Of a DNA stretch of 58,988 nucleotides, positions 1 to 58,988 are shown piece by piece; positions within the stretch are counted from its first letter, which is position 1, and each line of letters opens with the position of its first letter. The DNA comes from Steroidobacteraceae bacterium (lineage in GTDB: Bacteria; Pseudomonadota; Gammaproteobacteria; Steroidobacterales; Steroidobacteraceae), in the NCBI GenBank assembly GCA_018059685.1, contig JAGOXN010000001.1:1-58988 (forward strand). The letters are read 5' to 3'. The position numbers and the translations under genes were made by a program. Below the pieces are notes generated by a model. The model did not search any database, was not told the DNA's origin, and saw only the letters and a program-made list of their open reading frames with translations.

Positions 1-23
1 TGGCGCGGGGTGAGGTCGTCCAT
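1..23 (-). CDS. lexA: LexA repressor, first 7 codons only (gene runs off the left edge)
   Basis: The reverse complement of 1..23 reads ATG GAC GAC CTC ACC CCG CGC CA = MDDLTPR(Q/H). This matches the conserved LexA N-terminus (M..LTPRQ). Two canonical SOS boxes lie 9-44 nt upstream. Only 7 codons are visible, so the call is tentative. Confidence 0.55.
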
Positions 24-31
24 GGCGATTC

Positions 32-47
32 CTGTATACACGTACAG
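32..47. promoter_or_regulatory. LexA (SOS) box 1, CTGTATACACGTACAG
   Basis: Perfect CTGT-N8-ACAG palindromic half-sites, read directly from the sequence. It lies immediately upstream of the putative lexA start at 23. Confidence 0.8.
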
Positions 48-50
48 CAA

Positions 51-66
51 CTGTATTTATATACAG
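51..66. promoter_or_regulatory. LexA (SOS) box 2, CTGTATTTATATACAG
   Basis: A second perfect CTGT-N8-ACAG motif, 3 nt from box 1. Tandem boxes are the classical arrangement at autoregulated lexA promoters. Confidence 0.8.
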
Positions 67-84
67 TTTACGACCTCAGGGCAA
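56..84 (-). promoter_or_regulatory. Candidate sigma-70 promoter for lexA (-35 TTGCCC, 17-nt spacer, -10 TATAAA)
   Basis: On the minus strand, TTGCCC is the reverse complement of 79..84 and TATAAA is the reverse complement of 56..61, separated by 17 nt. The -10 element lies inside SOS box 2. This is a motif match only. Confidence 0.35.
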
Positions 85-263
85 GTGCCGCGCAAGATTT
101 TCGCCAGGCTGCCGACTCCCTGGCCATGACGAGACAAGCCGCGCACCAATCGCGAGAACTCCATGCGGAACATCTGGTCCGGCATCCGGCGCTCTTCCCG
201 ATTTCCGCGCCGGGTGCCCGAAGTGCGCCTTCGTCCATCGCATGTCTGTCGCCGCACATCACA

Positions 264-292
264 ATGCCATCACGCAACCATGCCATCACGCA
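264..292 (+). repeat. 13-bp direct repeat ATGCCATCACGCA x2 with 16-bp periodicity
   Basis: ATGCCATCACGCA occurs at 264..276 and again at 280..292, in a stretch with no convincing gene. Confidence 0.6.
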
Positions 293-648
293 CGTGTGCC
301 GCGCCACGAGATCGCACAGACCCTCCGCATCATGCAAGCGACACCGCCGACGGCCCGCACATGTCAGTCGTGATGTTGATCGAATTCGCCGCGTCACCGC
401 CGCCTCGATGTGCGTCGACGCGCGAGTGATCTGCGTCCGATCGGGGCCGCGGCGCAAACTCACGCACCCGTCTCAGGAACACGTTGCAGCAGCCTGAATG
501 GGCCGCGAAAACGCGGCTTTATCAACCAATCCGGATCGGGTACCATGCGCCCGGTTCGGCTGTGGCCCGCACATGGATTCTGCGTCCAGATCGGTGCAGT
601 CGACGTCCGATGCTCGATTGAGTCTCAACCACCGAGGACTTACACCCA

Positions 649-969
649 ATGAAGACCGCGATCGTGAAGACCCTGACCGTCGGCGCCGCCGCCGTCATGC
701 TGGCCGTTGCTTCCGGCTGCAGCAACAAGGAACTGCTGGCCCGTATCGACGCTGCCGACGCTGCCGCCAAGGCCGCCGCGCAGGACGCCTCCGCCGCGAA
801 GTCGGCTGCCGAGGCCGCTGCTTCGAGCGCTTCGAGCGCCTCCAACGCCGCCAGCGCCGCGCAGAGCACGGCCAACCAGGCGCTCCAGGCTGCGCAGGGC
901 GCACAGGCCTGCTGCGACGCGACGAACGAGAAGATCGATCGCGCGTTCAAGAGGTCGATGGGCAAGTAA
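649..969 (+). CDS. Lpp/OprI-like alanine-zipper outer-membrane lipoprotein
   Basis: Signal peptide with lipobox (MLAVASGC). The mature part is an Ala-rich coiled-coil-type sequence. The C-terminus ends in Lys (..RSMGK), as in Braun lipoprotein and OprI. GAGGA lies 13 nt upstream of the ATG, and a strong terminator follows. Confidence 0.85.
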   Translation: MKTAIVKTLTVGAAAVMLAVASGCSNKELLARIDAADAAAKAAAQDASAAKSAAEAAASSASSASNAASAAQSTANQALQAAQGAQACCDATNEKIDRAFKRSMGK

Positions 970-999
970 TCGCCCGTTCGTTCGACCGTCGAACGAGAA

Positions 1000-1028
1000 C
1001 GCCGCGGCGAACCCGCGGCGTTTTTTTT
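1000..1028. terminator. Rho-independent, probably bidirectional terminator
   Basis: Stem CGCCGCGG (1000..1007), loop CGAAC, stem CCGCGGCG (1013..1020), followed by T8 (1021..1028). It sits between the convergent lpp-like and L,D-transpeptidase genes. Confidence 0.8.
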
Positions 1029-1033
1029 GGCCG

Positions 1034-2023
1034 TCAGTCGCGGGACGCGCGCACCGGCACGGAAAGTGCGACCGGTACGCCCGTCGCCTGCACGAAGGCC
1101 TGCTGCGCACCGCTCCAGTCGACCTGGACACCGTGCCCCGCGATCGCTGCGTTGATGAGGTTCGTCAGTTCCGCCGGGTCACCGTGGCGCGGGTCGTTCG
1201 TCCCCTCGAGCGGCGCGTGCCGCTCAACGTACAGCGTGCCGCGCTGCCAGCCGACCTTCGTCGTCTGGTCGACGAGATTCACCCGGGTGTTGACCGGGAC
1301 GTAGCGGTACAGCTCGGCAATGTCCTCGGGGAACATGCGGATGCAACCGTGCGTCACCTGCATGCCGACGCCCGCCGGACGATTCGTCCCGTGGATGAGG
1401 TACGCGCCGCCCGGGATGCCGAGCCGCATCGCGTGTTCGCCGAGCGGATTGTCGGGCCCCGGTGGGACCACCTTGGGCAGCGGGTCGCCGCGGGCCTCGT
1501 GCTCGGCGAGCACCGACGGCGGCGGATACCAGTTCGGGCGCTCCTGCTTCGAAACGATGCGGGTGATGCCGAGCGGGGTCTTCCAGTCCATCTTGCCGGT
1601 ACTGATCGGGTAGGTCCGTACCACGCGCGGTTCGCCCTGCTTCGCCGGCGGGTAGTAGTACAGCCTGTGCTCCGGGAGGTTCACTACCACGCCTTCGCGC
1701 GGCGCGTCCGGCAGGATGAAGCGGCTCGGGATCAGGATCTCCGTACCCGCGCCCGGCAGCCACGGATCGACGCCCGGGTTCGCGGCGATGATCTCCTCGT
1801 AACCGACGCCGTGTCGCCGTCCGATGTCGAGCAGCGTGTCTTCCTGCTCCGCGACCGCCGTCACGAGCATGCCGATGACGTTGTCGCCATTCGCGGGCAA
1901 CAGGTACTCCGCCGCGCCGCCGTGTGCGGTGGCGCCCGCGAGCAGTGCGGCGGCAGCGAGAAAACGGCGCAACGCTCGTGGGGTGGACAGGATCATGCGA
2001 GGCAACCTTTGACCGGGGCGCAC
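1034..2023 (-). CDS. L,D-transpeptidase (LysM + YkuD domains; ErfK/YbiS/YcfS/YnhG family)
   Basis: LysM-like segment (DTLLDIGRRHGVGYEEIIAANPGV..ILIP) and YkuD catalytic motif (IHGTN...THGCIRM). The signal peptide is clearer from the alternative ATG at 1996 (MILSTPRALRRFLAAAALLAG). Confidence 0.85.
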   Translation of the reverse strand: MRPGQRLPRMILSTPRALRRFLAAAALLAGATAHGGAAEYLLPANGDNVIGMLVTAVAEQEDTLLDIGRRHGVGYEEIIAANPGVDPWLPGAGTEILIPSRFILPDAPREGVVVNLPEHRLYYYPPAKQGEPRVVRTYPISTGKMDWKTPLGITRIVSKQERPNWYPPPSVLAEHEARGDPLPKVVPPGPDNPLGEHAMRLGIPGGAYLIHGTNRPAGVGMQVTHGCIRMFPEDIAELYRYVPVNTRVNLVDQTTKVGWQRGTLYVERHAPLEGTNDPRHGDPAELTNLINAAIAGHGVQVDWSGAQQAFVQATGVPVALSVPVRASRD

Positions 2024-2108
2024 ATTCTAAACGCATAGGACCACCCGCCTTGGACCTCGTTGACCGCGCGCGGGTTCCACCAGTAGCCTTGGGCCGCGGG
2101 GACTCCAA

Positions 2109-2651
2109 ATGACCTACAAGCTCACCATCGAACTCTCGGACCGTGACCTGCGTCACTTCCGCCGCGAATTGCGCCGCGCGCGCGAAGCGGTGGGCATCGC
2201 CGACGACGACGAAATCCTCGGGGCCGCGTCGGACCTCGTCGCGACGCTCAAGAAATCCGAACTGCCCGACTTCGTGATGGAGCGCCTCGGCAAGCTGCAG
2301 ATGCTGCTCGAGATGCTGACCGACGCGGACTGGGTGCTCGACGAGGCGGAGCGCAGCCCGGTGCTCGCCGCGCTCGCCTACGCCTGCGACCCGGAGGACA
2401 TCATTCCCGACGATATTCCCGGCATCGGGCTGCTCGACGACGCGGTGATGATCGAGCTCGTGTTCCGCGAGTTGCGGCACGAGATCGAGGCCTACGAGGA
2501 TTTCCGGCGTTTCCGCAAGTCGCTGCCGCGCGGGCGGTCGAAGGCCGCGGATGCCGAGTCGCGCGCCGCCCGCCTCGCGCGCCGGCGCGGACAACTCATG
2601 ACACGCATGCGGCGTCGGCGCTCGAACGAGCGTGCACGCGCGGGCAGCTGA
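2109..2651 (+). CDS. DUF1232 (YkvA-like) domain protein
   Basis: Characteristic motif DIIPDDIPGIGLLDD. The Arg-rich C-terminal tail has no obvious transmembrane helices. Confidence 0.6.
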   Translation: MTYKLTIELSDRDLRHFRRELRRAREAVGIADDDEILGAASDLVATLKKSELPDFVMERLGKLQMLLEMLTDADWVLDEAERSPVLAALAYACDPEDIIPDDIPGIGLLDDAVMIELVFRELRHEIEAYEDFRRFRKSLPRGRSKAADAESRAARLARRRGQLMTRMRRRRSNERARAGS

Positions 2652-2662
2652 CGGCAGCCGGC

Positions 2663-3670
2663 TCAGCCCGGCGGTGCGACGCGCGCCATCAGCTCGCCGA
2701 TCTGCGCCGGCACTCCCTTGCGGGCCTCGGTGATGGCCACGCGAACGGCATTACCGAAGGAGGTGCGGTCCGCCCCGCCGTGGCTCTTGATCACGACGCC
2801 GGCGAGACCCACCATGCTCGCGCCGTTGTAGGCCCGCGGATCGAGTCGCGCCTTGAGCGCGTTGAGCGCCGGCGTCGCGGCGAGCGCCGCCATCTTGCGC
2901 AGGCCGCCGCGCGTGAATTCCTCGCGCACGGCACCGCCGATGAACCGCGCGAGGCCCTCCATGGTCTTCAGTGCGACGTTGCCGGTGAAGCCATCCGTCA
3001 CGACCACGTCGATGTCGCCCGAGAAGATGTCGTCGCCCTCGACGAAACCGGCGTAGTTGATCGGCGCGCTGGCCAGCCGGCGATGCGCTTCGCGGATCTC
3101 GTCGGTGCCCTTGATGTCCTCTTCGCCGATGTTGAGCAGGCCGACGCGCGGGTTCTCGAATCCGTGCAGGTCTGCGGCGATGATCGATCCCATGACTGCG
3201 AACTGCACGAGGTGATCCGCCGTGCAGTCGGGATTCGCTCCGAGGTCGAGCATGACGGTGTGGCCGTGCGCCGCGGGGACGGCTGAGACGATGGCCGGGC
3301 GGTCGACGCCGGGGATCATGCCGAGGACGAAGCGGGCCGTCGCGAGCAGCGCTCCGGTGTTTCCGGCCGACACGCAGGCCATCGCCTCGCCATTCTTCAG
3401 CAGGTTGATGGCGACCCGCATGGACGAGTCCTTCTTGCGACGGACGGCGTCCTGCGGTCGCTCGTCCATGCCGACGACCTCGCTCGCCTCGACCACCGTG
3501 CAGCGCTCGCGGTCGCCACCGAGCAGCGGACGCAGGACGTCGCCCCGGCCGACGAGCTTCAGTTCGAGATCGGGCGTCGCAGCGAGGACGTCGAGCGCCG
3601 CCGGCACTGCGACTTCGGCGCCATGGTCGCCGCTCATGGCGTCCACGGCGATGATGAGCCCGGCGTTCAT
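2663..3670 (-). CDS. plsX: Phosphate acyltransferase PlsX
   Basis: Full-length PlsX-like sequence (IAVDAMSGDHG..., NIGEE, GFTGNVALK). It lies downstream of rpmF, as in other Proteobacteria. Confidence 0.93.
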   Translation of the reverse strand: MNAGLIIAVDAMSGDHGAEVAVPAALDVLAATPDLELKLVGRGDVLRPLLGGDRERCTVVEASEVVGMDERPQDAVRRKKDSSMRVAINLLKNGEAMACVSAGNTGALLATARFVLGMIPGVDRPAIVSAVPAAHGHTVMLDLGANPDCTADHLVQFAVMGSIIAADLHGFENPRVGLLNIGEEDIKGTDEIREAHRRLASAPINYAGFVEGDDIFSGDIDVVVTDGFTGNVALKTMEGLARFIGGAVREEFTRGGLRKMAALAATPALNALKARLDPRAYNGASMVGLAGVVIKSHGGADRTSFGNAVRVAITEARKGVPAQIGELMARVAPPG

Positions 3671-3692
3671 GCTCGGGCGCGGCGGACCAGGA

Positions 3693-3887
3693 CTACTCCT
3701 GGCCTTCCTCGGCCGCCGGCTTCTCGAGCACCTTCCTGCCGCGATAGAAGCCGTCGGGCGTGATGCGATGGCGCAGGTGCGTCTCTCCGCTCGTGCGGTC
3801 GACCGACAACGCCGGGCCGCTGAGCGCGTCGTGGGAACGGTGCATGCCTCGCTTCGAGGGACTCTTGCGGCTCTTCTGGACTGCCAT
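3693..3887 (-). CDS. rpmF: 50S ribosomal protein L32
   Basis: [22 protein letters not shown] is the canonical L32 N-terminus. Confidence 0.93.
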
Positions 3888-3907
3888 GATCTCTTCTCCT
3901 GTCGCGG

Positions 3908-4423
3908 TCAGTGGCTGCCCTGGTCGAGCAGGTCCCGCAGGTTCGCAAACGGTCTCTGTCTGTCATCGTGCCGCGTCGCGGCTTCCGCCTCGGTCGGTCG
4001 TCCCATGCCGCATTCCGCGACGTCCACGTGCATCGGCACGAGTGGCAGGCCGAGCAGCACCTGTTCCTCGATCAGCGCGCCGAGCGACAGGCGCTCCGCG
4101 TCTCCGAGCAGCGGCTCGTACCCGCCGGGTACCTCATCCTCGTCGCTCGCCACGACCGCGAGCGTCGTCGATTCGTCGATGCCGCACACGCACGGTCGCA
4201 GGCACCTCTGGCATGGCAGGACGACGACACCCTCGATCCGCACCGCCACGGTCGCATGGCCCGCGAACGAGTCGAACCCGAGCAACGCACGCACGCTCGT
4301 GCCCTCGAGGGCACCCGCGTCGGCCAGCCTCGGCAGCCGGTCGAGCTCCAATCGGCGCTCGACCGTGGCCGCGCGGCCTGCCAGCTCGACCGCGTTGACT
4401 TGATCGGCCAGGGCGGGCGACAT
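3908..4423 (-). CDS. yceD: YceD/DUF177 family (large-subunit rRNA accumulation protein)
   Basis: The size, acidic composition and CxxC...C pattern (PCQRCLRPC) fit YceD, as does the conserved position directly upstream of rpmF-plsX. Confidence 0.8.
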
Positions 4424-4520
4424 GGGCCGCGTATAATATTGACCGCTCCCCGGCGTGTCAAAGCAAACCTCGGCTTAAACCCTTGTTTTTCAAGGATCAG
4501 CGCATGGCCCGGAACGCCGC

Positions 4521-5114
4521 TTGAGCTCTTCCACCCCGACCCGCCTGGTCCTGGCCTCGACCTCGCGCTACCGACGCGAACTGCTCGGGCGGTTGCACGT
4601 TCCGTTCGAGTGCCTCGCGCCGGCGGTCGATGAGACCCCGCTGCCGCAGGAGCGGGCCCTGGACCTGTCCCGCCGGCTCGCGCGCCTGAAGGCCGAGAGC
4701 GTTGCGGCGGCACGTGTTGACGCGGTCGTCGTAGGCTCCGACCAGGTCGCCCTGCGCGGCCACGAGGTGCTCGGCAAGCCCGGTTCGGCTGAGCACTGCC
4801 GCGACCAGTTGCGCGCGTCGTCCGGCCGGGAAGTCGTGTTCCTCACGGCCGTGCACGTGGTCGAGGTGCATTCGGGTCGGGCCGAGTCACACGTCGACCG
4901 GACGCTGGTTCGATTCCGCACGCTGGCAGAAGGGGAAATCGAGCGCTATGTGGCGGCCGACCAGCCGCTCGATTGCGCGGGCGGCTTCAAGGCGGAGACG
5001 CTCGGCATCGCGCTGTTCGAATCGATCGAGACGACGGACCCGACGGCGCTCACCGGACTGCCACTCATCTGGCTCGCCGGCGCGCTGCGGCGCGCCGGCT
5101 TCCAGGTGCCTTGA
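4521..5114 (+). CDS. maf: Maf-like nucleoside triphosphate pyrophosphatase (YceF type)
   Basis: LVLASTSRYRRELL..., GSDQV, CAGGFK and GLPLI motifs. TTG start. Divergent from yceD, as in E. coli. Confidence 0.88.
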   Translation: MSSSTPTRLVLASTSRYRRELLGRLHVPFECLAPAVDETPLPQERALDLSRRLARLKAESVAAARVDAVVVGSDQVALRGHEVLGKPGSAEHCRDQLRASSGREVVFLTAVHVVEVHSGRAESHVDRTLVRFRTLAEGEIERYVAADQPLDCAGGFKAETLGIALFESIETTDPTALTGLPLIWLAGALRRAGFQVP

Positions 5115-6102
5115 GCAACTCATCGAGCACGCTGCGAAGGTCGTCACCGAGTGGGGCGCTCACCTGCAAGGGCTCGCGGGTCCCTGGCCGCGTCACGCCG
5201 ATCGATGCGGCATGCAGGAACATGCGGTGGAGGCCATAGGCGCGCAGCGCCGCGTTACGCTCGCGATCGCCGTACTTGTCGTCGCCTGCGACCGGGTGAC
5301 CGGCGTATGCGGCGTGTACCCGTATCTGGTGCGTCTTGCCGGTACCGATTTCCACCTCGAGCAGAGTCGCGGTCGGGCCGAAGAACTGCACGGGGCGGAA
5401 AGTGCTCACCGCCAGGTCGCCGTGGCTGCGAACGGCGACGTGGCGCTCGCCGCCGCGGCGCTCGCCGGTCGCGAGCGGCAACTCGATCCTCTTCTGGCCG
5501 AGGTTCCACCGGCCGCACACGAGCGCGAGATAACGCTTCTCGACGCGCCCTTCGCGCAACTGGGCGTGCAGGTCGCGCAGGGCCGCACGCCGCTTCGCAA
5601 CGACCAGGCACCCGCTCGTGTCGCGGTCGAGCCGATGCACGAGATCCAGCTCCTGTAGCTCCGGCCTGACGGCCCGCAATACTTCGATGACGCCGTGGCT
5701 GGTGCCGCTGCCTCCATGGACCGCCACTCCCGCCGGCTTGTTCAGGACCATCAGGTCCGCGTCTTCATGGATGATCGCGTCGGTGAGCAGGGCCTGCAGG
5801 GAGGCGCTCGGCGGCCGTGCCGTCGCACGGCCTGCGGCTTCCGGCTGCCGGACCGGGGGCAGCCGAATCCGGTCGCCGGCCGCAACCCGCTGGTCGGGGC
5901 TGGCCCGCCGGCTGTTCACCCGGACCTCCCCCTTGCGCAGCAGCCGGTACACGTGGGTACGCGGGACACCCTTCAGGACGCGCACGAGAAAGTTGTCGAG
6001 GCGCTGGCCGGCATCACCCTCACCGGCTTCGACGTATCGCACGCCGGCCCGGGACGCGCGCTCGGACGGCGCCTCGGTGTGCAGAATTTCTTCGTAAGCC
6101 AT
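5065..6102 (-). CDS. rluC: 23S rRNA pseudouridine synthase RluC
   Basis: S4 domain followed by the RluA-family core (HRLDRDTSGCLV, GKTHQIRVH). Divergent from rne, as in E. coli and Pseudomonas. The 3' end overlaps the maf 3' end by 50 nt (convergent). Confidence 0.9.
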   Translation of the reverse strand: MAYEEILHTEAPSERASRAGVRYVEAGEGDAGQRLDNFLVRVLKGVPRTHVYRLLRKGEVRVNSRRASPDQRVAAGDRIRLPPVRQPEAAGRATARPPSASLQALLTDAIIHEDADLMVLNKPAGVAVHGGSGTSHGVIEVLRAVRPELQELDLVHRLDRDTSGCLVVAKRRAALRDLHAQLREGRVEKRYLALVCGRWNLGQKRIELPLATGERRGGERHVAVRSHGDLAVSTFRPVQFFGPTATLLEVEIGTGKTHQIRVHAAYAGHPVAGDDKYGDRERNAALRAYGLHRMFLHAASIGVTRPGTREPLQVSAPLGDDLRSVLDELLKAPGSRRAAARRRAR

Positions 6103-6489
6103 TGATTGTCCGACCTTCGATTGCTACAGTCCGGGTCGAAGCGCTCGGGCCCGCTGCTCACACATGCGGCAGGCCGGGTGCGGAATGAGCGTCGCGGGTC
6201 CGGCACCGCCAGAGGTACGGGCCGCACGCATCTTAGTTGGTTCTGAGACACCAGACCATCGAACTGCCGTGAACACGCGCAGGTGCCGCAGCCCCGGCGG
6301 GCGGCGGGCCCAGGCGCGCTCCCGGCGGGAACGATGCCACAACGCACCAGGATTCGGTCAGGCTCCGCGCGACCGCGCGCAGCCGCAAACACAGCCGCAT
6401 GATCGACGCCGCTGCCAGACCTCTCCGCAACGCCACGGCACCACCCGTCCGACCGTTCACGGCCCTTGTCACCATTTCTGTGAGGGCCG
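6103..6489 (+). promoter_or_regulatory. Long rne leader / divergent rluC-rne control region
   Basis: A 387-bp gap with no convincing ORF, GC-rich inverted repeats, and GAGGG 5 nt upstream of the rne ATG. E. coli rne has a long autoregulatory 5' UTR in the same position; that the function is the same here is an inference. Confidence 0.4.
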
Positions 6490-9012
6490 ATGAAAAGAAT
6501 GCTCGTCAACGCAACCCAGGAAGAGGAGTTGCGCGTAGCGCTGGTCGACGGCCAGCGGATCTATGACCTCGACATAGAAATCCCGTCCCGGGAAACCAAG
6601 AAAGCCAACGTCTACAAGGGCCGGATCACACGCGTCGAGCCGAGCCTCGAAGCGGCCTTCGTCGATTACGGCGCCGAGCGACACGGCTTCCTGCCGCTCA
6701 AGGAAGTCTCGCGCGACTATTTCAAGGCGCAGGACAGCGAAGGCGGCGGTCGCCCCGGCATCCGCGACCTCATCCAGGAAGGCCAGGAACTCATCGTCCA
6801 GGTCGAGAAGGAAGAGCGCGGCAACAAGGGCGCCGCACTCACGACCTTCGTGAGCCTGGCCGGTCGTTTCCTGGTCCTGATGCCGAACAATCCCCGTGCG
6901 GGAGGCGTATCCCGCCGCATCGAGGGTGACGACCGCGACCAGCTGCGCGAGGCCATGGACAGCCTGCAGATCCCGGACGGCATGGGCGCCATCGTCCGCA
7001 CCGCGGGGGTCGGCCGCACGGCCGGGGAACTGCAGTGGGACGTCAACAACCTGGTCGACATCTGGAACGCAGTCCGCAACGCCTCGGACGGCCGCCCCGC
7101 CCCGTTCCTGATCTACCAGGAGAGCAAGGCGATCCTGCGGGCGCTGCGCGACTACCTCGCCGACGACATCGGCGAGATCCTGGTCGACAAGCAGGAGATC
7201 CACGCCGAGGCGCAGGACTACATGCAGCGGTTCATGCCGGGGAACCTGCGCAAGCTCAAGTTCTACGACGACCACGTCCCGCTCTTCACGCGCTACCAGA
7301 TCGAGAGCCAGATCGAGTCGGCGTATTCCCACAAGGTCCACCTGCCGTCGGGCGGCAGCATCGTCATCGACCACACCGAGGCGCTGGTCTCGATCGACAT
7401 CAACTCCGCCCGCAGCACGCGCGGCACGGACATCGAGACCACCGCCTGCAACACCAATCTCGAGGCGGCGGACGAGATTGCCCGCCAGATGCGCCTGCGG
7501 GACGTCGGCGGCCTGATCGTCATCGACTTCATCGACATGGAGTCGCAGAAGAACCAGCGTGCCGTCGAGGATCGCCTGCGCGAAGCGGTGAAGCAGGATC
7601 GCGCCCGCATCCAGATCGGTCGCATCTCGCGCTTCGGGCTGCTCGAGCTCTCGCGCCAGCGCCTGCGCCCGTCGATCAGCGAGTCGACCAACATCGTCTG
7701 CCCGCGCTGCAGCGGCATGGGCGTGATCCGCAGCGTCGAGTCGCTGGCGCTCGCAATCCTGCGCCTCATCGGCGAGGAAGCGCGCAAGGACCGCACGGCC
7801 AAGGTCATTGCCCAGTTGCCGGTCGACGTCGCCACCTACCTGATGAACGAGAAACGCGAGTGGCTCCACAGCATCGAGACGCGCAGCGAGGTGGACGTGA
7901 TCCTCGTCCCGAACCGCTACCTCGAGACGCCGGCCTACGAGCTGCGCCGCGTACGCGACGACGAAGTCGGACTCGCCGAATTCTCGGTCATCAGCCACGA
8001 GATGGTCGCGAAGCCGCAGGTGGACCTCGATGCGATTGCCGCCGAGGAAAAGGCACCGCCTCCGCCTCCCGTGCCTGCGGTCACGACGGTCGTGCCGAGC
8101 ACTCCGGCGCCACCGGCCGCGCCGGAGCCCGTCGCTGCCGCGGCGATCGCGGCGGCTCCGCCCGTTGCCCCGCCGCAGTTCGGACCGCGCGACGGTGCCC
8201 TGGTGCGCTTCTGGCGCTGGCTGTTTGGCGACAAGCGTGCTCCGGAGCCGCAGCCGGCCAGGCCGCCAGGCGAGCGGCATCGCGAGCAGGATCGCGACCG
8301 TCACCGCATGCGCGACCGCGACGAGCGACACGGACATCGCGGGGAGGCGCGTGGCCCGCGGCGTGACCGCGATGATCGCAGTCGCGGCGACCGTAGGCCG
8401 GACCGCAAGGACGGCGACCGAAGACCCGAGCGCCGCGAAGAATCACAGCGAGCAGAGCGGCGCGACGAACGGGGTCGGCGCCCGGCGGAGCAGCAGGTGC
8501 GCGGCAGCGAGCGGGAGCGCCGGCCCGAGGGACCTCAAGGGCCGAAATCGCCGCAGCAGCCGGGCGCGCAGTCGCCACAGGCACGAGCGGAACGCGCGCC
8601 GGAGCCGCAGGCACCACAACTGCAGGGCGCTCCCGCATCCCAGGAGGCCCAGCGGCCCGCGGAGTTCGGCGAGCGCATGGACGGCGAGCGTGGCGGCCGT
8701 CGCTCGCGGCGTGGCGGACGCCGCCGTCGCCGCGAACCCGGTGACGGCATTGGGCGCGACCAGCGCGGCGAGGAGCGACCGGGTGAGCCTGGCCGCGCCC
8801 TGCCGGTTGCGGCGGGGGCGGGCCTCATGCAGCCCGAGTCGAGGTCGTTCGATTTCGAGCCGGCCGCGGACCGCGGTGACGAACGCGCTGGCGATCGTCC
8901 GCCGGTCGGTGTGGCGTCACAACCAGGCCCGCGGCCAGTTCACGACGTGCAGGAATGGACGCCCGCACCGCCGAGCGACGCGACGCGTGAAGGACCGCGC
9001 AGCGACCCATGA
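6490..9012 (+). CDS. rne: Ribonuclease E
   Basis: N-terminal catalytic half begins [21 protein letters not shown] and includes S1, DNase-I-like and Zn-link (CPRCSG) segments. It is followed by a Pro/Ala-rich and then Arg/Asp/Glu-rich low-complexity scaffold half. Confidence 0.95.
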
Positions 9013-9026
9013 CCGCAGCGCACGGC

Positions 9027-9515
9027 CTACAAGCGGGATGGTGTACGGCGGCGCGTCGCCAGGATCTCGTCGACGAGGCCCGCAGAGGCTTCCTCGACGA
9101 GGTCGAGCACGCGTTCGAAGCCGATCGGGCCGCCGTAGTAGGGATCCGGGACGTCCTCGAGTTCGACGGTTGACGCGAACTCCAGGAAGAGGCGGACCCG
9201 CGAGCGGTACTCCTGCGGGCTGCGATCGAGCAGGATCTCGCGGTTGAGCCGGTCCATCGCGATGATCAGATCGAAGCGACCGAAATCGGACTGCTCGACC
9301 TGACGAGCGCGAATCGCGCTCAGGTCGAGGCCACGCCGCGCTGCGGCCGCAATCGCGCGCGGGTCCGGTGGATCACCGACGTGATAGCCGTGCGTCCCGG
9401 CGGAGTCGACTTCCAGCTCGAGTTCGGGGATCCTCTCGGCTGCGAGTCGGCGGAACACGCCCTCGGCCGTCGGTGAGCGGCAGATGTTTCCCATGCAGAC
9501 GAACAGGACTCTCAT
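9027..9515 (-). CDS. Low-molecular-weight protein-tyrosine phosphatase
   Basis: MRVLFVCMGNICRSPTAE carries the CX5R(S/T) P-loop, and a downstream DP motif is present. Confidence 0.9.
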   Translation of the reverse strand: MRVLFVCMGNICRSPTAEGVFRRLAAERIPELELEVDSAGTHGYHVGDPPDPRAIAAAARRGLDLSAIRARQVEQSDFGRFDLIIAMDRLNREILLDRSPQEYRSRVRLFLEFASTVELEDVPDPYYGGPIGFERVLDLVEEASAGLVDEILATRRRTPSRL

Positions 9516-9572
9516 GTCGCTCCGTGCTGTTGCAGGCTGGCGCCGCCATTCTACCGCGCAGCGCTGGCAGCG

Positions 9573-10784
9573 ATGAGCCGCGGGACCCGGCGCCTCGCCG
9601 TCTACGCGCTGCTTGGCGTGCTGGTGCTAATCGCCGGCCTCGCGGCCTTCCTGCGCTGGGGACCCATCACGATCTCGAGTCCCCGCATGCTCGCGGACTT
9701 TGCCCTCGGCCGGGGCATCGATCCGCCCACCGCGGAACAGGTGGCCGCGCGCCTTCAGGTCGCGCCCGGGTTCAGCCTGCAGGCCTACTCGACCGACGTG
9801 CCGCTCGCGCGGGTGATGGTCGTCACCTCATCGGGCGACGTCATCGTCAGTCGCACGCGTCTCGGCATCGTGTCGATACTCGAGCGGGATCGCGATGGCG
9901 ACGGGCGCGCCGACGGCGTGCGCACCCTGTTCGAAAATCTCGACGGGCCCCATGGCCTCGCGCTGCACGAAGGCTGGCTCTATGTCGCGGAGAAGACGGC
10001 TGTCGGCCGGGTTCGCTTCGATGCCGCACGCGGCGCCGTCACGGGGCCATACACGCACGTCCTGACCGGGCTCACGAGCAACGGCTTTCACCAGACGAAG
10101 TCGATCGGCTTCGGTCCGGACGGCTGGCTGTACCTCAGCCAGGGTTCGACCTGCAACGCCTGTGTCGAGGCCGACGGGCGTCGTGCCGCGATGATGCGCA
10201 TGCAACCCGATGGCTCGAGGGCAGAGATCGTCGCCACCGGCCTGCGCAACAGCGTTGGATTCGACTGGGCACCCTGGGACGGAGCCGTGTACGCGACGGA
10301 GAACGGCCGCGATCTCCTGGGGGACGACTTTCCTCCGGACGAGCTGAATCGCATCGAGTCGGGCGGCTTCTACGGCTGGCCCTACTTCAATGGCGCCGGA
10401 GTACCCGACCCGGACGTTGCGCCCGCACCGGGAACGCAACCGCCGCCGTCCACGTCACCGGTGCACGAATTCCGGCCACACAACGCCCCGCTCGGCGTGC
10501 ATTTCCTGCGCGTCGCGAACGCAGGCTCCGGATACGAGCGGACGGCGCTCGTGGCTCTGCACGGGTCGTGGAATCGGCGTGTGCCGGATGGCTACAAGGT
10601 GGTCGCACTTCACTGGATGGCGGACGGCAGCATCGTCGAACGTGATTTCCTGACCGGGTTCCTCGGCCCGGACGGCGTCATCGGACGTCCTGCCTTCATC
10701 GCGGAGGGGCCGGACGGCGCGCTCTACGTATCGGACGACTATGCAGGCGTCATCTACCGGGTGGTCGCGCGTCAGGGCCACTGA
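9573..10784 (+). CDS. PQQ-dependent sugar (glucose/sorbosone) dehydrogenase-like beta-propeller protein
   Basis: N-terminal membrane anchor or signal sequence, then repeated propeller-type motifs typical of the soluble glucose/sorbosone dehydrogenase family (GLRNSVGFDW, ENGRD, GGFYGWPY). Confidence 0.75.
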   Translation: MSRGTRRLAVYALLGVLVLIAGLAAFLRWGPITISSPRMLADFALGRGIDPPTAEQVAARLQVAPGFSLQAYSTDVPLARVMVVTSSGDVIVSRTRLGIVSILERDRDGDGRADGVRTLFENLDGPHGLALHEGWLYVAEKTAVGRVRFDAARGAVTGPYTHVLTGLTSNGFHQTKSIGFGPDGWLYLSQGSTCNACVEADGRRAAMMRMQPDGSRAEIVATGLRNSVGFDWAPWDGAVYATENGRDLLGDDFPPDELNRIESGGFYGWPYFNGAGVPDPDVAPAPGTQPPPSTSPVHEFRPHNAPLGVHFLRVANAGSGYERTALVALHGSWNRRVPDGYKVVALHWMADGSIVERDFLTGFLGPDGVIGRPAFIAEGPDGALYVSDDYAGVIYRVVARQGH

Positions 10785-11152
10785 TGGGCGTTCGAGTCGA
10801 AGGCCGGGGAACTCCTGCGCACGATGCAGAAGCGCTGGCCGGTGGGCGCCTCCATGACCCACCACGTCTCGACCTGCGCGACGCGACGCGCTCCGAGCGC
10901 CTCGAGCCGGCGAACCTCGGCCTCGATATCGTCCGTCTCGATATCGACGTGGACCCGGCTCGGATGACTCACGGCCTGTACCTCGATGTGGAGGTCGCCG
11001 GACGGGTCGACGAGCCGCGCGTACTTCTCCCCTTCCTCGGCCGGTAAGGCGCGGACTTCCATGCCCAGGGCACCGCCCCAGAATTCCGCGGCCGCCGACA
11101 GGTCATCCGTCCGGCAGTCGATGATGAATCCCGCGAGCCTGCTCTTGTGCAT
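10772..11152 (-). CDS. VOC (glyoxalase/bleomycin-resistance/dioxygenase) family protein
   Basis: Trimmed to the ATG at 11152 (MHKSRLAGFIIDC...). VOC-like beta-alpha-beta pattern with H..E metal ligand positions. The 3' end overlaps the convergent gene by 13 nt. Confidence 0.7.
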   Translation of the reverse strand: MHKSRLAGFIIDCRTDDLSAAAEFWGGALGMEVRALPAEEGEKYARLVDPSGDLHIEVQAVSHPSRVHVDIETDDIEAEVRRLEALGARRVAQVETWWVMEAPTGQRFCIVRRSSPAFDSNAHQWP

Positions 11153-11281
11153 CGCCTGCCCTCGTCGCCCTGAGTGGGGCCCGATGGTAGTGCATCCGCC
11201 GGATCGACGCTCCGCACGTTGGACCGGGCCTGGTCGGGGTGACAAACTCAGCCTTCGGCGGAGGTCTGCCGCTCAATCGCG

Positions 11282-11641
11282 ATGTCGAACTCGAGACTCG
11301 TCTACTCCACTGGTCGGGGCCGCCTGTGTCCGGAATGCGGTCGCCCCGTGGCCGACTGCCGCTGCCGGCGCAGCAAGGCCGCCGTCGTCGCACCGAGGGG
11401 CGACGGCACCGTGCGGGTCGGTCGCGAGACCAGTGGACGCAAGGGCAAGGGCGTGACCGTGATCACCGGCCTGCCGCTCGCAGGCGCGCCGCTCGACGAA
11501 CTGGCCACCCGCCTGAAGAAGCGTTGCGGCTCGGGCGGCACCGTGCGCGAAGGCGTGATCGAGATCCAGGGCGATCACCGCGATGTGCTCGTCGCGGAGC
11601 TCTCCCGCCTCGGCTACCCGGTCAAGCGCTCCGGCGGCTGA
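11282..11641 (+). CDS. yciH: Translation initiation factor SUI1/YciH family
   Basis: Zinc-ribbon-like N-terminus (CPECG...C.C) and SUI1 core ([13 protein letters not shown]...GGTV..G.IEIQGD). Confidence 0.88.
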
Positions 11642-11652
11642 GCGTCGGCCGC

Positions 11653-12363
11653 GTGCGGCTCAACAAGTATCTCGCCGAGACCGGCGCCTGTTCGCGCCGC
11701 GAGGCCGACGAGTGGATCGAGGCCGGTCGTGTCACCGTGAACGGTGCCCGGGCCGTGCTCGGCACGCAGGTAAACGACGGCGACGAAGTGCGTGTGGATG
11801 GCGCGCCCGCCGGCGTCCGGCCGCGCCGGATCTACCTCGCCCTCAACAAGCCGGTCGGAATCGAATGCACGACCGACCGCACGGTGCCCGGCAACATCGT
11901 CGACTTCGTCGGCCACCCGGAGAGAATCTTCCCGGTCGGCCGGCTCGACAAGGACTCCGAAGGCCTCATCCTGCTCACCAACGACGGCGACATCGTCAAT
12001 ACCATCCTGCGGGCGGAGAACGAGCACGAGAAGGAATACCTCGTCGCGGTGGATCGGCCGCTCACGACGCAGTTCCTCGCGGCCATGGCACGCGGCGTGC
12101 CGATCCTGGACACCGTGACGAACCCCTGCAGGTTGACGCCGGTCGGCAGGAACACCTTCCGCATCGTGCTCACGCAGGGTCTCAACCGGCAGATACGCCG
12201 CATGTGCGAGCACTTCGGGTACACGGTCCGCAGGCTGCAGCGCGTGCGGATCATGAGCGTCCACCTCGGCCGGCTCCCCGTCGGCGAATGGCGCAGCCTC
12301 ACGCCTGCGGAACTGCGCGGCCTGCGACCGGCGGGCCGGCCGGTCCTCAGCCTGAAGAAATAG
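11653..12363 (+). CDS. rluF: 23S rRNA pseudouridine synthase RluF
   Basis: GTG start gives (M)[21 protein letters not shown] (S4 domain). The core has [17 protein letters not shown] and [15 protein letters not shown], close to E. coli RluF. The upstream part of the 374-aa track ORF overlaps yciH in another frame and was discarded. Confidence 0.88.
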
Positions 12364-12673
12364 CGTCGGCCTCGCGCCGGCTGCGCTTGTGGCGCAGGTC
12401 GAGGTAGAGGTTGTACATGGCGACGCCGGCTGGAAACAGGTTCGACAGGATGCCCACCGAGTCGTTCTTGCCGAAGACGAAGTAGGACAGCAGCAGGACG
12501 CTGCCGGTGATGCTCATCAGCCAGAAGGCGGTCGGAACCACCGGCCGGCGGTGCTTGCGCGAGTAGTGCATCTGCACGAACCAGCGGCCCGCGAACAGCG
12601 CCACGCCGAGGTAGCCGATGAGTTTCCACGGCGTGATGGTCAGACCGAACGCGGTCGTCAGCACCTCGTTCAT
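12347..12673 (-). CDS. Lipid-A-disaccharide synthase N-terminal domain (LAB_N) small membrane protein
   Basis: Three predicted transmembrane helices and motifs (GRW.VQ...S.K, FW..S..GS..LL.Y) typical of this family. It lies at the end of the kdsB/lpxK cluster. Confidence 0.7.
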
Positions 12674-12700
12674 GCGACTACTCCGGACAGGACTGGGTCT

Positions 12701-13474
12701 TCATGCCGCGCCGAGCTGGCGACGCGCGCGGCGCAGATCCGACTCGGTGTCGACGCCTGGCTGGGGCGGCTCGAGGCAGGCCGCGACGGCGATCCGCACG
12801 CCGTTCTGCAGCGCCCGCAACTGCTCGAGCCTCTCGATGAGCTCGAGGCTCGACGGCACCATCGCGGTGACGCGCCGCAGGCAACCGACGCGATAGGCGT
12901 AGATGCCCACGTGCCGCATGGCACCGGCGAACTCGCGCTGGCTGCCGATTGCGCCCCTCGCGCCGTCGCGGGCCCAGGGAATCGGCGCGCGACTGAAGTA
13001 GAGCGCCGCCCCGTCGCGGGCCGTGACGACCTTGACGACGTTCGGGTCGAGGAACTCGGCGAGGCGCTCGATCGGCGTGGCCAGCGTCGCGATTCCCGCG
13101 GTCGTATCCCGCACCAGGAGATCCGCAACCTGTTCGATGAGGCGCGGCGGCAGGAACGGCTCGTCGCCCTGCACGTTCACGACGATCGTGTCGTCGTCCC
13201 AGCCGCGCAGCGCCGCCACGGCCGCGACCCGGTCGGTGCCCGAGGGCAGTTCCACTGCGGTCAGGACGGCGATCCGCTCGCCCGGCGCGCGCGGGTCGAC
13301 GACGACTGCCGCGATGCGCTCGTCATCCGTCGCGACCAGAACCTCCCGCGCGCTGCTGGCGCAGGCACGCTCGACCACGCGCTGGATCATCGGCTGGCCG
13401 CCGATGTCGAGCAGCGGCTTGCCTGGCAGCCGGGTCGACGCGTAACGCGCCGGTATGACGACGTGGAAGCTCAC
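12701..13474 (-). CDS. kdsB: 3-deoxy-manno-octulosonate cytidylyltransferase (CMP-KDO synthetase)
   Basis: GTG start at 13474 gives (M)SFHVVIPARYASTRLPGKPL, the canonical KdsB N-terminus. This start abuts the stop of the upstream Trm112-like gene. Confidence 0.9.
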   Translation of the reverse strand: MSFHVVIPARYASTRLPGKPLLDIGGQPMIQRVVERACASSAREVLVATDDERIAAVVVDPRAPGERIAVLTAVELPSGTDRVAAVAALRGWDDDTIVVNVQGDEPFLPPRLIEQVADLLVRDTTAGIATLATPIERLAEFLDPNVVKVVTARDGAALYFSRAPIPWARDGARGAIGSQREFAGAMRHVGIYAYRVGCLRRVTAMVPSSLELIERLEQLRALQNGVRIAVAACLEPPQPGVDTESDLRRARRQLGAA

Positions 13475-13476
13475 GG

Positions 13477-13680
13477 TCAGCCTGCGAGCAGCGGGTCGCC
13501 GGTGTCGAGCGCGCGCGCCTCCTCCTCCAGCATCACCGGGATGCCATCGCGCACCGGGAAGGCAAGCCGGTCCGCGCGGCAGACGAGGCAGGGGACCTCC
13601 TTGTGCCACAGCAGCGGGCCCTTGCAGACCGGGCAGGCGAGGATGTCGAGCAGCTTGCTATCCAAGTTTGACTCCCGCAC
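13477..13680 (-). CDS. Trm112/YcaR (UPF0434) family protein
   Basis: [14 protein letters not shown]...L.C......[11 protein letters not shown] pattern. Conserved position between lpxK and kdsB. Confidence 0.85.
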
Positions 13681-14698
13681 CGGTCAGGCCGGTGCGCTCG
13701 ATGACCGTGTCGAGCAGGGCCGCGGCTTCCGCCCGGTCGATGTGGATGCCGAGTTCCACGAACCACCAGCCGGGTCGGGCGAATGGCTGGCATTTTACGG
13801 CATCTTTCTCCGTCATCAGGACCGTTGCATCGGCCGGCAACGGCAGGGACGACGGATCGAGCGACGCGTGGTCCGGCAGGGCGCGGGCGACGACGTCGAG
13901 CCCGGCGTCGCGCAGGCCGGCGAAGAAGGCCTGCGGGTGACCGATCGCAGCGAGCGCGTGCACGGCCTTGCCGGTGAATGCAGCGAGGGCACGACGTTCA
14001 CCGGACACGAGATTCACGGCATCACCGAGCCGGAAGCGCGCATGCACGACCCGGGGCCCCCCCAGTTCCATGCGGGCCCGCGCACCTCGGCCCCTGGCCG
14101 TCAACACTACGGCGTGCGTACGTTCGATGCGGCTCGGCGGTTCACGCAGAGGACCCGCCGGCAGCATTCGCCCGTTCCCGAAACCCCGCTCGGCATCGAC
14201 CACCGCGATTTCGCAATCGCGGGCGAGACGCAGGTGCTGCAGGCCGTCGTCACAGACGATCACTTCGGCTCCGTCCTCCGCTGCGAGCCGCGCGGCGGCA
14301 ACGCGGTCCGCACCGATCGCTACGACATGGGGCCCGTGCGCAACGTGCACGAGTGCTTCGTCGCCGACATCGACAGGCGCGTCCGCGGCCGAGACGCGAC
14401 GGGCATGACCCGGGTGGCGCCCGCGGTAACCCCGCAACACGACCCCGACGCGCCGGCCCCTCAGTCCCAGCTCATGGGCGAGCCAGGCGGCCACCGGCGT
14501 CTTACCCGTACCACCGACCGTCACGTTGCCGACCACGATCACGGGCACGCCCACGAAGTGCGTGCGCAGCAACCCGAGCCGGTAGAGCTCCCTGCGCAGC
14601 GCCACGACGGCCCGGAACAGCCAGGCGAGCGGCCAGAGCGGCAGGCTGAGCCACGCGGGCCCGTACCAGAGCCGCTGGACCACGGCGTCGGCGCTCAT
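13658..14698 (-). CDS. lpxK: Tetraacyldisaccharide 4'-kinase
   Basis: P-loop [13 protein letters not shown] and overall LpxK-like sequence. The ATG overlaps the msbA stop (ATGA). Confidence 0.92.
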
Positions 14699-16461
14699 TC
14701 GTTGAACTGCATCCGGTACAGGACGGCGTACTGGCCGTCGCGCGCCAGCAGCTCCTGGTGCGTGCCGGTCTCGACCAGGCGGCCGCCGTCCATGACCAGG
14801 ATCCGGTCGGCCTTCTCCACCGTGGACAGTCGATGTGCGATGACGAGCGTCGTGCGGTCCTTCATCAGCTGTTCGAGCTGCTCCTGGATCTGCCGCTCGA
14901 GTTCCGTGTCGAGCGCGGAGGTGGCTTCGTCGAGGATGAGGATCGGCGTGTTGCGCAGCAGGGCCCGCGCGATCGCGATCCGCTGGCGCTGCCCGCCCGA
15001 GAGCAGCGCGCCGCGGTCGCCGACGACCGTTTCGAGACCGTCCGGCATCTGGTCCGTGAACTCGGTGACGCGCGCGGCGCGTGCCGCCGCCTCGATCTCG
15101 TCCACGCCGGCGGGAAATCCGAACGCGATGTTGCTGCGGATGGAGTCGTTGAACAGCACGACGTCCTGGCTCACGAGGCTCATCTGGGCGCGCAGTTGGC
15201 CGAGCGGGTATTCGCGGACGTCGTGCCCGTCGAGGAGCACGCTGCCGCCGCTCACGTCGTAGAAGCGGGGCAGCAGGTTCACGATCGTGGACTTGCCGCT
15301 GCCCGAGCGACCCACGATGGCGCAGGTCTCGCCCCGGCGCACCTGGAAGCTCACGCCGTGCAGGACGTCCTCCGCCCCCGCCGGGTAGCGGAACCGTGCC
15401 GCCCGGTACTCGATCTCGCCACGCACCCGGGTCACGGGCAGGGTCCCACCCGCGGGCTCGGGCGGCGTGTCGAGGATCTCGAAGATGTTCTGCGCGGCGG
15501 CAATACCCTGCTGCAGCGGGCCGGCGACGTTGACGAGGCGGCGCAGCGGCGCCGTGATCAACATCAGCGCCGCGATGAACGAGGTGAACTCGCCGACGGT
15601 CATGCGCCCGTTGATCGCGTCGACGGTGGCGAGGTAGAGCACGCCGGCGAGACCGGTCGCCGCGATGGTCTGCACCACCGGGTTGCTGAGCGCCTTGGTC
15701 AGCATCAGCTTCATGTGCGAGCGACGGTTGTGCTCGATCACGGCGTCGAACAGCGAGGCCTCGTAGTCCTGTGCGTTGAACACCCGCACGACGCGCGGGG
15801 CCTCGATCGCCTCCTTCGCCACGCGCGTCACGTCGCCCATGGAGTCCTGGATGCGGCGGCTGTAGCGACGGAACAGCAGGTTGATCCGCCGGATGAGAAC
15901 CGCGATCAGCGGGCCGACCACCAGGCTGAACAGGGTCAGCCTCGGATTGAGGTAGAGCAGGTAGCCGATGAGCCCGACGATGGTGAGGCTGTCGCGGATG
16001 AAGACCGTGATGGAGTCCGTCGTCGCCTGCGCGACCTGCTCGGTGTTGTAGGTGAGCCGCGACAGCAGGACGCCGGACGCCTGCCGGTCGAAATACCCGA
16101 CGGGCAGCCGCAGGAAGCGGTCGAAGATCTGGCCCCGCAGCGTCTTGACGATCCGGCGGCCGACGTAGCCGGGGCAGTAGGTCTGCAGGAAGTCGCCGGC
16201 TCCGCGCAGGACGAAGAGCCCGACCAGCGCGAGCGGCACGAGCCAGACCATGCGCTCGTCCTTCGCGACGAAGGTGCCGTCGAGGAAGAACTTGACGAAC
16301 GCAGCCCAGCCGGCGTCGGTCGCGGCGAAGATTGCCATTCCCAGCACGCCGAACAGGAAGACGCCCTTGTGCGGCCGCAGGTAGCCGAGCAGCCTGCGAT
16401 AGGTCGCCAGGGCGCCTGGCGGCATCCGCGTCTCGGACCTCTTACCCGCCCGGGGCGCCAT
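14695..16461 (-). CDS. msbA: Lipid A export ABC transporter MsbA (permease/ATPase fusion)
   Basis: Six-helix transmembrane domain, Walker A GRSGSGKST, LSGGQRQR signature and Walker B ILILDEATSALD. An alternative start at 16425 (MPPGALATYRRLL) is possible. Confidence 0.92.
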   Translation of the reverse strand: MAPRAGKRSETRMPPGALATYRRLLGYLRPHKGVFLFGVLGMAIFAATDAGWAAFVKFFLDGTFVAKDERMVWLVPLALVGLFVLRGAGDFLQTYCPGYVGRRIVKTLRGQIFDRFLRLPVGYFDRQASGVLLSRLTYNTEQVAQATTDSITVFIRDSLTIVGLIGYLLYLNPRLTLFSLVVGPLIAVLIRRINLLFRRYSRRIQDSMGDVTRVAKEAIEAPRVVRVFNAQDYEASLFDAVIEHNRRSHMKLMLTKALSNPVVQTIAATGLAGVLYLATVDAINGRMTVGEFTSFIAALMLITAPLRRLVNVAGPLQQGIAAAQNIFEILDTPPEPAGGTLPVTRVRGEIEYRAARFRYPAGAEDVLHGVSFQVRRGETCAIVGRSGSGKSTIVNLLPRFYDVSGGSVLLDGHDVREYPLGQLRAQMSLVSQDVVLFNDSIRSNIAFGFPAGVDEIEAAARAARVTEFTDQMPDGLETVVGDRGALLSGGQRQRIAIARALLRNTPILILDEATSALDTELERQIQEQLEQLMKDRTTLVIAHRLSTVEKADRILVMDGGRLVETGTHQELLARDGQYAVLYRMQFNE

Positions 16462-16870
16462 CGTTGACTGTTGCGATGTTGATCTGCCGGTAGCCGAGGC
16501 GGCCTGCGACGTCCATCGCGGTCACGACCGACTGGTGCATGGCCCGCGCATCGGCGCGGATGGTGACCGGTATCGCGCGATTGCCCTTGGCGGTCCGGCC
16601 GATTGCGACCGCCAGCGTGTCGGGGCTGTTGTTGATGAGCGGACGTCCGTTGACGCGGTAGCCGCCTTCGGCCGTCACCTCGATCTCGACCGCGTCGCGC
16701 ACCGATACCGCATCCGGCTCCACGCCCGCCTCGGGCAGGCGGATCTGCAGCCGCCCCTCGTCGATGAACCGCGTCGAGAGCATGAAGAAGATGAGCAGCA
16801 GGAGCACGACGTCGATGAGCGACGTCATGTTGAGGTCGGGTTCCTCTCTGCGCCGCGGCTGGAACCTCAC
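16442..16870 (-). CDS. exbD: ExbD/TolR family biopolymer transport protein
   Basis: GTG start at 16870 overlaps the exbB stop (GTGA). The motif LNMTSLIDVVLLLLIFFM is typical of ExbD/TolR. The rest of the 377-aa track ORF is shadow sequence. Confidence 0.85.
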   Translation of the reverse strand: MRFQPRRREEPDLNMTSLIDVVLLLLIFFMLSTRFIDEGRLQIRLPEAGVEPDAVSVRDAVEIEVTAEGGYRVNGRPLINNSPDTLAVAIGRTAKGNRAIPVTIRADARAMHQSVVTAMDVAGRLGYRQINIATVNDGAPGG

Positions 16871-17508
16871 GCGGCGACGTCCTCCAGCGCGAGGGGACGG
16901 GTTCCGGACGACCGGTCGATCGCCTGTACGAGCTTGATGGATTCCTTCTCCATCTGGATCACGTGGGCGTCCACGAGACCGCGCAGGTACCGGTAAGCCA
17001 CGAGCGCAGGAATGGCGACCAGCAACCCGGCCGCCGTGGTGATCAGTGCCTCGGCAATGCCGCTTGCCATCGCAGTCGGGTTGCCGACGCCCGCAACCGT
17101 AATCGCCTTGAACGTGCGGATCATGCCGGTGACGGTACCGAGCAGGCCGAGCAACGGCGAGATCGCCGCGATCGTGCCGAGCATGTTGAGGAAGCGCTCG
17201 AGGTCGTGCACGACGTGGCGCCCCGCGTCCTCGATCGCGCCGATCATCACCGCCCGGTCGCGATGGCGGTTCGCGAGCCCGGCCGCGAGCACCCGGCCGA
17301 GCGGCGAATGCTGCTGCAGCGCGAGGATCTGCTTGTCCGACAGCGCCCGGTTCTCTACCCACTGCCAGACCTTGTCGGTCAGCTCGGCCGGAACGACGCG
17401 GGGTTCGCGCAGGGTCCACAGTCGCTCGAGGATGATGGCGACTGCCATGATGGAGCACAGGATGATCGGCACCATCACGATGCCGCCGGCCTTCACGATT
17501 TCGAACAT
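16867..17508 (-). CDS. exbB: MotA/TolQ/ExbB proton-channel family protein
   Basis: Trimmed to the ATG at 17508 (MFEIVKAGGIVMVPII...). Conserved LGLLGTVTGMI and IAEALITTAAGL segments. Confidence 0.88.
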   Translation of the reverse strand: MFEIVKAGGIVMVPIILCSIMAVAIILERLWTLREPRVVPAELTDKVWQWVENRALSDKQILALQQHSPLGRVLAAGLANRHRDRAVMIGAIEDAGRHVVHDLERFLNMLGTIAAISPLLGLLGTVTGMIRTFKAITVAGVGNPTAMASGIAEALITTAAGLLVAIPALVAYRYLRGLVDAHVIQMEKESIKLVQAIDRSSGTRPLALEDVAA

Positions 17509-17585
17509 GTGCTCGCTCGCATCCCTCTGCGCTGGGCCCGCGGATGATACTTGAAGGCCCTGCGTGCTGCGACACGCCCCGATGC

Positions 17586-19859
17586 TCAGGGATCCTGCCA
17601 GAGCCTGCGGTGGAACAGGCGCCATTCGCGCGGCGCCCGCAGCGCCTGCTCCGGATCCACGTCGAACTCGATCGCGCCCGATCGCGACGTCTCGATCACC
17701 GCGGCACCTGCGTCCGCCCAGCGGTCGACGACTTCGCGGGCGGGAAATCCCCAGCGATTGCGATGTCCCGCCGACACGACGGCCCATTGCGGCCGAGTCG
17801 CAGCGACCAGCCCCGGGCTCGACGAGCTGCGGCTGCCGTGGTGCGGCACGACGAGCACGTCCACCGCGCCCGGTGGAGCCGCGCGCAGCAGTTCCTCCTC
17901 CGCCGCGCGCTCGACGTCACCACCCAGAAGGAACACGTGCGGACCCGCGCGGATCCTGAGGACGCAGGAGCGATCGTTGTCCCCGGGCAGGACATCGACG
18001 CCCGGGTGCAGCCACTCGAACCTCACGCCGTCCCAGTCCCAGTGCTCGCCCCGCAGGCAGCGCTCCACGCGTCCGAGGGGGTGCAGGGCCTGGCCGCTCG
18101 CGGCCCTGCGCTTCACCCTCAGCGTCCTTGCCAGCGTGGCGGCCCCTCCGACGTGGTCGTCGTCGTCGTGGCTCGCGACGAGCAGGTCGATGCCGCGTAT
18201 CCCACGGTGCCTGAGATACGGCTCGACCGCGAGTGCACCGGCGTCGGCTCCACTGCGAAATGACGGACCCGTGTCGTACACCAGCACGTGATGTCGCGTC
18301 TCGACGACGGCGGCCAGTCCCTGCCCGACGTCGAGCACGGCAAGATTGAGCGCACCGTGCTGCGGCGGCACGGCGCGCCAGGCGCAGAGAGAGACCACGA
18401 TGACCAGTCCCGCCACGCGGGCCTGCGCAGGCAATGGTGCCAGGGCGGCCGCCGCTCCGAGCGTCAACGCGAGCCAGCCGCCCCAGGGGAGACCCGCGAT
18501 GCCCCAGGCGGCGAGCGGCCACGAAGCGGGAATGCCGATCACCGGCCAGGTCAGCTCGATGAACCAGGCGACGGCCGCGAGCGCCGGCGTACCGAGGTCC
18601 GGAACGATCATTGCGAGACCGGTGGCGAGCAGCACCGCCGGGACGATGAGCAGTGTGTACAGCGGTATGGCAAGCGCATTGACCGGACCGGACACCAGTG
18701 ACACTGCGCCGAACGTGCCGATGAGGACCGGTACCAGCCCAATGGTCACGGCGAGCTGCGTCACGACGAACCCGCGTAGCAGACCGCGCGTGACCAGCTC
18801 TCCGCGCACGACGAACACGATCGACGCCACCGCGACGAAGGACAGCCAGAATCCGGGCGCGAGTGGTGCCAGGGGATCGAGGACGAGTACCGCGAGCGCA
18901 CCGAGCGCGAGCACAGCGGCGGGATCGATCCGCCTGCGCAGCCTCAGCGCCGCGGCGACGACCACGATCATGATCGCCGTGCGCTCCGTGGGCACCGACC
19001 AGCCGGCGAGCGCCGAGTACGCGATCGCGGTCGATGTCCCGGCCACGAGGGCCGCGTCGCGCGTCGTGCCCGTCGCGCCGTGACGCAGTCGCAACCGCTG
19101 CACCGCGGCGCCGAGCCAGGCCGCCAGCGCGGCCAGCATGCCGATGTGCATGCCCGAGATGGCCATGAGGTGGCTCGTGCCGCTGCGCGCGAGGGCCCGC
19201 CACTGCTCCGGGCTCAGCGCGTCCTGCAGCCCCACCGAGAGTCCGGCGACGATACCCGTGGCCGGCCGCTCGCCAAGCGCGGCACGGATCGCATCGTGCG
19301 CGCGTCCGCGCGCCACCAGGACCGGGCGCCGCCAGGCATCCAAGCGCGTGCGGCCCTCGCTCGTCGCGCTTCGCACGTAGCCGGTCGCGCCGATGCCCTC
19401 GCGCAGCATGCGACCCGCGTAGTCGCTGCCGCCCGGATTGGCGAATCCGCGTGGCCGGCGCAGCCGCGCCTCGAGCGACAGGCGCTCCGCCGGACGAGGC
19501 ATGAACGCGGGCTCGTACCAGGTGAGCTCGATGCGCGACGGGATCCCCGCGGCGGGCGCCGTCGCAAACCGGAACCGGATGCCCTGCGGCACTGCCTGCG
19601 GCACCGAATCCACCACCCCGCTAATTTCGACTGTGCGTGCCTCGAGAGCAGGGTCGAGCCGGTCGTCCAGGCGACGGCCGGTCTCCCACCAGCAGAGGAC
19701 GAATGCAGCAAGCAAGGCGAGCACCCACCAGCGCCGCGACAGGAACGCCACGACGAGGCCAGGTGCGATGCCGCAGGCGAGGACCTCGCCCGGGGGCAGG
19801 GCGGGCCCGCCGAGCAATGCGCAGATGCCCGCCAGGCTCGCGAGTGCGACTGCAACCAT
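17586..19859 (-). CDS. comEC: ComEC/Rec2 DNA internalisation-related competence protein
   Basis: Polytopic membrane core plus a C-terminal metallo-beta-lactamase domain (LDVGQGLA..., SHDDDDHVGG, VVPHHGS). The start is set at the ATG at 19859 (MVAVALASLAG); the exact start is uncertain. Confidence 0.85.
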   Translation of the reverse strand: MVAVALASLAGICALLGGPALPPGEVLACGIAPGLVVAFLSRRWWVLALLAAFVLCWWETGRRLDDRLDPALEARTVEISGVVDSVPQAVPQGIRFRFATAPAAGIPSRIELTWYEPAFMPRPAERLSLEARLRRPRGFANPGGSDYAGRMLREGIGATGYVRSATSEGRTRLDAWRRPVLVARGRAHDAIRAALGERPATGIVAGLSVGLQDALSPEQWRALARSGTSHLMAISGMHIGMLAALAAWLGAAVQRLRLRHGATGTTRDAALVAGTSTAIAYSALAGWSVPTERTAIMIVVVAAALRLRRRIDPAAVLALGALAVLVLDPLAPLAPGFWLSFVAVASIVFVVRGELVTRGLLRGFVVTQLAVTIGLVPVLIGTFGAVSLVSGPVNALAIPLYTLLIVPAVLLATGLAMIVPDLGTPALAAVAWFIELTWPVIGIPASWPLAAWGIAGLPWGGWLALTLGAAAALAPLPAQARVAGLVIVVSLCAWRAVPPQHGALNLAVLDVGQGLAAVVETRHHVLVYDTGPSFRSGADAGALAVEPYLRHRGIRGIDLLVASHDDDDHVGGAATLARTLRVKRRAASGQALHPLGRVERCLRGEHWDWDGVRFEWLHPGVDVLPGDNDRSCVLRIRAGPHVFLLGGDVERAAEEELLRAAPPGAVDVLVVPHHGSRSSSSPGLVAATRPQWAVVSAGHRNRWGFPAREVVDRWADAGAAVIETSRSGAIEFDVDPEQALRAPREWRLFHRRLWQDP

Positions 19860-19948
19860 CCACCCGGCTCCAGCGAGTTCCCGAGGCAGGCAGGTTGCCC
19901 CTGCGCACGCCGGCACACGACCTGGATTTCGGGCGTCTTCGTCCCGAT

Positions 19949-20624
<676 letters not shown>

Positions 20625-20632
<8 letters not shown>

Positions 20633-21887
20633 GCCGCAACGCCCTCGCCGGATCGGTTCTCGCTGCCCGCCAGGCGGGGTAGAGCGTCGACAGGCAGCAC
20701 AGCACGAACGCCGTCGCCGCGATGAGCACGACGTCGTCCGACTCCACGCGCGCCGGCAGGTCGCTCATCAGGTAGACGCTCGCGTCCATGAAGCGCGTGC
20801 CGAGCACACGCTCGAGACCGTGGACCAGGCCCTCCAGGTTGACCGACAGCAGCACGCCGAGCGCCACCCCCGCCAGCGTGCCCGCGAGCCCGATCGCCGT
20901 GCCCTGGGTCGCGAACACGGCGAGTACGCTCCACCGGCGCGCCCCCAGCGTGCGCAGGATCGCGATGTCGGGCTGCTTGTCCTTCACCGCCATCACCATC
21001 GTGGACACGATGTTGAACGCCGCGACCGCGACCACCAGCAGCAGGATGAAGAACATCATGCGCTTCGTGAGCTCGATCGAGCGGAAGAAATTGGCGTGAC
21101 GCTGCGTCCAATCCTCGACGTAGAGCCCGCCGCCGAGCGATCGCGCGACCTCGCGAGCGACGAGCGGAGCACGGAACGGGTCATGGACCGCGAGCCGCAG
21201 GCCGGTCACGTGGTCGCCGGTCCTGAAGAGCCGGGCGGCGTCCTCGAGGTGCACGAGCGCGAGTCCGCTGTCGATTTCGTACATGCCCGAGGCGAAGGTA
21301 CCCGCGACGACGAAGCGCCGCATGCGCGGCACCACGCCGGCCGGCGTCACGGTGCCCTGGGCGATCGCGACGACGACGTTCCCGCCGGTGCGGACTCCGA
21401 GCCGGGCGGCGAGTTCCGAGCCGAGCAGGATGCCGAAACCGCCCGGTCTCAATGCGTCGATCGAACCGCTCGAGATGCGGTCGCGGATCGACGATACGCT
21501 CGCCTCGAGCGCCGGGTCGATCCCGCGCACGGCCGCGGCGCTCGCCGTGCCGCGCGCGCGATCGGCGATCAGCAGTCCCTCGCCCTCGACGAATGGCGCG
21601 ACCGCCGTGACCCCGGGTTGGGCGAGCGCCCGTCCACGGAGATCCCGCCAGTCCTGGAGACCGGCTCCGAACGCCGTCAGCGTGGCGTGCGCCGTCATGC
21701 TGAGGATGCGGCTGCGCAACTCGCGCTCGAATCCGTTCATCACCGACAGCACCACGATCAGCACCGCCACGCCGATCGCCACGCCGAGCATGGAGATGGT
21801 CGAGATGAACGACAGGAAGCGGTTCCCGGTCGAGCGCAGGTACCGGCGCCCGATCCTCAGCTCGAACGGAGTGCCACCGGCCATCAT
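20625..21887 (-). CDS. lolE: Lipoprotein-releasing system permease (LolC/LolE family), second copy
   Basis: Start ([19 protein letters not shown]) overlaps the upstream stop (ATGA). MacB/FtsX-type topology with a periplasmic loop. The LolC versus LolE assignment is by position only. Confidence 0.85.
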
Positions 21888-23131
21888 TCGTACCGCAGCG
21901 CCTCGGCCGGCTGCGTGGCCGCGCCGCGCAGGGCCGGGTAGATCGTCGCGAGCACGGTGAGCGCGAAGGCCACGACGGCAATTGCGACGATCTGCGCCGC
22001 ACGGGGCTCCGACGGAATCTCGGTAATGTAGTAGACCGTCGGATCCATGACGTGGAAGCGGAACAGCCGCTCGAGGACCGGCACGATCTCGCCGACGTTC
22101 ATTGCGACGACGATCCCGAGCAGTGTGCCGAGGACGGTGCCGATCGCGCCGATGACCAGCCCCTGGGTGAAGAAGACGCCCACGACGCCGGCCGGGGCGA
22201 GCCCCAGCGTGCGCATGATCGCGATGTCCGACCGCTTCTCGTTCACGACCATGACCAGGGCAGCGACGATGTTGAACGCGGCCACCGCGACCACCAGCAT
22301 CAGGATCAGGCTCATCATGGTCTTTTCGATGCGGATCGCGCGGAAATAGGCCGCATGCTCGCGACTCCAGTCGCGCACCTCGAATCCCGGGCCGAGCGCC
22401 GCGCCGACCTGCGCCGAGATCCGCGGCGCCGCCATCACGTCCGTGAAGCGCAGGCGCAGGCCCGAGGGCGTGGTCCCGTTGCCTGCCAGGTCTGCGGCAT
22501 CGGCAAGGGCGACGAGCGCCAGCGATGCATCGTGGTCCTGCAGCCCGACCTCGAACACGCCGGAGACCTCGAAGGTCTGCAGGACGGGACGGCCGCCCGA
22601 GGAGATCATGTCGTGGCCCGGCACCATCACGGTGATCTGGTCGCCGACCTCGGCCCCGAGCTGCCAGGCCAGCACGCGACCGATGATCATGCGTCGCGAC
22701 CCCGGCACGAGCTCGGCGAGTTGCCCTTCGACCAGGTGCTGCTCGACCGTCGACACCTGCGACTCGAGCGCGGGATCGAGACCGTGCAGCACGGCAGGTT
22801 GCAGTCGACCGGCCCGCCCGATCATTGCCTGCACGTCGGCGAACGGGGCCGCGCCGGTGGTGCCGGGGACCTCGCGTACCCGACGCGCGACGGACTGCCA
22901 GTCCCTCATCAGGCCGGGCGGGCCGAGCAGCGTCGCATGCGCGGTCAACGCCACGAGGCGGCTGCGCAGCTCGCCTTCGAAGCCGTTCATCACCGAGATG
23001 ATCGTGATCAGGGCGGCCACGCCGAGCCCGACACCGAGCATGGACACCCAGGAGATGAACGACACGAAGAACCCTCGTCGGCGGGTCCGTACGTAGCGCA
23101 GGCCAACGAAGATGGGCAGCGGGTGGAACAT
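21884..23131 (-). CDS. lolC: Lipoprotein-releasing system permease (LolC/LolE family), first copy
   Basis: The ATG at 23131 gives MFHPLPIFVGLRYVRTRRRGFFVSFIS, the typical LolC/E N-terminus. It is a paralog of the next gene. Confidence 0.85.
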   Translation of the reverse strand: MFHPLPIFVGLRYVRTRRRGFFVSFISWVSMLGVGLGVAALITIISVMNGFEGELRSRLVALTAHATLLGPPGLMRDWQSVARRVREVPGTTGAAPFADVQAMIGRAGRLQPAVLHGLDPALESQVSTVEQHLVEGQLAELVPGSRRMIIGRVLAWQLGAEVGDQITVMVPGHDMISSGGRPVLQTFEVSGVFEVGLQDHDASLALVALADAADLAGNGTTPSGLRLRFTDVMAAPRISAQVGAALGPGFEVRDWSREHAAYFRAIRIEKTMMSLILMLVVAVAAFNIVAALVMVVNEKRSDIAIMRTLGLAPAGVVGVFFTQGLVIGAIGTVLGTLLGIVVAMNVGEIVPVLERLFRFHVMDPTVYYITEIPSEPRAAQIVAIAVVAFALTVLATIYPALRGAATQPAEALRYE

Positions 23132-23296
23132 CGGGGTCGTCGCGAAAAGCCGCAAGGCTACCCGCGTGGCGCTGCCATTGCACGCGCGCGCCACCGGCCC
23201 GATGCGCCGGACAGAGCGCAATTCCGCGAACCGGTCACGCCCCCGGCGACGGTCGGGTGTTATATTTGCGGCGGCTACCGAGTTGAGGTCGCGACG

Positions 23297-23590
23297 ATGC
23301 GCAAGACTTTCCTGGCTGCGATGGGCGTGGTGTGCGGATTCGCCTGGGCCCATGCGCCCGCCCAGAACCTGCAGATGGCCGATGCGCCGGAGACCCGCGC
23401 CCGGGCGGCGACGCCGTCGCGCGGAACCAGCATGGCGCAGGTGGAAAGGCAGTTCGGCGCGCCCGCGGAACGCTTTGCGGCGGTCGGTCAGCCACCGATC
23501 ACCCGCTGGGTCTATCCGGACTTCGTCGTGTTCTTCGAATACAGCCACGTGATCCACGCAGTCGCAACGACTGCGGCAGCGAGCCAGTGA
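23297..23590 (+). CDS. Small secreted hypothetical protein (97 aa)
   Basis: ATG with GAGG 8 nt upstream and a signal peptide (MRKTFLAAMGVVCGFAWAHA). The codon bias fits the host. No family recognised. Confidence 0.6.
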   Translation: MRKTFLAAMGVVCGFAWAHAPAQNLQMADAPETRARAATPSRGTSMAQVERQFGAPAERFAAVGQPPITRWVYPDFVVFFEYSHVIHAVATTAAASQ

Positions 23591-23720
23591 TCCACTGACT
23601 TCGCGGCTGCGGGCCTTGCCTGCGGCCGGTCTGCTACCCTTCCACGCTGCCCGAGCGCTCCGCTCGCTGCGTCCAGTTCCGAGCAAGTCTCAAGACACGC
23701 TCGTAACATATTGTTAGTAA

Positions 23721-26700
23721 ATGACATTTGACCAAAGACTTCCTGTCCGCGGCGGACCCCCCGTGCGCTGGGTCGGCCTGGCCGGGGCTGCAGCGGCACT
23801 GTCCGCCGCCCGCGCGGCCGAAGGAGCCGACGCGACGATTCTCGTCCTTGCACCGGACGCGAGCGCCGCCGCGCGACTCGAAGAGGAGTTGCGCTTCTTC
23901 GCGCCACCGCAGCTGCCCGTCCATCCCTTCCCGGGCTACGAAACACTCCCATACGACCAGTTCTCGCCGCACCCGGACATCATTTCCCAGCGGCTGCGCA
24001 CGCTCGCGAGCCTCCCCGGGCTGCGTGCCGCCATCGTCGTCACCGACCTTGCAACCGCGTTGCAGCGCCTGCCGCCCCGCGACTTCGTAGACGGCCACGT
24101 GCTCAATCTCGCCATCGGCCAGGAACTCGACCTCGAAGCGTTCCGCCTGCGCCTGACGGCGGCGGGCTATGCGAGCGTGCCGCAGGTCGCCGGGCCCGGT
24201 GAGTACGCGATCCGCGGTTCGCTCTTCGATGTCTTTCCAATGGGCAGCGAGGCGCCGCTGCGCGTCGACCTGTTCGACCGCCAGATCGACAGCATCCGCA
24301 GCTTCGACGCCGACACGCAGCGATCGAGCGAGCGACTCCCGCGGGTCGACCTGCTCCCGGGACGCGAGTTCAGCCTCGCTCCCGAATCGACGCGCGATTT
24401 CCGCCGGCGATTCCGCACCCGCTTCGAAGGCGACCTGACGCGCATGCCGCTCTATCGCGACCTCGGCGAGGGCCTCGCGCCTGCGGGCATCGAGTATCAC
24501 CTCCCCCTGTTCTTCGAGCGTACCGCGACACTGTTCGACTACCTGCCCGGGCGCTGCGTCGTCGCATTGCCGGCCGGTCACGCTGCATTGCTCGCGGGCG
24601 CCTGGCGCGCGATAGAGGAACGATACGAGGAGCGGCGCTACGACCTCGAGCATCCCGTGTTGAGGCCCGACGAGGCGTTCGTGCCGCCCGGCGACTGGAC
24701 GACGCAGGCAGGCCGGCATCCCTGCCTGCTCCTCGGCGAAGATGCGGGCCCGGAAGGATCGGCTGGCGAGGTCACGATCGTCGACCTGCGCGCGTCGGAA
24801 CCACCCAGCGTCCGGCTCGATCCCCGCCACGCGGGAACGATCGAGGCCTTCGCGTCCCTGTTGAGCGCCGACCCGGGGCGTTCGCTCATCGTGGCGGAAT
24901 CACCGGGGCGGCGCGAAGTGCTGCGCGAGCTGCTGCGTCCGCACGGAATCGATCCGCCGCTCGTGGCGGGCTGGCAGGAATTCCTGGCCTCCACGGCCAG
25001 TCTCGCGATCGCGGTCGCACCGCTCGCATCGGGCGTCGTGTTCGACGATCCACCGATCACGCTGTACGCCGAGGAGCAGCTGTTCGGCGCACGTGCCCGC
25101 CAGGAGCGCCGTCGGCGTCGCTCCGACCGCGATCCCGCCCGCATCATCCAGCAGCTCGCGGACCTGCGCGCGGGCGCGCCGGTCGTGCACGAGGACTACG
25201 GCGTCGGGCGCTACCTCGGCCTCATGACCATGGAGGCCGGAGGTCTCCCGGCCGAGTTCCTCGTGCTCGAGTACGCCGACGGCGACAGGCTCTACGTCCC
25301 GGTGCAGGCCCTCGAGCGCATCAGCCGTTACACCGGAGCGCCGCCCGAAGGTGCGCCGCTGCACAAGCTCGGCAGCGAGCAGTGGGCGAAGGCCCGCAGC
25401 CGGGCCGCGGCGCGGATCCGCGACGCCGCGGCGGAACTGCTCGACGTCTACTCGCGGCGCGCCGCGCGCGAGGGGCACGCGTACACGATTGACGAGCAGC
25501 AGTTGCACTCGTTCGAAGCGTCCTTCCCGTTCGAGGAGACGGCGGACCAGGCGGCCGCGATCGCCCAGGTGCTCGGGGACATGCGCTCGCCACGCCCGAT
25601 GGATCGCGTCGTGTGCGGCGACGTGGGGTTCGGCAAGACCGAGGTTGCGCTGCGTGCGGCCTTCGTCGCGGTGCATGGCGGCAAGCAGGTCGCCGTGCTG
25701 GTGCCGACGACACTCCTTGCGCAGCAGCACCACCAGACGTTCCTCGACCGGTTCGCCGACTGGCCCGTCAAGGTGGAACTCCTGTCGCGTTTCCGCGCCG
25801 ACGCCGAGGCCAGGGGAACCCTCGCGGGACTCGCGGCGGGCAACGTGGACATCGTGATCGGCACGCACCGACTGCTGCAGCCCGGGGTGCGTTTCAGGGA
25901 CCTCGGCCTCATCATCGTCGACGAGGAACACCGCTTCGGCGTGCGCGACAAGGAACGGCTCAAGGCCCTGCGTGCCGAGGTCGACGTCCTGACGCTGACT
26001 GCGACGCCCATTCCGCGCACGCTCAACATGGCGATCGGCGGGCTGCGTGACCTCTCGCTCATCGCCACGCCGCCGGCCACGCGCCTGTCGATCAAGACCC
26101 TGGTGTCGGAGTGGAGCGCCCCCACGATCCGCGAGGCGTGCCTGCGCGAGCTGCGACGCGGCGGCCAGGTCTACTTCGTGCACAACTCCGTCGAGACGAT
26201 CGAGCACACCGCCCGCGTCCTGCAGGAACTCGTGCCCGAGGCGCACATCGCGATCGGGCACGGCCAGATGCGCGAACGCGACCTCGAACAGGTGATGCTC
26301 GATTTCTACCACAGGCGCACCAACCTGCTCGTGTGCACGACGATCATCGAGAGCGGCATCGACGTGCCGACCGCAAACACCATCGTGATCGATCGGGCCG
26401 ACCGATTGGGCCTCGCGCAGCTGCACCAGCTGCGGGGTCGCGTGGGACGTTCGCACCACCAGGCGTACGCCTACCTGGTCACCCCGCCCCGCAACGCGAT
26501 GACTGCGGACGCGGCGCGGCGCGTCGAGGCCATCGAATCGCTGGAGGACTTGGGCGCGGGCTTCGTCCTCGCCACGCACGACCTGGAGATCCGCGGGGCA
26601 GGCGAGTTGCTCGGCGAGGACCAGAGCGGCCAGATCCACGAGATCGGCTTTGCGCTCTACATGGAGCTCCTCGAACGCGCCGTGGGCGCGCTGCGCGAGG

Positions 26701-27200
26701 GTCGCACCCCCGAGCTCGAGCGGCCGCTGCACCACGGGCCGGAGCTCGACCTCCATGTCCCGGCGCTGCTGCCGGAGGGATTCCTCCCCGACGTGCACGC
26801 CCGGCTCGTGCTGTACAAGCGGATCTCGGGCGTCGCGAGCGAAGCAGAACTCGACGACCTGCTGGCGGAGACGGTGGATCGCTTCGGCCCGCTGCCCGAA
26901 CCGGCGCGCAACCTGTTCCGGATCGCGCGGCTGCGCTCGGCCGCGGTACGCCTCGGCATCGAGCGGCTCGACGTGGGTCCGGCCGGTGGTTCGGTCAGTT
27001 TCGCGGATGCGACGCCGGTCGATCCGGGTGCCCTGATCCTGCTGGTGCAGCGCAGCGCAAAGGCCCTGCGCTTCGACGGGCCACGCAAGGTGCGCTTTAC
27101 CGGCTCGTTCAAGGAAGCGGGCGACCGTTTCGCCGCGGCCCAGGCGCACCTCGACGCCCTGGCCTCGTGCACCGTTCCGGCCGCCGCAGCCCGGGCCTAG
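23721..27200 (+). CDS. mfd: Transcription-repair coupling factor Mfd
   Basis: UvrB-homology N-terminus, CarD-like RNA polymerase interaction domain, superfamily-2 translocase (DVGFGKTEVA, DEEHRFG) and TRG motif. Confidence 0.96.
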   Translation: MTFDQRLPVRGGPPVRWVGLAGAAAALSAARAAEGADATILVLAPDASAAARLEEELRFFAPPQLPVHPFPGYETLPYDQFSPHPDIISQRLRTLASLPGLRAAIVVTDLATALQRLPPRDFVDGHVLNLAIGQELDLEAFRLRLTAAGYASVPQVAGPGEYAIRGSLFDVFPMGSEAPLRVDLFDRQIDSIRSFDADTQRSSERLPRVDLLPGREFSLAPESTRDFRRRFRTRFEGDLTRMPLYRDLGEGLAPAGIEYHLPLFFERTATLFDYLPGRCVVALPAGHAALLAGAWRAIEERYEERRYDLEHPVLRPDEAFVPPGDWTTQAGRHPCLLLGEDAGPEGSAGEVTIVDLRASEPPSVRLDPRHAGTIEAFASLLSADPGRSLIVAESPGRREVLRELLRPHGIDPPLVAGWQEFLASTASLAIAVAPLASGVVFDDPPITLYAEEQLFGARARQERRRRRSDRDPARIIQQLADLRAGAPVVHEDYGVGRYLGLMTMEAGGLPAEFLVLEYADGDRLYVPVQALERISRYTGAPPEGAPLHKLGSEQWAKARSRAAARIRDAAAELLDVYSRRAAREGHAYTIDEQQLHSFEASFPFEETADQAAAIAQVLGDMRSPRPMDRVVCGDVGFGKTEVALRAAFVAVHGGKQVAVLVPTTLLAQQHHQTFLDRFADWPVKVELLSRFRADAEARGTLAGLAAGNVDIVIGTHRLLQPGVRFRDLGLIIVDEEHRFGVRDKERLKALRAEVDVLTLTATPIPRTLNMAIGGLRDLSLIATPPATRLSIKTLVSEWSAPTIREACLRELRRGGQVYFVHNSVETIEHTARVLQELVPEAHIAIGHGQMRERDLEQVMLDFYHRRTNLLVCTTIIESGIDVPTANTIVIDRADRLGLAQLHQLRGRVGRSHHQAYAYLVTPPRNAMTADAARRVEAIESLEDLGAGFVLATHDLEIRGAGELLGEDQSGQIHEIGFALYMELLERAVGALREGRTPELERPLHHGPELDLHVPALLPEGFLPDVHARLVLYKRISGVASEAELDDLLAETVDRFGPLPEPARNLFRIARLRSAAVRLGIERLDVGPAGGSVSFADATPVDPGALILLVQRSAKALRFDGPRKVRFTGSFKEAGDRFAAAQAHLDALASCTVPAAAARA

Positions 27201-28060
27201 CCGCCGATCGATCCCTCGACCACGACGTTGCCGCCGGCCTTCTTTGCCTCCGCCATCGCCGCCGCGGCGGCGTCGAGCAGGGTCTCGCACGGGCGATCCC
27301 GCGGAGGCGCCGCCGTGACCACGCCCACGCTGGCCGTCATGTACCGCCCGGTCCTGGATCTTGGATGATGGATGGCGAGCGCGCGGACGCGCTGCAGGAT
27401 CCGCTCGGCGTGCTGCAGTGCGGCCGCCTGCTCCATGCTCACGCCGAGGACGAGGAACTCGTCGTCCCCCACGCGCGCGACCACGTCGCTCGCGCGCCGC
27501 ATCGCCGAGGCGATCGTGCGGCCGACCTGGCGCACGACGTTGTCCGTGGCGCCGCGTCCGAAGACGTCGTGGTACTCGCGATAGGCGTCGAGATCCAGCC
27601 GGATGATGGTGAGCGCGCGGCCATCCCGCTGGCCGATCGACCAGTCCCTGCGCAGCACCTCGAGCAGGTGCTCCGGCGTGCTCAGGCCGCTGGTGCGATC
27701 CACGGCCGCAGCGAGCGCCCCGGGCGCGCTGCGCGGCAGCGGCCGATAGTACAGAGCGAGATGCCCGTCCGACAGCAGCACGGCCCAACGCTCGCAGTCG
27801 ATCATCGTCCCGTCGCTGCGGCGCAGGCTGACGCGCAGGCCGACGCCGACACTGGTCAGGTTCGGGTCGGCCGGGGCCTCCGCCTCGATCTCCTCGAGCG
27901 TCCGGTCGGCCAGCCACTCCTCCGGCCGGCGCAGCAGCCCCGCCAGCGTCGCATTTCCATACATGATCCGCGGTGCGGCTGCACTGCCCTCGACCACGGC
28001 CAGGCCGTCGAGCGCATGGTGCAGGACTTCGGCGAGCAGACTGGGGTCTAGCGGGCTCAT
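27197..28060 (-). CDS. PAS-domain / GGDEF-domain protein with degenerate active site (GDDEF)
   Basis: N-terminal PAS-like fold and C-terminal GGDEF domain. The signature reads RVGDDEF (codons 27455..27469), with RASD (RxxD I-site) five residues upstream. Confidence 0.85.
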   Translation of the reverse strand: MSPLDPSLLAEVLHHALDGLAVVEGSAAAPRIMYGNATLAGLLRRPEEWLADRTLEEIEAEAPADPNLTSVGVGLRVSLRRSDGTMIDCERWAVLLSDGHLALYYRPLPRSAPGALAAAVDRTSGLSTPEHLLEVLRRDWSIGQRDGRALTIIRLDLDAYREYHDVFGRGATDNVVRQVGRTIASAMRRASDVVARVGDDEFLVLGVSMEQAAALQHAERILQRVRALAIHHPRSRTGRYMTASVGVVTAAPPRDRPCETLLDAAAAAMAEAKKAGGNVVVEGSIGG

Positions 28061-28078
28061 AGGCGGTCTGGTGGCTCC

Positions 28079-29122
28079 CTAGGCGTCGAGTTGCAGGCTC
28101 GGTGCGTCGCGGCAGTGGTCGACGGCGCCGCGGCATTCGTGCCAGCGCGCGCTTTGCATCAATGCGCCACGATCCGGCATCGGCCGGCCGTGCAGCCGCG
28201 CGAGACGGACCTGGCTCAATGGGTCCGCGACCCCCGCCAGCTCGTCGAGCGCCGCGAGCACCGCGGGGCGATCGTTGCACAACGGCAGCACGTCACAGCC
28301 CGCCGCAAGCGCCCGGCGCGCGCGTTCCGTCGCGGTTCCGGCGAATGCCGCCCCGCCCATGCTCAGGTCGTCCGAGAACACCGCGCCCGTGAAACCGAGG
28401 CTCCAGCGCAGTTCCTGCTGTATCCAGCGCCTCGAGAACCCGGCAGGCGCAGCATCCACTTCGGGAAACAGGACGTGTGCCACCATGACCGATGCCAGAC
28501 CGTTCGCGATGAGGCGTCGATACGGAAGCAGGTCCTCACCGAGTGCCTCGAGCGGACGGCGGTCCACCGGCAGGGCCTTGTGCGAATCCACCACCACGGC
28601 GCCGTGCCCGGGAAAGTGCTTCGCCGTCGCCGCCATGCCGGCCGCGCGCATGCCCTGGATGCATGCGACCGCGAGCCGCGAGACGACCTCCGGATCGCGG
28701 TGGTAGGCGCGATCGCCAATCACCTCGCTCACCCCGTAGTCGAGGTCCACGCAGGGAGCGAAGCTCATGTCGACGCCGACTGCGCGCAACTCGGCCGCCA
28801 GCAGCCAGCCGCATTGCCAGGCGAGCCGCCGGCCGGCGTCGGGATCGAGGTCGTACGCGCGGCCGACCGCGCGCTGCGGCGGAAGCGCGGTGAAATCGCT
28901 GCGAAAGCGCTGCACGCGCCCGCCCTCGTGGTCGACCGCGACCAGCAGCGGCGGACGGCGCACCGACCGGATGTCACGCACCAGCGCCTCGAGCTGCGCA
29001 ACGCTGGCGTAGTTGCGGGAGAACAGGATGACCGAGCCCACCAGCGGATGCGACAGGATCTCGCGATCCTCCGACGTGAGTTCCGTACCGGCGACGTCGA
29101 CCATCAGGGGCCCGAGCGTCAT
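28079..29122 (-). CDS. nagZ: Beta-N-acetylhexosaminidase NagZ
   Basis: GH3 motifs (ILFSRN, VAVDHEGGRVQR, KHFPGHG, SDDLSM). Confidence 0.92.
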   Translation of the reverse strand: MTLGPLMVDVAGTELTSEDREILSHPLVGSVILFSRNYASVAQLEALVRDIRSVRRPPLLVAVDHEGGRVQRFRSDFTALPPQRAVGRAYDLDPDAGRRLAWQCGWLLAAELRAVGVDMSFAPCVDLDYGVSEVIGDRAYHRDPEVVSRLAVACIQGMRAAGMAATAKHFPGHGAVVVDSHKALPVDRRPLEALGEDLLPYRRLIANGLASVMVAHVLFPEVDAAPAGFSRRWIQQELRWSLGFTGAVFSDDLSMGGAAFAGTATERARRALAAGCDVLPLCNDRPAVLAALDELAGVADPLSQVRLARLHGRPMPDRGALMQSARWHECRGAVDHCRDAPSLQLDA

Positions 29123-29209
29123 GCTGCGCCCCTGTCACAGGCAGCCTGCCGCAAGCGCCCTGCGTCGCCTGCGAGCACGATCTCGTGTTGGACATCCAGG
29201 TGCATCGGA

Positions 29210-30520
29210 TCAGCGATCGAAGACGGCCATGGCCTCGACGTGCATCGTGTGCGGGAACATGTCCATGACGCCTGCCGCGACCAGGCGAAACCCGTGGTCA
29301 CGCACGAGGTCGCCCGCATCGCGGGCGAGGCTGCCCGGATGGCAGGAAATATACACGACGCGGCTCGCGCCACATCCCCCGACCACCTGCAGCACGTCCC
29401 GGGCACCGGCGCGCGGCGGGTCGAGCAGGACGCGCTCGTAGCGACGTGCCGCCCAGGGTTCCGCGAACGTGCGGGTCGCGAGATCGGACGCATGAAACGT
29501 GGCGTTCGCCACCGTGTTCGACGCGGCGTTCGCGCGCGCCCGGGCGACCAGCGTGGCCTCGCCCTCCACCCCCGTCACCGCCCGGGCCCGCGACGCGAGC
29601 GCGAGCGTGAAGTTGCCGAGGCCGCAGTACAGGTCGAGCACCTCCGCATCCGGCGGGACGTCGAGCAGCTCGACGGCACGCTCGACCATCGCCTCGTTCA
29701 GCGGTCCGTTGACCTGGATGAAGTCGACCGGTCCGAACTCGATGCGCAGCCCGAATGCCCGGAGCGTGTAATGCAGCGGCGGTCCGTCCCCCGCCAGCGG
29801 CACGACGGTGTCCGTACCCCCGGGCTGCAGGTACAGGCGAACGCGCCACCTCGCCTCGAACGCGCACAGCTTCTCGCGGTCCACCGGCGTCGGCGGCTCG
29901 AGCGTGCGCAGGACGAGGGCGCACGCGTCGTCCGCGACCGCGACTTCGACCTGCGGCACTCGCGTCGCGATCGAGAGGCTGCCGATGAGCGCCGCCAGGG
30001 GCTCGATGAGCCCGTCCGCCGGCGGCGCGAGCACGGGGCATGCACGAAGGTCGGCGACGTATGGCGCCGAGCGCTCGCGGAAACCGACGAGGACGCGACC
30101 CTTGGCGGTGACGAAGCGGACGCCGAGCCGGGCACGCCGTCGATAGCCCCAGGCTGGCCCCGTGAGTGGCGGCAGGATGCGCTCCGGTGCGACCCCTCCG
30201 ATCCGTCCAAGGCTCTCGATGAGCTGCGACTGCTTGAACTCGAGCTGCGCGGCCGGGTCCAGGTGCTGCAACGCGCAACCGCCGCACAGGCCGAAATGCG
30301 CACAACCCGGGGCGATGCGTCGCGGGCTCGCGAGCAGCACCCGCTCGAGCCGCGCCTCGTCGAAGCTGCGCCGCCTTCCGGTGCGACGCAACAGCACGCG
30401 CTCGCCCGGCAGGGCGTCGTCGACGAACACCGTCTTGCCGTCGATCCTCGCGACGCCGCGTGCGTCGTGGGACAGATCGACGACGTCGGCCTCCTCCGCG
30501 GCCGCCGTGATCCGCTTCAT
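29210..30520 (-). CDS. rlmD: 23S rRNA (uracil1939-C5)-methyltransferase RlmD (RumA)
   Basis: Trimmed to the ATG at 30520 (MKRITAAAEEADVVDL). TRAM domain, Fe-S cysteines (C.HFG.CGGC), SAM motif DLYCGLGNF and catalytic ISCHP. Confidence 0.88.
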   Translation of the reverse strand: MKRITAAAEEADVVDLSHDARGVARIDGKTVFVDDALPGERVLLRRTGRRRSFDEARLERVLLASPRRIAPGCAHFGLCGGCALQHLDPAAQLEFKQSQLIESLGRIGGVAPERILPPLTGPAWGYRRRARLGVRFVTAKGRVLVGFRERSAPYVADLRACPVLAPPADGLIEPLAALIGSLSIATRVPQVEVAVADDACALVLRTLEPPTPVDREKLCAFEARWRVRLYLQPGGTDTVVPLAGDGPPLHYTLRAFGLRIEFGPVDFIQVNGPLNEAMVERAVELLDVPPDAEVLDLYCGLGNFTLALASRARAVTGVEGEATLVARARANAASNTVANATFHASDLATRTFAEPWAARRYERVLLDPPRAGARDVLQVVGGCGASRVVYISCHPGSLARDAGDLVRDHGFRLVAAGVMDMFPHTMHVEAMAVFDR

Positions 30521-31302
30521 GCGGGGTCGGCTCGCCAGGCGGCGAGAAACTCCTGCAGGTGGGCCCTGTCGGACGCCCCGAGCCAGGCGCGCACGAGCTC
30601 GCATTCCCGTTCGTGCTCCACCGCGTCGAGCCGTCCACGCATCAGTTCGAAACGGAGATAGACCAGGTAGGTGTTGAGGACGTCCGCCTCGCAATAGTTG
30701 CGGATGTCCGCGGCGCGACCGTCGAGGTACGCGGCCCACACCTCCTCCCCCTTCATGCCGAGCTTGCCCGGCAGGCCGAGCAGCTGCGCCATGCTGTCGA
30801 GCCGCACGCGGCCACGACCCTGGAACCCGGCGAGCACGTCCATGAGGTCGACGTGACGCCAGTGAAACCGGCTCAGGTAGTTGTTCCAGCGAAACGACTG
30901 GTCCTCGTCGCCCATCTCCCAGTAGCGATGCGCCTGGATCCCGTGGCGCAATGCCCGGTAATGCAGCACCGGCAGGTCGAAGCCGCTGCCGTTCCAGCTC
31001 ACGAGGGTCGGCGTGTACCGCTCGATGCCGTCGAAGAAGCGGCGCACCAGTTCCGACTCGGGCGAGTCGGGCTCGCCGATGCTCCAGGTCCTGAACCCGT
31101 CGCGCGAGCGCATGCCGACCGAGATCGCCACCACCCGGTGCTGCTCGAGCGACAGGAACTCCGAACCGGTCTGTTCCCGCTGGCGGGTCTGCATGACGTA
31201 GCCGACCTGCTTGTCGGACAGGCCCGCGAGCCCGTGCAGGCGCCGGCCGAACTCGACGTCCGGGACGGTCTCGATGTCGAACGCGAGCACATTGCTCAGC
31301 AT
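30517..31302 (-). CDS. Predicted 3'-5' exonuclease related to the family-B DNA polymerase exonuclease domain (DEDDy)
   Basis: Exo I AFDIETVPD, Exo II WNGSGFDLPVL and Exo III YCEADVLNTY. The start overlaps the acpS stop and the stop overlaps the rlmD start (ATGA). Confidence 0.75.
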   Translation of the reverse strand: MLSNVLAFDIETVPDVEFGRRLHGLAGLSDKQVGYVMQTRQREQTGSEFLSLEQHRVVAISVGMRSRDGFRTWSIGEPDSPESELVRRFFDGIERYTPTLVSWNGSGFDLPVLHYRALRHGIQAHRYWEMGDEDQSFRWNNYLSRFHWRHVDLMDVLAGFQGRGRVRLDSMAQLLGLPGKLGMKGEEVWAAYLDGRAADIRNYCEADVLNTYLVYLRFELMRGRLDAVEHERECELVRAWLGASDRAHLQEFLAAWRADPA

Positions 31303-31691
31303 GATGCGGTCACCTTGCGCATCAGTATGGCGACGGCAACCACGAGACCCGCCTCGTCGGTGAGCGTGACGTGGCCTTCGCCCGCTCCCAGCCGGTCGCG
31401 CAGCGCCTGACCGCGTTCCGACCAGACGACTTCCGGGCGGCCCCAGGCGTTCGGCGCGATGCCGACGTCCCGGATCCAGATGCCATGCGCGAATCCCGTG
31501 CCGAGTGCCTTCACGATCGCTTCCTTGGCGGCGAAGCGCATGGCCAGGAAGCGCACGGGCCGCTTGTAGCGCCGGAACGCCGCTTCCTCCTCGGGCATGA
31601 GGAGCCGGCGCACGAAATTCTCGCCATGCCGGTCGAATACCGCCTGCACCCGCGCGAGTTGCACCACGTCCGTGCCGATGCCGAAGATCAC
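31296..31691 (-). CDS. acpS: Holo-[acyl-carrier-protein] synthase
   Basis: MIFGIGTDVV... and FAAKEA motifs. Follows pdxJ, as in E. coli. Confidence 0.92.
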   Translation of the reverse strand: MIFGIGTDVVQLARVQAVFDRHGENFVRRLLMPEEEAAFRRYKRPVRFLAMRFAAKEAIVKALGTGFAHGIWIRDVGIAPNAWGRPEVVWSERGQALRDRLGAGEGHVTLTDEAGLVVAVAILMRKVTASC

Positions 31692-31700
31692 GCGGCCGCC

Positions 31701-32453
31701 TCAGCCCGTGGCCGCGCGGCCACGGCGCGCTTCGATCATCAGTGTCTTCATCTCGCGGACCGCAGCCGCGAGGCCGTCCATGACCGCGCGCGCCACGATC
31801 GCGTGCCCGATGTTGAGCTCGACGATTTCCGCGATCGCGGCGACCGGCTGCACGTTGTGATAGTGGAGACCATGGCCGGCGTGGACCGTGAGCCCGATCC
31901 GCGAACCGAAGCGGGCCGCCTCGACGAGGCGCATCAGCTCGACGGCCTGTCGCTCATGGGTGGACTCCGCGTAGGCGCCCGTGTGGAGCTCGACGACGGG
32001 TGCCCCGGCCTCCAGTGCCGCCTCGAGCTGCGCAGGCTCGGGGTCGACGAACAGCGCGACGCGGATTCCCGCCTCGCGCAGCGCCGAGCAGCAGTCACGC
32101 AGGCGGGTGCGCTGTCCCGCGACGTCGAGCCCGCCCTCGGTCGTGAGTTCCTCGCGCCGCTCGGGCACCAGGCAGCAGTCCTGTGGCCTCACCGAGCGCG
32201 CGATGTCGATCATGGCGTCCGTCGCGGCCATCTCCAGGTTCATCCGTGTCTCGAGCGACGCGCGCATCCTCGCCACGTCGTGGTCCTGGATGTGCCTGCG
32301 GTCCTCGCGCAGGTGCAGCGTGATGCTGTCCGCCCCGGAATGCTCGGCGACGAGCGCTGCGTGCAGGGGGTCGGGATAGCTCGTGCGACGCGCCTGCCGC
32401 AGGGTGGCCACGTGGTCGACGTTGACGCCGAGTCGCAAGGGAAGGGTCAGCAC
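31701..32453 (-). CDS. pdxJ: Pyridoxine 5'-phosphate synthase
   Basis: [24 protein letters not shown] and EAGH motifs. Confidence 0.94.
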
Positions 32454-32456
32454 GAT

Positions 32457-33206
32457 TCAGGCTCCTTCGGTCCGGCCGCCATGCGCCCGCATGGCGACGA
32501 ATACCTGGCGCGTCTTGAGCGACCGTCCGTCGAGACACCTCTCGAGCGCGGCAGCAAGCAGCCGGCGCGCGTCGGCCAGGCTGCGCGCGTCGCCGAGCTC
32601 GCCGCGCGCCAGCGACAGCAGCGATGCCCCGGAAAATACCAAGCTTCCCTCCGCCACTCCATCGACCGGCTCCGCGCCGCCGTCGATCCGGTACCGGTAA
32701 TTGCGCGACGCATCGATCGGCCGCCCGGTGGCCGCATCCACCTCGAGGCTCAGGCCCCACCCGAGTTCCTCGAGCAGGCGCTTCTCGAACAGCCGCAGTC
32801 CTCGCGCGGTCACGGCCGAGGCGTCGGCGAGCATGCCGATCAGCCCGGCGTAGGCGCCGTACAGGGCCGGATGCGGATCGTGCCTCGGCAGCAGCTTGAT
32901 GAGCAGCTCACTCGCGTAGAAGGCGCTCATCAGGCGGTCGCCGGCGAGCGGCCGGGCCGGACCCGAGCGCTCGGCGCCGGTGAGCTGCCCCGCCTCACCC
33001 CGTCCGGACCAGGACACGAGCAGTTCGCCGAAAGGCTGCAGCACCGCCGGCAGCGCGCTGCCGCCCCGCCGCGCGGCGCGCGCGAACAGCGTCACCCGGC
33101 CGTGGCGCCGCGTCAGGAGATCGAGAATGCGGCTCGAGTCGCGCCACGGGTAGTGGTGCAGCAGGTAGGCCGGCTCGAGCTGCACGCGCCCCGCTGCAGC
33201 AGTCAT
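32457..33206 (-). CDS. recO: DNA repair protein RecO
   Basis: Trimmed to the ATG at 33206, which overlaps the era stop (ATGA). Begins with an OB-fold N-terminus (EPAYLLHHYPWRDSS.ILDLLT). Conserved era-recO-pdxJ order. Confidence 0.85.
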   Translation of the reverse strand: MTAAAGRVQLEPAYLLHHYPWRDSSRILDLLTRRHGRVTLFARAARRGGSALPAVLQPFGELLVSWSGRGEAGQLTGAERSGPARPLAGDRLMSAFYASELLIKLLPRHDPHPALYGAYAGLIGMLADASAVTARGLRLFEKRLLEELGWGLSLEVDAATGRPIDASRNYRYRIDGGAEPVDGVAEGSLVFSGASLLSLARGELGDARSLADARRLLAAALERCLDGRSLKTRQVFVAMRAHGGRTEGA

Positions 33207-34138
33207 GTCTCGAACCCGAACCTGCGCAGCGCGTTCTCGTCGTCGGACCAGTCCTCCCTGACCTTGACCCAGAGCTCGAGATGCACAGGTCGACCAAAGT
33301 ACCGCTTCAGGTCGATGCGCGCCGCACGGCCCACCTCCTTCAGCAGCGCCCCGCCCTTGCCGATGACGATCGCCTTCTGGCCCGTACGCTCGACCCAGAT
33401 CACGGCCTGGACGACCCGCTTGCCCGGCTCGTCCTCGGCCTCGCCGAGCCCCTCGATCTCCACCACCAGGCCGTAGGGCAGCTCGTCCTGCAGGCGGTGC
33501 GTCAGTTTCTCGCGGACGATCTCGGCCGCCATGAAGCGATCGCTCGCGTCGGTGAGCTGCCCGGCGGGGAACAGCAGCGGCGACTCGGGCAGGTAGCGCG
33601 CGATGAGCGCCGGCAGCTGTTCGAGGTTGCTGCGCTTGAGGGCAGAGACGGGCACCACCTCGGCGAATGGCGCTTTCCTCGCGACCTCGGCAATGAACGG
33701 GAGCAGCCGCTCGCGAGGCCGGGCACGATCGACCTTGTTGATGACGAGCAGGATCGGGCGGTCCGCGCGCACGAGCTCGGCGAGCGCGCGCTCGTCCTCG
33801 TCGGTCCAGCGCAGGGCCTCGATGACGAACACATTGACGTCGGAATCCGCGAGCGAGGCGAGCGCCGTGCGGTTCATGTAGCGGTTGATGGCCCGCGGTT
33901 GCCGCGCATGCAGGCCCGGCAGGTCGACGAAGACCACCTGCATGCCGGGGCGAGTGAGCACGCCGTGGATCCGCGTGCGGGTCGTCTGCGGCTTGGGGCT
34001 GACGATGCTGACCTTTTGCCCGAGCAGCGCGTTCAGCAGCGTCGACTTGCCGACATTGGGGCGGCCGACGAGCGCTGCGAAACCGCAGTGCGCGCGCTCC
34101 GCGCCCGGGTCGGCGGAGGCGTCCTGACCGTCGCTCAC
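33203..34138 (-). CDS. era: GTPase Era
   Basis: G1 GRPNVGKST, G3 DLPG, G4 NKVD and a C-terminal KH domain. The start overlaps the rnc stop. Confidence 0.94.
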   Translation of the reverse strand: MSDGQDASADPGAERAHCGFAALVGRPNVGKSTLLNALLGQKVSIVSPKPQTTRTRIHGVLTRPGMQVVFVDLPGLHARQPRAINRYMNRTALASLADSDVNVFVIEALRWTDEDERALAELVRADRPILLVINKVDRARPRERLLPFIAEVARKAPFAEVVPVSALKRSNLEQLPALIARYLPESPLLFPAGQLTDASDRFMAAEIVREKLTHRLQDELPYGLVVEIEGLGEAEDEPGKRVVQAVIWVERTGQKAIVIGKGGALLKEVGRAARIDLKRYFGRPVHLELWVKVREDWSDDENALRRFGFET

Positions 34139-34827
34139 TCTGGAATTCCGCGTCGCGCGAGTTCGCCGAGCACGTGCCCGGCGGCGTCCTGCTCCGCACG
34201 GCGCCGGCTCGACCCCTCGCCCCGCTCGCGCAACCCGAACGCCGCCACTGCGCAGCTCGCGACGAACCAGTGCTCGTGCGGTGCCCCGCTCACGTCGTCG
34301 ACGGCATAGGCGGGCAGGCCGAGTCCACGCCCCTGCAGGAGTTCCTGCAGGCGTGTCTTCGGGTCCTTGAGTTCGGCCACACCGGGCAGCGCGGCAACCC
34401 TCGCCGCGAACAGGCGCGAGATGACTGCTTCGGCCGCCACGAGCCCGCCGTCGAGGTGTACGGCGCCGAACACGGCTTCGAGCGCATCGGCCAGGATCGA
34501 GTCGCGACGGAAGCCACCGCTCTTCATCTCGCCTCCACCCAGCCGCAGCCGGTCGCCGAGACCGAGGTCCGCGGCGAGCTCCGCCAGGGAACGACCGTTC
34601 ACCAGCGTGGCGCGGTAGCGGCTCAGCTCGCCTTCGTCGGCGTCCGGGTAGGCGTCGTAGAGTCGCATCGCCACGACCAGTGTGAGCACGGCATCGCCAA
34701 GGAACTCGAGCCGCTCGTAGTTGGTCCTGCCGGCGCTGCGATGCGTGAGCGCGGCGTCGAGCAACGCCGGGTCCCGGAATCGATATCCGAGCCGGGACTC
34801 GGCCCAGACCTCCGCCGACCTGTCCAA
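34135..34827 (-). CDS. rnc: Ribonuclease III
   Basis: Signature ERLEFLGDAVL and a C-terminal dsRBD. Confidence 0.94.
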   Translation of the reverse strand: MDRSAEVWAESRLGYRFRDPALLDAALTHRSAGRTNYERLEFLGDAVLTLVVAMRLYDAYPDADEGELSRYRATLVNGRSLAELAADLGLGDRLRLGGGEMKSGGFRRDSILADALEAVFGAVHLDGGLVAAEAVISRLFAARVAALPGVAELKDPKTRLQELLQGRGLGLPAYAVDDVSGAPHEHWFVASCAVAAFGLRERGEGSSRRRAEQDAAGHVLGELARRGIPE

Positions 34828-34834
34828 GGCGCCC

Positions 34835-35200
34835 CTATTGCTTGATCGTCACCAGCCTGTCGAACTTCGCGAGCAGGTACACGTTGGCGATGAACGGTTC
34901 CACGGCCTCGTACTGGGCGCGCATGTCGTAACCTTCGTTCGTCCGCTTGATCTCGATCTCCTTCCAGCCGATGCGCTTGATGTCCTCGACGTCCCAGCGC
35001 CGCTCGAGCGATCTGCGGATCAGTTCCGGATTCGCATCCGCCGCGGCGTACTCGTCGCCGACCTGCTGCATGGCGCGCGCGACCTTCATGTATTCCATGT
35101 ACACGGGCACGAGGCGGATGCCTGCGTACAGCGCCGCGCCGAGGATGACCAGGATCGTCACCAGTCCGAGAAAGGTCATGCCACGCTGACGTTGCTTCAT
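34835..35200 (-). CDS. DUF4845-type small membrane-anchored protein
   Basis: Trimmed to the ATG at 35200 (MKQRQRGMTFLGLVTILVILGAALYAG). A single N-terminal transmembrane helix, and the conserved position between lepB and rnc seen in beta- and gammaproteobacteria. Confidence 0.65.
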   Translation of the reverse strand: MKQRQRGMTFLGLVTILVILGAALYAGIRLVPVYMEYMKVARAMQQVGDEYAAADANPELIRRSLERRWDVEDIKRIGWKEIEIKRTNEGYDMRAQYEAVEPFIANVYLLAKFDRLVTIKQ

Positions 35201-35219
35201 GGATGGACTCCGGGGTGGA

Positions 35220-35999
35220 TCAGTGGATGGCTTTTCCGATGCGATTCCAGATGGGGACGTGCGGCAGATTCCAGTTGAGCCAGATGCGCACGGCCTTGCC
35301 GACGATGTTGTCGACGGGAACGAAACCGACTTCCGGGAAACGGCTGTCGCGGCTGTTGTCGCGGTTGTCGCCCATGAAGAAGTAGTGGCCCGGCGGGACC
35401 ACGTCGTCGAAATCGTACGACGGCCGGTCCGGGATGAAGAGCACGCGATGCGGCGCGCGGCCGAGCGTCTCGAGGGCGATCTGCGCGCCGGTGTGGCCGA
35501 ATCCGGCATAGACCCCGTCCAGTTCGACGGGCTGCAGCTCCCCATTCACGTACACGCGCTTCTCGCGCACGACCACGTGGTCGCCCGGCAGGCCCACCAG
35601 CCGCTTGATGTAGTTCGTCGACGGATCCGACGGCAGGCGGAATACGACGACGTCGCCCCGCTGCGGCTGGCCGAGCGAGACGATCTCGAGGTTCACCACG
35701 GGCAACCTGAGGCCGTAGGTGAACTTGTTGACGAAGATGAAGTCCCCGTCGAGCAGCGTCGGCATCATCGAATCGGACGGGATGCGGAAAGGCTCGAACA
35801 GGAACGAGCGGATCAGCAGCACGATGAGGATGATCGGGAAGAAGGAGCGCGAGTACTCGACGATCACGGGCTCGCTCGGCAACGCCCCGGCTCCCGCGCG
35901 GGCGAGTCGTCGCGGCCTCCATACCCAGGCGTCGGCGGCCCACACCAGACCCGTCACCAGCGTGGCGGCCACGAGCACGAAAGAGAAATCGAAAACCAA
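35220..35999 (-). CDS. lepB: Signal peptidase I
   Basis: TTG start preceded by GGTGAGGTGA. Catalytic SDSMMPTL and KR..G.PGD, and GDNRDNSRDSR motifs. Confidence 0.93.
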   Translation of the reverse strand: MVFDFSFVLVAATLVTGLVWAADAWVWRPRRLARAGAGALPSEPVIVEYSRSFFPIILIVLLIRSFLFEPFRIPSDSMMPTLLDGDFIFVNKFTYGLRLPVVNLEIVSLGQPQRGDVVVFRLPSDPSTNYIKRLVGLPGDHVVVREKRVYVNGELQPVELDGVYAGFGHTGAQIALETLGRAPHRVLFIPDRPSYDFDDVVPPGHYFFMGDNRDNSRDSRFPEVGFVPVDNIVGKAVRIWLNWNLPHVPIWNRIGKAIH

Positions 36000-36088
36000 G
36001 CGTCACCTCACCCAGCGCCGCCGGAGTATTGTGCATTTCCCGCGGCCAATCAATGCTTTGCGTCGGGCCACGGAGGACCGCGGCACGC

Positions 36089-37885
<1,797 letters not shown>

Positions 37886-37927
37886 CGGTGCGGGCGGTCC
37901 GGCCCGGCGCCGGGGCAAAGTGGGCGA

Positions 37928-38191
37928 TTATAACCGCAGCGCGTCCCGCACCTGCGGCGCATCGTAAACCCCTTCGCAGACCAGGATTCCGCCGACGGTC
38001 AGCACCGGCACCCGCAAGCCGTAGCGCGTCGCCAGTTCGACGTCGGAGTCGACGTCGACGATCCGCAGGTCGTCGGAGACGGGGCCCAGCTCGACCTGCA
38101 TCTCCGTGAGAAACACGTCGCAGAGGTGGCACCCCTGCCGGACGTACAGCACCAGCTCCGGTCTGCGCTCAGGCGAACGGGACATCTTCAT
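37928..38191 (-). CDS. Glutaredoxin-like (DUF836) thioredoxin-fold protein
   Basis: LVLYVRQGCHLCD carries a CxxC motif, followed by VPVL..GG. Possible starts at 38191 or 38185; both overlap the rseC 3' end. Confidence 0.65.
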   Translation of the reverse strand: MKMSRSPERRPELVLYVRQGCHLCDVFLTEMQVELGPVSDDLRIVDVDSDVELATRYGLRVPVLTVGGILVCEGVYDAPQVRDALRL

Positions 38192-38600
38192 CGACGACGA
38201 TGGCAAATGCCGGGGGCCTCGACCTGAACCAGAGCCGGGTCGCGAGCCACCCGAGCGCACCGCCCGCCGCGGCCGCCGCCAGCAGAGCCGCTTCACCCGC
38301 ACTCCAGATCATGGCCGCAAGCGAGGGCGCGACGAGCAAGCCGGCCAGCATCGGCAGGTACGCCTTCGCGACCGCGCTCAGCAATTCGCCGTCTGGCAGC
38401 ACCAGCCGAACGGCCTCGCCCGGTCGCAGCCGCCGTTCGCGATCCGATCCAGCCGGCAGCTCGAGCGTGCGAGGGCCACCCGCGAACAGCCAGCGCAGTC
38501 CGCAGCCGCCCGCCGCGCAGCCCCCGCAACCCGACTCTTCGTCGCAGGCGACGCGTGCGCGTCCATCGCGGATCTCGACGACGCGGACGCGGGCGTCCAT
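38169..38600 (-). CDS. rseC: RseC/MucC family sigma-E regulatory protein
   Basis: N-terminal Cys-rich segment (C..ESGCGGC), two C-terminal transmembrane helices, and a position after rseB. Confidence 0.8.
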   Translation of the reverse strand: MDARVRVVEIRDGRARVACDEESGCGGCAAGGCGLRWLFAGGPRTLELPAGSDRERRLRPGEAVRLVLPDGELLSAVAKAYLPMLAGLLVAPSLAAMIWSAGEAALLAAAAAGGALGWLATRLWFRSRPPAFAIVVDEDVPFA

Positions 38601-38604
38601 GGCC

Positions 38605-39630
38605 TCAGGGTGGCGGCGACGGGGCCAGCGACTGGACCGGCAGGGAATCGGTCGCGCCCGGAGTCACCGGCGCGACCGAGACGGCAATGTCGCGGACCGT
38701 ATCCGGCGGAACCTCTCCGACCGCCGTCACGACGTGCCCCTGGATACTGGTCGAGAACGCATTGGCGGAACCGACGCTGGTTGCCTCCGGTGGCGCCGGC
38801 CCGGCGGCCGGTCCAGGCTCGATGAACACCGACACCGAGGCGAAACCATCCGAGAAAATGAGGTGCTGGACGGGCATCGGAACGCCGGGCATGCGCTGGA
38901 TGCGGCTGCCGACCAGGCGGAATCCGGGCGGCATCTTCATGGGTCGCCAGGCGGCGGCCGTCGCGGCCGCGGCCGAGGTGGCCGGCTGCCGGCCCGTCCG
39001 CACCCACTGGAAGCCGGTGGCGTCCACCGACGCCTCCGTGGCGCTCGCAGCGATGCGCTCGGGCATTTCGAGGCGGGTGAAATGGATGGCTTCCACCACC
39101 CTGCCGGTACCGTCCGCAACGACCGAGCGCAGCGGCATGGCCGTCTCGGCATCGAGCCACAACCGGTAGCCATAGCGGAACTGATCGCGCGGCCGGATGT
39201 CGAGGACCTGGACGTCGCGGCCGAGGATGCGGCTGCCCGGGCTCACGCTCAGGTCATACAGAGCGTCGAGCTGGGCCGACGGAGCCGGGAAGGCCTTGAT
39301 CAGCGAGCCCCGGTCCGTGCGCGGCTCCACGAGCACGACCTTGCGATCGGGCAGGTAGACATGGACCTCGTTCGCCGTGCGCACGATCTCGCGTCCGCTC
39401 CCATCCAGCGAGACGAGCCGCTCGTGTGTCTCGGCCCCGTCCACGCGGTGCACGATCCGCATGGTCTCGGACTGGCCGTTCGTCGTGTGCGTAAAGAGTC
39501 CGTAGTAGTTGCGGGTGCCGAGCGCCTCGCCCATGCGCCCGAGCCACGCGCGCGCGTCCTCCTCCGCGGCGTGGGCCGGCATGACGATCGCCGCCAGAAA
39601 CGCAGCCGCGAGCAGCACCGCTGGCCGCAT
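38605..39630 (-). CDS. rseB: Sigma-E regulatory protein RseB/MucB
   Basis: Signal peptide and an LolA-like N-terminal domain (AWL.RM..A....NY.G.F). Position between rseA and rseC. Confidence 0.88.
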   Translation of the reverse strand: MRPAVLLAAAFLAAIVMPAHAAEEDARAWLGRMGEALGTRNYYGLFTHTTNGQSETMRIVHRVDGAETHERLVSLDGSGREIVRTANEVHVYLPDRKVVLVEPRTDRGSLIKAFPAPSAQLDALYDLSVSPGSRILGRDVQVLDIRPRDQFRYGYRLWLDAETAMPLRSVVADGTGRVVEAIHFTRLEMPERIAASATEASVDATGFQWVRTGRQPATSAAAATAAAWRPMKMPPGFRLVGSRIQRMPGVPMPVQHLIFSDGFASVSVFIEPGPAAGPAPPEATSVGSANAFSTSIQGHVVTAVGEVPPDTVRDIAVSVAPVTPGATDSLPVQSLAPSPPP

Positions 39631-40206
39631 TCAGGGCCGCTCCAGCGCATCGTAGGCGACGCGGGCGATACCCGGATCGGCTGCCAGCACGCCGGACCAG
39701 ACGTTGCGGCGCCCGATCGGGCCCGCGAACTGGCTGTGCGCCACGAGATATCCCGCGAGGCGCTGGCTCTGCGCCGGAGTGGGGCTCGCCCCGCCGTAGC
39801 TCGACAGGGCCGCGACTGCCCGGACGGGTGCCGTATCGACCGTGGCGACGGCGACCTCGTCGCCGAGCTGGGGCCGGACGAGCAGCACGGCCACGAGGGC
39901 CGCGCTCGCCGCCACGGCGGCCGCGACGGTCGGGCGGGACCAGCGGTGATCCCGGGATGACTGCGCAACCGCGGCCGCGGCCTCGTCCGGGGCGGCCGAG
40001 ATGGCCGCGCTGACGCGTGCTGCAAAGCCCGGGCTGGCCGTGACGCCGCCCGGTGCCTGCAGCGCCTCACCGGCGAGCACGTAGCTGGAAAACGCGCGCT
40101 GCAGCTCGGTGTCGCGCTCCATTCGGCGTACCAGCAGGCCGATCTCCCCCGCCGGGAGTTCTCCATCCAGGAAGGCGGACACCTGTTCGCGGATCTGGTC
40201 TGTCAT
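39631..40206 (-). CDS. rseA: Anti-sigma-E factor RseA/MucA
   Basis: N-terminus MTDQIREQVSAFLDGEL (RseA_N), a central transmembrane helix and a periplasmic C-domain. Confidence 0.88.
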   Translation of the reverse strand: MTDQIREQVSAFLDGELPAGEIGLLVRRMERDTELQRAFSSYVLAGEALQAPGGVTASPGFAARVSAAISAAPDEAAAAVAQSSRDHRWSRPTVAAAVAASAALVAVLLVRPQLGDEVAVATVDTAPVRAVAALSSYGGASPTPAQSQRLAGYLVAHSQFAGPIGRRNVWSGVLAADPGIARVAYDALERP

Positions 40207-40215
40207 GGTTGCAAC

Positions 40216-40872
40216 TCAGTCGAGCAGTGGTTTCAGGCTGCGGTCAATCGCCTCGCGGGCGCGGAAGATGCGGGAGCGCACCGTGCCCACCGGGCAGTCC
40301 ATCGCTTCCGCGATCTCCTCGTAGCTCAAGCCCTCGACCTCGCGCAGGATGATCGCCGTGCGGAGGTCCTCGGGCAGCTGCTCCACCGCATGATTCACCG
40401 TGCGATGGATCTCGTCCGACAGGGCCGCGGCCTCCGGCGTGTCGCCGTGGCGCATGCGCGACTCCACCGCCGCCTGCTCCGACTCGTTCAGGTCGGCCTC
40501 GTAATCGAGCGGCCGGCGCTGGCGGGACGCCATGCTGTTGCGCGCGGTGTTCACTGCAATCCGGTACAGCCAGGTATAGAACGCGCTGTCTCCGCGGAAC
40601 GATCCAAGCGCCCGGTAAGCCTTGACGAAGGCGTCCTGGGCGACGTCCTCGGCCTCGGTCGGGTCACGCAACAGACGCGCCACGAGCTTCACGACCCTGT
40701 GCTGATACCTGAGCACCAGCAGGTCGAACGCACCGCGCTCGCCCCGCTGCGCCCGCCTCACGAGTTCGAGATCGGTCTGCTCGACGCCAGAGCCCTGCCG
40801 CGCATCCTCGTCCCGGGACTCGTGCGACCGGATAGACCCATCCGAGGGGGGAAAGTTCGCCATCGGCTTCAT
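40216..40872 (-). CDS. rpoE: Envelope-stress ECF sigma factor RpoE/AlgU
   Basis: Near-identical blocks to E. coli RpoE (FRGDSAFYTWLYRIAVNTA, CPVGTVRSRIFRAREAID). Starts at the ATG at 40872 (overlapping the upstream stop) or the ATG at 40863. There is a roughly 27-aa N-terminal extension relative to E. coli RpoE. Confidence 0.93.
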   Translation of the reverse strand: MKPMANFPPSDGSIRSHESRDEDARQGSGVEQTDLELVRRAQRGERGAFDLLVLRYQHRVVKLVARLLRDPTEAEDVAQDAFVKAYRALGSFRGDSAFYTWLYRIAVNTARNSMASRQRRPLDYEADLNESEQAAVESRMRHGDTPEAAALSDEIHRTVNHAVEQLPEDLRTAIILREVEGLSYEEIAEAMDCPVGTVRSRIFRAREAIDRSLKPLLD

Positions 40873-41315
40873 GGCTCGGTCGGAACCTGGGGCCGCGGCG
40901 CCCGGTCCGCGTGACGCAGTGCGCGGAGCCGGACCGCAAGCCGGCGCAGGTCGGCGTCCGGCAGGTCCCAAGGCGTCAGCCAGACCGCGCGGCCGCCGCG
41001 GGCCATCGTCCAGCGCAGGACCACGGACCGGCCGAGCAGCCGGCTTCCCGGGCCGAGTCGCGCGGCCGCACGGCGGCCGTCCCGGAACTGCAATTGCCAG
41101 CGGCCGTCGTCCTCCAGGCTCGCCGTGCAGAGCAGCCGGCCGGGTCGCGTCCGCATCCAGTGCCACGCGAGCAGGCAGCCCAGCGTGACGACGCCCATGC
41201 CGGGCGGCAGCGCCGGGTGGCGCGCGGCGACGACTTCCACGACCACACCGCTCGCAAGCACGAGGACCCGGGTGAGCCAGTCCGTCGCGAGTCGGGGTGG
41301 CAGTTCAAGGGTCAT
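40869..41315 (-). CDS. ygfX: YgfX/CptA-family inner-membrane protein (DUF1434)
   Basis: Trimmed to the ATG at 41315. Two N-terminal hydrophobic helices, then a DGRWQL...VLRW...VWL..D......RRL pattern like E. coli YgfX. It lies directly after sdhE, as in E. coli. The family call is from memory. Confidence 0.6.
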   Translation of the reverse strand: MTLELPPRLATDWLTRVLVLASGVVVEVVAARHPALPPGMGVVTLGCLLAWHWMRTRPGRLLCTASLEDDGRWQLQFRDGRRAAARLGPGSRLLGRSVVLRWTMARGGRAVWLTPWDLPDADLRRLAVRLRALRHADRAPRPQVPTEP

Positions 41316-41550
41316 TGCGGATCCGGGCGACGACATTGCGCAGCGGCGCCTCCGCGGGAATCGTGCGCCCCACAAGATACCCGAATAGCTCCGGGTCCTG
41401 CAGTTCGAGAATGCGTGCGAATGCGTCCCGATCCGCGGCGGACGCGCGCGCGTATTCGTGCTCGAGGTAGCGTGTGAGCAACACGTCCAGTTCGCGCATG
41501 CCCCGCCGGCAGCGCCAGCGCAGGCGTGCGAGGTCCCGCGCGTCCTGCAT
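41305..41550 (-). CDS. sdhE: FAD assembly factor SdhE (SDHAF2 homolog, DUF339)
   Basis: RLRWRCRRGMRELD..L..Y carries the conserved RGxxE motif. 81 aa, immediately after sdhB. Confidence 0.9.
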   Translation of the reverse strand: MQDARDLARLRWRCRRGMRELDVLLTRYLEHEYARASAADRDAFARILELQDPELFGYLVGRTIPAEAPLRNVVARIRNDP

Positions 41551-41570
41551 CGGGTGGGCCGGGCGCGCGT

Positions 41571-42353
41571 TCAGGAGCGCCGTTCCGCGATCAGCTTCTT
41601 GATCTCGGCGATCGCGCGGGCCGGATTGAGATCCTTCGGGCAGGCTTCCGTGCAGTTCATGATCGTGTGGCAGCGATACAGCCGGAACGGATCTTCGAGT
41701 TCGTCGAGCCGCTCACCCGTCGCTTCGTCACGCGTGTCGATGATCCACCGGTAGGCGGCGAGCAGCGCCGCCGGGCCCAGGTAACGGTCGCTGTTCCACC
41801 AGTACGACGGGCAGGCCGTCGAGCAGCAGGCGCAGAGGATGCAGGCCGAGGGACGATCGATCTGCTCCTGGTCCGCCTTCGACTGCAATCGCTCCCGGTC
41901 CGGCGGCGGCGGCGTGCGCGTCTGCAGCCATGGCTTCACCGAGGCGTACTGCGCGTAGAAGTTCGTGAGATCCGGCACGAGGTCCTTGACGACCGGCATG
42001 TGCGGCAGCGGATAGATGCGCACCTCGCCGCGGATCTCGTCCGTGGCCTTGGTGCAGGCCAGGGTGTTCACGCCGTCGATGTTCATGGCGCACGAGCCGC
42101 AGATGCCCTCGCGGCAGGAGCGGCGGAACGTGAGCGTCGCGTCGACCTCGTTCTTGATCTTGATCAGTGCATCGAGAACCATCGGACCGCAGGCATCCAT
42201 GTCCACGTCGTAGGCATCGACCCGCGGGTTCTCGCCCGAATCGGGATCGAAGCGATAGATGCGGAACGTGCGCACGTTCTTCGCGCCGGCCGGCGCGGCG
42301 TGCCTGCGGCCCGGGCGGATCCTGGAATTCTCCGGCAGTCGAAATTGCGGCAT
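41571..42353 (-). CDS. sdhB: Succinate dehydrogenase iron-sulfur subunit
   Basis: Three Fe-S cysteine clusters ([24 protein letters not shown]-like, [13 protein letters not shown]). Confidence 0.95.
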
Positions 42354-42365
42354 GCGACCCTCGCC

Positions 42366-44150
42366 TCAGTACGTCCGCGCCCGGGGTGGAATCGATTCCA
42401 CGTCGTCCGTCAGCGTGTCGAGATGCACCGGCCGGTAATCGATCCGGACGCGGCCCCGCTCGTCCACCCACGCCAGGGTGTGCTTGAGCCACTGCTGGTC
42501 ATCGCGGTCCTTGTAGTCCTCCCGCGCGTGCGCGCCCCGGCTCTCCTTGCGGTTCTCGGCGCCGTGCATCGTCGCCACCGCCTGGCCGAGCAGGTTCTCG
42601 AGTTCCAGCGTCTCGATGAGATCGGTGTTCCAGATGAGCGACCGGTCGGTCACCCGGACGTCGGCGAAGGTGTCGTGGACCGCACCGATCTTCCGTACGC
42701 CCTCCCCGAGAGACTCGCCGGTGCGGAAGACGGCGGCGTGGTTCTGCATGACGCGCTGCATGTCGAGGCGGATCTCGGCCGTGCTGCGGCCGCCTTTCGC
42801 GTGGCGCAGGCGATCGAGGCGGCTCACGGCGAGCTCGCCCGCATCCTTCGGCAGCGGCGCCTGCGCCGCTCCCGCGCGGGTGGTCGACGCGCAGTGCCGC
42901 GCGGCCTCCCGCCCGAACACCACCAGGTCGAGCAGGGAGTTCGACCCCAGCCGGTTCGCGCCATGGACCGAGACGCAGGCCGCTTCGCCGACGGCCATCA
43001 GGCCCGGAACCACCGCGTCGGGATTGCCGTCGCGCAGCGTGACGACCTCGCCATGCACGTTGCAGGGAATCCCGCCCATGTTGTAGTGCACGGTCGGCAG
43101 GACGGGAATCGGCTCACGGTTCACGTCCACGCCGGCGAAGATGCGCGCCGTCTCGGCGATGCCCGGCAGACGCTCATGGATCACATCCGGCCCGAGGTGC
43201 TCGAGGTGGAGGTGAATGTGGTCCTTGTGCGGGCCGACGCCGCGGCCCTCGCGAATCTCGATCGTCATCGAGCGGCTCACCACGTCGCGCGAGGCGAGGT
43301 CCTTGGCGTTCGGCGCGTAGCGTTCCATGAAGCGTTCGCCGGCCGAGTTCGTCAGGTACCCGCCTTCGCCGCGCACGCCTTCCGTGATCAGGCAGCCCGC
43401 ACCATAGATGCCCGTGGGATGGAACTGGACGAACTCCATGTCCTGCAGCGGGAGGCCCGCGCGCAGCACCATGCCGCCGCCGTCCCCCGTGCACGTATGT
43501 GCCGAGGTGCAGGAGAAGAACGCCCGGCCATAGCCGCCCGTGGCGAGGATCACCTGCTGGGCACGGAACCGATGCAGTTGTCCGCTCGCCATGTCGAGCG
43601 CGACGACGCCCCGGCAGGCGCCGTCTTCCATGATGAGGTCGATGGCGAAAAACTCGATGAAGAAGCGGGCCTCGTGCTTGAGCGACTGCTGGTAGAGCGT
43701 GTGCAGCATCGCGTGCCCGGTGCGGTCGGCCGCCGCGCAGGTGCGCTGCGCGATGCCCTTGCCATAGTGCGTGGTCATGCCGCCGAACGGGCGCTGGTAG
43801 ATGCGGCCGTCCTCGGTGCGCGAGAACGGCACGCCGTAATGCTCGAGCTCGATCACCGCCGCGGGCGCTTCCTTGCACATGAACTCGATGGCGTCCTGGT
43901 CCCCGAGCCAGTCCGAGCCCTTGATGGTGTCGTAGAAGTGGAAGCGCCAGTCGTCCTCGCCCATGTTGCCGAGCGCGGCGCTGATGCCGCCCTGCGCCGC
44001 GACGGTGTGACTGCGCGTCGGAAAGACCTTGGTCAGGCAGGCAGTGCTGAGACCCGCCTGCGCGAGCCCGAAGGTCGCGCGCAGCCCCGCGCCGCCCGCG
44101 CCCACGACCACGACGTCGCAGGTGTGATCCGTCATCGTGTACGCGCTCAT
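42366..44150 (-). CDS. sdhA: Succinate dehydrogenase flavoprotein subunit
   Basis: The ATG at 44150 overlaps the sdhD stop (ATGA). Contains [23 protein letters not shown] (FAD-His) and HGANRLG. Confidence 0.96.
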
Positions 44151-44533
44151 GCGGTCGCTCCGAACACAATCCACATCACGGCGAGCACGCCCACCGCGGC
44201 CGCGACGACGAGCACGAACTGGACCGCCAGCACCGCGGCGATTCGCGCCCCCCTGTTCCCGACGTAGTCCTCGAGGATGACCTGCAGGCCGAGCGCCGCG
44301 TGACGCGCCGCCGTCAGGACGAACAGCACCGCGAGTATTGCCTGCGCGGGTGAACGCAACCAGGCGGTGACCGACTCGTGACTCAGGTCGCGCCGCGTCA
44401 CGAGCGCCGACACGAACCATGCGCCGAGCAGCACGAGCGCGACCGCCGTGACACGCTGCGACTGCCAGTGACCGGCCCCGTACTTCGCCGACCCCTGGCC
44501 GAGCACTCGACCGAGCGGGCTGCGCAGGCTCAT
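44147..44533 (-). CDS. sdhD: Succinate dehydrogenase hydrophobic membrane anchor subunit
   Basis: Three transmembrane helices with a heme-ligand His context. Position between sdhC and sdhA; the start overlaps the sdhC stop. Confidence 0.88.
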
Positions 44534-44925
44534 GCGCCACCCCCTGCCACGCTGCGCAGCAGAAGCCAGGTGAGGACGCCGAGGACGACGGAGGTGATCG
44601 CCACGGTCCAGCCACTGGCGCGGGCGGTCGACTTCTCGAACCCGCGGCCCGTGTCCCAGAACAGGTGCCGGATACCGTTCAACAGGTGATAACAGAACGC
44701 GATCGATACACCGAGCCAGGCGACCTGCGCGAGCGGCGAGCCGAGGACCACGGACGCGCGGGCGTATGAACCAGGCCCGGACGCGATCGCCGCGAGCCAG
44801 TAGACGAGCAGGAAGAATGCGACGCAGAGCAGCACGCCCGTGATCCGGTGCAGGATCGACAGGGTGTTCGTGTACAGCCAGCGGTACTGCGTGAACGGGG
44901 ACAGCGGCCGTTCAGGTTCAGCCAT
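44530..44925 (-). CDS. sdhC: Succinate dehydrogenase cytochrome b556 subunit
   Basis: RPLSP....Y.......SILHRITG is the canonical SdhC N-terminus. Confidence 0.9.
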
Positions 44926-44951
44926 GCTCAGCTACCTCCAGGATGCGGCCG

Positions 44952-45155
44952 CTAGAAATCGATGCACCGGCCCGCCTTTTCCCAGTCACCATAGCGCGTC
45001 GGCTCGAGCCCGCCGCGACCGCCGAGTTCCCTCGACCCGGTCTCGTCCCGTCGTTCAGGCGACCTGCCGCTCGGGTCGGTGGCCTCGCGCGGCGACTCGG
45101 ATTGGATTTCTTCGGGATCAATCATGGACTCGACCAGGGAGTTTGCCACATCCAT
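44952..45155 (-). CDS. DUF1674 protein (SDHAF4-like succinate dehydrogenase assembly factor homolog)
   Basis: The C-terminus GGLEPTRYGDWEKAGRCIDF is the hallmark DUF1674 motif. 67 aa from the ATG at 45155. It ends 26 nt upstream of sdhC on the same strand. Confidence 0.75.
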   Translation of the reverse strand: MDVANSLVESMIDPEEIQSESPREATDPSGRSPERRDETGSRELGGRGGLEPTRYGDWEKAGRCIDF

Positions 45156-45199
45156 GCGGGCTTCTCCACGCGGCGGCGGCCAGTAGAATGCAGGCACTC

Positions 45200-46072
45200 A
45201 TGCGGCCGCTCGATTTCAGTTCCGACACGACCCCGCTCGGGCACCTCGCACTGCTCCGATTCTCAGGTCCCGACGCCGCGAGTTTTCTCCAGGGTCAACT
45301 GACCTGCGACACTCGCCTCCTCGCCGATGGCCGGACGCAGCTCGGTGCGTGCACGTCGCCCCAGGGACGCGTCATTGCGCTGCTGCGGCTCCGCCAGACA
45401 GAGGCTGCGGTCCTGGCATTGCTGCCGCTCGAACTCGTCGAAGACGTGGCGCGACACCTGCGGAGGTACGTGCTGCGGGCGAAGGTCGCGATCGAATCCG
45501 CCGCGGACCTGCGGCTCTACGCGCTCGATCGCGCGAGCGCTGCCTCCATGGCGCAAGGAGTCGCGTTCGACTACGCGGACGGCAGGCGGCTCGTTGCCAT
45601 GCCGCGCGCAACACCGCCGTCGGCCGGGCCCGCGGTGCACCCGCAATCCCCGGCAGACGTCGATCGCGACTGGCGAGCCGCGGACATCGCCGCCGGCCTG
45701 CCGCAGGTCGTTGCCGCAACGTCACAGGCGTTCGTGCCGCAGATGCTCAACCTCGACCTGCTCGACGCCATCAGCTTCAGCAAGGGCTGCTACACGGGGC
45801 AGGAGATCGTCGCGCGGACCCAGCACCTCGGGCGCATCAAGCGCCGCACGTTGCGCTACCACCTCGCGCCGGGCCCGGAACCGGCACCGCTCGCGGGCCT
45901 CCATCGCGCTGGCGTGAAGGTCGCGGAAGTGCTCCAGGCCGCGACGGTTCGCGATGGCGTCGAACTGCTGGCCGTCACGGCCCGCGAAGCGCGCGGGGCC
46001 TCACTCGAAGCCGATGACGGCCGCATCGCGGTGCCGCTCGAGCTCCCCTACGCCGTGCCGGACGGCGGATGA
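45200..46072 (+). CDS. ygfZ: Folate-binding Fe-S cluster repair / tRNA-modifying protein YgfZ (IBA57/CAF17 family)
   Basis: GcvT-like fold with the diagnostic K-G-C-Y-x-G-Q-E motif ([14 protein letters not shown]). The start is the ATG at 45200, or possibly the one at 45188. Confidence 0.85.
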
Positions 46073-46091
46073 CCGCCGGCGGCGGGATCGA

Positions 46092-47585
46092 TCACTCCGG
46101 ACGCAAATGCGGGAACAGCAGCACGTCGCGGATCGACGGCTGGTTCGTGAAGAGCATGACGAGGCGGTCGATGCCGATGCCGAGGCCGGCCGTCGGCGGC
46201 AATCCGTATTCGAGCGCCCGGACGTAGTCGGCGTCGTAGAACATCGCCTCCTCGTCACCCGTCGCCTTGCGTGCCACCTGTTCCTGGAAACGCGCGGCCT
46301 GGTCGTCGGGGTCGTTCAGCTCCGAGAACCCGTTGGCGAGCTCGCGTCCGCCGACGAAGAACTCGAAGCGATCCGTGATGAACGGATCGGTGTCGCTGCG
46401 CCGCGCCAGCGGCGAGACCTCCGCCGGGTACGCGTAGACGAACGTCGGCTGCTCCAGGCGGTGCTCGGCCGTCTTCTCGAAGATCTCGACCTGCAGCTTG
46501 CCGGCCCCGTCGCTCGCCGACGGCGCCAGCCCCAGCCGCCCGCAGACTTCGCGCAGGTAGGCCACCTCGCGCAGGCGGGACCGCTCGATGCCCGGATTGA
46601 AGTGCACCACGAGATCCTCGATCGTCACCCGCCTGAACGCGGTGCCGAAGTCGAAGGTCGCTCCCTGGTACTCGATCCGCCGCGTGCCGGCGAGCGTATC
46701 CGCCAGCCCCTGGAACATCCGTTCCACCATGTCCATCAGGTCGCGGTAGTCGGCATAGGCCTGGTAGAGCTCGAGCATCGTGAACTCGGGGTTGTGCTGC
46801 GTCGACAACCCCTCGTTGCGGAAGTTGCGGTTCAGCTCGTACACGCGCTCGAATCCGCCCACGACCAGGCGCTTGAGGTACAGCTCCGGCGCGATGCGCA
46901 GGTACATGTCGACGTCGAGCGCGTTGTGGTGCGTCACGAACGGGCGTGCCACGGCCCCGCCCGGGATGGGCTGCATCATCGGCGTCTCGACCTCCATGAA
47001 GTCGAGCGCGTCGAGGTAGTTGCGCAGGTAGCGCACGATGCGGTTGCGCGTCCGGAAGACCTCGCGGCTGTCGTCGTTGACGATCAGGTCCACGTAGCGC
47101 TGCCGGTAGCGGCTCTCGATGTCGGCGAGACCATGCCACTTGTCCGGCAGCGGGCGCAGGGACTTCACCAGCAGCCGCAGCGTCTCGACGCGCACCGAGA
47201 GCTCGCCGGTCTTCGTCCTGAAGAGCACGCCCTCGGCACCGAGCACGTCACCCACGTCCCAGCCCTTGAAACTCTCGTAGGCCTCGCCGAGCGCCTCGCG
47301 CTGCAGGAACACCTGGATGAGGCCGCTGCGGTCCTTGAGCTTGGCGAAACTCGCCTTGCCCATCACGCGCTTGAACATCATGCGGCCCGCGACCGCGACC
47401 CGCACGGCGTGCGCGTCGAACCATTCCGGCGCGCGCTCACCATATGCGACGTGGAGCTGCTCGGCCGTCGAATTGCGACGGAAGTCGTTCGGGAACGGGT
47501 TTCCCGCCTCGCGCAGCCGCTCGAGCTTCGCGCGCCGCTCGGCGATCAGGTGGTTGACGTCGACGCTGGTCTTTTCTTCATCCAT
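46092..47585 (-). CDS. lysS: Lysine--tRNA ligase (class II)
   Basis: OB anticodon-binding domain and class II motifs ([15 protein letters not shown]). Follows prfB, as in E. coli. Confidence 0.96.
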
Positions 47586-47608
47586 CGTTCAAGCCGTCCC
47601 GGGCCCGC

Positions 47609-48704
47609 TCAGAGGCCCTGCTTCAGGCTGCCCTCGAGAAACGGGTCGAGATCCCCGTCGAGCACCGCGCCCGTATTGCCCACCTCGACGCCGGTGCGCA
47701 GGTCCTTGATCCGCGACTGGTCGAGCACGTAGGAGCGGATCTGGTTGCCCCAGCTCACGTCCGACTTCGCGTCCTCGAGCACCTTGGCTGCCGCGTTGCG
47801 CTTGTTGACCTCGAGCTCATAGAGCTTCGCCTTCAGCATCTTCATCGCCGTCGACCGGTTCTTGTGCTGGCTGCGCTCGCTCTGGCACGCGACCACGATG
47901 CCGCTCGGCAGGTGGCGGATGCGCACCGCCGACTCGGTCTTGTTCACGTGCTGGCCGCCCGCCCCGCTCGATCGGTAGACGTCCATCTCGAGGTCCGCCG
48001 GGTTCACCTCGATGCTGATGTCGTCGTCCACCTCCGGCGAGACGAATACGGACGCGAACGACGTGTGCCTGCGTGCGTTCGAGTCGAACGGCGACTTGCG
48101 CACCAGCCGATGCACGCCGGTCTCGGTCCGGAGCCAGCCGTAGGCGTACTCGCCCTCGATGCGGATCGACGCGCTCTTGATGCCGGCGACCTCGCCATCG
48201 CTGCTGTCCGTGACCTCGGTCGCGAAGCCGTGCTTGTCCGCCCAGCGCAGGTACATGCGCAGCAGCATCTGCGCCCAGTCCTGCGCCTCGGTCCCGCCGG
48301 CACCGGCCTGGATGTCGAGGAAGCAGTTGTGCGAATCCATCTCGCCCGGGAACATGCGCTTGAACTCGAGGCGCGCGACTTCGTCCGCGATGCGCCCGAC
48401 GTCCTTCTCGACGGCGGCGACGGTGCCCTGATCGCCCTCGCCCTCGGCGAGTTCGAGCAGTTCGCTGGCCTCGCTCAGTCCGGCCTGCAGCCTGTCCAGC
48501 GTCCCGACGACCGTCTCGAGCCGTGTGCGCTCGCGGCCGAGTTCCTGCGCACGGTCGGGATTGCTCCAGACGGTCGGATCCTCGAGTTCGCGGAGCACCT
48601 CGGCGAGCCGCTCGCTGCGACTGTCGTAGTCAAAGGTACCCCCTGAGCGCGCGGGTGCGCTGCGCGAGGTCATCGAGATTGCGGCGGACCGGATTGATTT
48701 CCAT
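47609..48704 (-). CDS. prfB: Peptide chain release factor 2, requires programmed +1 frameshift (frame 0: 48704..48633; frame +1: 48631..47609)
   Basis: Frame 0 reads [24 protein letters not shown] followed by an in-frame TGA. The +1 frame continues DYDSRSERL... through SPF and GGQ ([12 protein letters not shown]). Confidence 0.93.
48629..48644 (-). promoter_or_regulatory. prfB +1 ribosomal frameshift site
   Basis: The minus strand reads AGG GGG TAC CTT TGA C. This is an internal Shine-Dalgarno-like AGGGGG, then the slippery CUU-UGA-C, identical in logic to E. coli prfB. Confidence 0.9.
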
Positions 48705-48740
48705 GCGTGCCGGGGAGTAGCGGGAAGCGAGCCGGGCAGT

Positions 48741-50483
48741 CTAGCACGACGCAGGCACCAGCCATTCGGCGACGAGCTGCAGGCGGGGCGCGCCGGAGTA
48801 CTCGTCGACCTCGGTCCGGTAGACGAGATCGAGCGCATCGCCGGCCCGTACGACCGGCGCTGCCGTATCGTCCAGGTGGCGAAACGCGATGGCGTCGACC
48901 ATCTCGCCCGAGCCGGCGCGCAGGCGCATCTTCAGGTGCCGTTCGCCGACGATGCGCGCGGCGGCCACTCCGAAGCGCCCGTCGAACGACGGTTCCGCGA
49001 AGCCGGAACCCCAGGGGCCACCTTCGCGCAGCGCGGCGGCCGTATCCACGCTGAATTCCCCGGCCTCGAGCGGCCCGTCGGTGAACAGGTCGCCGGAGAG
49101 CAGCTCGTCGCCGGCAATGAGCCCGACCTCCTCGGCGAATGCCCGGCGGAAGTCCTCGAAGCGCGACGCCGCGATCGTCATGCCGGCCGCCATGGCGTGT
49201 CCGCCGAATTTCTCGAGCAGGCCGGGATGGCGCGTCGCCAGGGAATCCAGCACGTCGCGCACGTGCAGTCCGGGCACCGAGCGCGCCGAGCCCTTGAGCC
49301 AACCCGGCTCGCCGGGCGCGAACGCGATCACCGGCCGGTGCAGCCGCTCCTTGACCCGCGACGCCACGAGCCCGACCACGCCCTGATGCCAGCCGGAATC
49401 GAAGAGACACAGGCCCGCGGGTACCTCGCCCTCGGGCAGGTTCGCCAGCGCGTCGACCTGCGCAAGCGCCTCCTGCTGCATCTTCGACTCGAGCGCGCGA
49501 CGCTCCAGGTTGATCTGCGACAGGCGTTCCGCCAGCGATCGGGCCTCGCGTCCGTCCTCCGCGAGCAGGCACTCGATTCCGAGCGACATGTCCTCGAGGC
49601 GGCCGGCGGCATTGAGCCGCGGCCCGGCCTGGAAGCCGAGATCCTGCGCGACGGCGTTTTCCAGACGGCGACCCGACACCTCGAGCAGCGCGCGCAGGCC
49701 CGGCACGCAACGGCCGGCGCGGATGCGGCGCAGTCCCTGGGCGACCAGGACCCGGTTGTTGGTGTCGAGCGGCACCACGTCGGCGATGGTGCCGAGCGCG
49801 ACGAGGTCGAGCAGGTCCGCTGGGTTGCACGCCGCATCGGCGGTTACGAGTCCCGACTCGCGCATGCGGCGCGTCAGCGCAGCCATGAGGTAGAAGGCGA
49901 CGCCGACCCCGGCGAGTGATTTCGACGCGAAGCGCTCCCCGGCCAGGTTGGGGTTCACGATGGCCGCGGCGTCGGGAAGGCTCGCACCCGGCAGGTGATG
50001 ATCCGTCACCAGGACCTCGGTGCCGAGGCGCCGGGCCTCTGCCACGCCCTCGAGTGACGAGATGCCATTGTCGACCGTGACGATCAGGCCTGGCCGTCGT
50101 CGGGCGGCCACCTGCACGATCCCGGGTGTCAGTCCGTAGCCGAACCTGAAGCGGTCCGGAACCAGGTACGAGGGCGCCGCAAATCCCAGCCGCCGGAGCT
50201 GGCGGACGACCAGCGCCGTGCTCGTCGCCCCGTCGGCATCGAAGTCGCCGACGACCAGCACCTGGTCGCCCCTGCGCCGACAGGCCAGCAGCAGATCGAC
50301 GGCCGCGTCGAGACCGCCGAGCGTGCCGACCGGCAGCAGGCGCTCGAGGCTCAGGTCGAGGTCACCGTCGCCCGCGAGCCCGCGCGCGCCGTAGACCCTG
50401 CGCAGCACCGGGTGCAGGCTCGCCGGCAGCGACGCCTGCCGGCCGGCGTCCGCCGGACGCCTGCGGATGCGGCGTTGAATCAA
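48741..50483 (-). CDS. recJ: Single-stranded-DNA-specific exonuclease RecJ
   Basis: DHH motifs ([17 protein letters not shown]) and a DHHA1 GGH motif. The TTG at 50483 overlaps the upstream stop (TTGA) and gives (M)IQRRIRRRP..., which aligns with the E. coli RecJ N-terminus. The ATG at 50528 is an alternative. Confidence 0.9.
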
Positions 50484-51541
50484 GGCAGCCGTTCCGCGAG
50501 CGGGCGACGGCGGCGCCAGATGCGCCAACGATCGCCACGCACGACCCGCAGCGCATGACCACCGAGCAGCAGGTCCACCTGGTCCACGCGACCGCTCGCC
50601 AGCGCGTCACGGGCAGGCCTGAAACACGCGAACTCGACTTCTTCGAGCGCCTGCGCCGTGGGCTCCGGTCGCGCGGGATGGGCCCACCCCATGGCCACGG
50701 TGCCGCCCGCGGTCTCGAGCGCCTGCGCGAGCGCCGGTGGCCCACTGCAGGGCGCACCGTGCAGGCGGGCAAGTCCCTGCAGCCACGCGTCGTCGCTGAA
50801 CAACCGGGGCAGCGCGGTCGTCGCCTCGCCGACGCGACCGAAACCCCACAGCCACAGCGAGTTGACCGTTACCTGGCCGCGCGCAACGCGACGTTCATTC
50901 ACCGGGTGCTCGTGCAGCAGCATCTGGACCTCGTTCATCAGTCGGCACACTTCGGGACCGTCGCGTCCGGCCGGCATCACGTCGCGCAGGTTACTGCCTG
51001 CCGCGGCCGAGGGCTCGACACTCGTGCACTGCACCTCCCTCGCGCTCGACCACAGCCAGCCGCCGTGGAGATCGCCCACAAACGCGTGGTCCACCGCGGA
51101 GAAATGCTCCTGCAGTGTCGCGCCGATCGCTTCGGCCTCCTCCGGGTCGAGCTCGACTACGCCCGGTGGCGCGATCCGCAGGTGCTCGATCGCGGCCAGC
51201 AGGTGCACCGGCGTCGCACACGCCCAGGTGCCGGCCGGCATTTCGTTCGTCCGCGCGGCACGCACGCACGGGCCGGCTGGAAAGCGTTCGAGGATCCCGT
51301 CGCCCTGCCCGGCGTCGTCGAGCAACCACGGACGCCATCCCGTGCGCGGCGCCGGAACCGATCTGCCGCGCGCGACGAGCCATTCGGCCGCCGCGAGGCG
51401 CCGATCCCGCACGTTCAGGACCATAGTGCGGGTGAACCACGGGATCGCGAGCCTCAGACAGCGCGAGAGCCCTTGGCATCCGGCGCCGTGCGGCGCGTTG
51501 CCGGGATGATCAGTCATGACCGGATCGTCCGCATGCAACAT
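50480..51541 (-). CDS. Conserved hypothetical protein, probably RpfE-type (the family often mis-annotated as phosphoglycerate mutase)
   Basis: Host-like codon bias. A C-terminal-half block, LLHEHPVNERRVARGQVTVNSLWLWGFG, resembles the RpfE-type family found next to recJ-prfB-lysS in Xanthomonas and betaproteobacteria. This is recalled from memory, not searched. The start is uncertain (51541, 51517 or 51424). Confidence 0.55.
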   Translation of the reverse strand: MLHADDPVMTDHPGNAPHGAGCQGLSRCLRLAIPWFTRTMVLNVRDRRLAAAEWLVARGRSVPAPRTGWRPWLLDDAGQGDGILERFPAGPCVRAARTNEMPAGTWACATPVHLLAAIEHLRIAPPGVVELDPEEAEAIGATLQEHFSAVDHAFVGDLHGGWLWSSAREVQCTSVEPSAAAGSNLRDVMPAGRDGPEVCRLMNEVQMLLHEHPVNERRVARGQVTVNSLWLWGFGRVGEATTALPRLFSDDAWLQGLARLHGAPCSGPPALAQALETAGGTVAMGWAHPARPEPTAQALEEVEFACFRPARDALASGRVDQVDLLLGGHALRVVRGDRWRIWRRRRPLAERLP

Positions 51542-51688
51542 GGTAAGCCCATGAGGTTGAATGTCGACCGGCGGGACACGCTGCCCTCGTACCTGCGCGC
51601 GCGCTGCTTCTTATCGGCACGTGCGTGAACATCGAATCCGCGGCGGCAGTCGATGCGCAGGTCGCTCCAGGGCCCGTCGGCGAAGCTC

Positions 51689-54600
51689 TCAGCGCCAGTC
51701 ACCGGCGGCGATGTACCCGGCCCAGTAGAAGGGATGCGTGCTCTCGCCGCGCGACCGGCGTCGCCGCAGGATTTCAGCGCCCGCGGCGTTCACCGCTTCG
51801 ATCGTCGATTCCCCCCCGATGAAGCGATGCCGGTACAGCGCCCCCATCCACTGGCGCGTCGCATCGTCGTCCACGGCCCAGAGACTCAGGACCAGCGTTC
51901 GTGCTCCCGCCAGCTCGAACGCGCGTTTCAATCCGAACACGCCCTCGCCCGCGCGCAGGCTGCCCAGGCCCGTGTCGCACGCTGAAAGCACGGCCCACTC
52001 GGTGCCTCGCAGGTCCAGTACGGCAATTTCCTGCGCAGTCAGGATTCCGTCATTCTCTTCGTAGGCCGCGTCGTCGCGGCGGTTGGCCCCGGCCAATGCG
52101 AGACCCGAAAGCAGCAGCGGGTTCTCGCGCGTGATCTGATCGAACGACGGTTGTCGCGAACCCTGGGTCCCCGCCTCGCCCGAACCGCATTCATCGCCGA
52201 GGAAGAACCCGTGCGTTGCAATGTGAACCACGCGATGCCCCGATGCCATCGACTTGAAGTCGGCCTCACTGGCGGCCGATCCGGACAGCGAGACCGCACC
52301 GGGCCCGCTCTCCCGGCCACCCTGCGTCGACGCCCGGTCCCAGTGCTGGACGATCTGCTGTATCTCCAGGGTCGAGCCTGGCAATGGTTCGAACCGCATC
52401 GCGGCGAATGTGCCGCAGGAGAACGGGGCGCCGCGGGCCGCGCGGCTCATGCGCTCCGTCACGCCGCCCGCGGCGGCGGCTTTACGGGTCGCACGCCGCG
52501 AGACTGACGGCAGATGGTCGAACGCAGGCGCGCCGAAGACCAGCAGCCCGCCGCCGGAACGTGCCGGCGCCTTCATGATCACGTCACGTTCCGCGGACAG
52601 GTAGTGCAACCGGCGGCGGGTGTCCGCAAGGTAACCACCGTCGGCTGCCGGAAGGGCCGCGAAGCTCACGAGATTCAAGGTTCCGTCCGGGACGATGAAT
52701 ACCTCCGCGGCGTCTCCAATTGCCGGCACGAGCCGGTCCCAGACCGAGCGGCGCAGTTGCTCGGCGACCCGGCGGTACGATGACTCGCCGGCACTCGAAG
52801 CCCGGCCGGCCGACTGCGCCTCGCTCGCGATGGCCGCACGCCAGCGCGCGACCATGGCATCGACCACCGTGGCATCCCCAAGTCGGAACGCCTGGGGCAT
52901 CGCCCGGGCCGCGGGCAGCACGAAAGCCATGTACTCCGGAGACGACTTGCCCACGGGCGGTGGCGGCTCACCGGGACGCGTCGCCAGTTCGACGTAGTCA
53001 TAACGCACGAAAGCCACCAGGGCCGATCCAGGCGGCAGCGACTCGCTCACCTGCTGCAGTCCCGACTGAGTCGACACCATCGTGTCGCGCAGCGTTTCGG
53101 TACGCGCCGCCAGCGACAGCTCGGCTTGCCTCAAGCCGATCCGTGCCGAGTCCAGCTCCTGCCTAAAGACCGCGTTCCCGCCCGTGCCCGGCCCGCGCAC
53201 CGTGAGTTTCGCGAGTCGATCGGTCGCGGTCTGCAGTTCACGGACGAGGTTCGCGAGGTCCCGGTCCTGCGCCTTGAGGAGCAGTTGTCGCCGCTCGATC
53301 AGACCGTCGAGAACCTGACCGCGTGCCCGGATCGCACTGTCCCACGCGGCAGCCACGAACTCATTGCGTTGCGGAATTGCAGCAGCGGCCGACAGCAGCT
53401 GGTCGACCGGATACCGCAGGCCGGCGGCAGCCGCCAACGCCTGTTCCTCGGGGGACACTCTGGCACTCAGGCGCAGGTGCTCGCGGAGAATCGCATCGGC
53501 CTTCTGCAGGGTGTCCCGTGCCGCGTCATAGTGCTGCATCGCGAAGTGGACACGAGCGATGTCCGCGAGATACACCGCGTTGTCGGGATGCGCCGGCCCC
53601 AGCACGCGCTGGTGGATCTCGAACCCGCGCTGCATGTATTCAAGGGCCATGCGAGGCTCGCCGAGCCCGAGACTCGACCGGCCCAGATCGCCCAGGACGT
53701 AGGCGACAGGTGTAGACGGCACATCGTCGGCTTCGAGCGCCTGATACACCTCGAGTGCACGCAGGCTGTAGGATCGGGCCGCTGGGTAGTTGCCTGCGTC
53801 GTAGTAGTGGTCGCCGAGGCTTCGCAGTGCATTGCCCACCGGGTAACCGTGCCCCCCGCTGTTTCTGTCGACGATCGCCAGGCTGCGCAACAGGAGCGGC
53901 TCGGCCTCTGAGAAGCGCCCGAGGTTCGTGAGGCTGACGCCGAGGTGTCGGAGCGCGCGTCCCAATTGCGGCTGCCACGGATCGAAAGTGCGCTCGAGAA
54001 TGGCGACGGCTCGCGCTTCCAGTTCCGCGGCCGCAGCGAAGTCACCCATGTCGTTGCGGACGATACCGAGCGCAAGCGTGTCCTCGGCCGCCTGCAGGCA
54101 ATCCTCGCCGAGCTCCCTCCGGACGATGGCCAGGCTGCGCTCGAAGTGCCAGACGGCCTTCGACCAGTTCGCGCTCGCGAGATACGAGTAGCCAAAGGCA
54201 TTCAGCGCGCCGGTCGTCATGATGCTTTCGGATCCGTAGGCAGTCTCGAGAATGGTCAGACCTTCGTCGAGACGGGCGCGCGCCTCCTCTCGCTGCGAGT
54301 CCGTGTAGGAAAGAGTCATGCCGAGCAACACCAGCGCAGGGCCGACACGTGGATGAGCCGAGCCGAGCGCGTGTCGATAGATCTGCACCGCCTGCTCCAG
54401 ATGCGATGCGCCTTCGTCTGCCTGTCCAGCCTCGGCCAGGGACACACCCAGCAACTCCAGCGCCTCCGCCACGGCGAGATCCGATGCGCCGAGGCGGCCT
54501 GTGCGAATGTCACGCGCCTGCACCGCCCAACGCACTGCGTCATCGGATTGGTACGTCGCCCGGGACAGGTATCCGAGAGCGAGCTGCACCGTCGCCAGGT

Positions 54601-55081
54601 CGGCCGGATCCGGCTCACGCATGGATTCGAGCAGGTGCAGGGAGCGCTGCAGACTCGCGGTCGCGGCGGAATGGTCGCCGCGAACCGTGAGCACGCGGCC
54701 GAGTCGTGCCAGGCTGCGCACCATCTCGGGACTCGATGCGCCGAAGTTGCGCTCGTTCAGCTGGACGGCACGCCGGGCCCAGACGAGCGCGTCCGGCCGG
54801 GCACCGCGCCGCCCATCGAGCAGGGACTGCACGAGAAGGTTGGCGATGTGCGCCGCCTCCGGCGAAATCTCCGCCCCGTTCCCGGTCAACCTCGCGAGCT
54901 CCTGACCGGCACGTTGCTCGGCCTCGGCGTAGCGCCCCTGGTAAAGCCGCTCCTCGATCTCGCTGGACGCCAGCGTCCGCGGCGCAGGCGTGGTTGCCGC
55001 GTGCAGACACGATCCCGCCAGCGCCAGCAAGCCGGCCGTAACGCTTGCGGCAGTCGTTGCCCACCACGTCCGTCGGGACAT
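51689..55081 (-). CDS. Exported TPR-repeat / CHAT-domain (caspase-like) protease, 1130 aa
   Basis: Signal peptide MSRRTWWATTAASVTAGLLALAGSCLHA. A long run of TPR-like repeats follows. The C-terminal CHAT domain has VVHIATHG (His codon 52211..52213), LSACDTG (Cys codon 51977..51979), GL.RAF..AGA..LV.SLW.V.D and HPFYWAGYI..GDW. Confidence 0.88.
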   Translation of the reverse strand: MSRRTWWATTAASVTAGLLALAGSCLHAATTPAPRTLASSEIEERLYQGRYAEAEQRAGQELARLTGNGAEISPEAAHIANLLVQSLLDGRRGARPDALVWARRAVQLNERNFGASSPEMVRSLARLGRVLTVRGDHSAATASLQRSLHLLESMREPDPADLATVQLALGYLSRATYQSDDAVRWAVQARDIRTGRLGASDLAVAEALELLGVSLAEAGQADEGASHLEQAVQIYRHALGSAHPRVGPALVLLGMTLSYTDSQREEARARLDEGLTILETAYGSESIMTTGALNAFGYSYLASANWSKAVWHFERSLAIVRRELGEDCLQAAEDTLALGIVRNDMGDFAAAAELEARAVAILERTFDPWQPQLGRALRHLGVSLTNLGRFSEAEPLLLRSLAIVDRNSGGHGYPVGNALRSLGDHYYDAGNYPAARSYSLRALEVYQALEADDVPSTPVAYVLGDLGRSSLGLGEPRMALEYMQRGFEIHQRVLGPAHPDNAVYLADIARVHFAMQHYDAARDTLQKADAILREHLRLSARVSPEEQALAAAAGLRYPVDQLLSAAAAIPQRNEFVAAAWDSAIRARGQVLDGLIERRQLLLKAQDRDLANLVRELQTATDRLAKLTVRGPGTGGNAVFRQELDSARIGLRQAELSLAARTETLRDTMVSTQSGLQQVSESLPPGSALVAFVRYDYVELATRPGEPPPPVGKSSPEYMAFVLPAARAMPQAFRLGDATVVDAMVARWRAAIASEAQSAGRASSAGESSYRRVAEQLRRSVWDRLVPAIGDAAEVFIVPDGTLNLVSFAALPAADGGYLADTRRRLHYLSAERDVIMKAPARSGGGLLVFGAPAFDHLPSVSRRATRKAAAAGGVTERMSRAARGAPFSCGTFAAMRFEPLPGSTLEIQQIVQHWDRASTQGGRESGPGAVSLSGSAASEADFKSMASGHRVVHIATHGFFLGDECGSGEAGTQGSRQPSFDQITRENPLLLSGLALAGANRRDDAAYEENDGILTAQEIAVLDLRGTEWAVLSACDTGLGSLRAGEGVFGLKRAFELAGARTLVLSLWAVDDDATRQWMGALYRHRFIGGESTIEAVNAAGAEILRRRRSRGESTHPFYWAGYIAAGDWR

Positions 55082-55102
55082 GTCTTCCCAGGGAGCGCCG
55101 CC

Positions 55103-55882
55103 TCAACCGTCGGCGTCGACGCCCTCCAGCTCCTGCAGGATCATCCTAGCATCGTCTTGCAGCGCCCCCTGCATCTTCACGACGAGGACCAGTTCCTGCC
55201 GCGCGCCCCGCAGGTTTCCCTGCGCCAGGTAGGCCTTGGCGAGGTAGAAGCGCGCTTCCTCCAGGAATGGCGTGTCGCCCAAGGCGATGGTCCGCCCGAA
55301 CTCCTGAACGGCCGCGGTGACCTGGCCCGCGAGCAGTTCGGACGCCGCGTGGAAGAACGCAAAATCGGCCCGTGCAGAATCGAGAGCTGCCGCCGTGCGC
55401 AAGCGCGGCGCGGCCGCGGCAAACTCGCGCGCCTGATAATGCACCATGCCCTCGTGGAACGCGGCAGTCGCATCGTCGGCGACCCCGCGCAGGACGACCG
55501 GCGAGTATTCCGGCGGCTCCACCTGCGCCAGGCGCGCGAGCAGTTGTGCGCGGGCGGGGGCCCCCGGCCGCCAGGCGGCGGATGGCGCCAGCAGCCAGGC
55601 GGCCACCAGGGAGGCTGCGATCGCCGCAACGGCCAACGCTCCCCACGACCACCCGCGATGCCCCGGCCCCGGCTGCCGCCGCGTCAACTTCGGCTCTGCA
55701 CGGGACCCGAGGGCCGCCTGGATCGCCTCCAGTTGCCGCAGCTCACCGAAACACCGCTCGCACTCGAAGTAGTGCAGTTCGTAGGTTTCCCGTTCGACGG
55801 AGTCCAGCTCGCCGAGCAGGTACCTCTCGGCGAGACCGTCGGCCAATACGCTGTCGCACTTTCCGCCCATCAGCCTCTCCAT
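55103..55882 (-). CDS. Anti-sigma factor (zf-HC2 N-terminus, one transmembrane helix, periplasmic TPR-like domain)
   Basis: HxxxCxxC motif HYFECERC (55751..55774), transmembrane segment WSWGALAVAAIAASLVAAWLL, and a helical-repeat C-terminal domain. The start is the ATG at 55882, or the one at 55870 that overlaps the sigma gene stop. Confidence 0.8.
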   Translation of the reverse strand: MERLMGGKCDSVLADGLAERYLLGELDSVERETYELHYFECERCFGELRQLEAIQAALGSRAEPKLTRRQPGPGHRGWSWGALAVAAIAASLVAAWLLAPSAAWRPGAPARAQLLARLAQVEPPEYSPVVLRGVADDATAAFHEGMVHYQAREFAAAAPRLRTAAALDSARADFAFFHAASELLAGQVTAAVQEFGRTIALGDTPFLEEARFYLAKAYLAQGNLRGARQELVLVVKMQGALQDDARMILQELEGVDADG

Positions 55883-56541
55883 AGTGGCCGGCGGGAAGCA
55901 TTTCGTGACACCCGGCCGAGCTCGTCCCTGAGCCGTTTCAGCGCCCGGCTCTTCTGCTGCCGGACCACCTCCGAAGAGACGCCGAGTCGGGCCGCCATCT
56001 CGCCGGGTTTCAAGCCCTCCGCCAGACTGAGGACCAGCACCTGCCGTTCCTGCGCGGTCAGGCCGCCAAGACACCGGCCGATCAGCTGCAGGTCGCTGTC
56101 GCGCTCCAGGCTGTCGGCATGATCGATGGTGACGAGCGACTCGTCGATCGGATCCATCTGCGGTCGGCGAGCTCGACTGCGCGCATGGTTGTTGATCATG
56201 TTGACGGCCGTACCGTGCACGAATGCCCCGAGCCTCTGGGTATCGAGCACACTGCCGCGACGCAGGGCCTGGATCACTGCCCACACGACGTCGACGGCCA
56301 GTTCCCGGGCCGCTTCGCGATCCTTGAGTCGCGCGACCCCCATCGCGAACACCCGGCCGGAAAAACGCACGTAGAGATCCTTCTCGGCCGCGCGATCGCC
56401 CAGCCGGACTCGCTCGGCCAGGGCCGCCCCGTCCTCACCTGCCTCCGTCCGGTCCTCGGATTCCATCCAGGGCATCTCGTGCCAGTCCATCACCTGCCAG
56501 GACGGCCCGTCACGCGCCCGGCTGTTCGTCTGCAGAGGCAA
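55870..56541 (-). CDS. ECF-type RNA polymerase sigma-70 family factor
   Basis: Region 2 (DLYVRFSGRVFAMGVARL...ELAVDVVW) and region 4 HTH (LTAQERQVLVLSLAEGLKPGEMAARLGVSSEVVRQQKSRALKRLR). The start is uncertain; internal ATGs occur at 56490, 56475 and 56466. Confidence 0.85.
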   Translation of the reverse strand: MPLQTNSRARDGPSWQVMDWHEMPWMESEDRTEAGEDGAALAERVRLGDRAAEKDLYVRFSGRVFAMGVARLKDREAARELAVDVVWAVIQALRRGSVLDTQRLGAFVHGTAVNMINNHARSRARRPQMDPIDESLVTIDHADSLERDSDLQLIGRCLGGLTAQERQVLVLSLAEGLKPGEMAARLGVSSEVVRQQKSRALKRLRDELGRVSRNASRRPLWRG

Positions 56542-56780
56542 TCTACTACGTCCACGCGCCCGATCACATGGTCACCGTGCGTTCGTTGAACTACGACCGA
56601 TTCCTGTTCTTGGCGCATTGCAGACGACCCGGGCGGGGCTCCCGTCACGATTCACCTCGTGGCGACCACTATCCATACGGGTCGAGGCGGCAAATGGTCG
56701 GGCACGTCGCAGGAGGTAGAGCGGCGACCGCCAACTGCTTCGAGAGTCGATCAATAGCAGTCGTCGCAAGGGGAGACACC

Positions 56781-57320
56781 ATGAGGTTCCAACGATTCCG
56801 ACAATTCGCTGCCGTCCTGCTGTTCGCCTGTTTGACGTCGAGTCCGGCACTTGCGCATGGCAGCAGGCATGGGAACGTGCCGATTTATGCAACGTTCGGA
56901 TTTCAGTGGACCCCGATGAATTACTTCGGGGGGATAGAAGATGACGACCCAAATTCCGATCCAACTAAAAGGGTGACCGAGACCCAGGGCGCTGCCAGAC
57001 TGCACAACGGCAAGGTCGTTGCCTTTGTGACGAGAGATGAGCTCGACATCGTCCAAGGTCACATCACCTCGGACTACGCGATCCTGATGTTCTCACCGGA
57101 AGACTGGGTCTACACGAAGTACGACCATATTCAGGCAGGCTATGACCCCGTGACCAATACGGCGTCGTTCGGTGGCCCGTTGACCGTGACGGGCGGCGAA
57201 GGCCGTTTCGCGGGCGCCACCGGCAATCTGACGATTCGTTCCAAGGTGCTGTTCTGGCCCATGCCTTCGGTCGGCGTATTCGAGATCAAGGGCGTCATCA
57301 AGACCCAGCAGCCCGACTGA
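56781..57320 (+). CDS. Secreted hypothetical protein (179 aa), atypical composition
   Basis: ATG preceded by GGGGAGA. Signal peptide MRFQRFRQFAAVLLFACLTSSPALA. Many A/T-ending codons, unlike neighbouring genes. The C-terminal G-G-E-G-R-F-A-G-A-T-G motif is reminiscent of small beta-barrel (dirigent/allene-oxide-cyclase-like) proteins, but that link is weak. Confidence 0.65.
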   Translation: MRFQRFRQFAAVLLFACLTSSPALAHGSRHGNVPIYATFGFQWTPMNYFGGIEDDDPNSDPTKRVTETQGAARLHNGKVVAFVTRDELDIVQGHITSDYAILMFSPEDWVYTKYDHIQAGYDPVTNTASFGGPLTVTGGEGRFAGATGNLTIRSKVLFWPMPSVGVFEIKGVIKTQQPD

Positions 57321-57471
57321 AACGGCCGGTGGCATGGCGAGTCGCGCGGATCTCTGGGTCGAAGGTGCGCGACGAGCGGACTGAGCGCGCGTCGATCGCG
57401 GGCCGATGATGCCCGCGGTCCTCGCGCCGAGCCGTCATGACCGGACTCTCGCCATCCAGTATCGTAGCCGC

Positions 57472-57861
57472 ATGAGGCTCGATATCGATCGACCCGATGC
57501 CCTGCATTTCATCCGTGCGTACGAGCCAGGCTTGATCCGCATCGGCACGCGGGAGTTGGCCGCTAGCGTCGTCGTCACCGCGACCTCGCTCATCGAGGAC
57601 TGGCGGCCGCGCCACATGTCCGACCTGCGGGCGTCCGACCTCGAGCCGGTGCTCGCGCTTCGACCGGAGGTGCTGCTGCTCGGTTCCGGCACGCGCCAGC
57701 TCTTCCCCGAGCCGAGCCTGCTCGCGACTCTGTATGCGGCGCGCATCGGTTTCGAGATCATGGACACCGGGGCCGCCTGCCGCACCTACAACGTGCTCGT
57801 GGCGGAGGGCCGCAACGTAGCCGCCGCGCTGATCGTCGAGCGCGCCACGTTGACGGGCTGA
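57472..57861 (+). CDS. Mth938-like (DUF498, NDUFAF3-like) domain protein
   Basis: Trimmed to the ATG at 57472 (MRLDIDRPDA...). Pattern I..Y..G.I.I......S.I.......W....LLLLGSG........L......GI..E.M.T.AACRTYN.L..EGR.V.AAL. Confidence 0.75.
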   Translation: MRLDIDRPDALHFIRAYEPGLIRIGTRELAASVVVTATSLIEDWRPRHMSDLRASDLEPVLALRPEVLLLGSGTRQLFPEPSLLATLYAARIGFEIMDTGAACRTYNVLVAEGRNVAAALIVERATLTG

Positions 57862-57865
57862 GGCC

Positions 57866-57882
57866 ACTGCGCGCGGCGCAGT
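57866..57882. terminator. Perfect 7-bp stem / 3-nt loop hairpin between convergent genes
   Basis: ACTGCGC-GCG-GCGCAGT. There is no U-tract, so intrinsic terminator function is uncertain. Confidence 0.3.
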
Positions 57883-57915
57883 CGGGACGGCGCCTCGGGG
57901 CCATTCATCGAGGGA

Positions 57916-58329
57916 TCAGGTGAGTGCTGCGGAGTTCGCGGCGATCCACTCGGCGAGCTGGTCTTCGCCGAGGTCGCCGGCGGCCAGCTGCAGGAAGGTG
58001 CTGACGCACTGAGCATCGCCGGCGAGCAACTCGTAGCCATTCAACTCGAGGAACAACTCGGCGACCACCAGACTGGTGCGTTTGTTGCCATCGAGGAAGG
58101 GATGATTACGAGAAATGCCGAAGGCGTAGCTCGCCGCAAGACGTGTGATCGACTGCGCACCGTAGGCGAACTGGTGACGAGGTCGACCGAGTGCGGATTC
58201 CAGGAGTCCGTGATCGCGCACCCCCGGCTGACCGCCATGCTCGGCAAGCTGTTCGTCGTGAATGGCCAGTACGACGTCGAGTTCGACCCAGACCGGCTCG
58301 GTCACGAATCGCGACCTGCTACTTGGCAA
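57916..58329 (-). CDS. doc: Type II toxin, death-on-curing (Doc) / Fic family
   Basis: Doc-type Fic motif HPFLDGNKRT. The track start is the TTG at 58329. The GTG at 58305, giving (M)TEPVWVELDVVLAIHD, fits the Doc N-terminal length better. Confidence 0.88.
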   Translation of the reverse strand: MPSSRSRFVTEPVWVELDVVLAIHDEQLAEHGGQPGVRDHGLLESALGRPRHQFAYGAQSITRLAASYAFGISRNHPFLDGNKRTSLVVAELFLELNGYELLAGDAQCVSTFLQLAAGDLGEDQLAEWIAANSAALT

Positions 58330-58543
58330 GCTCGCGCAGCGCCGCGCGACGCTTCAGCATGACCCTGCGCGCTGCTTTCATTTGCTGCTCGAACTCCGGG
58401 TTGTACGGTGTCAGCCGGTAGCCATCCTGACACTCCGTCAGGTAGACCGAATCGCCCTTTTCGAGCTTGAGTCGCGCCAGGATCTCCTTCGGAAGGACGA
58501 CGCCTGCGGAGTTGCCGACTGCGGTGAGCTTGAGCTTGGTCAT
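58319..58543 (-). CDS. AbrB/MazE/SpoVT-fold antitoxin partnered with Doc
   Basis: MTKLKLTAVGNSAGVVLPKEILARLKL..GD is the swapped-hairpin AbrB-type DNA-binding motif. 74 aa, directly upstream of doc. Confidence 0.85.
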   Translation of the reverse strand: MTKLKLTAVGNSAGVVLPKEILARLKLEKGDSVYLTECQDGYRLTPYNPEFEQQMKAARRVMLKRRAALRELAK

Positions 58544-58551
58544 ACGCCAAT

Positions 58552-58561
58552 GTTCGTACGA
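58552..58561. promoter_or_regulatory. Perfect 10-bp palindrome TTCGTACGAA upstream of the antitoxin (candidate operator)
   Basis: Read directly from the sequence. It lies 9 nt upstream of the antitoxin ATG (58543), in an AT-richer intergenic region. The operator role is inferred from typical type II TA autoregulation. Confidence 0.3.
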
Positions 58562-58841
58562 ATGTAATTACCTGTCAAAGTCTGTGGTTGCCAGCACCAC
58601 CTGGCCGACAGGCAGGAATTATCATTCAACTCAGTACGTTTTTGCAGTACTTGGCGACATGTTCGCGTCACAAACTCAACTTGCGCCATGGAGCCCAGCT
58701 CGAAACAGTCGCGGGCATGGAATTCGTGTGGAATCCATGATTCAAGTAAGGTGCGCTCAGAGTCGGGCTCGGACTTCGGGCGGTTGCTGGCGCTCTGAAC
58801 ACCGAGCCGCTCTCCCCTGCCCGGAGCGGCCCTCGTCGAAC

Positions 58842-58988
58842 ATGCCATACACCTCCCACGCATCCGACTTCGAAATCACGCTCGATCCCACGGCGCCTGC
58901 GACTGCGACCGTGCTGCTGCTGCATGGCCTCGGGGCCGACGGCTGGGACTTCGTGCCGATCGTGAACGAGCTCGCGCTGGCGATGCCG
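58842..58988 (+). CDS. Carboxylesterase/phospholipase family alpha/beta hydrolase, 5' part (runs off the right edge)
   Basis: Translation MPYTSHASDFEITLDPTAPATATVLLLHGLGADGWDFVPIVNELALAMP. The block LLLHGLGADxxDFxPI is typical of the carboxylesterase II / Abhydrolase_2 N-terminus. Confidence 0.6.
   Translation, partial: MPYTSHASDFEITLDPTAPATATVLLLHGLGADGWDFVPIVNELALAMP

Follow-up and report, generated by a model that had tools for sequence, protein, structure and literature searches.

Does a caspase-like protease that is encoded beside an ECF sigma factor and its anti-sigma act upon that anti-sigma, or is it one of the products that the sigma induces? The question is raised by three co-directional genes on the minus strand of a 58,988-nucleotide stretch of Steroidobacteraceae DNA (the window), arranged in the order sigma, anti-sigma, TPR-CHAT. 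An earlier note, made from the sequence, had proposed either a site-1-protease analogue or an ECF-induced effector, and these remain the main functional candidates. The tight packing it described is borne out by the ORF coordinates (Table 1): 21 nt separate the anti-sigma and CHAT genes, and the sigma gene, ending in TGA, shares 13 nt with the anti-sigma gene if the latter starts at ATG 55882, or 1 nt (TGATG) if it starts at ATG 55870. The mechanical sigma ORF (55870..56541) runs to TTG 56541, and alignment to orthologues of 198-199 aa was used to pick the start, which is probably ATG 56466. The anti-sigma probably begins at ATG 55870, the shorter forms of both proteins being preferred because family alignments favour them. 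The 255-aa anti-sigma is also the choice of public gene callers.

Table 1. Coordinates in the window of the trio, its predicted elements and the divergent neighbour.
Feature	Coordinates	Strand	Basis or remark
ECF (group IV) sigma factor, 198 aa	55870..56466	-	TIGR02937 and Sigma70_r4_2; orthologue alignment
Single-pass zinc-type (ZAS) anti-sigma	55103..55882	-	259 aa (ATG 55882) or 255 aa (ATG 55870)
Zinc-ligand set, C9 (55856-55858) and H37-x3-C41-x2-C44 (55751-55774)	55751..55858	-	family alignment
Anti-sigma TM helix, ~residues 80-103	55574..55645	-	hydrophobic segment, kept in orthologues; AF2 helix 82-97
PPEYSPVVLRG, P123-G133	55484..55516	-	periplasmic part of anti-sigma; near-invariant R132
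Periplasmic 3-TPR domain, residues 137-258	55109..55474	-	AF2 pLDDT ~97
TPR-CHAT protein, predicted exported, 1130 aa	51689..55081	-	Pfam, AF2, Foldseek
Putative N-terminal export signal, ~residues 1-28, MSRRTWW..LLALAGS-C25-LHA/A	54998..55081	-	direct reading; AF2
TPR and helical-repeat array, residues 37-680	53042..54973	-	Pfam TPR_12, TPR_10, TPR_NPHP3; AF2
CHAT (caspase-like) domain, Pfam residues 771-1128	51698..52771	-	full-model Pfam match
Predicted catalytic dyad, H957 and C1035	52211-52213 and 51977-51979	-	homologue alignment
GAATCGTGACG	56643..56653	-	window version of family-wide GAAACGTGACA motif upstream of sigma genes
AGTAGATT	56540..56547	-	conserved upstream of sigma gene, close clade only
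Small protein, predicted exported, 179 aa, no family	56781..57320	+	divergent from trio; signal-peptide-like N-terminus

The assignment of the first gene as an ECF sigma factor holds, with TIGR02937 (sigma70-ECF) scoring 61.8 bits (cutoff 42.9) and Sigma70_r4_2 reaching 44 bits; Sigma70_r2 went undetected in the Pfam profile search. A separate canonical rpoE adjoins nadB elsewhere in the window. Upstream of the sigma gene, GAATCGTGACG deviates by two mismatches from the GAAACGTGACA motif, which is not enriched across the window as a whole, and CGTGAC occurs in 24 of 42 non-identical regions upstream of family sigma genes. This site is a candidate -35 element or operator of an autoregulated promoter. 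The AGTAGATT element matches once in the entire window and recurs in L001, L083, L085 and L086, with a variant form in L084. The divergently encoded 179-aa protein, possibly a regulon member or partner, has no match in Pfam, NCBIfam or PADLOC, and L083 has a 52% identical homologue at the corresponding divergent place. The neighbourhood of the trio yielded no defence genes, CBASS and CRISPR included.

The second gene encodes an anti-sigma in which HYFECERC is present although zf-HC2 stays sub-threshold (17.3 vs 22.2), and Pfam TPR matches likewise fall under threshold. The zinc ligands, membrane helix and periplasmic TPR domain claimed previously are nevertheless borne out by the family alignment and by the AF2 model (pLDDT 82; ZAS helices, a single TM helix and a 3-TPR domain modelled with confidence). 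C9, H37, C41 and C44 are conserved in 150, 160, 160 and 160 of 162 family members, respectively, and W78 is invariant. The zinc domain matches the ZAS domains of RslA, DdvA and RsrA weakly, and comes no nearer to DdvA than to RslA. Foldseek aligns the TPR domain with CTPR3 and SycD/PcrH-type 3-TPR modules (TM up to 0.9); as modelled, it is a 3-TPR module of a generic kind, and nothing in it specifically recalls the scaffold of DdvA. The family comprises 638 representative clusters at E<=1e-30, all of them short.

For the third product, the TPR-CHAT architecture was confirmed by a CHAT match spanning the full Pfam model (2-289 of 289; 194.5 bits, E 3.5e-57, cutoff 24) and by TPR_12 at 160 bits. 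The AF2 model (pLDDT 82, pTM 0.78) places about 32 consecutive helices in the repeat array, which resembles kinesin-light-chain and APPBP2 by sequence, and Foldseek relates the fold to separase (4e-14), DdvA (8rot_A, 2.7e-13 across ~1150 columns) and Csx29 (8eey_B, 5.9e-12, target-normalised TM 0.56). Neither H957 nor C1035 varies among 21 homologues, and the dyad is kept in all 23 trio-linked proteins with the catalytic region recovered. At the N-terminus a helix (residues 2-26) precedes a disordered linker in the AF2 model; signal-like N-termini in all CHAT orthologues, some with a lipobox-like Cys, agree with the exported character proposed earlier, and the signal may be of Sec, lipoprotein or Tat-like RR type. 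Export had also been taken as unusual for a CHAT protein, a view that has to be given up since nearly all recovered TPR-CHAT homologues carry export-signal-like N-termini. The invariant dyad, the separase/DdvA/Csx29 fold and the export signals point to a protease that is able to cleave and is suitably located.

Many bacteria have the trio as a conserved unit, and chance does not account for it, since the arrangement recurs in many independent loci. It is found in all five orthologous loci at 50-58%, with differing flanking genes. Among 80 GTDB TPR-CHAT loci, a co-directional sigma ends within 2 kb upstream in 15 and at 2-6 kb in three, and 47 have no sigma nearby. In 14 of the 15 the space between the two genes encodes a single-pass membrane protein of 186-363 aa, a count from which L042 was left out and in which the Verrucomicrobiia locus L057, with a sigma and no recognisable TM anti-sigma, lacks a TM ORF. 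From the anti-sigma family outward, a sigma lies upstream in 52 of 54 loci and a CHAT gene downstream in at least 21 of the 27 loci whose sequence extends far enough; of the six without one, most have a TPR protein of >1000 aa running off the contig. Synteny is kept in both directions among lineages at only 25-60% identity, and the linkage of sigma and TPR-CHAT extends over two unrelated anti-sigma architectures with a common Arg-Gly motif. Pairwise identities of sigma and CHAT proteins co-vary (Mantel r = 0.92, 0/2000 permutations). An accidental adjacency of a functionally unrelated CHAT gene might be argued from the abundance of ECF sigma genes in the phyla concerned and from the unconserved immediate flanks of the trio; the two-way synteny, the pile-up of sigma genes in the first 2 kb upstream and the co-varying divergence effectively refute it, leaving coincidence highly improbable. 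With the trio conserved across lineages from both starting families and the CHAT match far over its HMM threshold, the doubts that the earlier note had attached to its proposal on these two points fall away.

Of the known systems, the closest is Myxococcus xanthus DdvA-DdvS, described in 2024 as an ECF sigma with a ZAS anti-sigma fused to a periplasmic TPR-CHAT and solved by cryo-EM (PDB 8ROT, 8RW5, 8RLZ; PMC11506125). Both systems have a single-pass anti-sigma whose N-terminal zinc domain is of the Cys/His/Cys/Cys type, and a periplasmic TPR-CHAT in which a His-Cys dyad sits in a separase/craspase fold. They also share the proposed logic that CHAT, once activated by a signal, makes the site-1 cut before RseP acts, a model put forward explicitly for DdvA (PMC11506125). 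In DdvA, however, a single polypeptide carries both the anti-sigma and the TPR-CHAT, and any action of the latter would take place inside a dimer. The present TPR-CHAT has a gene of its own and a predicted signal peptide for export, and the anti-sigma ends in a small 3-TPR domain instead; the CHAT regions have no detectable sequence similarity. Fused forms are reported only in Myxococcota and one Comamonas (PMC11506125), while the split form was seen in a gammaproteobacterium, Acidobacteriota and Ignavibacteriales. The locus is thus an unfused variant of the DdvA kind: the literature searched holds no description of such an arrangement, but given the DdvA precedent it is not a categorically new system. 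The claim that no characterised example existed is outdated by DdvA-DdvS. In addition, Csx29, a cytoplasmic TPR-CHAT protease, is known to cleave Csx30, which inhibits a sigma of ECF type (PMC10028731). The type III-E craspase (Csx29-Csx30-CASP-sigma) resembles the proposal in its substrate, yet it is cytoplasmic, RNA-activated through Cas7-11 and directed at a soluble inhibitor, whereas our protein is exported, has no CRISPR association and faces a membrane ZAS anti-sigma. For actinobacterial ECF54, CHAT proteins in a conserved neighbourhood led to a bioinformatic proposal of proteolytic control (PMC8999054), there without an anti-sigma and with additional carboxypeptidase and subtilase genes.

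The periplasmic motif with the family form PPxYxPxxLRG is a candidate for the place where the protease docks or cuts. R132 is kept in 160 of 162 members, matching the zinc ligands, followed by P124 (154), Y126 (144), L131 (137) and G133 (134). It lies ~30 residues past the TM helix in a non-helical yet confidently modelled segment (pLDDT 78-94), and in the other, unrelated anti-sigma architecture that accompanies TPR-CHAT, LxPxxRG is invariant at this same boundary. For comparison, separase cuts after Arg, and the DdvA active site faces a tether 37-48 residues past the TM helix (PMC11506125). On the other hand, orthologues have a Pro/Ala-rich linker of 45-60 residues, so that a cut at the Arg would leave a much longer stub, which counts against cleavage here, as do the dyad mutants of DdvA, which showed no phenotype in the conditions used (PMC11506125); judged on the model, the motif could also be purely structural, packing on the TPR domain.

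From these data we infer interaction, cleavage, its site, signal and regulon as follows. At rest, the cytoplasmic zinc-binding domain of the anti-sigma would keep the sigma at the inner membrane, while its periplasmic part (short tether, PPxYxPxxLRG and 3-TPR domain) would contact the exported TPR-CHAT. A periplasmic ligand, probably a protein, would be bound by the long TPR array and switch on His957/Cys1035, whereupon the protease would cut the periplasmic segment, most plausibly at or beside Arg132-Gly133. The resulting ~35-residue stub would be removed by an RseP-type site-2 protease and cytoplasmic proteases, freeing the sigma to transcribe its own operon and a further regulon. In the sigma-E system, the single-pass anti-sigma RseA is similarly clipped in its periplasmic domain before site-2 cleavage by RseP, DegS leaving a stub comparable to the one predicted here; the site-1 protease there belongs to the PDZ serine proteases, is switched on by outer-membrane-protein C-termini and has its gene apart from that of the sigma. 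That the trio constitutes an operon-like ECF signalling module working in this manner, as the unfused counterpart of DdvA-DdvS, we hold with a joint probability of roughly 0.45.

The TPR-CHAT may instead be a partner that does not cleave the anti-sigma but senses alongside it or caps it protectively, in the manner of RseB and RseA, with the protease acting on itself or on the incoming ligand and its release or self-destruction upon signal exposing the anti-sigma to general proteases and RseP. TPR repeats, which are made for contacts between proteins, are present in both partners, and the conserved Arg motif is modelled with confidence rather than disordered. The bulky TPR-CHAT of DdvA demonstrably blocks RseP sterically, DdvA deprived of it becoming an RseP substrate (PMC11506125). 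We nonetheless consider such a role somewhat unlikely, as the invariant dyad argues for genuine proteolysis and the near-invariant Arg sits in an extended segment, as a substrate site would.

The protease could also belong to the output, as the first regulon member: an ECF-induced periplasmic or outer-membrane-anchored effector directed at foreign, damaged or signalling proteins, with the anti-sigma inactivated otherwise, e.g. by zinc-site oxidation (a redox stress response is possible for ZAS domains; PMC11506125) or by another site-1 protease. Being co-transcribed, the protease would be induced along with the sigma; variably linked exported proteins (Kelch, PD40 propellers, the 179-aa protein) look like regulon cargo, and homologous exported TPR-CHAT proteins are also encoded away from any sigma, as in the 47 sigma-free GTDB loci and beside a CHASE2-cyclase gene. 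Gene order alone cannot tell regulator from target, as the authors of the ECF classification caution (PMC7826278). Against an output role speak the strict anti-sigma to CHAT linkage, its persistence over both Arg-Gly-bearing anti-sigma architectures and the DdvA fusion, which puts the TPR-CHAT inside the anti-sigma on the sensing side of the membrane; we regard it as unlikely.

One homologous exported TPR-CHAT (P0009, 38% identity) is encoded directly downstream of a CHASE2-guanylate cyclase gene, where the output is a nucleotide cyclase and not a sigma/anti-sigma pair, which suggests that membrane signal transducers of different types draw on TPR-CHAT as a periplasmic module that can be reused. 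Regarding the cleavage reading we favour, the unfused two-protein form would ease testing of the idea, put forward for DdvA, that the protease cuts the inhibitor.

The sigma, anti-sigma and TPR-CHAT genes were recovered as three co-directional ORFs on the minus strand, at the positions that the earlier note had assigned to them, and the conservation as a unit, whose absence it would have taken as a refutation, is borne out by four lines of evidence: orthologous loci, a CHAT-based scan, an anti-sigma-based scan and sequence co-variation. All five loci with a 50-58% identical CHAT protein (L001 and L083-L086) keep the order sigma (198-199 aa), anti-sigma (295-304 aa) and TPR-CHAT, with flanks that differ from those of the window. 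Kelch and PD40 propeller genes beside the trio at L001 and L084-L086 were considered as parts of a larger conserved module and rejected, having no homologue anywhere in the window; the conserved part is the trio alone, joined in one sub-clade by a 179-aa protein. Transposase and toxin-antitoxin genes were also seen near the trios of L001, L083 and L085.

The neighbourhood counts refer to the best 80 loci per scan, with mechanically called ORFs, and are no census. Among the best 80 GTDB-representative loci with a TPR-CHAT gene, 33 encode an ECF sigma at most 6 kb away; a co-directional sigma ends less than 2 kb upstream in 15, against 3 in the range of 2-6 kb. The gap between sigma and CHAT holds one single-pass membrane protein in 14 of those 15, the one at L057 containing just a 152-aa ORF without a TM helix, while L042 was left out of the gap inspection. 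Starting instead from 80 metagenomic loci of the anti-sigma family, a sigma is found upstream in 52 of the 54 with room for one, and a CHAT domain downstream in 21 of the 27 with at least 3.3 kb of sequence. Five of the six CHAT-negative loci encode an ORF of more than 800 aa one to three genes downstream, and the three of these that were scanned are all TPR proteins running past the contig end. Four of the five (L128, L142, L152 and L154) have an extra gene after the anti-sigma and ahead of the large TPR gene: Pfam identifies it as an AAA_14/DUF4143 ATPase in L142 and L152, and L128 and L154 have an ORF of equal size there; alongside the ATPase gene, one sub-clade has a further inserted, unannotated gene of about 300 aa. 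Finally, sigma and CHAT vary together in their pairwise identities over 20 trio loci (Mantel r = 0.92), which shows co-inheritance, with a contribution from species phylogeny too. Against this background, the notion that sigma, anti-sigma and CHAT lie together by chance can be set aside as exceedingly improbable.

The window has a G+C content of about 70%, and its gene order of nadB / rpoE ... lysS-prfB-recJ is gammaproteobacterial in style, with a lysS product 84-85% identical to Steroidobacteraceae MAG proteins. Neighbours of the trio are recJ, prfB, lysS, a PGM-like gene, DUF498 and Fic. The canonical RpoE equivalog beside nadB implies that a classical sigma-E system exists in this genome too, at a distance of about 15 kb from the trio; no Pfam match was obtained for the ORFs downstream of rpoE, such as 39300-40166. 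Near its 5' end, prfB (47609-48838) carries CTTTGAC at 48629-48635 on the minus strand, the classical RF2 programmed +1 frameshift site, with its GAC codon in frame with the long ORF. The 353-aa ORF between the CHAT gene and recJ reaches E-values of 1e-10 to 1e-12, far under cutoffs, and has a sigma-70-like promoter match beside it at 51567-51540; the opposite-strand ORF 50555-51628 is probably spurious, judged by codon-position G+C. G+C dips locally to 0.648 between 56000 and 58000, and the DNA flanking the trio on the side opposite recJ may be accessory. Scans of the window for tRNA and Rfam families were empty.

Features of the window in and around the trio
Feature	Position	Strand	Remarks
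RpoE equivalog, canonical, with adjacent nadB	40216-41166 and 42366-44615	-	TIGR02939, 286.6 bits vs cutoff 236
353-aa ORF between CHAT gene and recJ	50480-51541	-	weak, partial similarity to cofactor-independent phosphoglycerate mutase and proposed homoserine kinase
TPR-CHAT gene	51689-55081	-	1130 aa
GGAACGTGACG, two-mismatch copy of sigma-upstream motif	52582-52592	-	within CHAT coding region; chance-level for the window
Second upstream element, AGTAGATT	56540-56547		conserved in close clade only
Window copy of sigma-upstream motif, GAATCGTGACG	56643-56653	-	in 314-nt region common to sigma and divergent gene
Gene of divergent 179-aa exported protein	56781-57320	+	mechanical ORF start earlier, at 56568
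Fic/DOC family protein	57916-58329	-	weak matches to PADLOC candidate systems (PDC-M59B, 2e-6)

Upstream of the sigma genes of the trio family the motif GAAACGTGACA is strongly over-represented, with the core CGTGAC in 24 of 42 non-identical upstream regions; it is not enriched across the window (7 matches vs 9.7 expected). RGTAGAKT is limited to the close clade, and its single window match is within chance expectation. The analysis yielded neither a convincing -10 element nor any regulon member, and a search for an intrinsic terminator found none. The 179-aa divergent protein belongs to no family in Pfam, NCBIfam or PADLOC. Its counterpart at the same position in L083 is 52% identical, and in other clades the divergent position is taken by a gene for an exported Kelch propeller.

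The sigma factor probably starts at ATG 56466 and has 198 aa, as judged by alignment with its orthologues. Residues 52-208 of the ORF match the ECF superfamily model TIGR02937 with 61.8 bits, where 42.9 are required, and Sigma70_r4_2 of Pfam gives 44.1 bits, whereas Pfam Sigma70_r2 has no match at E<=0.01. Region 2 is thus probably divergent and not absent, because the TIGR02937 alignment spans it, and with sigma-2 and sigma-4 regions only the protein falls in the ECF (group IV) superfamily. Every specific NCBIfam sigma model stays under its own cutoff.

The anti-sigma gene starts at ATG 55870 or ATG 55882, overlapping the sigma stop by 1 nt or 13 nt, and its translation contains HYFECERC, a single TM helix and a C-terminal TPR region. 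An H-x3-C-x2-C motif and an upstream Cys ligand lie in an N-terminal helical domain, the hallmarks of a ZAS protein, and the ligands C9, H37, C41 and C44 are kept in 150-160 of 162 family members. All Pfam matches are sub-threshold, zf-HC2 reaching 17.3 bits under a gathering score of 22.2, and the family profile recovers the ZAS domains of RslA, DdvA and RsrA weakly (E 2e-4 to 0.3). Judged by ligand motif and helical N-terminus, the protein is a ZAS (zinc-binding, class I) anti-sigma, a predicted binder of zinc and sigma. Its AF2 model (pLDDT 82) places ZAS helices at 8-59, the TM helix at 82-97, a non-helical yet confident stretch at 119-136 and a 3-TPR domain at 137-258 (pLDDT about 97), for which Foldseek returns CTPR3 and peptide-binding modules of the SycD/PcrH type. 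An exhaustive profile search found 638 representative clusters at E<=1e-30 and 4900 at E<=1e-10, exposing the tiny family of 16 clusters from a word-indexed search as a sensitivity artefact; the top 150 representatives are all 178-338 aa long and share one architecture.

The TPR-CHAT gene starts 21 nt past the anti-sigma stop. That its product carries a CHAT domain, as the earlier note had read from the sequence, was confirmed by Pfam with 194.5 bits against a threshold of 24 (E 3.5e-57, full model covered), next to TPR_12 at 160 bits. The AF2 model (pLDDT 82, pTM 0.78) opens with a helix at 2-26 and a disordered linker, continues with some 32 repeat helices over residues 37-680 and closes with a CHAT domain of alpha/beta type; its best Foldseek matches are separase (4e-14), DdvA (8rot_A, 2.7e-13) and Csx29 (8eey_B, 5.9e-12), indicating a fold of the separase/craspase type. 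When the whole protein, the C-terminal half or a 21-sequence profile was searched against PDB sequences, the matches were TPR matches only, with no CHAT structure among them; the kinship with DdvA, separase and Csx29 shows at the fold level only. The dyad of H957 (HIATHGF) and C1035 (LSACDTG) is invariant in 21 homologues and present in 23 of 23 trio-linked proteins with the catalytic region recovered, an apparent loss in 10 trio-linked sequences being an artefact of incomplete contigs and wrong ORF fragments. Domain, dyad and modelled fold assign the protein to the CHAT / clan CD caspase-like group, as a predicted peptidase. Read by eye, the N-terminus MSRRTWW..LLALAGSCLHA/A resembles an export signal, and such an N-terminus occurs in all orthologues and all trio-linked relatives, with a lipobox-like Cys in some and an AxA site in others. 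At another locus (L002, 5986-8004) the gene of a CHASE2-guanylate cyclase runs into the start of that of an exported TPR-CHAT homologue, and ORFs of giant size, above 2000 aa, border the pair. TPR-CHAT proteins seem to partner membrane signal transducers of more than one kind.

The earlier note had put the trio forward as a candidate novel system, a claim that has to be cut back: the trio is not categorically new, since DdvA-DdvS of Myxococcus xanthus is already characterised and represents its closest characterised counterpart, DdvA being a ZAS anti-sigma with a dimeric TPR-CHAT periplasmic part (PMC11506125). Each active site of the dimer is turned towards the partner protomer's tether, 37-48 residues past the TM helix; DdvA deprived of the TPR-CHAT part becomes an RseP substrate, and its authors suggest a self-cleavage by CHAT, induced by a signal, as the site-1 step (PMC11506125). 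DdvA dyad mutants had no phenotype under the conditions tested (PMC11506125). In both systems the cognate ECF sigma gene is adjacent. DdvA, however, is one polypeptide that unites ZAS, TM helix and periplasmic TPR-CHAT, whereas the trio has separate genes and a CHAT protein with its own export signal; H-x3-C-x2-C is absent from the first 150 residues of all 87 CHAT ORFs examined. The trio's CHAT region is also about 155 residues longer than that of DdvA, whose active site lacks a three-helix motif and is completed across the dimer. By this analogy the trio would do a job like that of DdvA-DdvS, but it lacks DdvA's defining feature, the single polypeptide. A literal split of the DdvA scaffold was rejected for the anti-sigma, as Foldseek on its periplasmic domain yields generic 3-TPR modules only, and so was a DdvA-specific ZAS kinship, the domain resembling DdvA no more than it does RslA. 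Fused forms, the only ones searched for by the DdvA authors, were found in Myxococcota and one Comamonas, and just a subset of DdvA-like pairs lies near defence genes (PMC11506125). DdvA controls an adjacent antiphage defence island, while no defence-island context was found for the trio: PADLOC gave no match for anti-sigma and CHAT and two marginal CARF-model matches for sigma (E about 1e-3), none significant, and the defence-island reading was dropped. Craspase provides a second precedent of a TPR-CHAT protein cleaving a sigma inhibitor (PMC10028731). The type III-E enzyme (Csx29) is cytoplasmic and associated with Cas7-11/gRAMP, in contrast to the export-signal-like N-terminus found here, and no cas genes were seen in the annotated stretch of the window (40-59 kb). 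Full-text searches combining CHAT with ECF, anti-sigma or periplasm led to nothing beyond the DdvA papers, papers on CRISPR-associated CHAT proteases and a one-line remark on ECF54; the main text of the ECF classification paper leaves CHAT unmentioned, and its supplement may list such context.

The most conserved element of the anti-sigma outside the zinc site is a periplasmic motif, L-A-R-V-x-P-P-x-Y-x-P-x-x-L-R-G, which follows the TM helix by about 30 residues and adjoins the N-terminal border of the TPR domain. R132 is present in 160 of 162 family members, equal to H37, C41 and C44, followed by P124 (154), Y126 (144), L131 (137) and G133 (134). Most orthologues have a Pro/Ala-rich tether of 45-60 residues between TM helix and motif (alignment A2, columns about 120-190), which is absent from the window's protein; together with the lipobox-like Cys of many CHAT partners, this tether raises the possibility of a contact across the envelope. 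Eight Acidobacteriota loci (L022, L025, L040, L041, L043, L047, L061 and L064) encode a different anti-sigma between the sigma and TPR-CHAT genes. This protein has no zinc ligands; from an N-terminal YLLGxLPxxExERLDELS it runs through a single TM helix and a long tether, coiled or of low complexity, to a C-terminal domain rich in beta structure. The folded periplasmic part of this second class opens with an invariant L-x-P-x-x-R-G. Since Pro...Arg-Gly recurs at the same boundary in two unrelated periplasmic domains linked to TPR-CHAT, the Arg motif is our best candidate for the site of contact or cleavage, although it could equally be a purely structural element. Separase, a structural relative, cleaves after Arg (PMC11506125).

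With the parts of DdvA here on two polypeptides, its logic would run in trans, and we favor such a mechanism at a probability of roughly 0.45. The long TPR array of the TPR-CHAT protein would bind a ligand, which would switch on the His-Cys dyad; the anti-sigma would then be cleaved near R132, followed by RseP-type and cytoplasmic proteolysis, and the freed sigma would autoinduce the operon. A TPR-CHAT protein that does not cleave, serving instead as a cap or co-sensor in the manner of RseB, has the invariance of the dyad against it; we consider it unlikely. An induced effector protease appears slightly less likely still.

Extending the trans-acting cleavage to the whole group is a more doubtful step, which we offer tentatively. 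Exported TPR-CHAT proteins might be widespread, trans-acting, ligand-gated periplasmic caspase-like site-1 proteases that start regulated intramembrane proteolysis of dedicated anti-sigmas after a conserved Arg, the cut sites being PPxYxPxxLR/G in the zinc/TPR class and LxPxxR/G in the second, with DdvA as a rare fused derivative of an ancestral two-protein design. A lipid anchor may hold the protease in some lineages, making it a trans-envelope sensor.

The central question left by DdvA is whether a periplasmic CHAT domain really starts the destruction of an anti-sigma, which is hard to settle in a fused, dimeric membrane protein. Here the putative enzyme and substrate are split into two soluble, expressible pieces, and Arg132-Gly133 offers a near-invariant candidate site for mutation, rendering the idea directly testable in vitro. 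The split trio is an uncharacterised, widespread and more tractable route to the same question, far commoner than the fused form, with an anti-sigma family of hundreds of 50%-identity clusters and an occurrence at least in Gammaproteobacteria, Acidobacteriota and Ignavibacteriales. If the reading is true, ECF sigmas of environmental bacteria would have, in caspase-like proteolysis, a general input route that has so far gone unrecognised.
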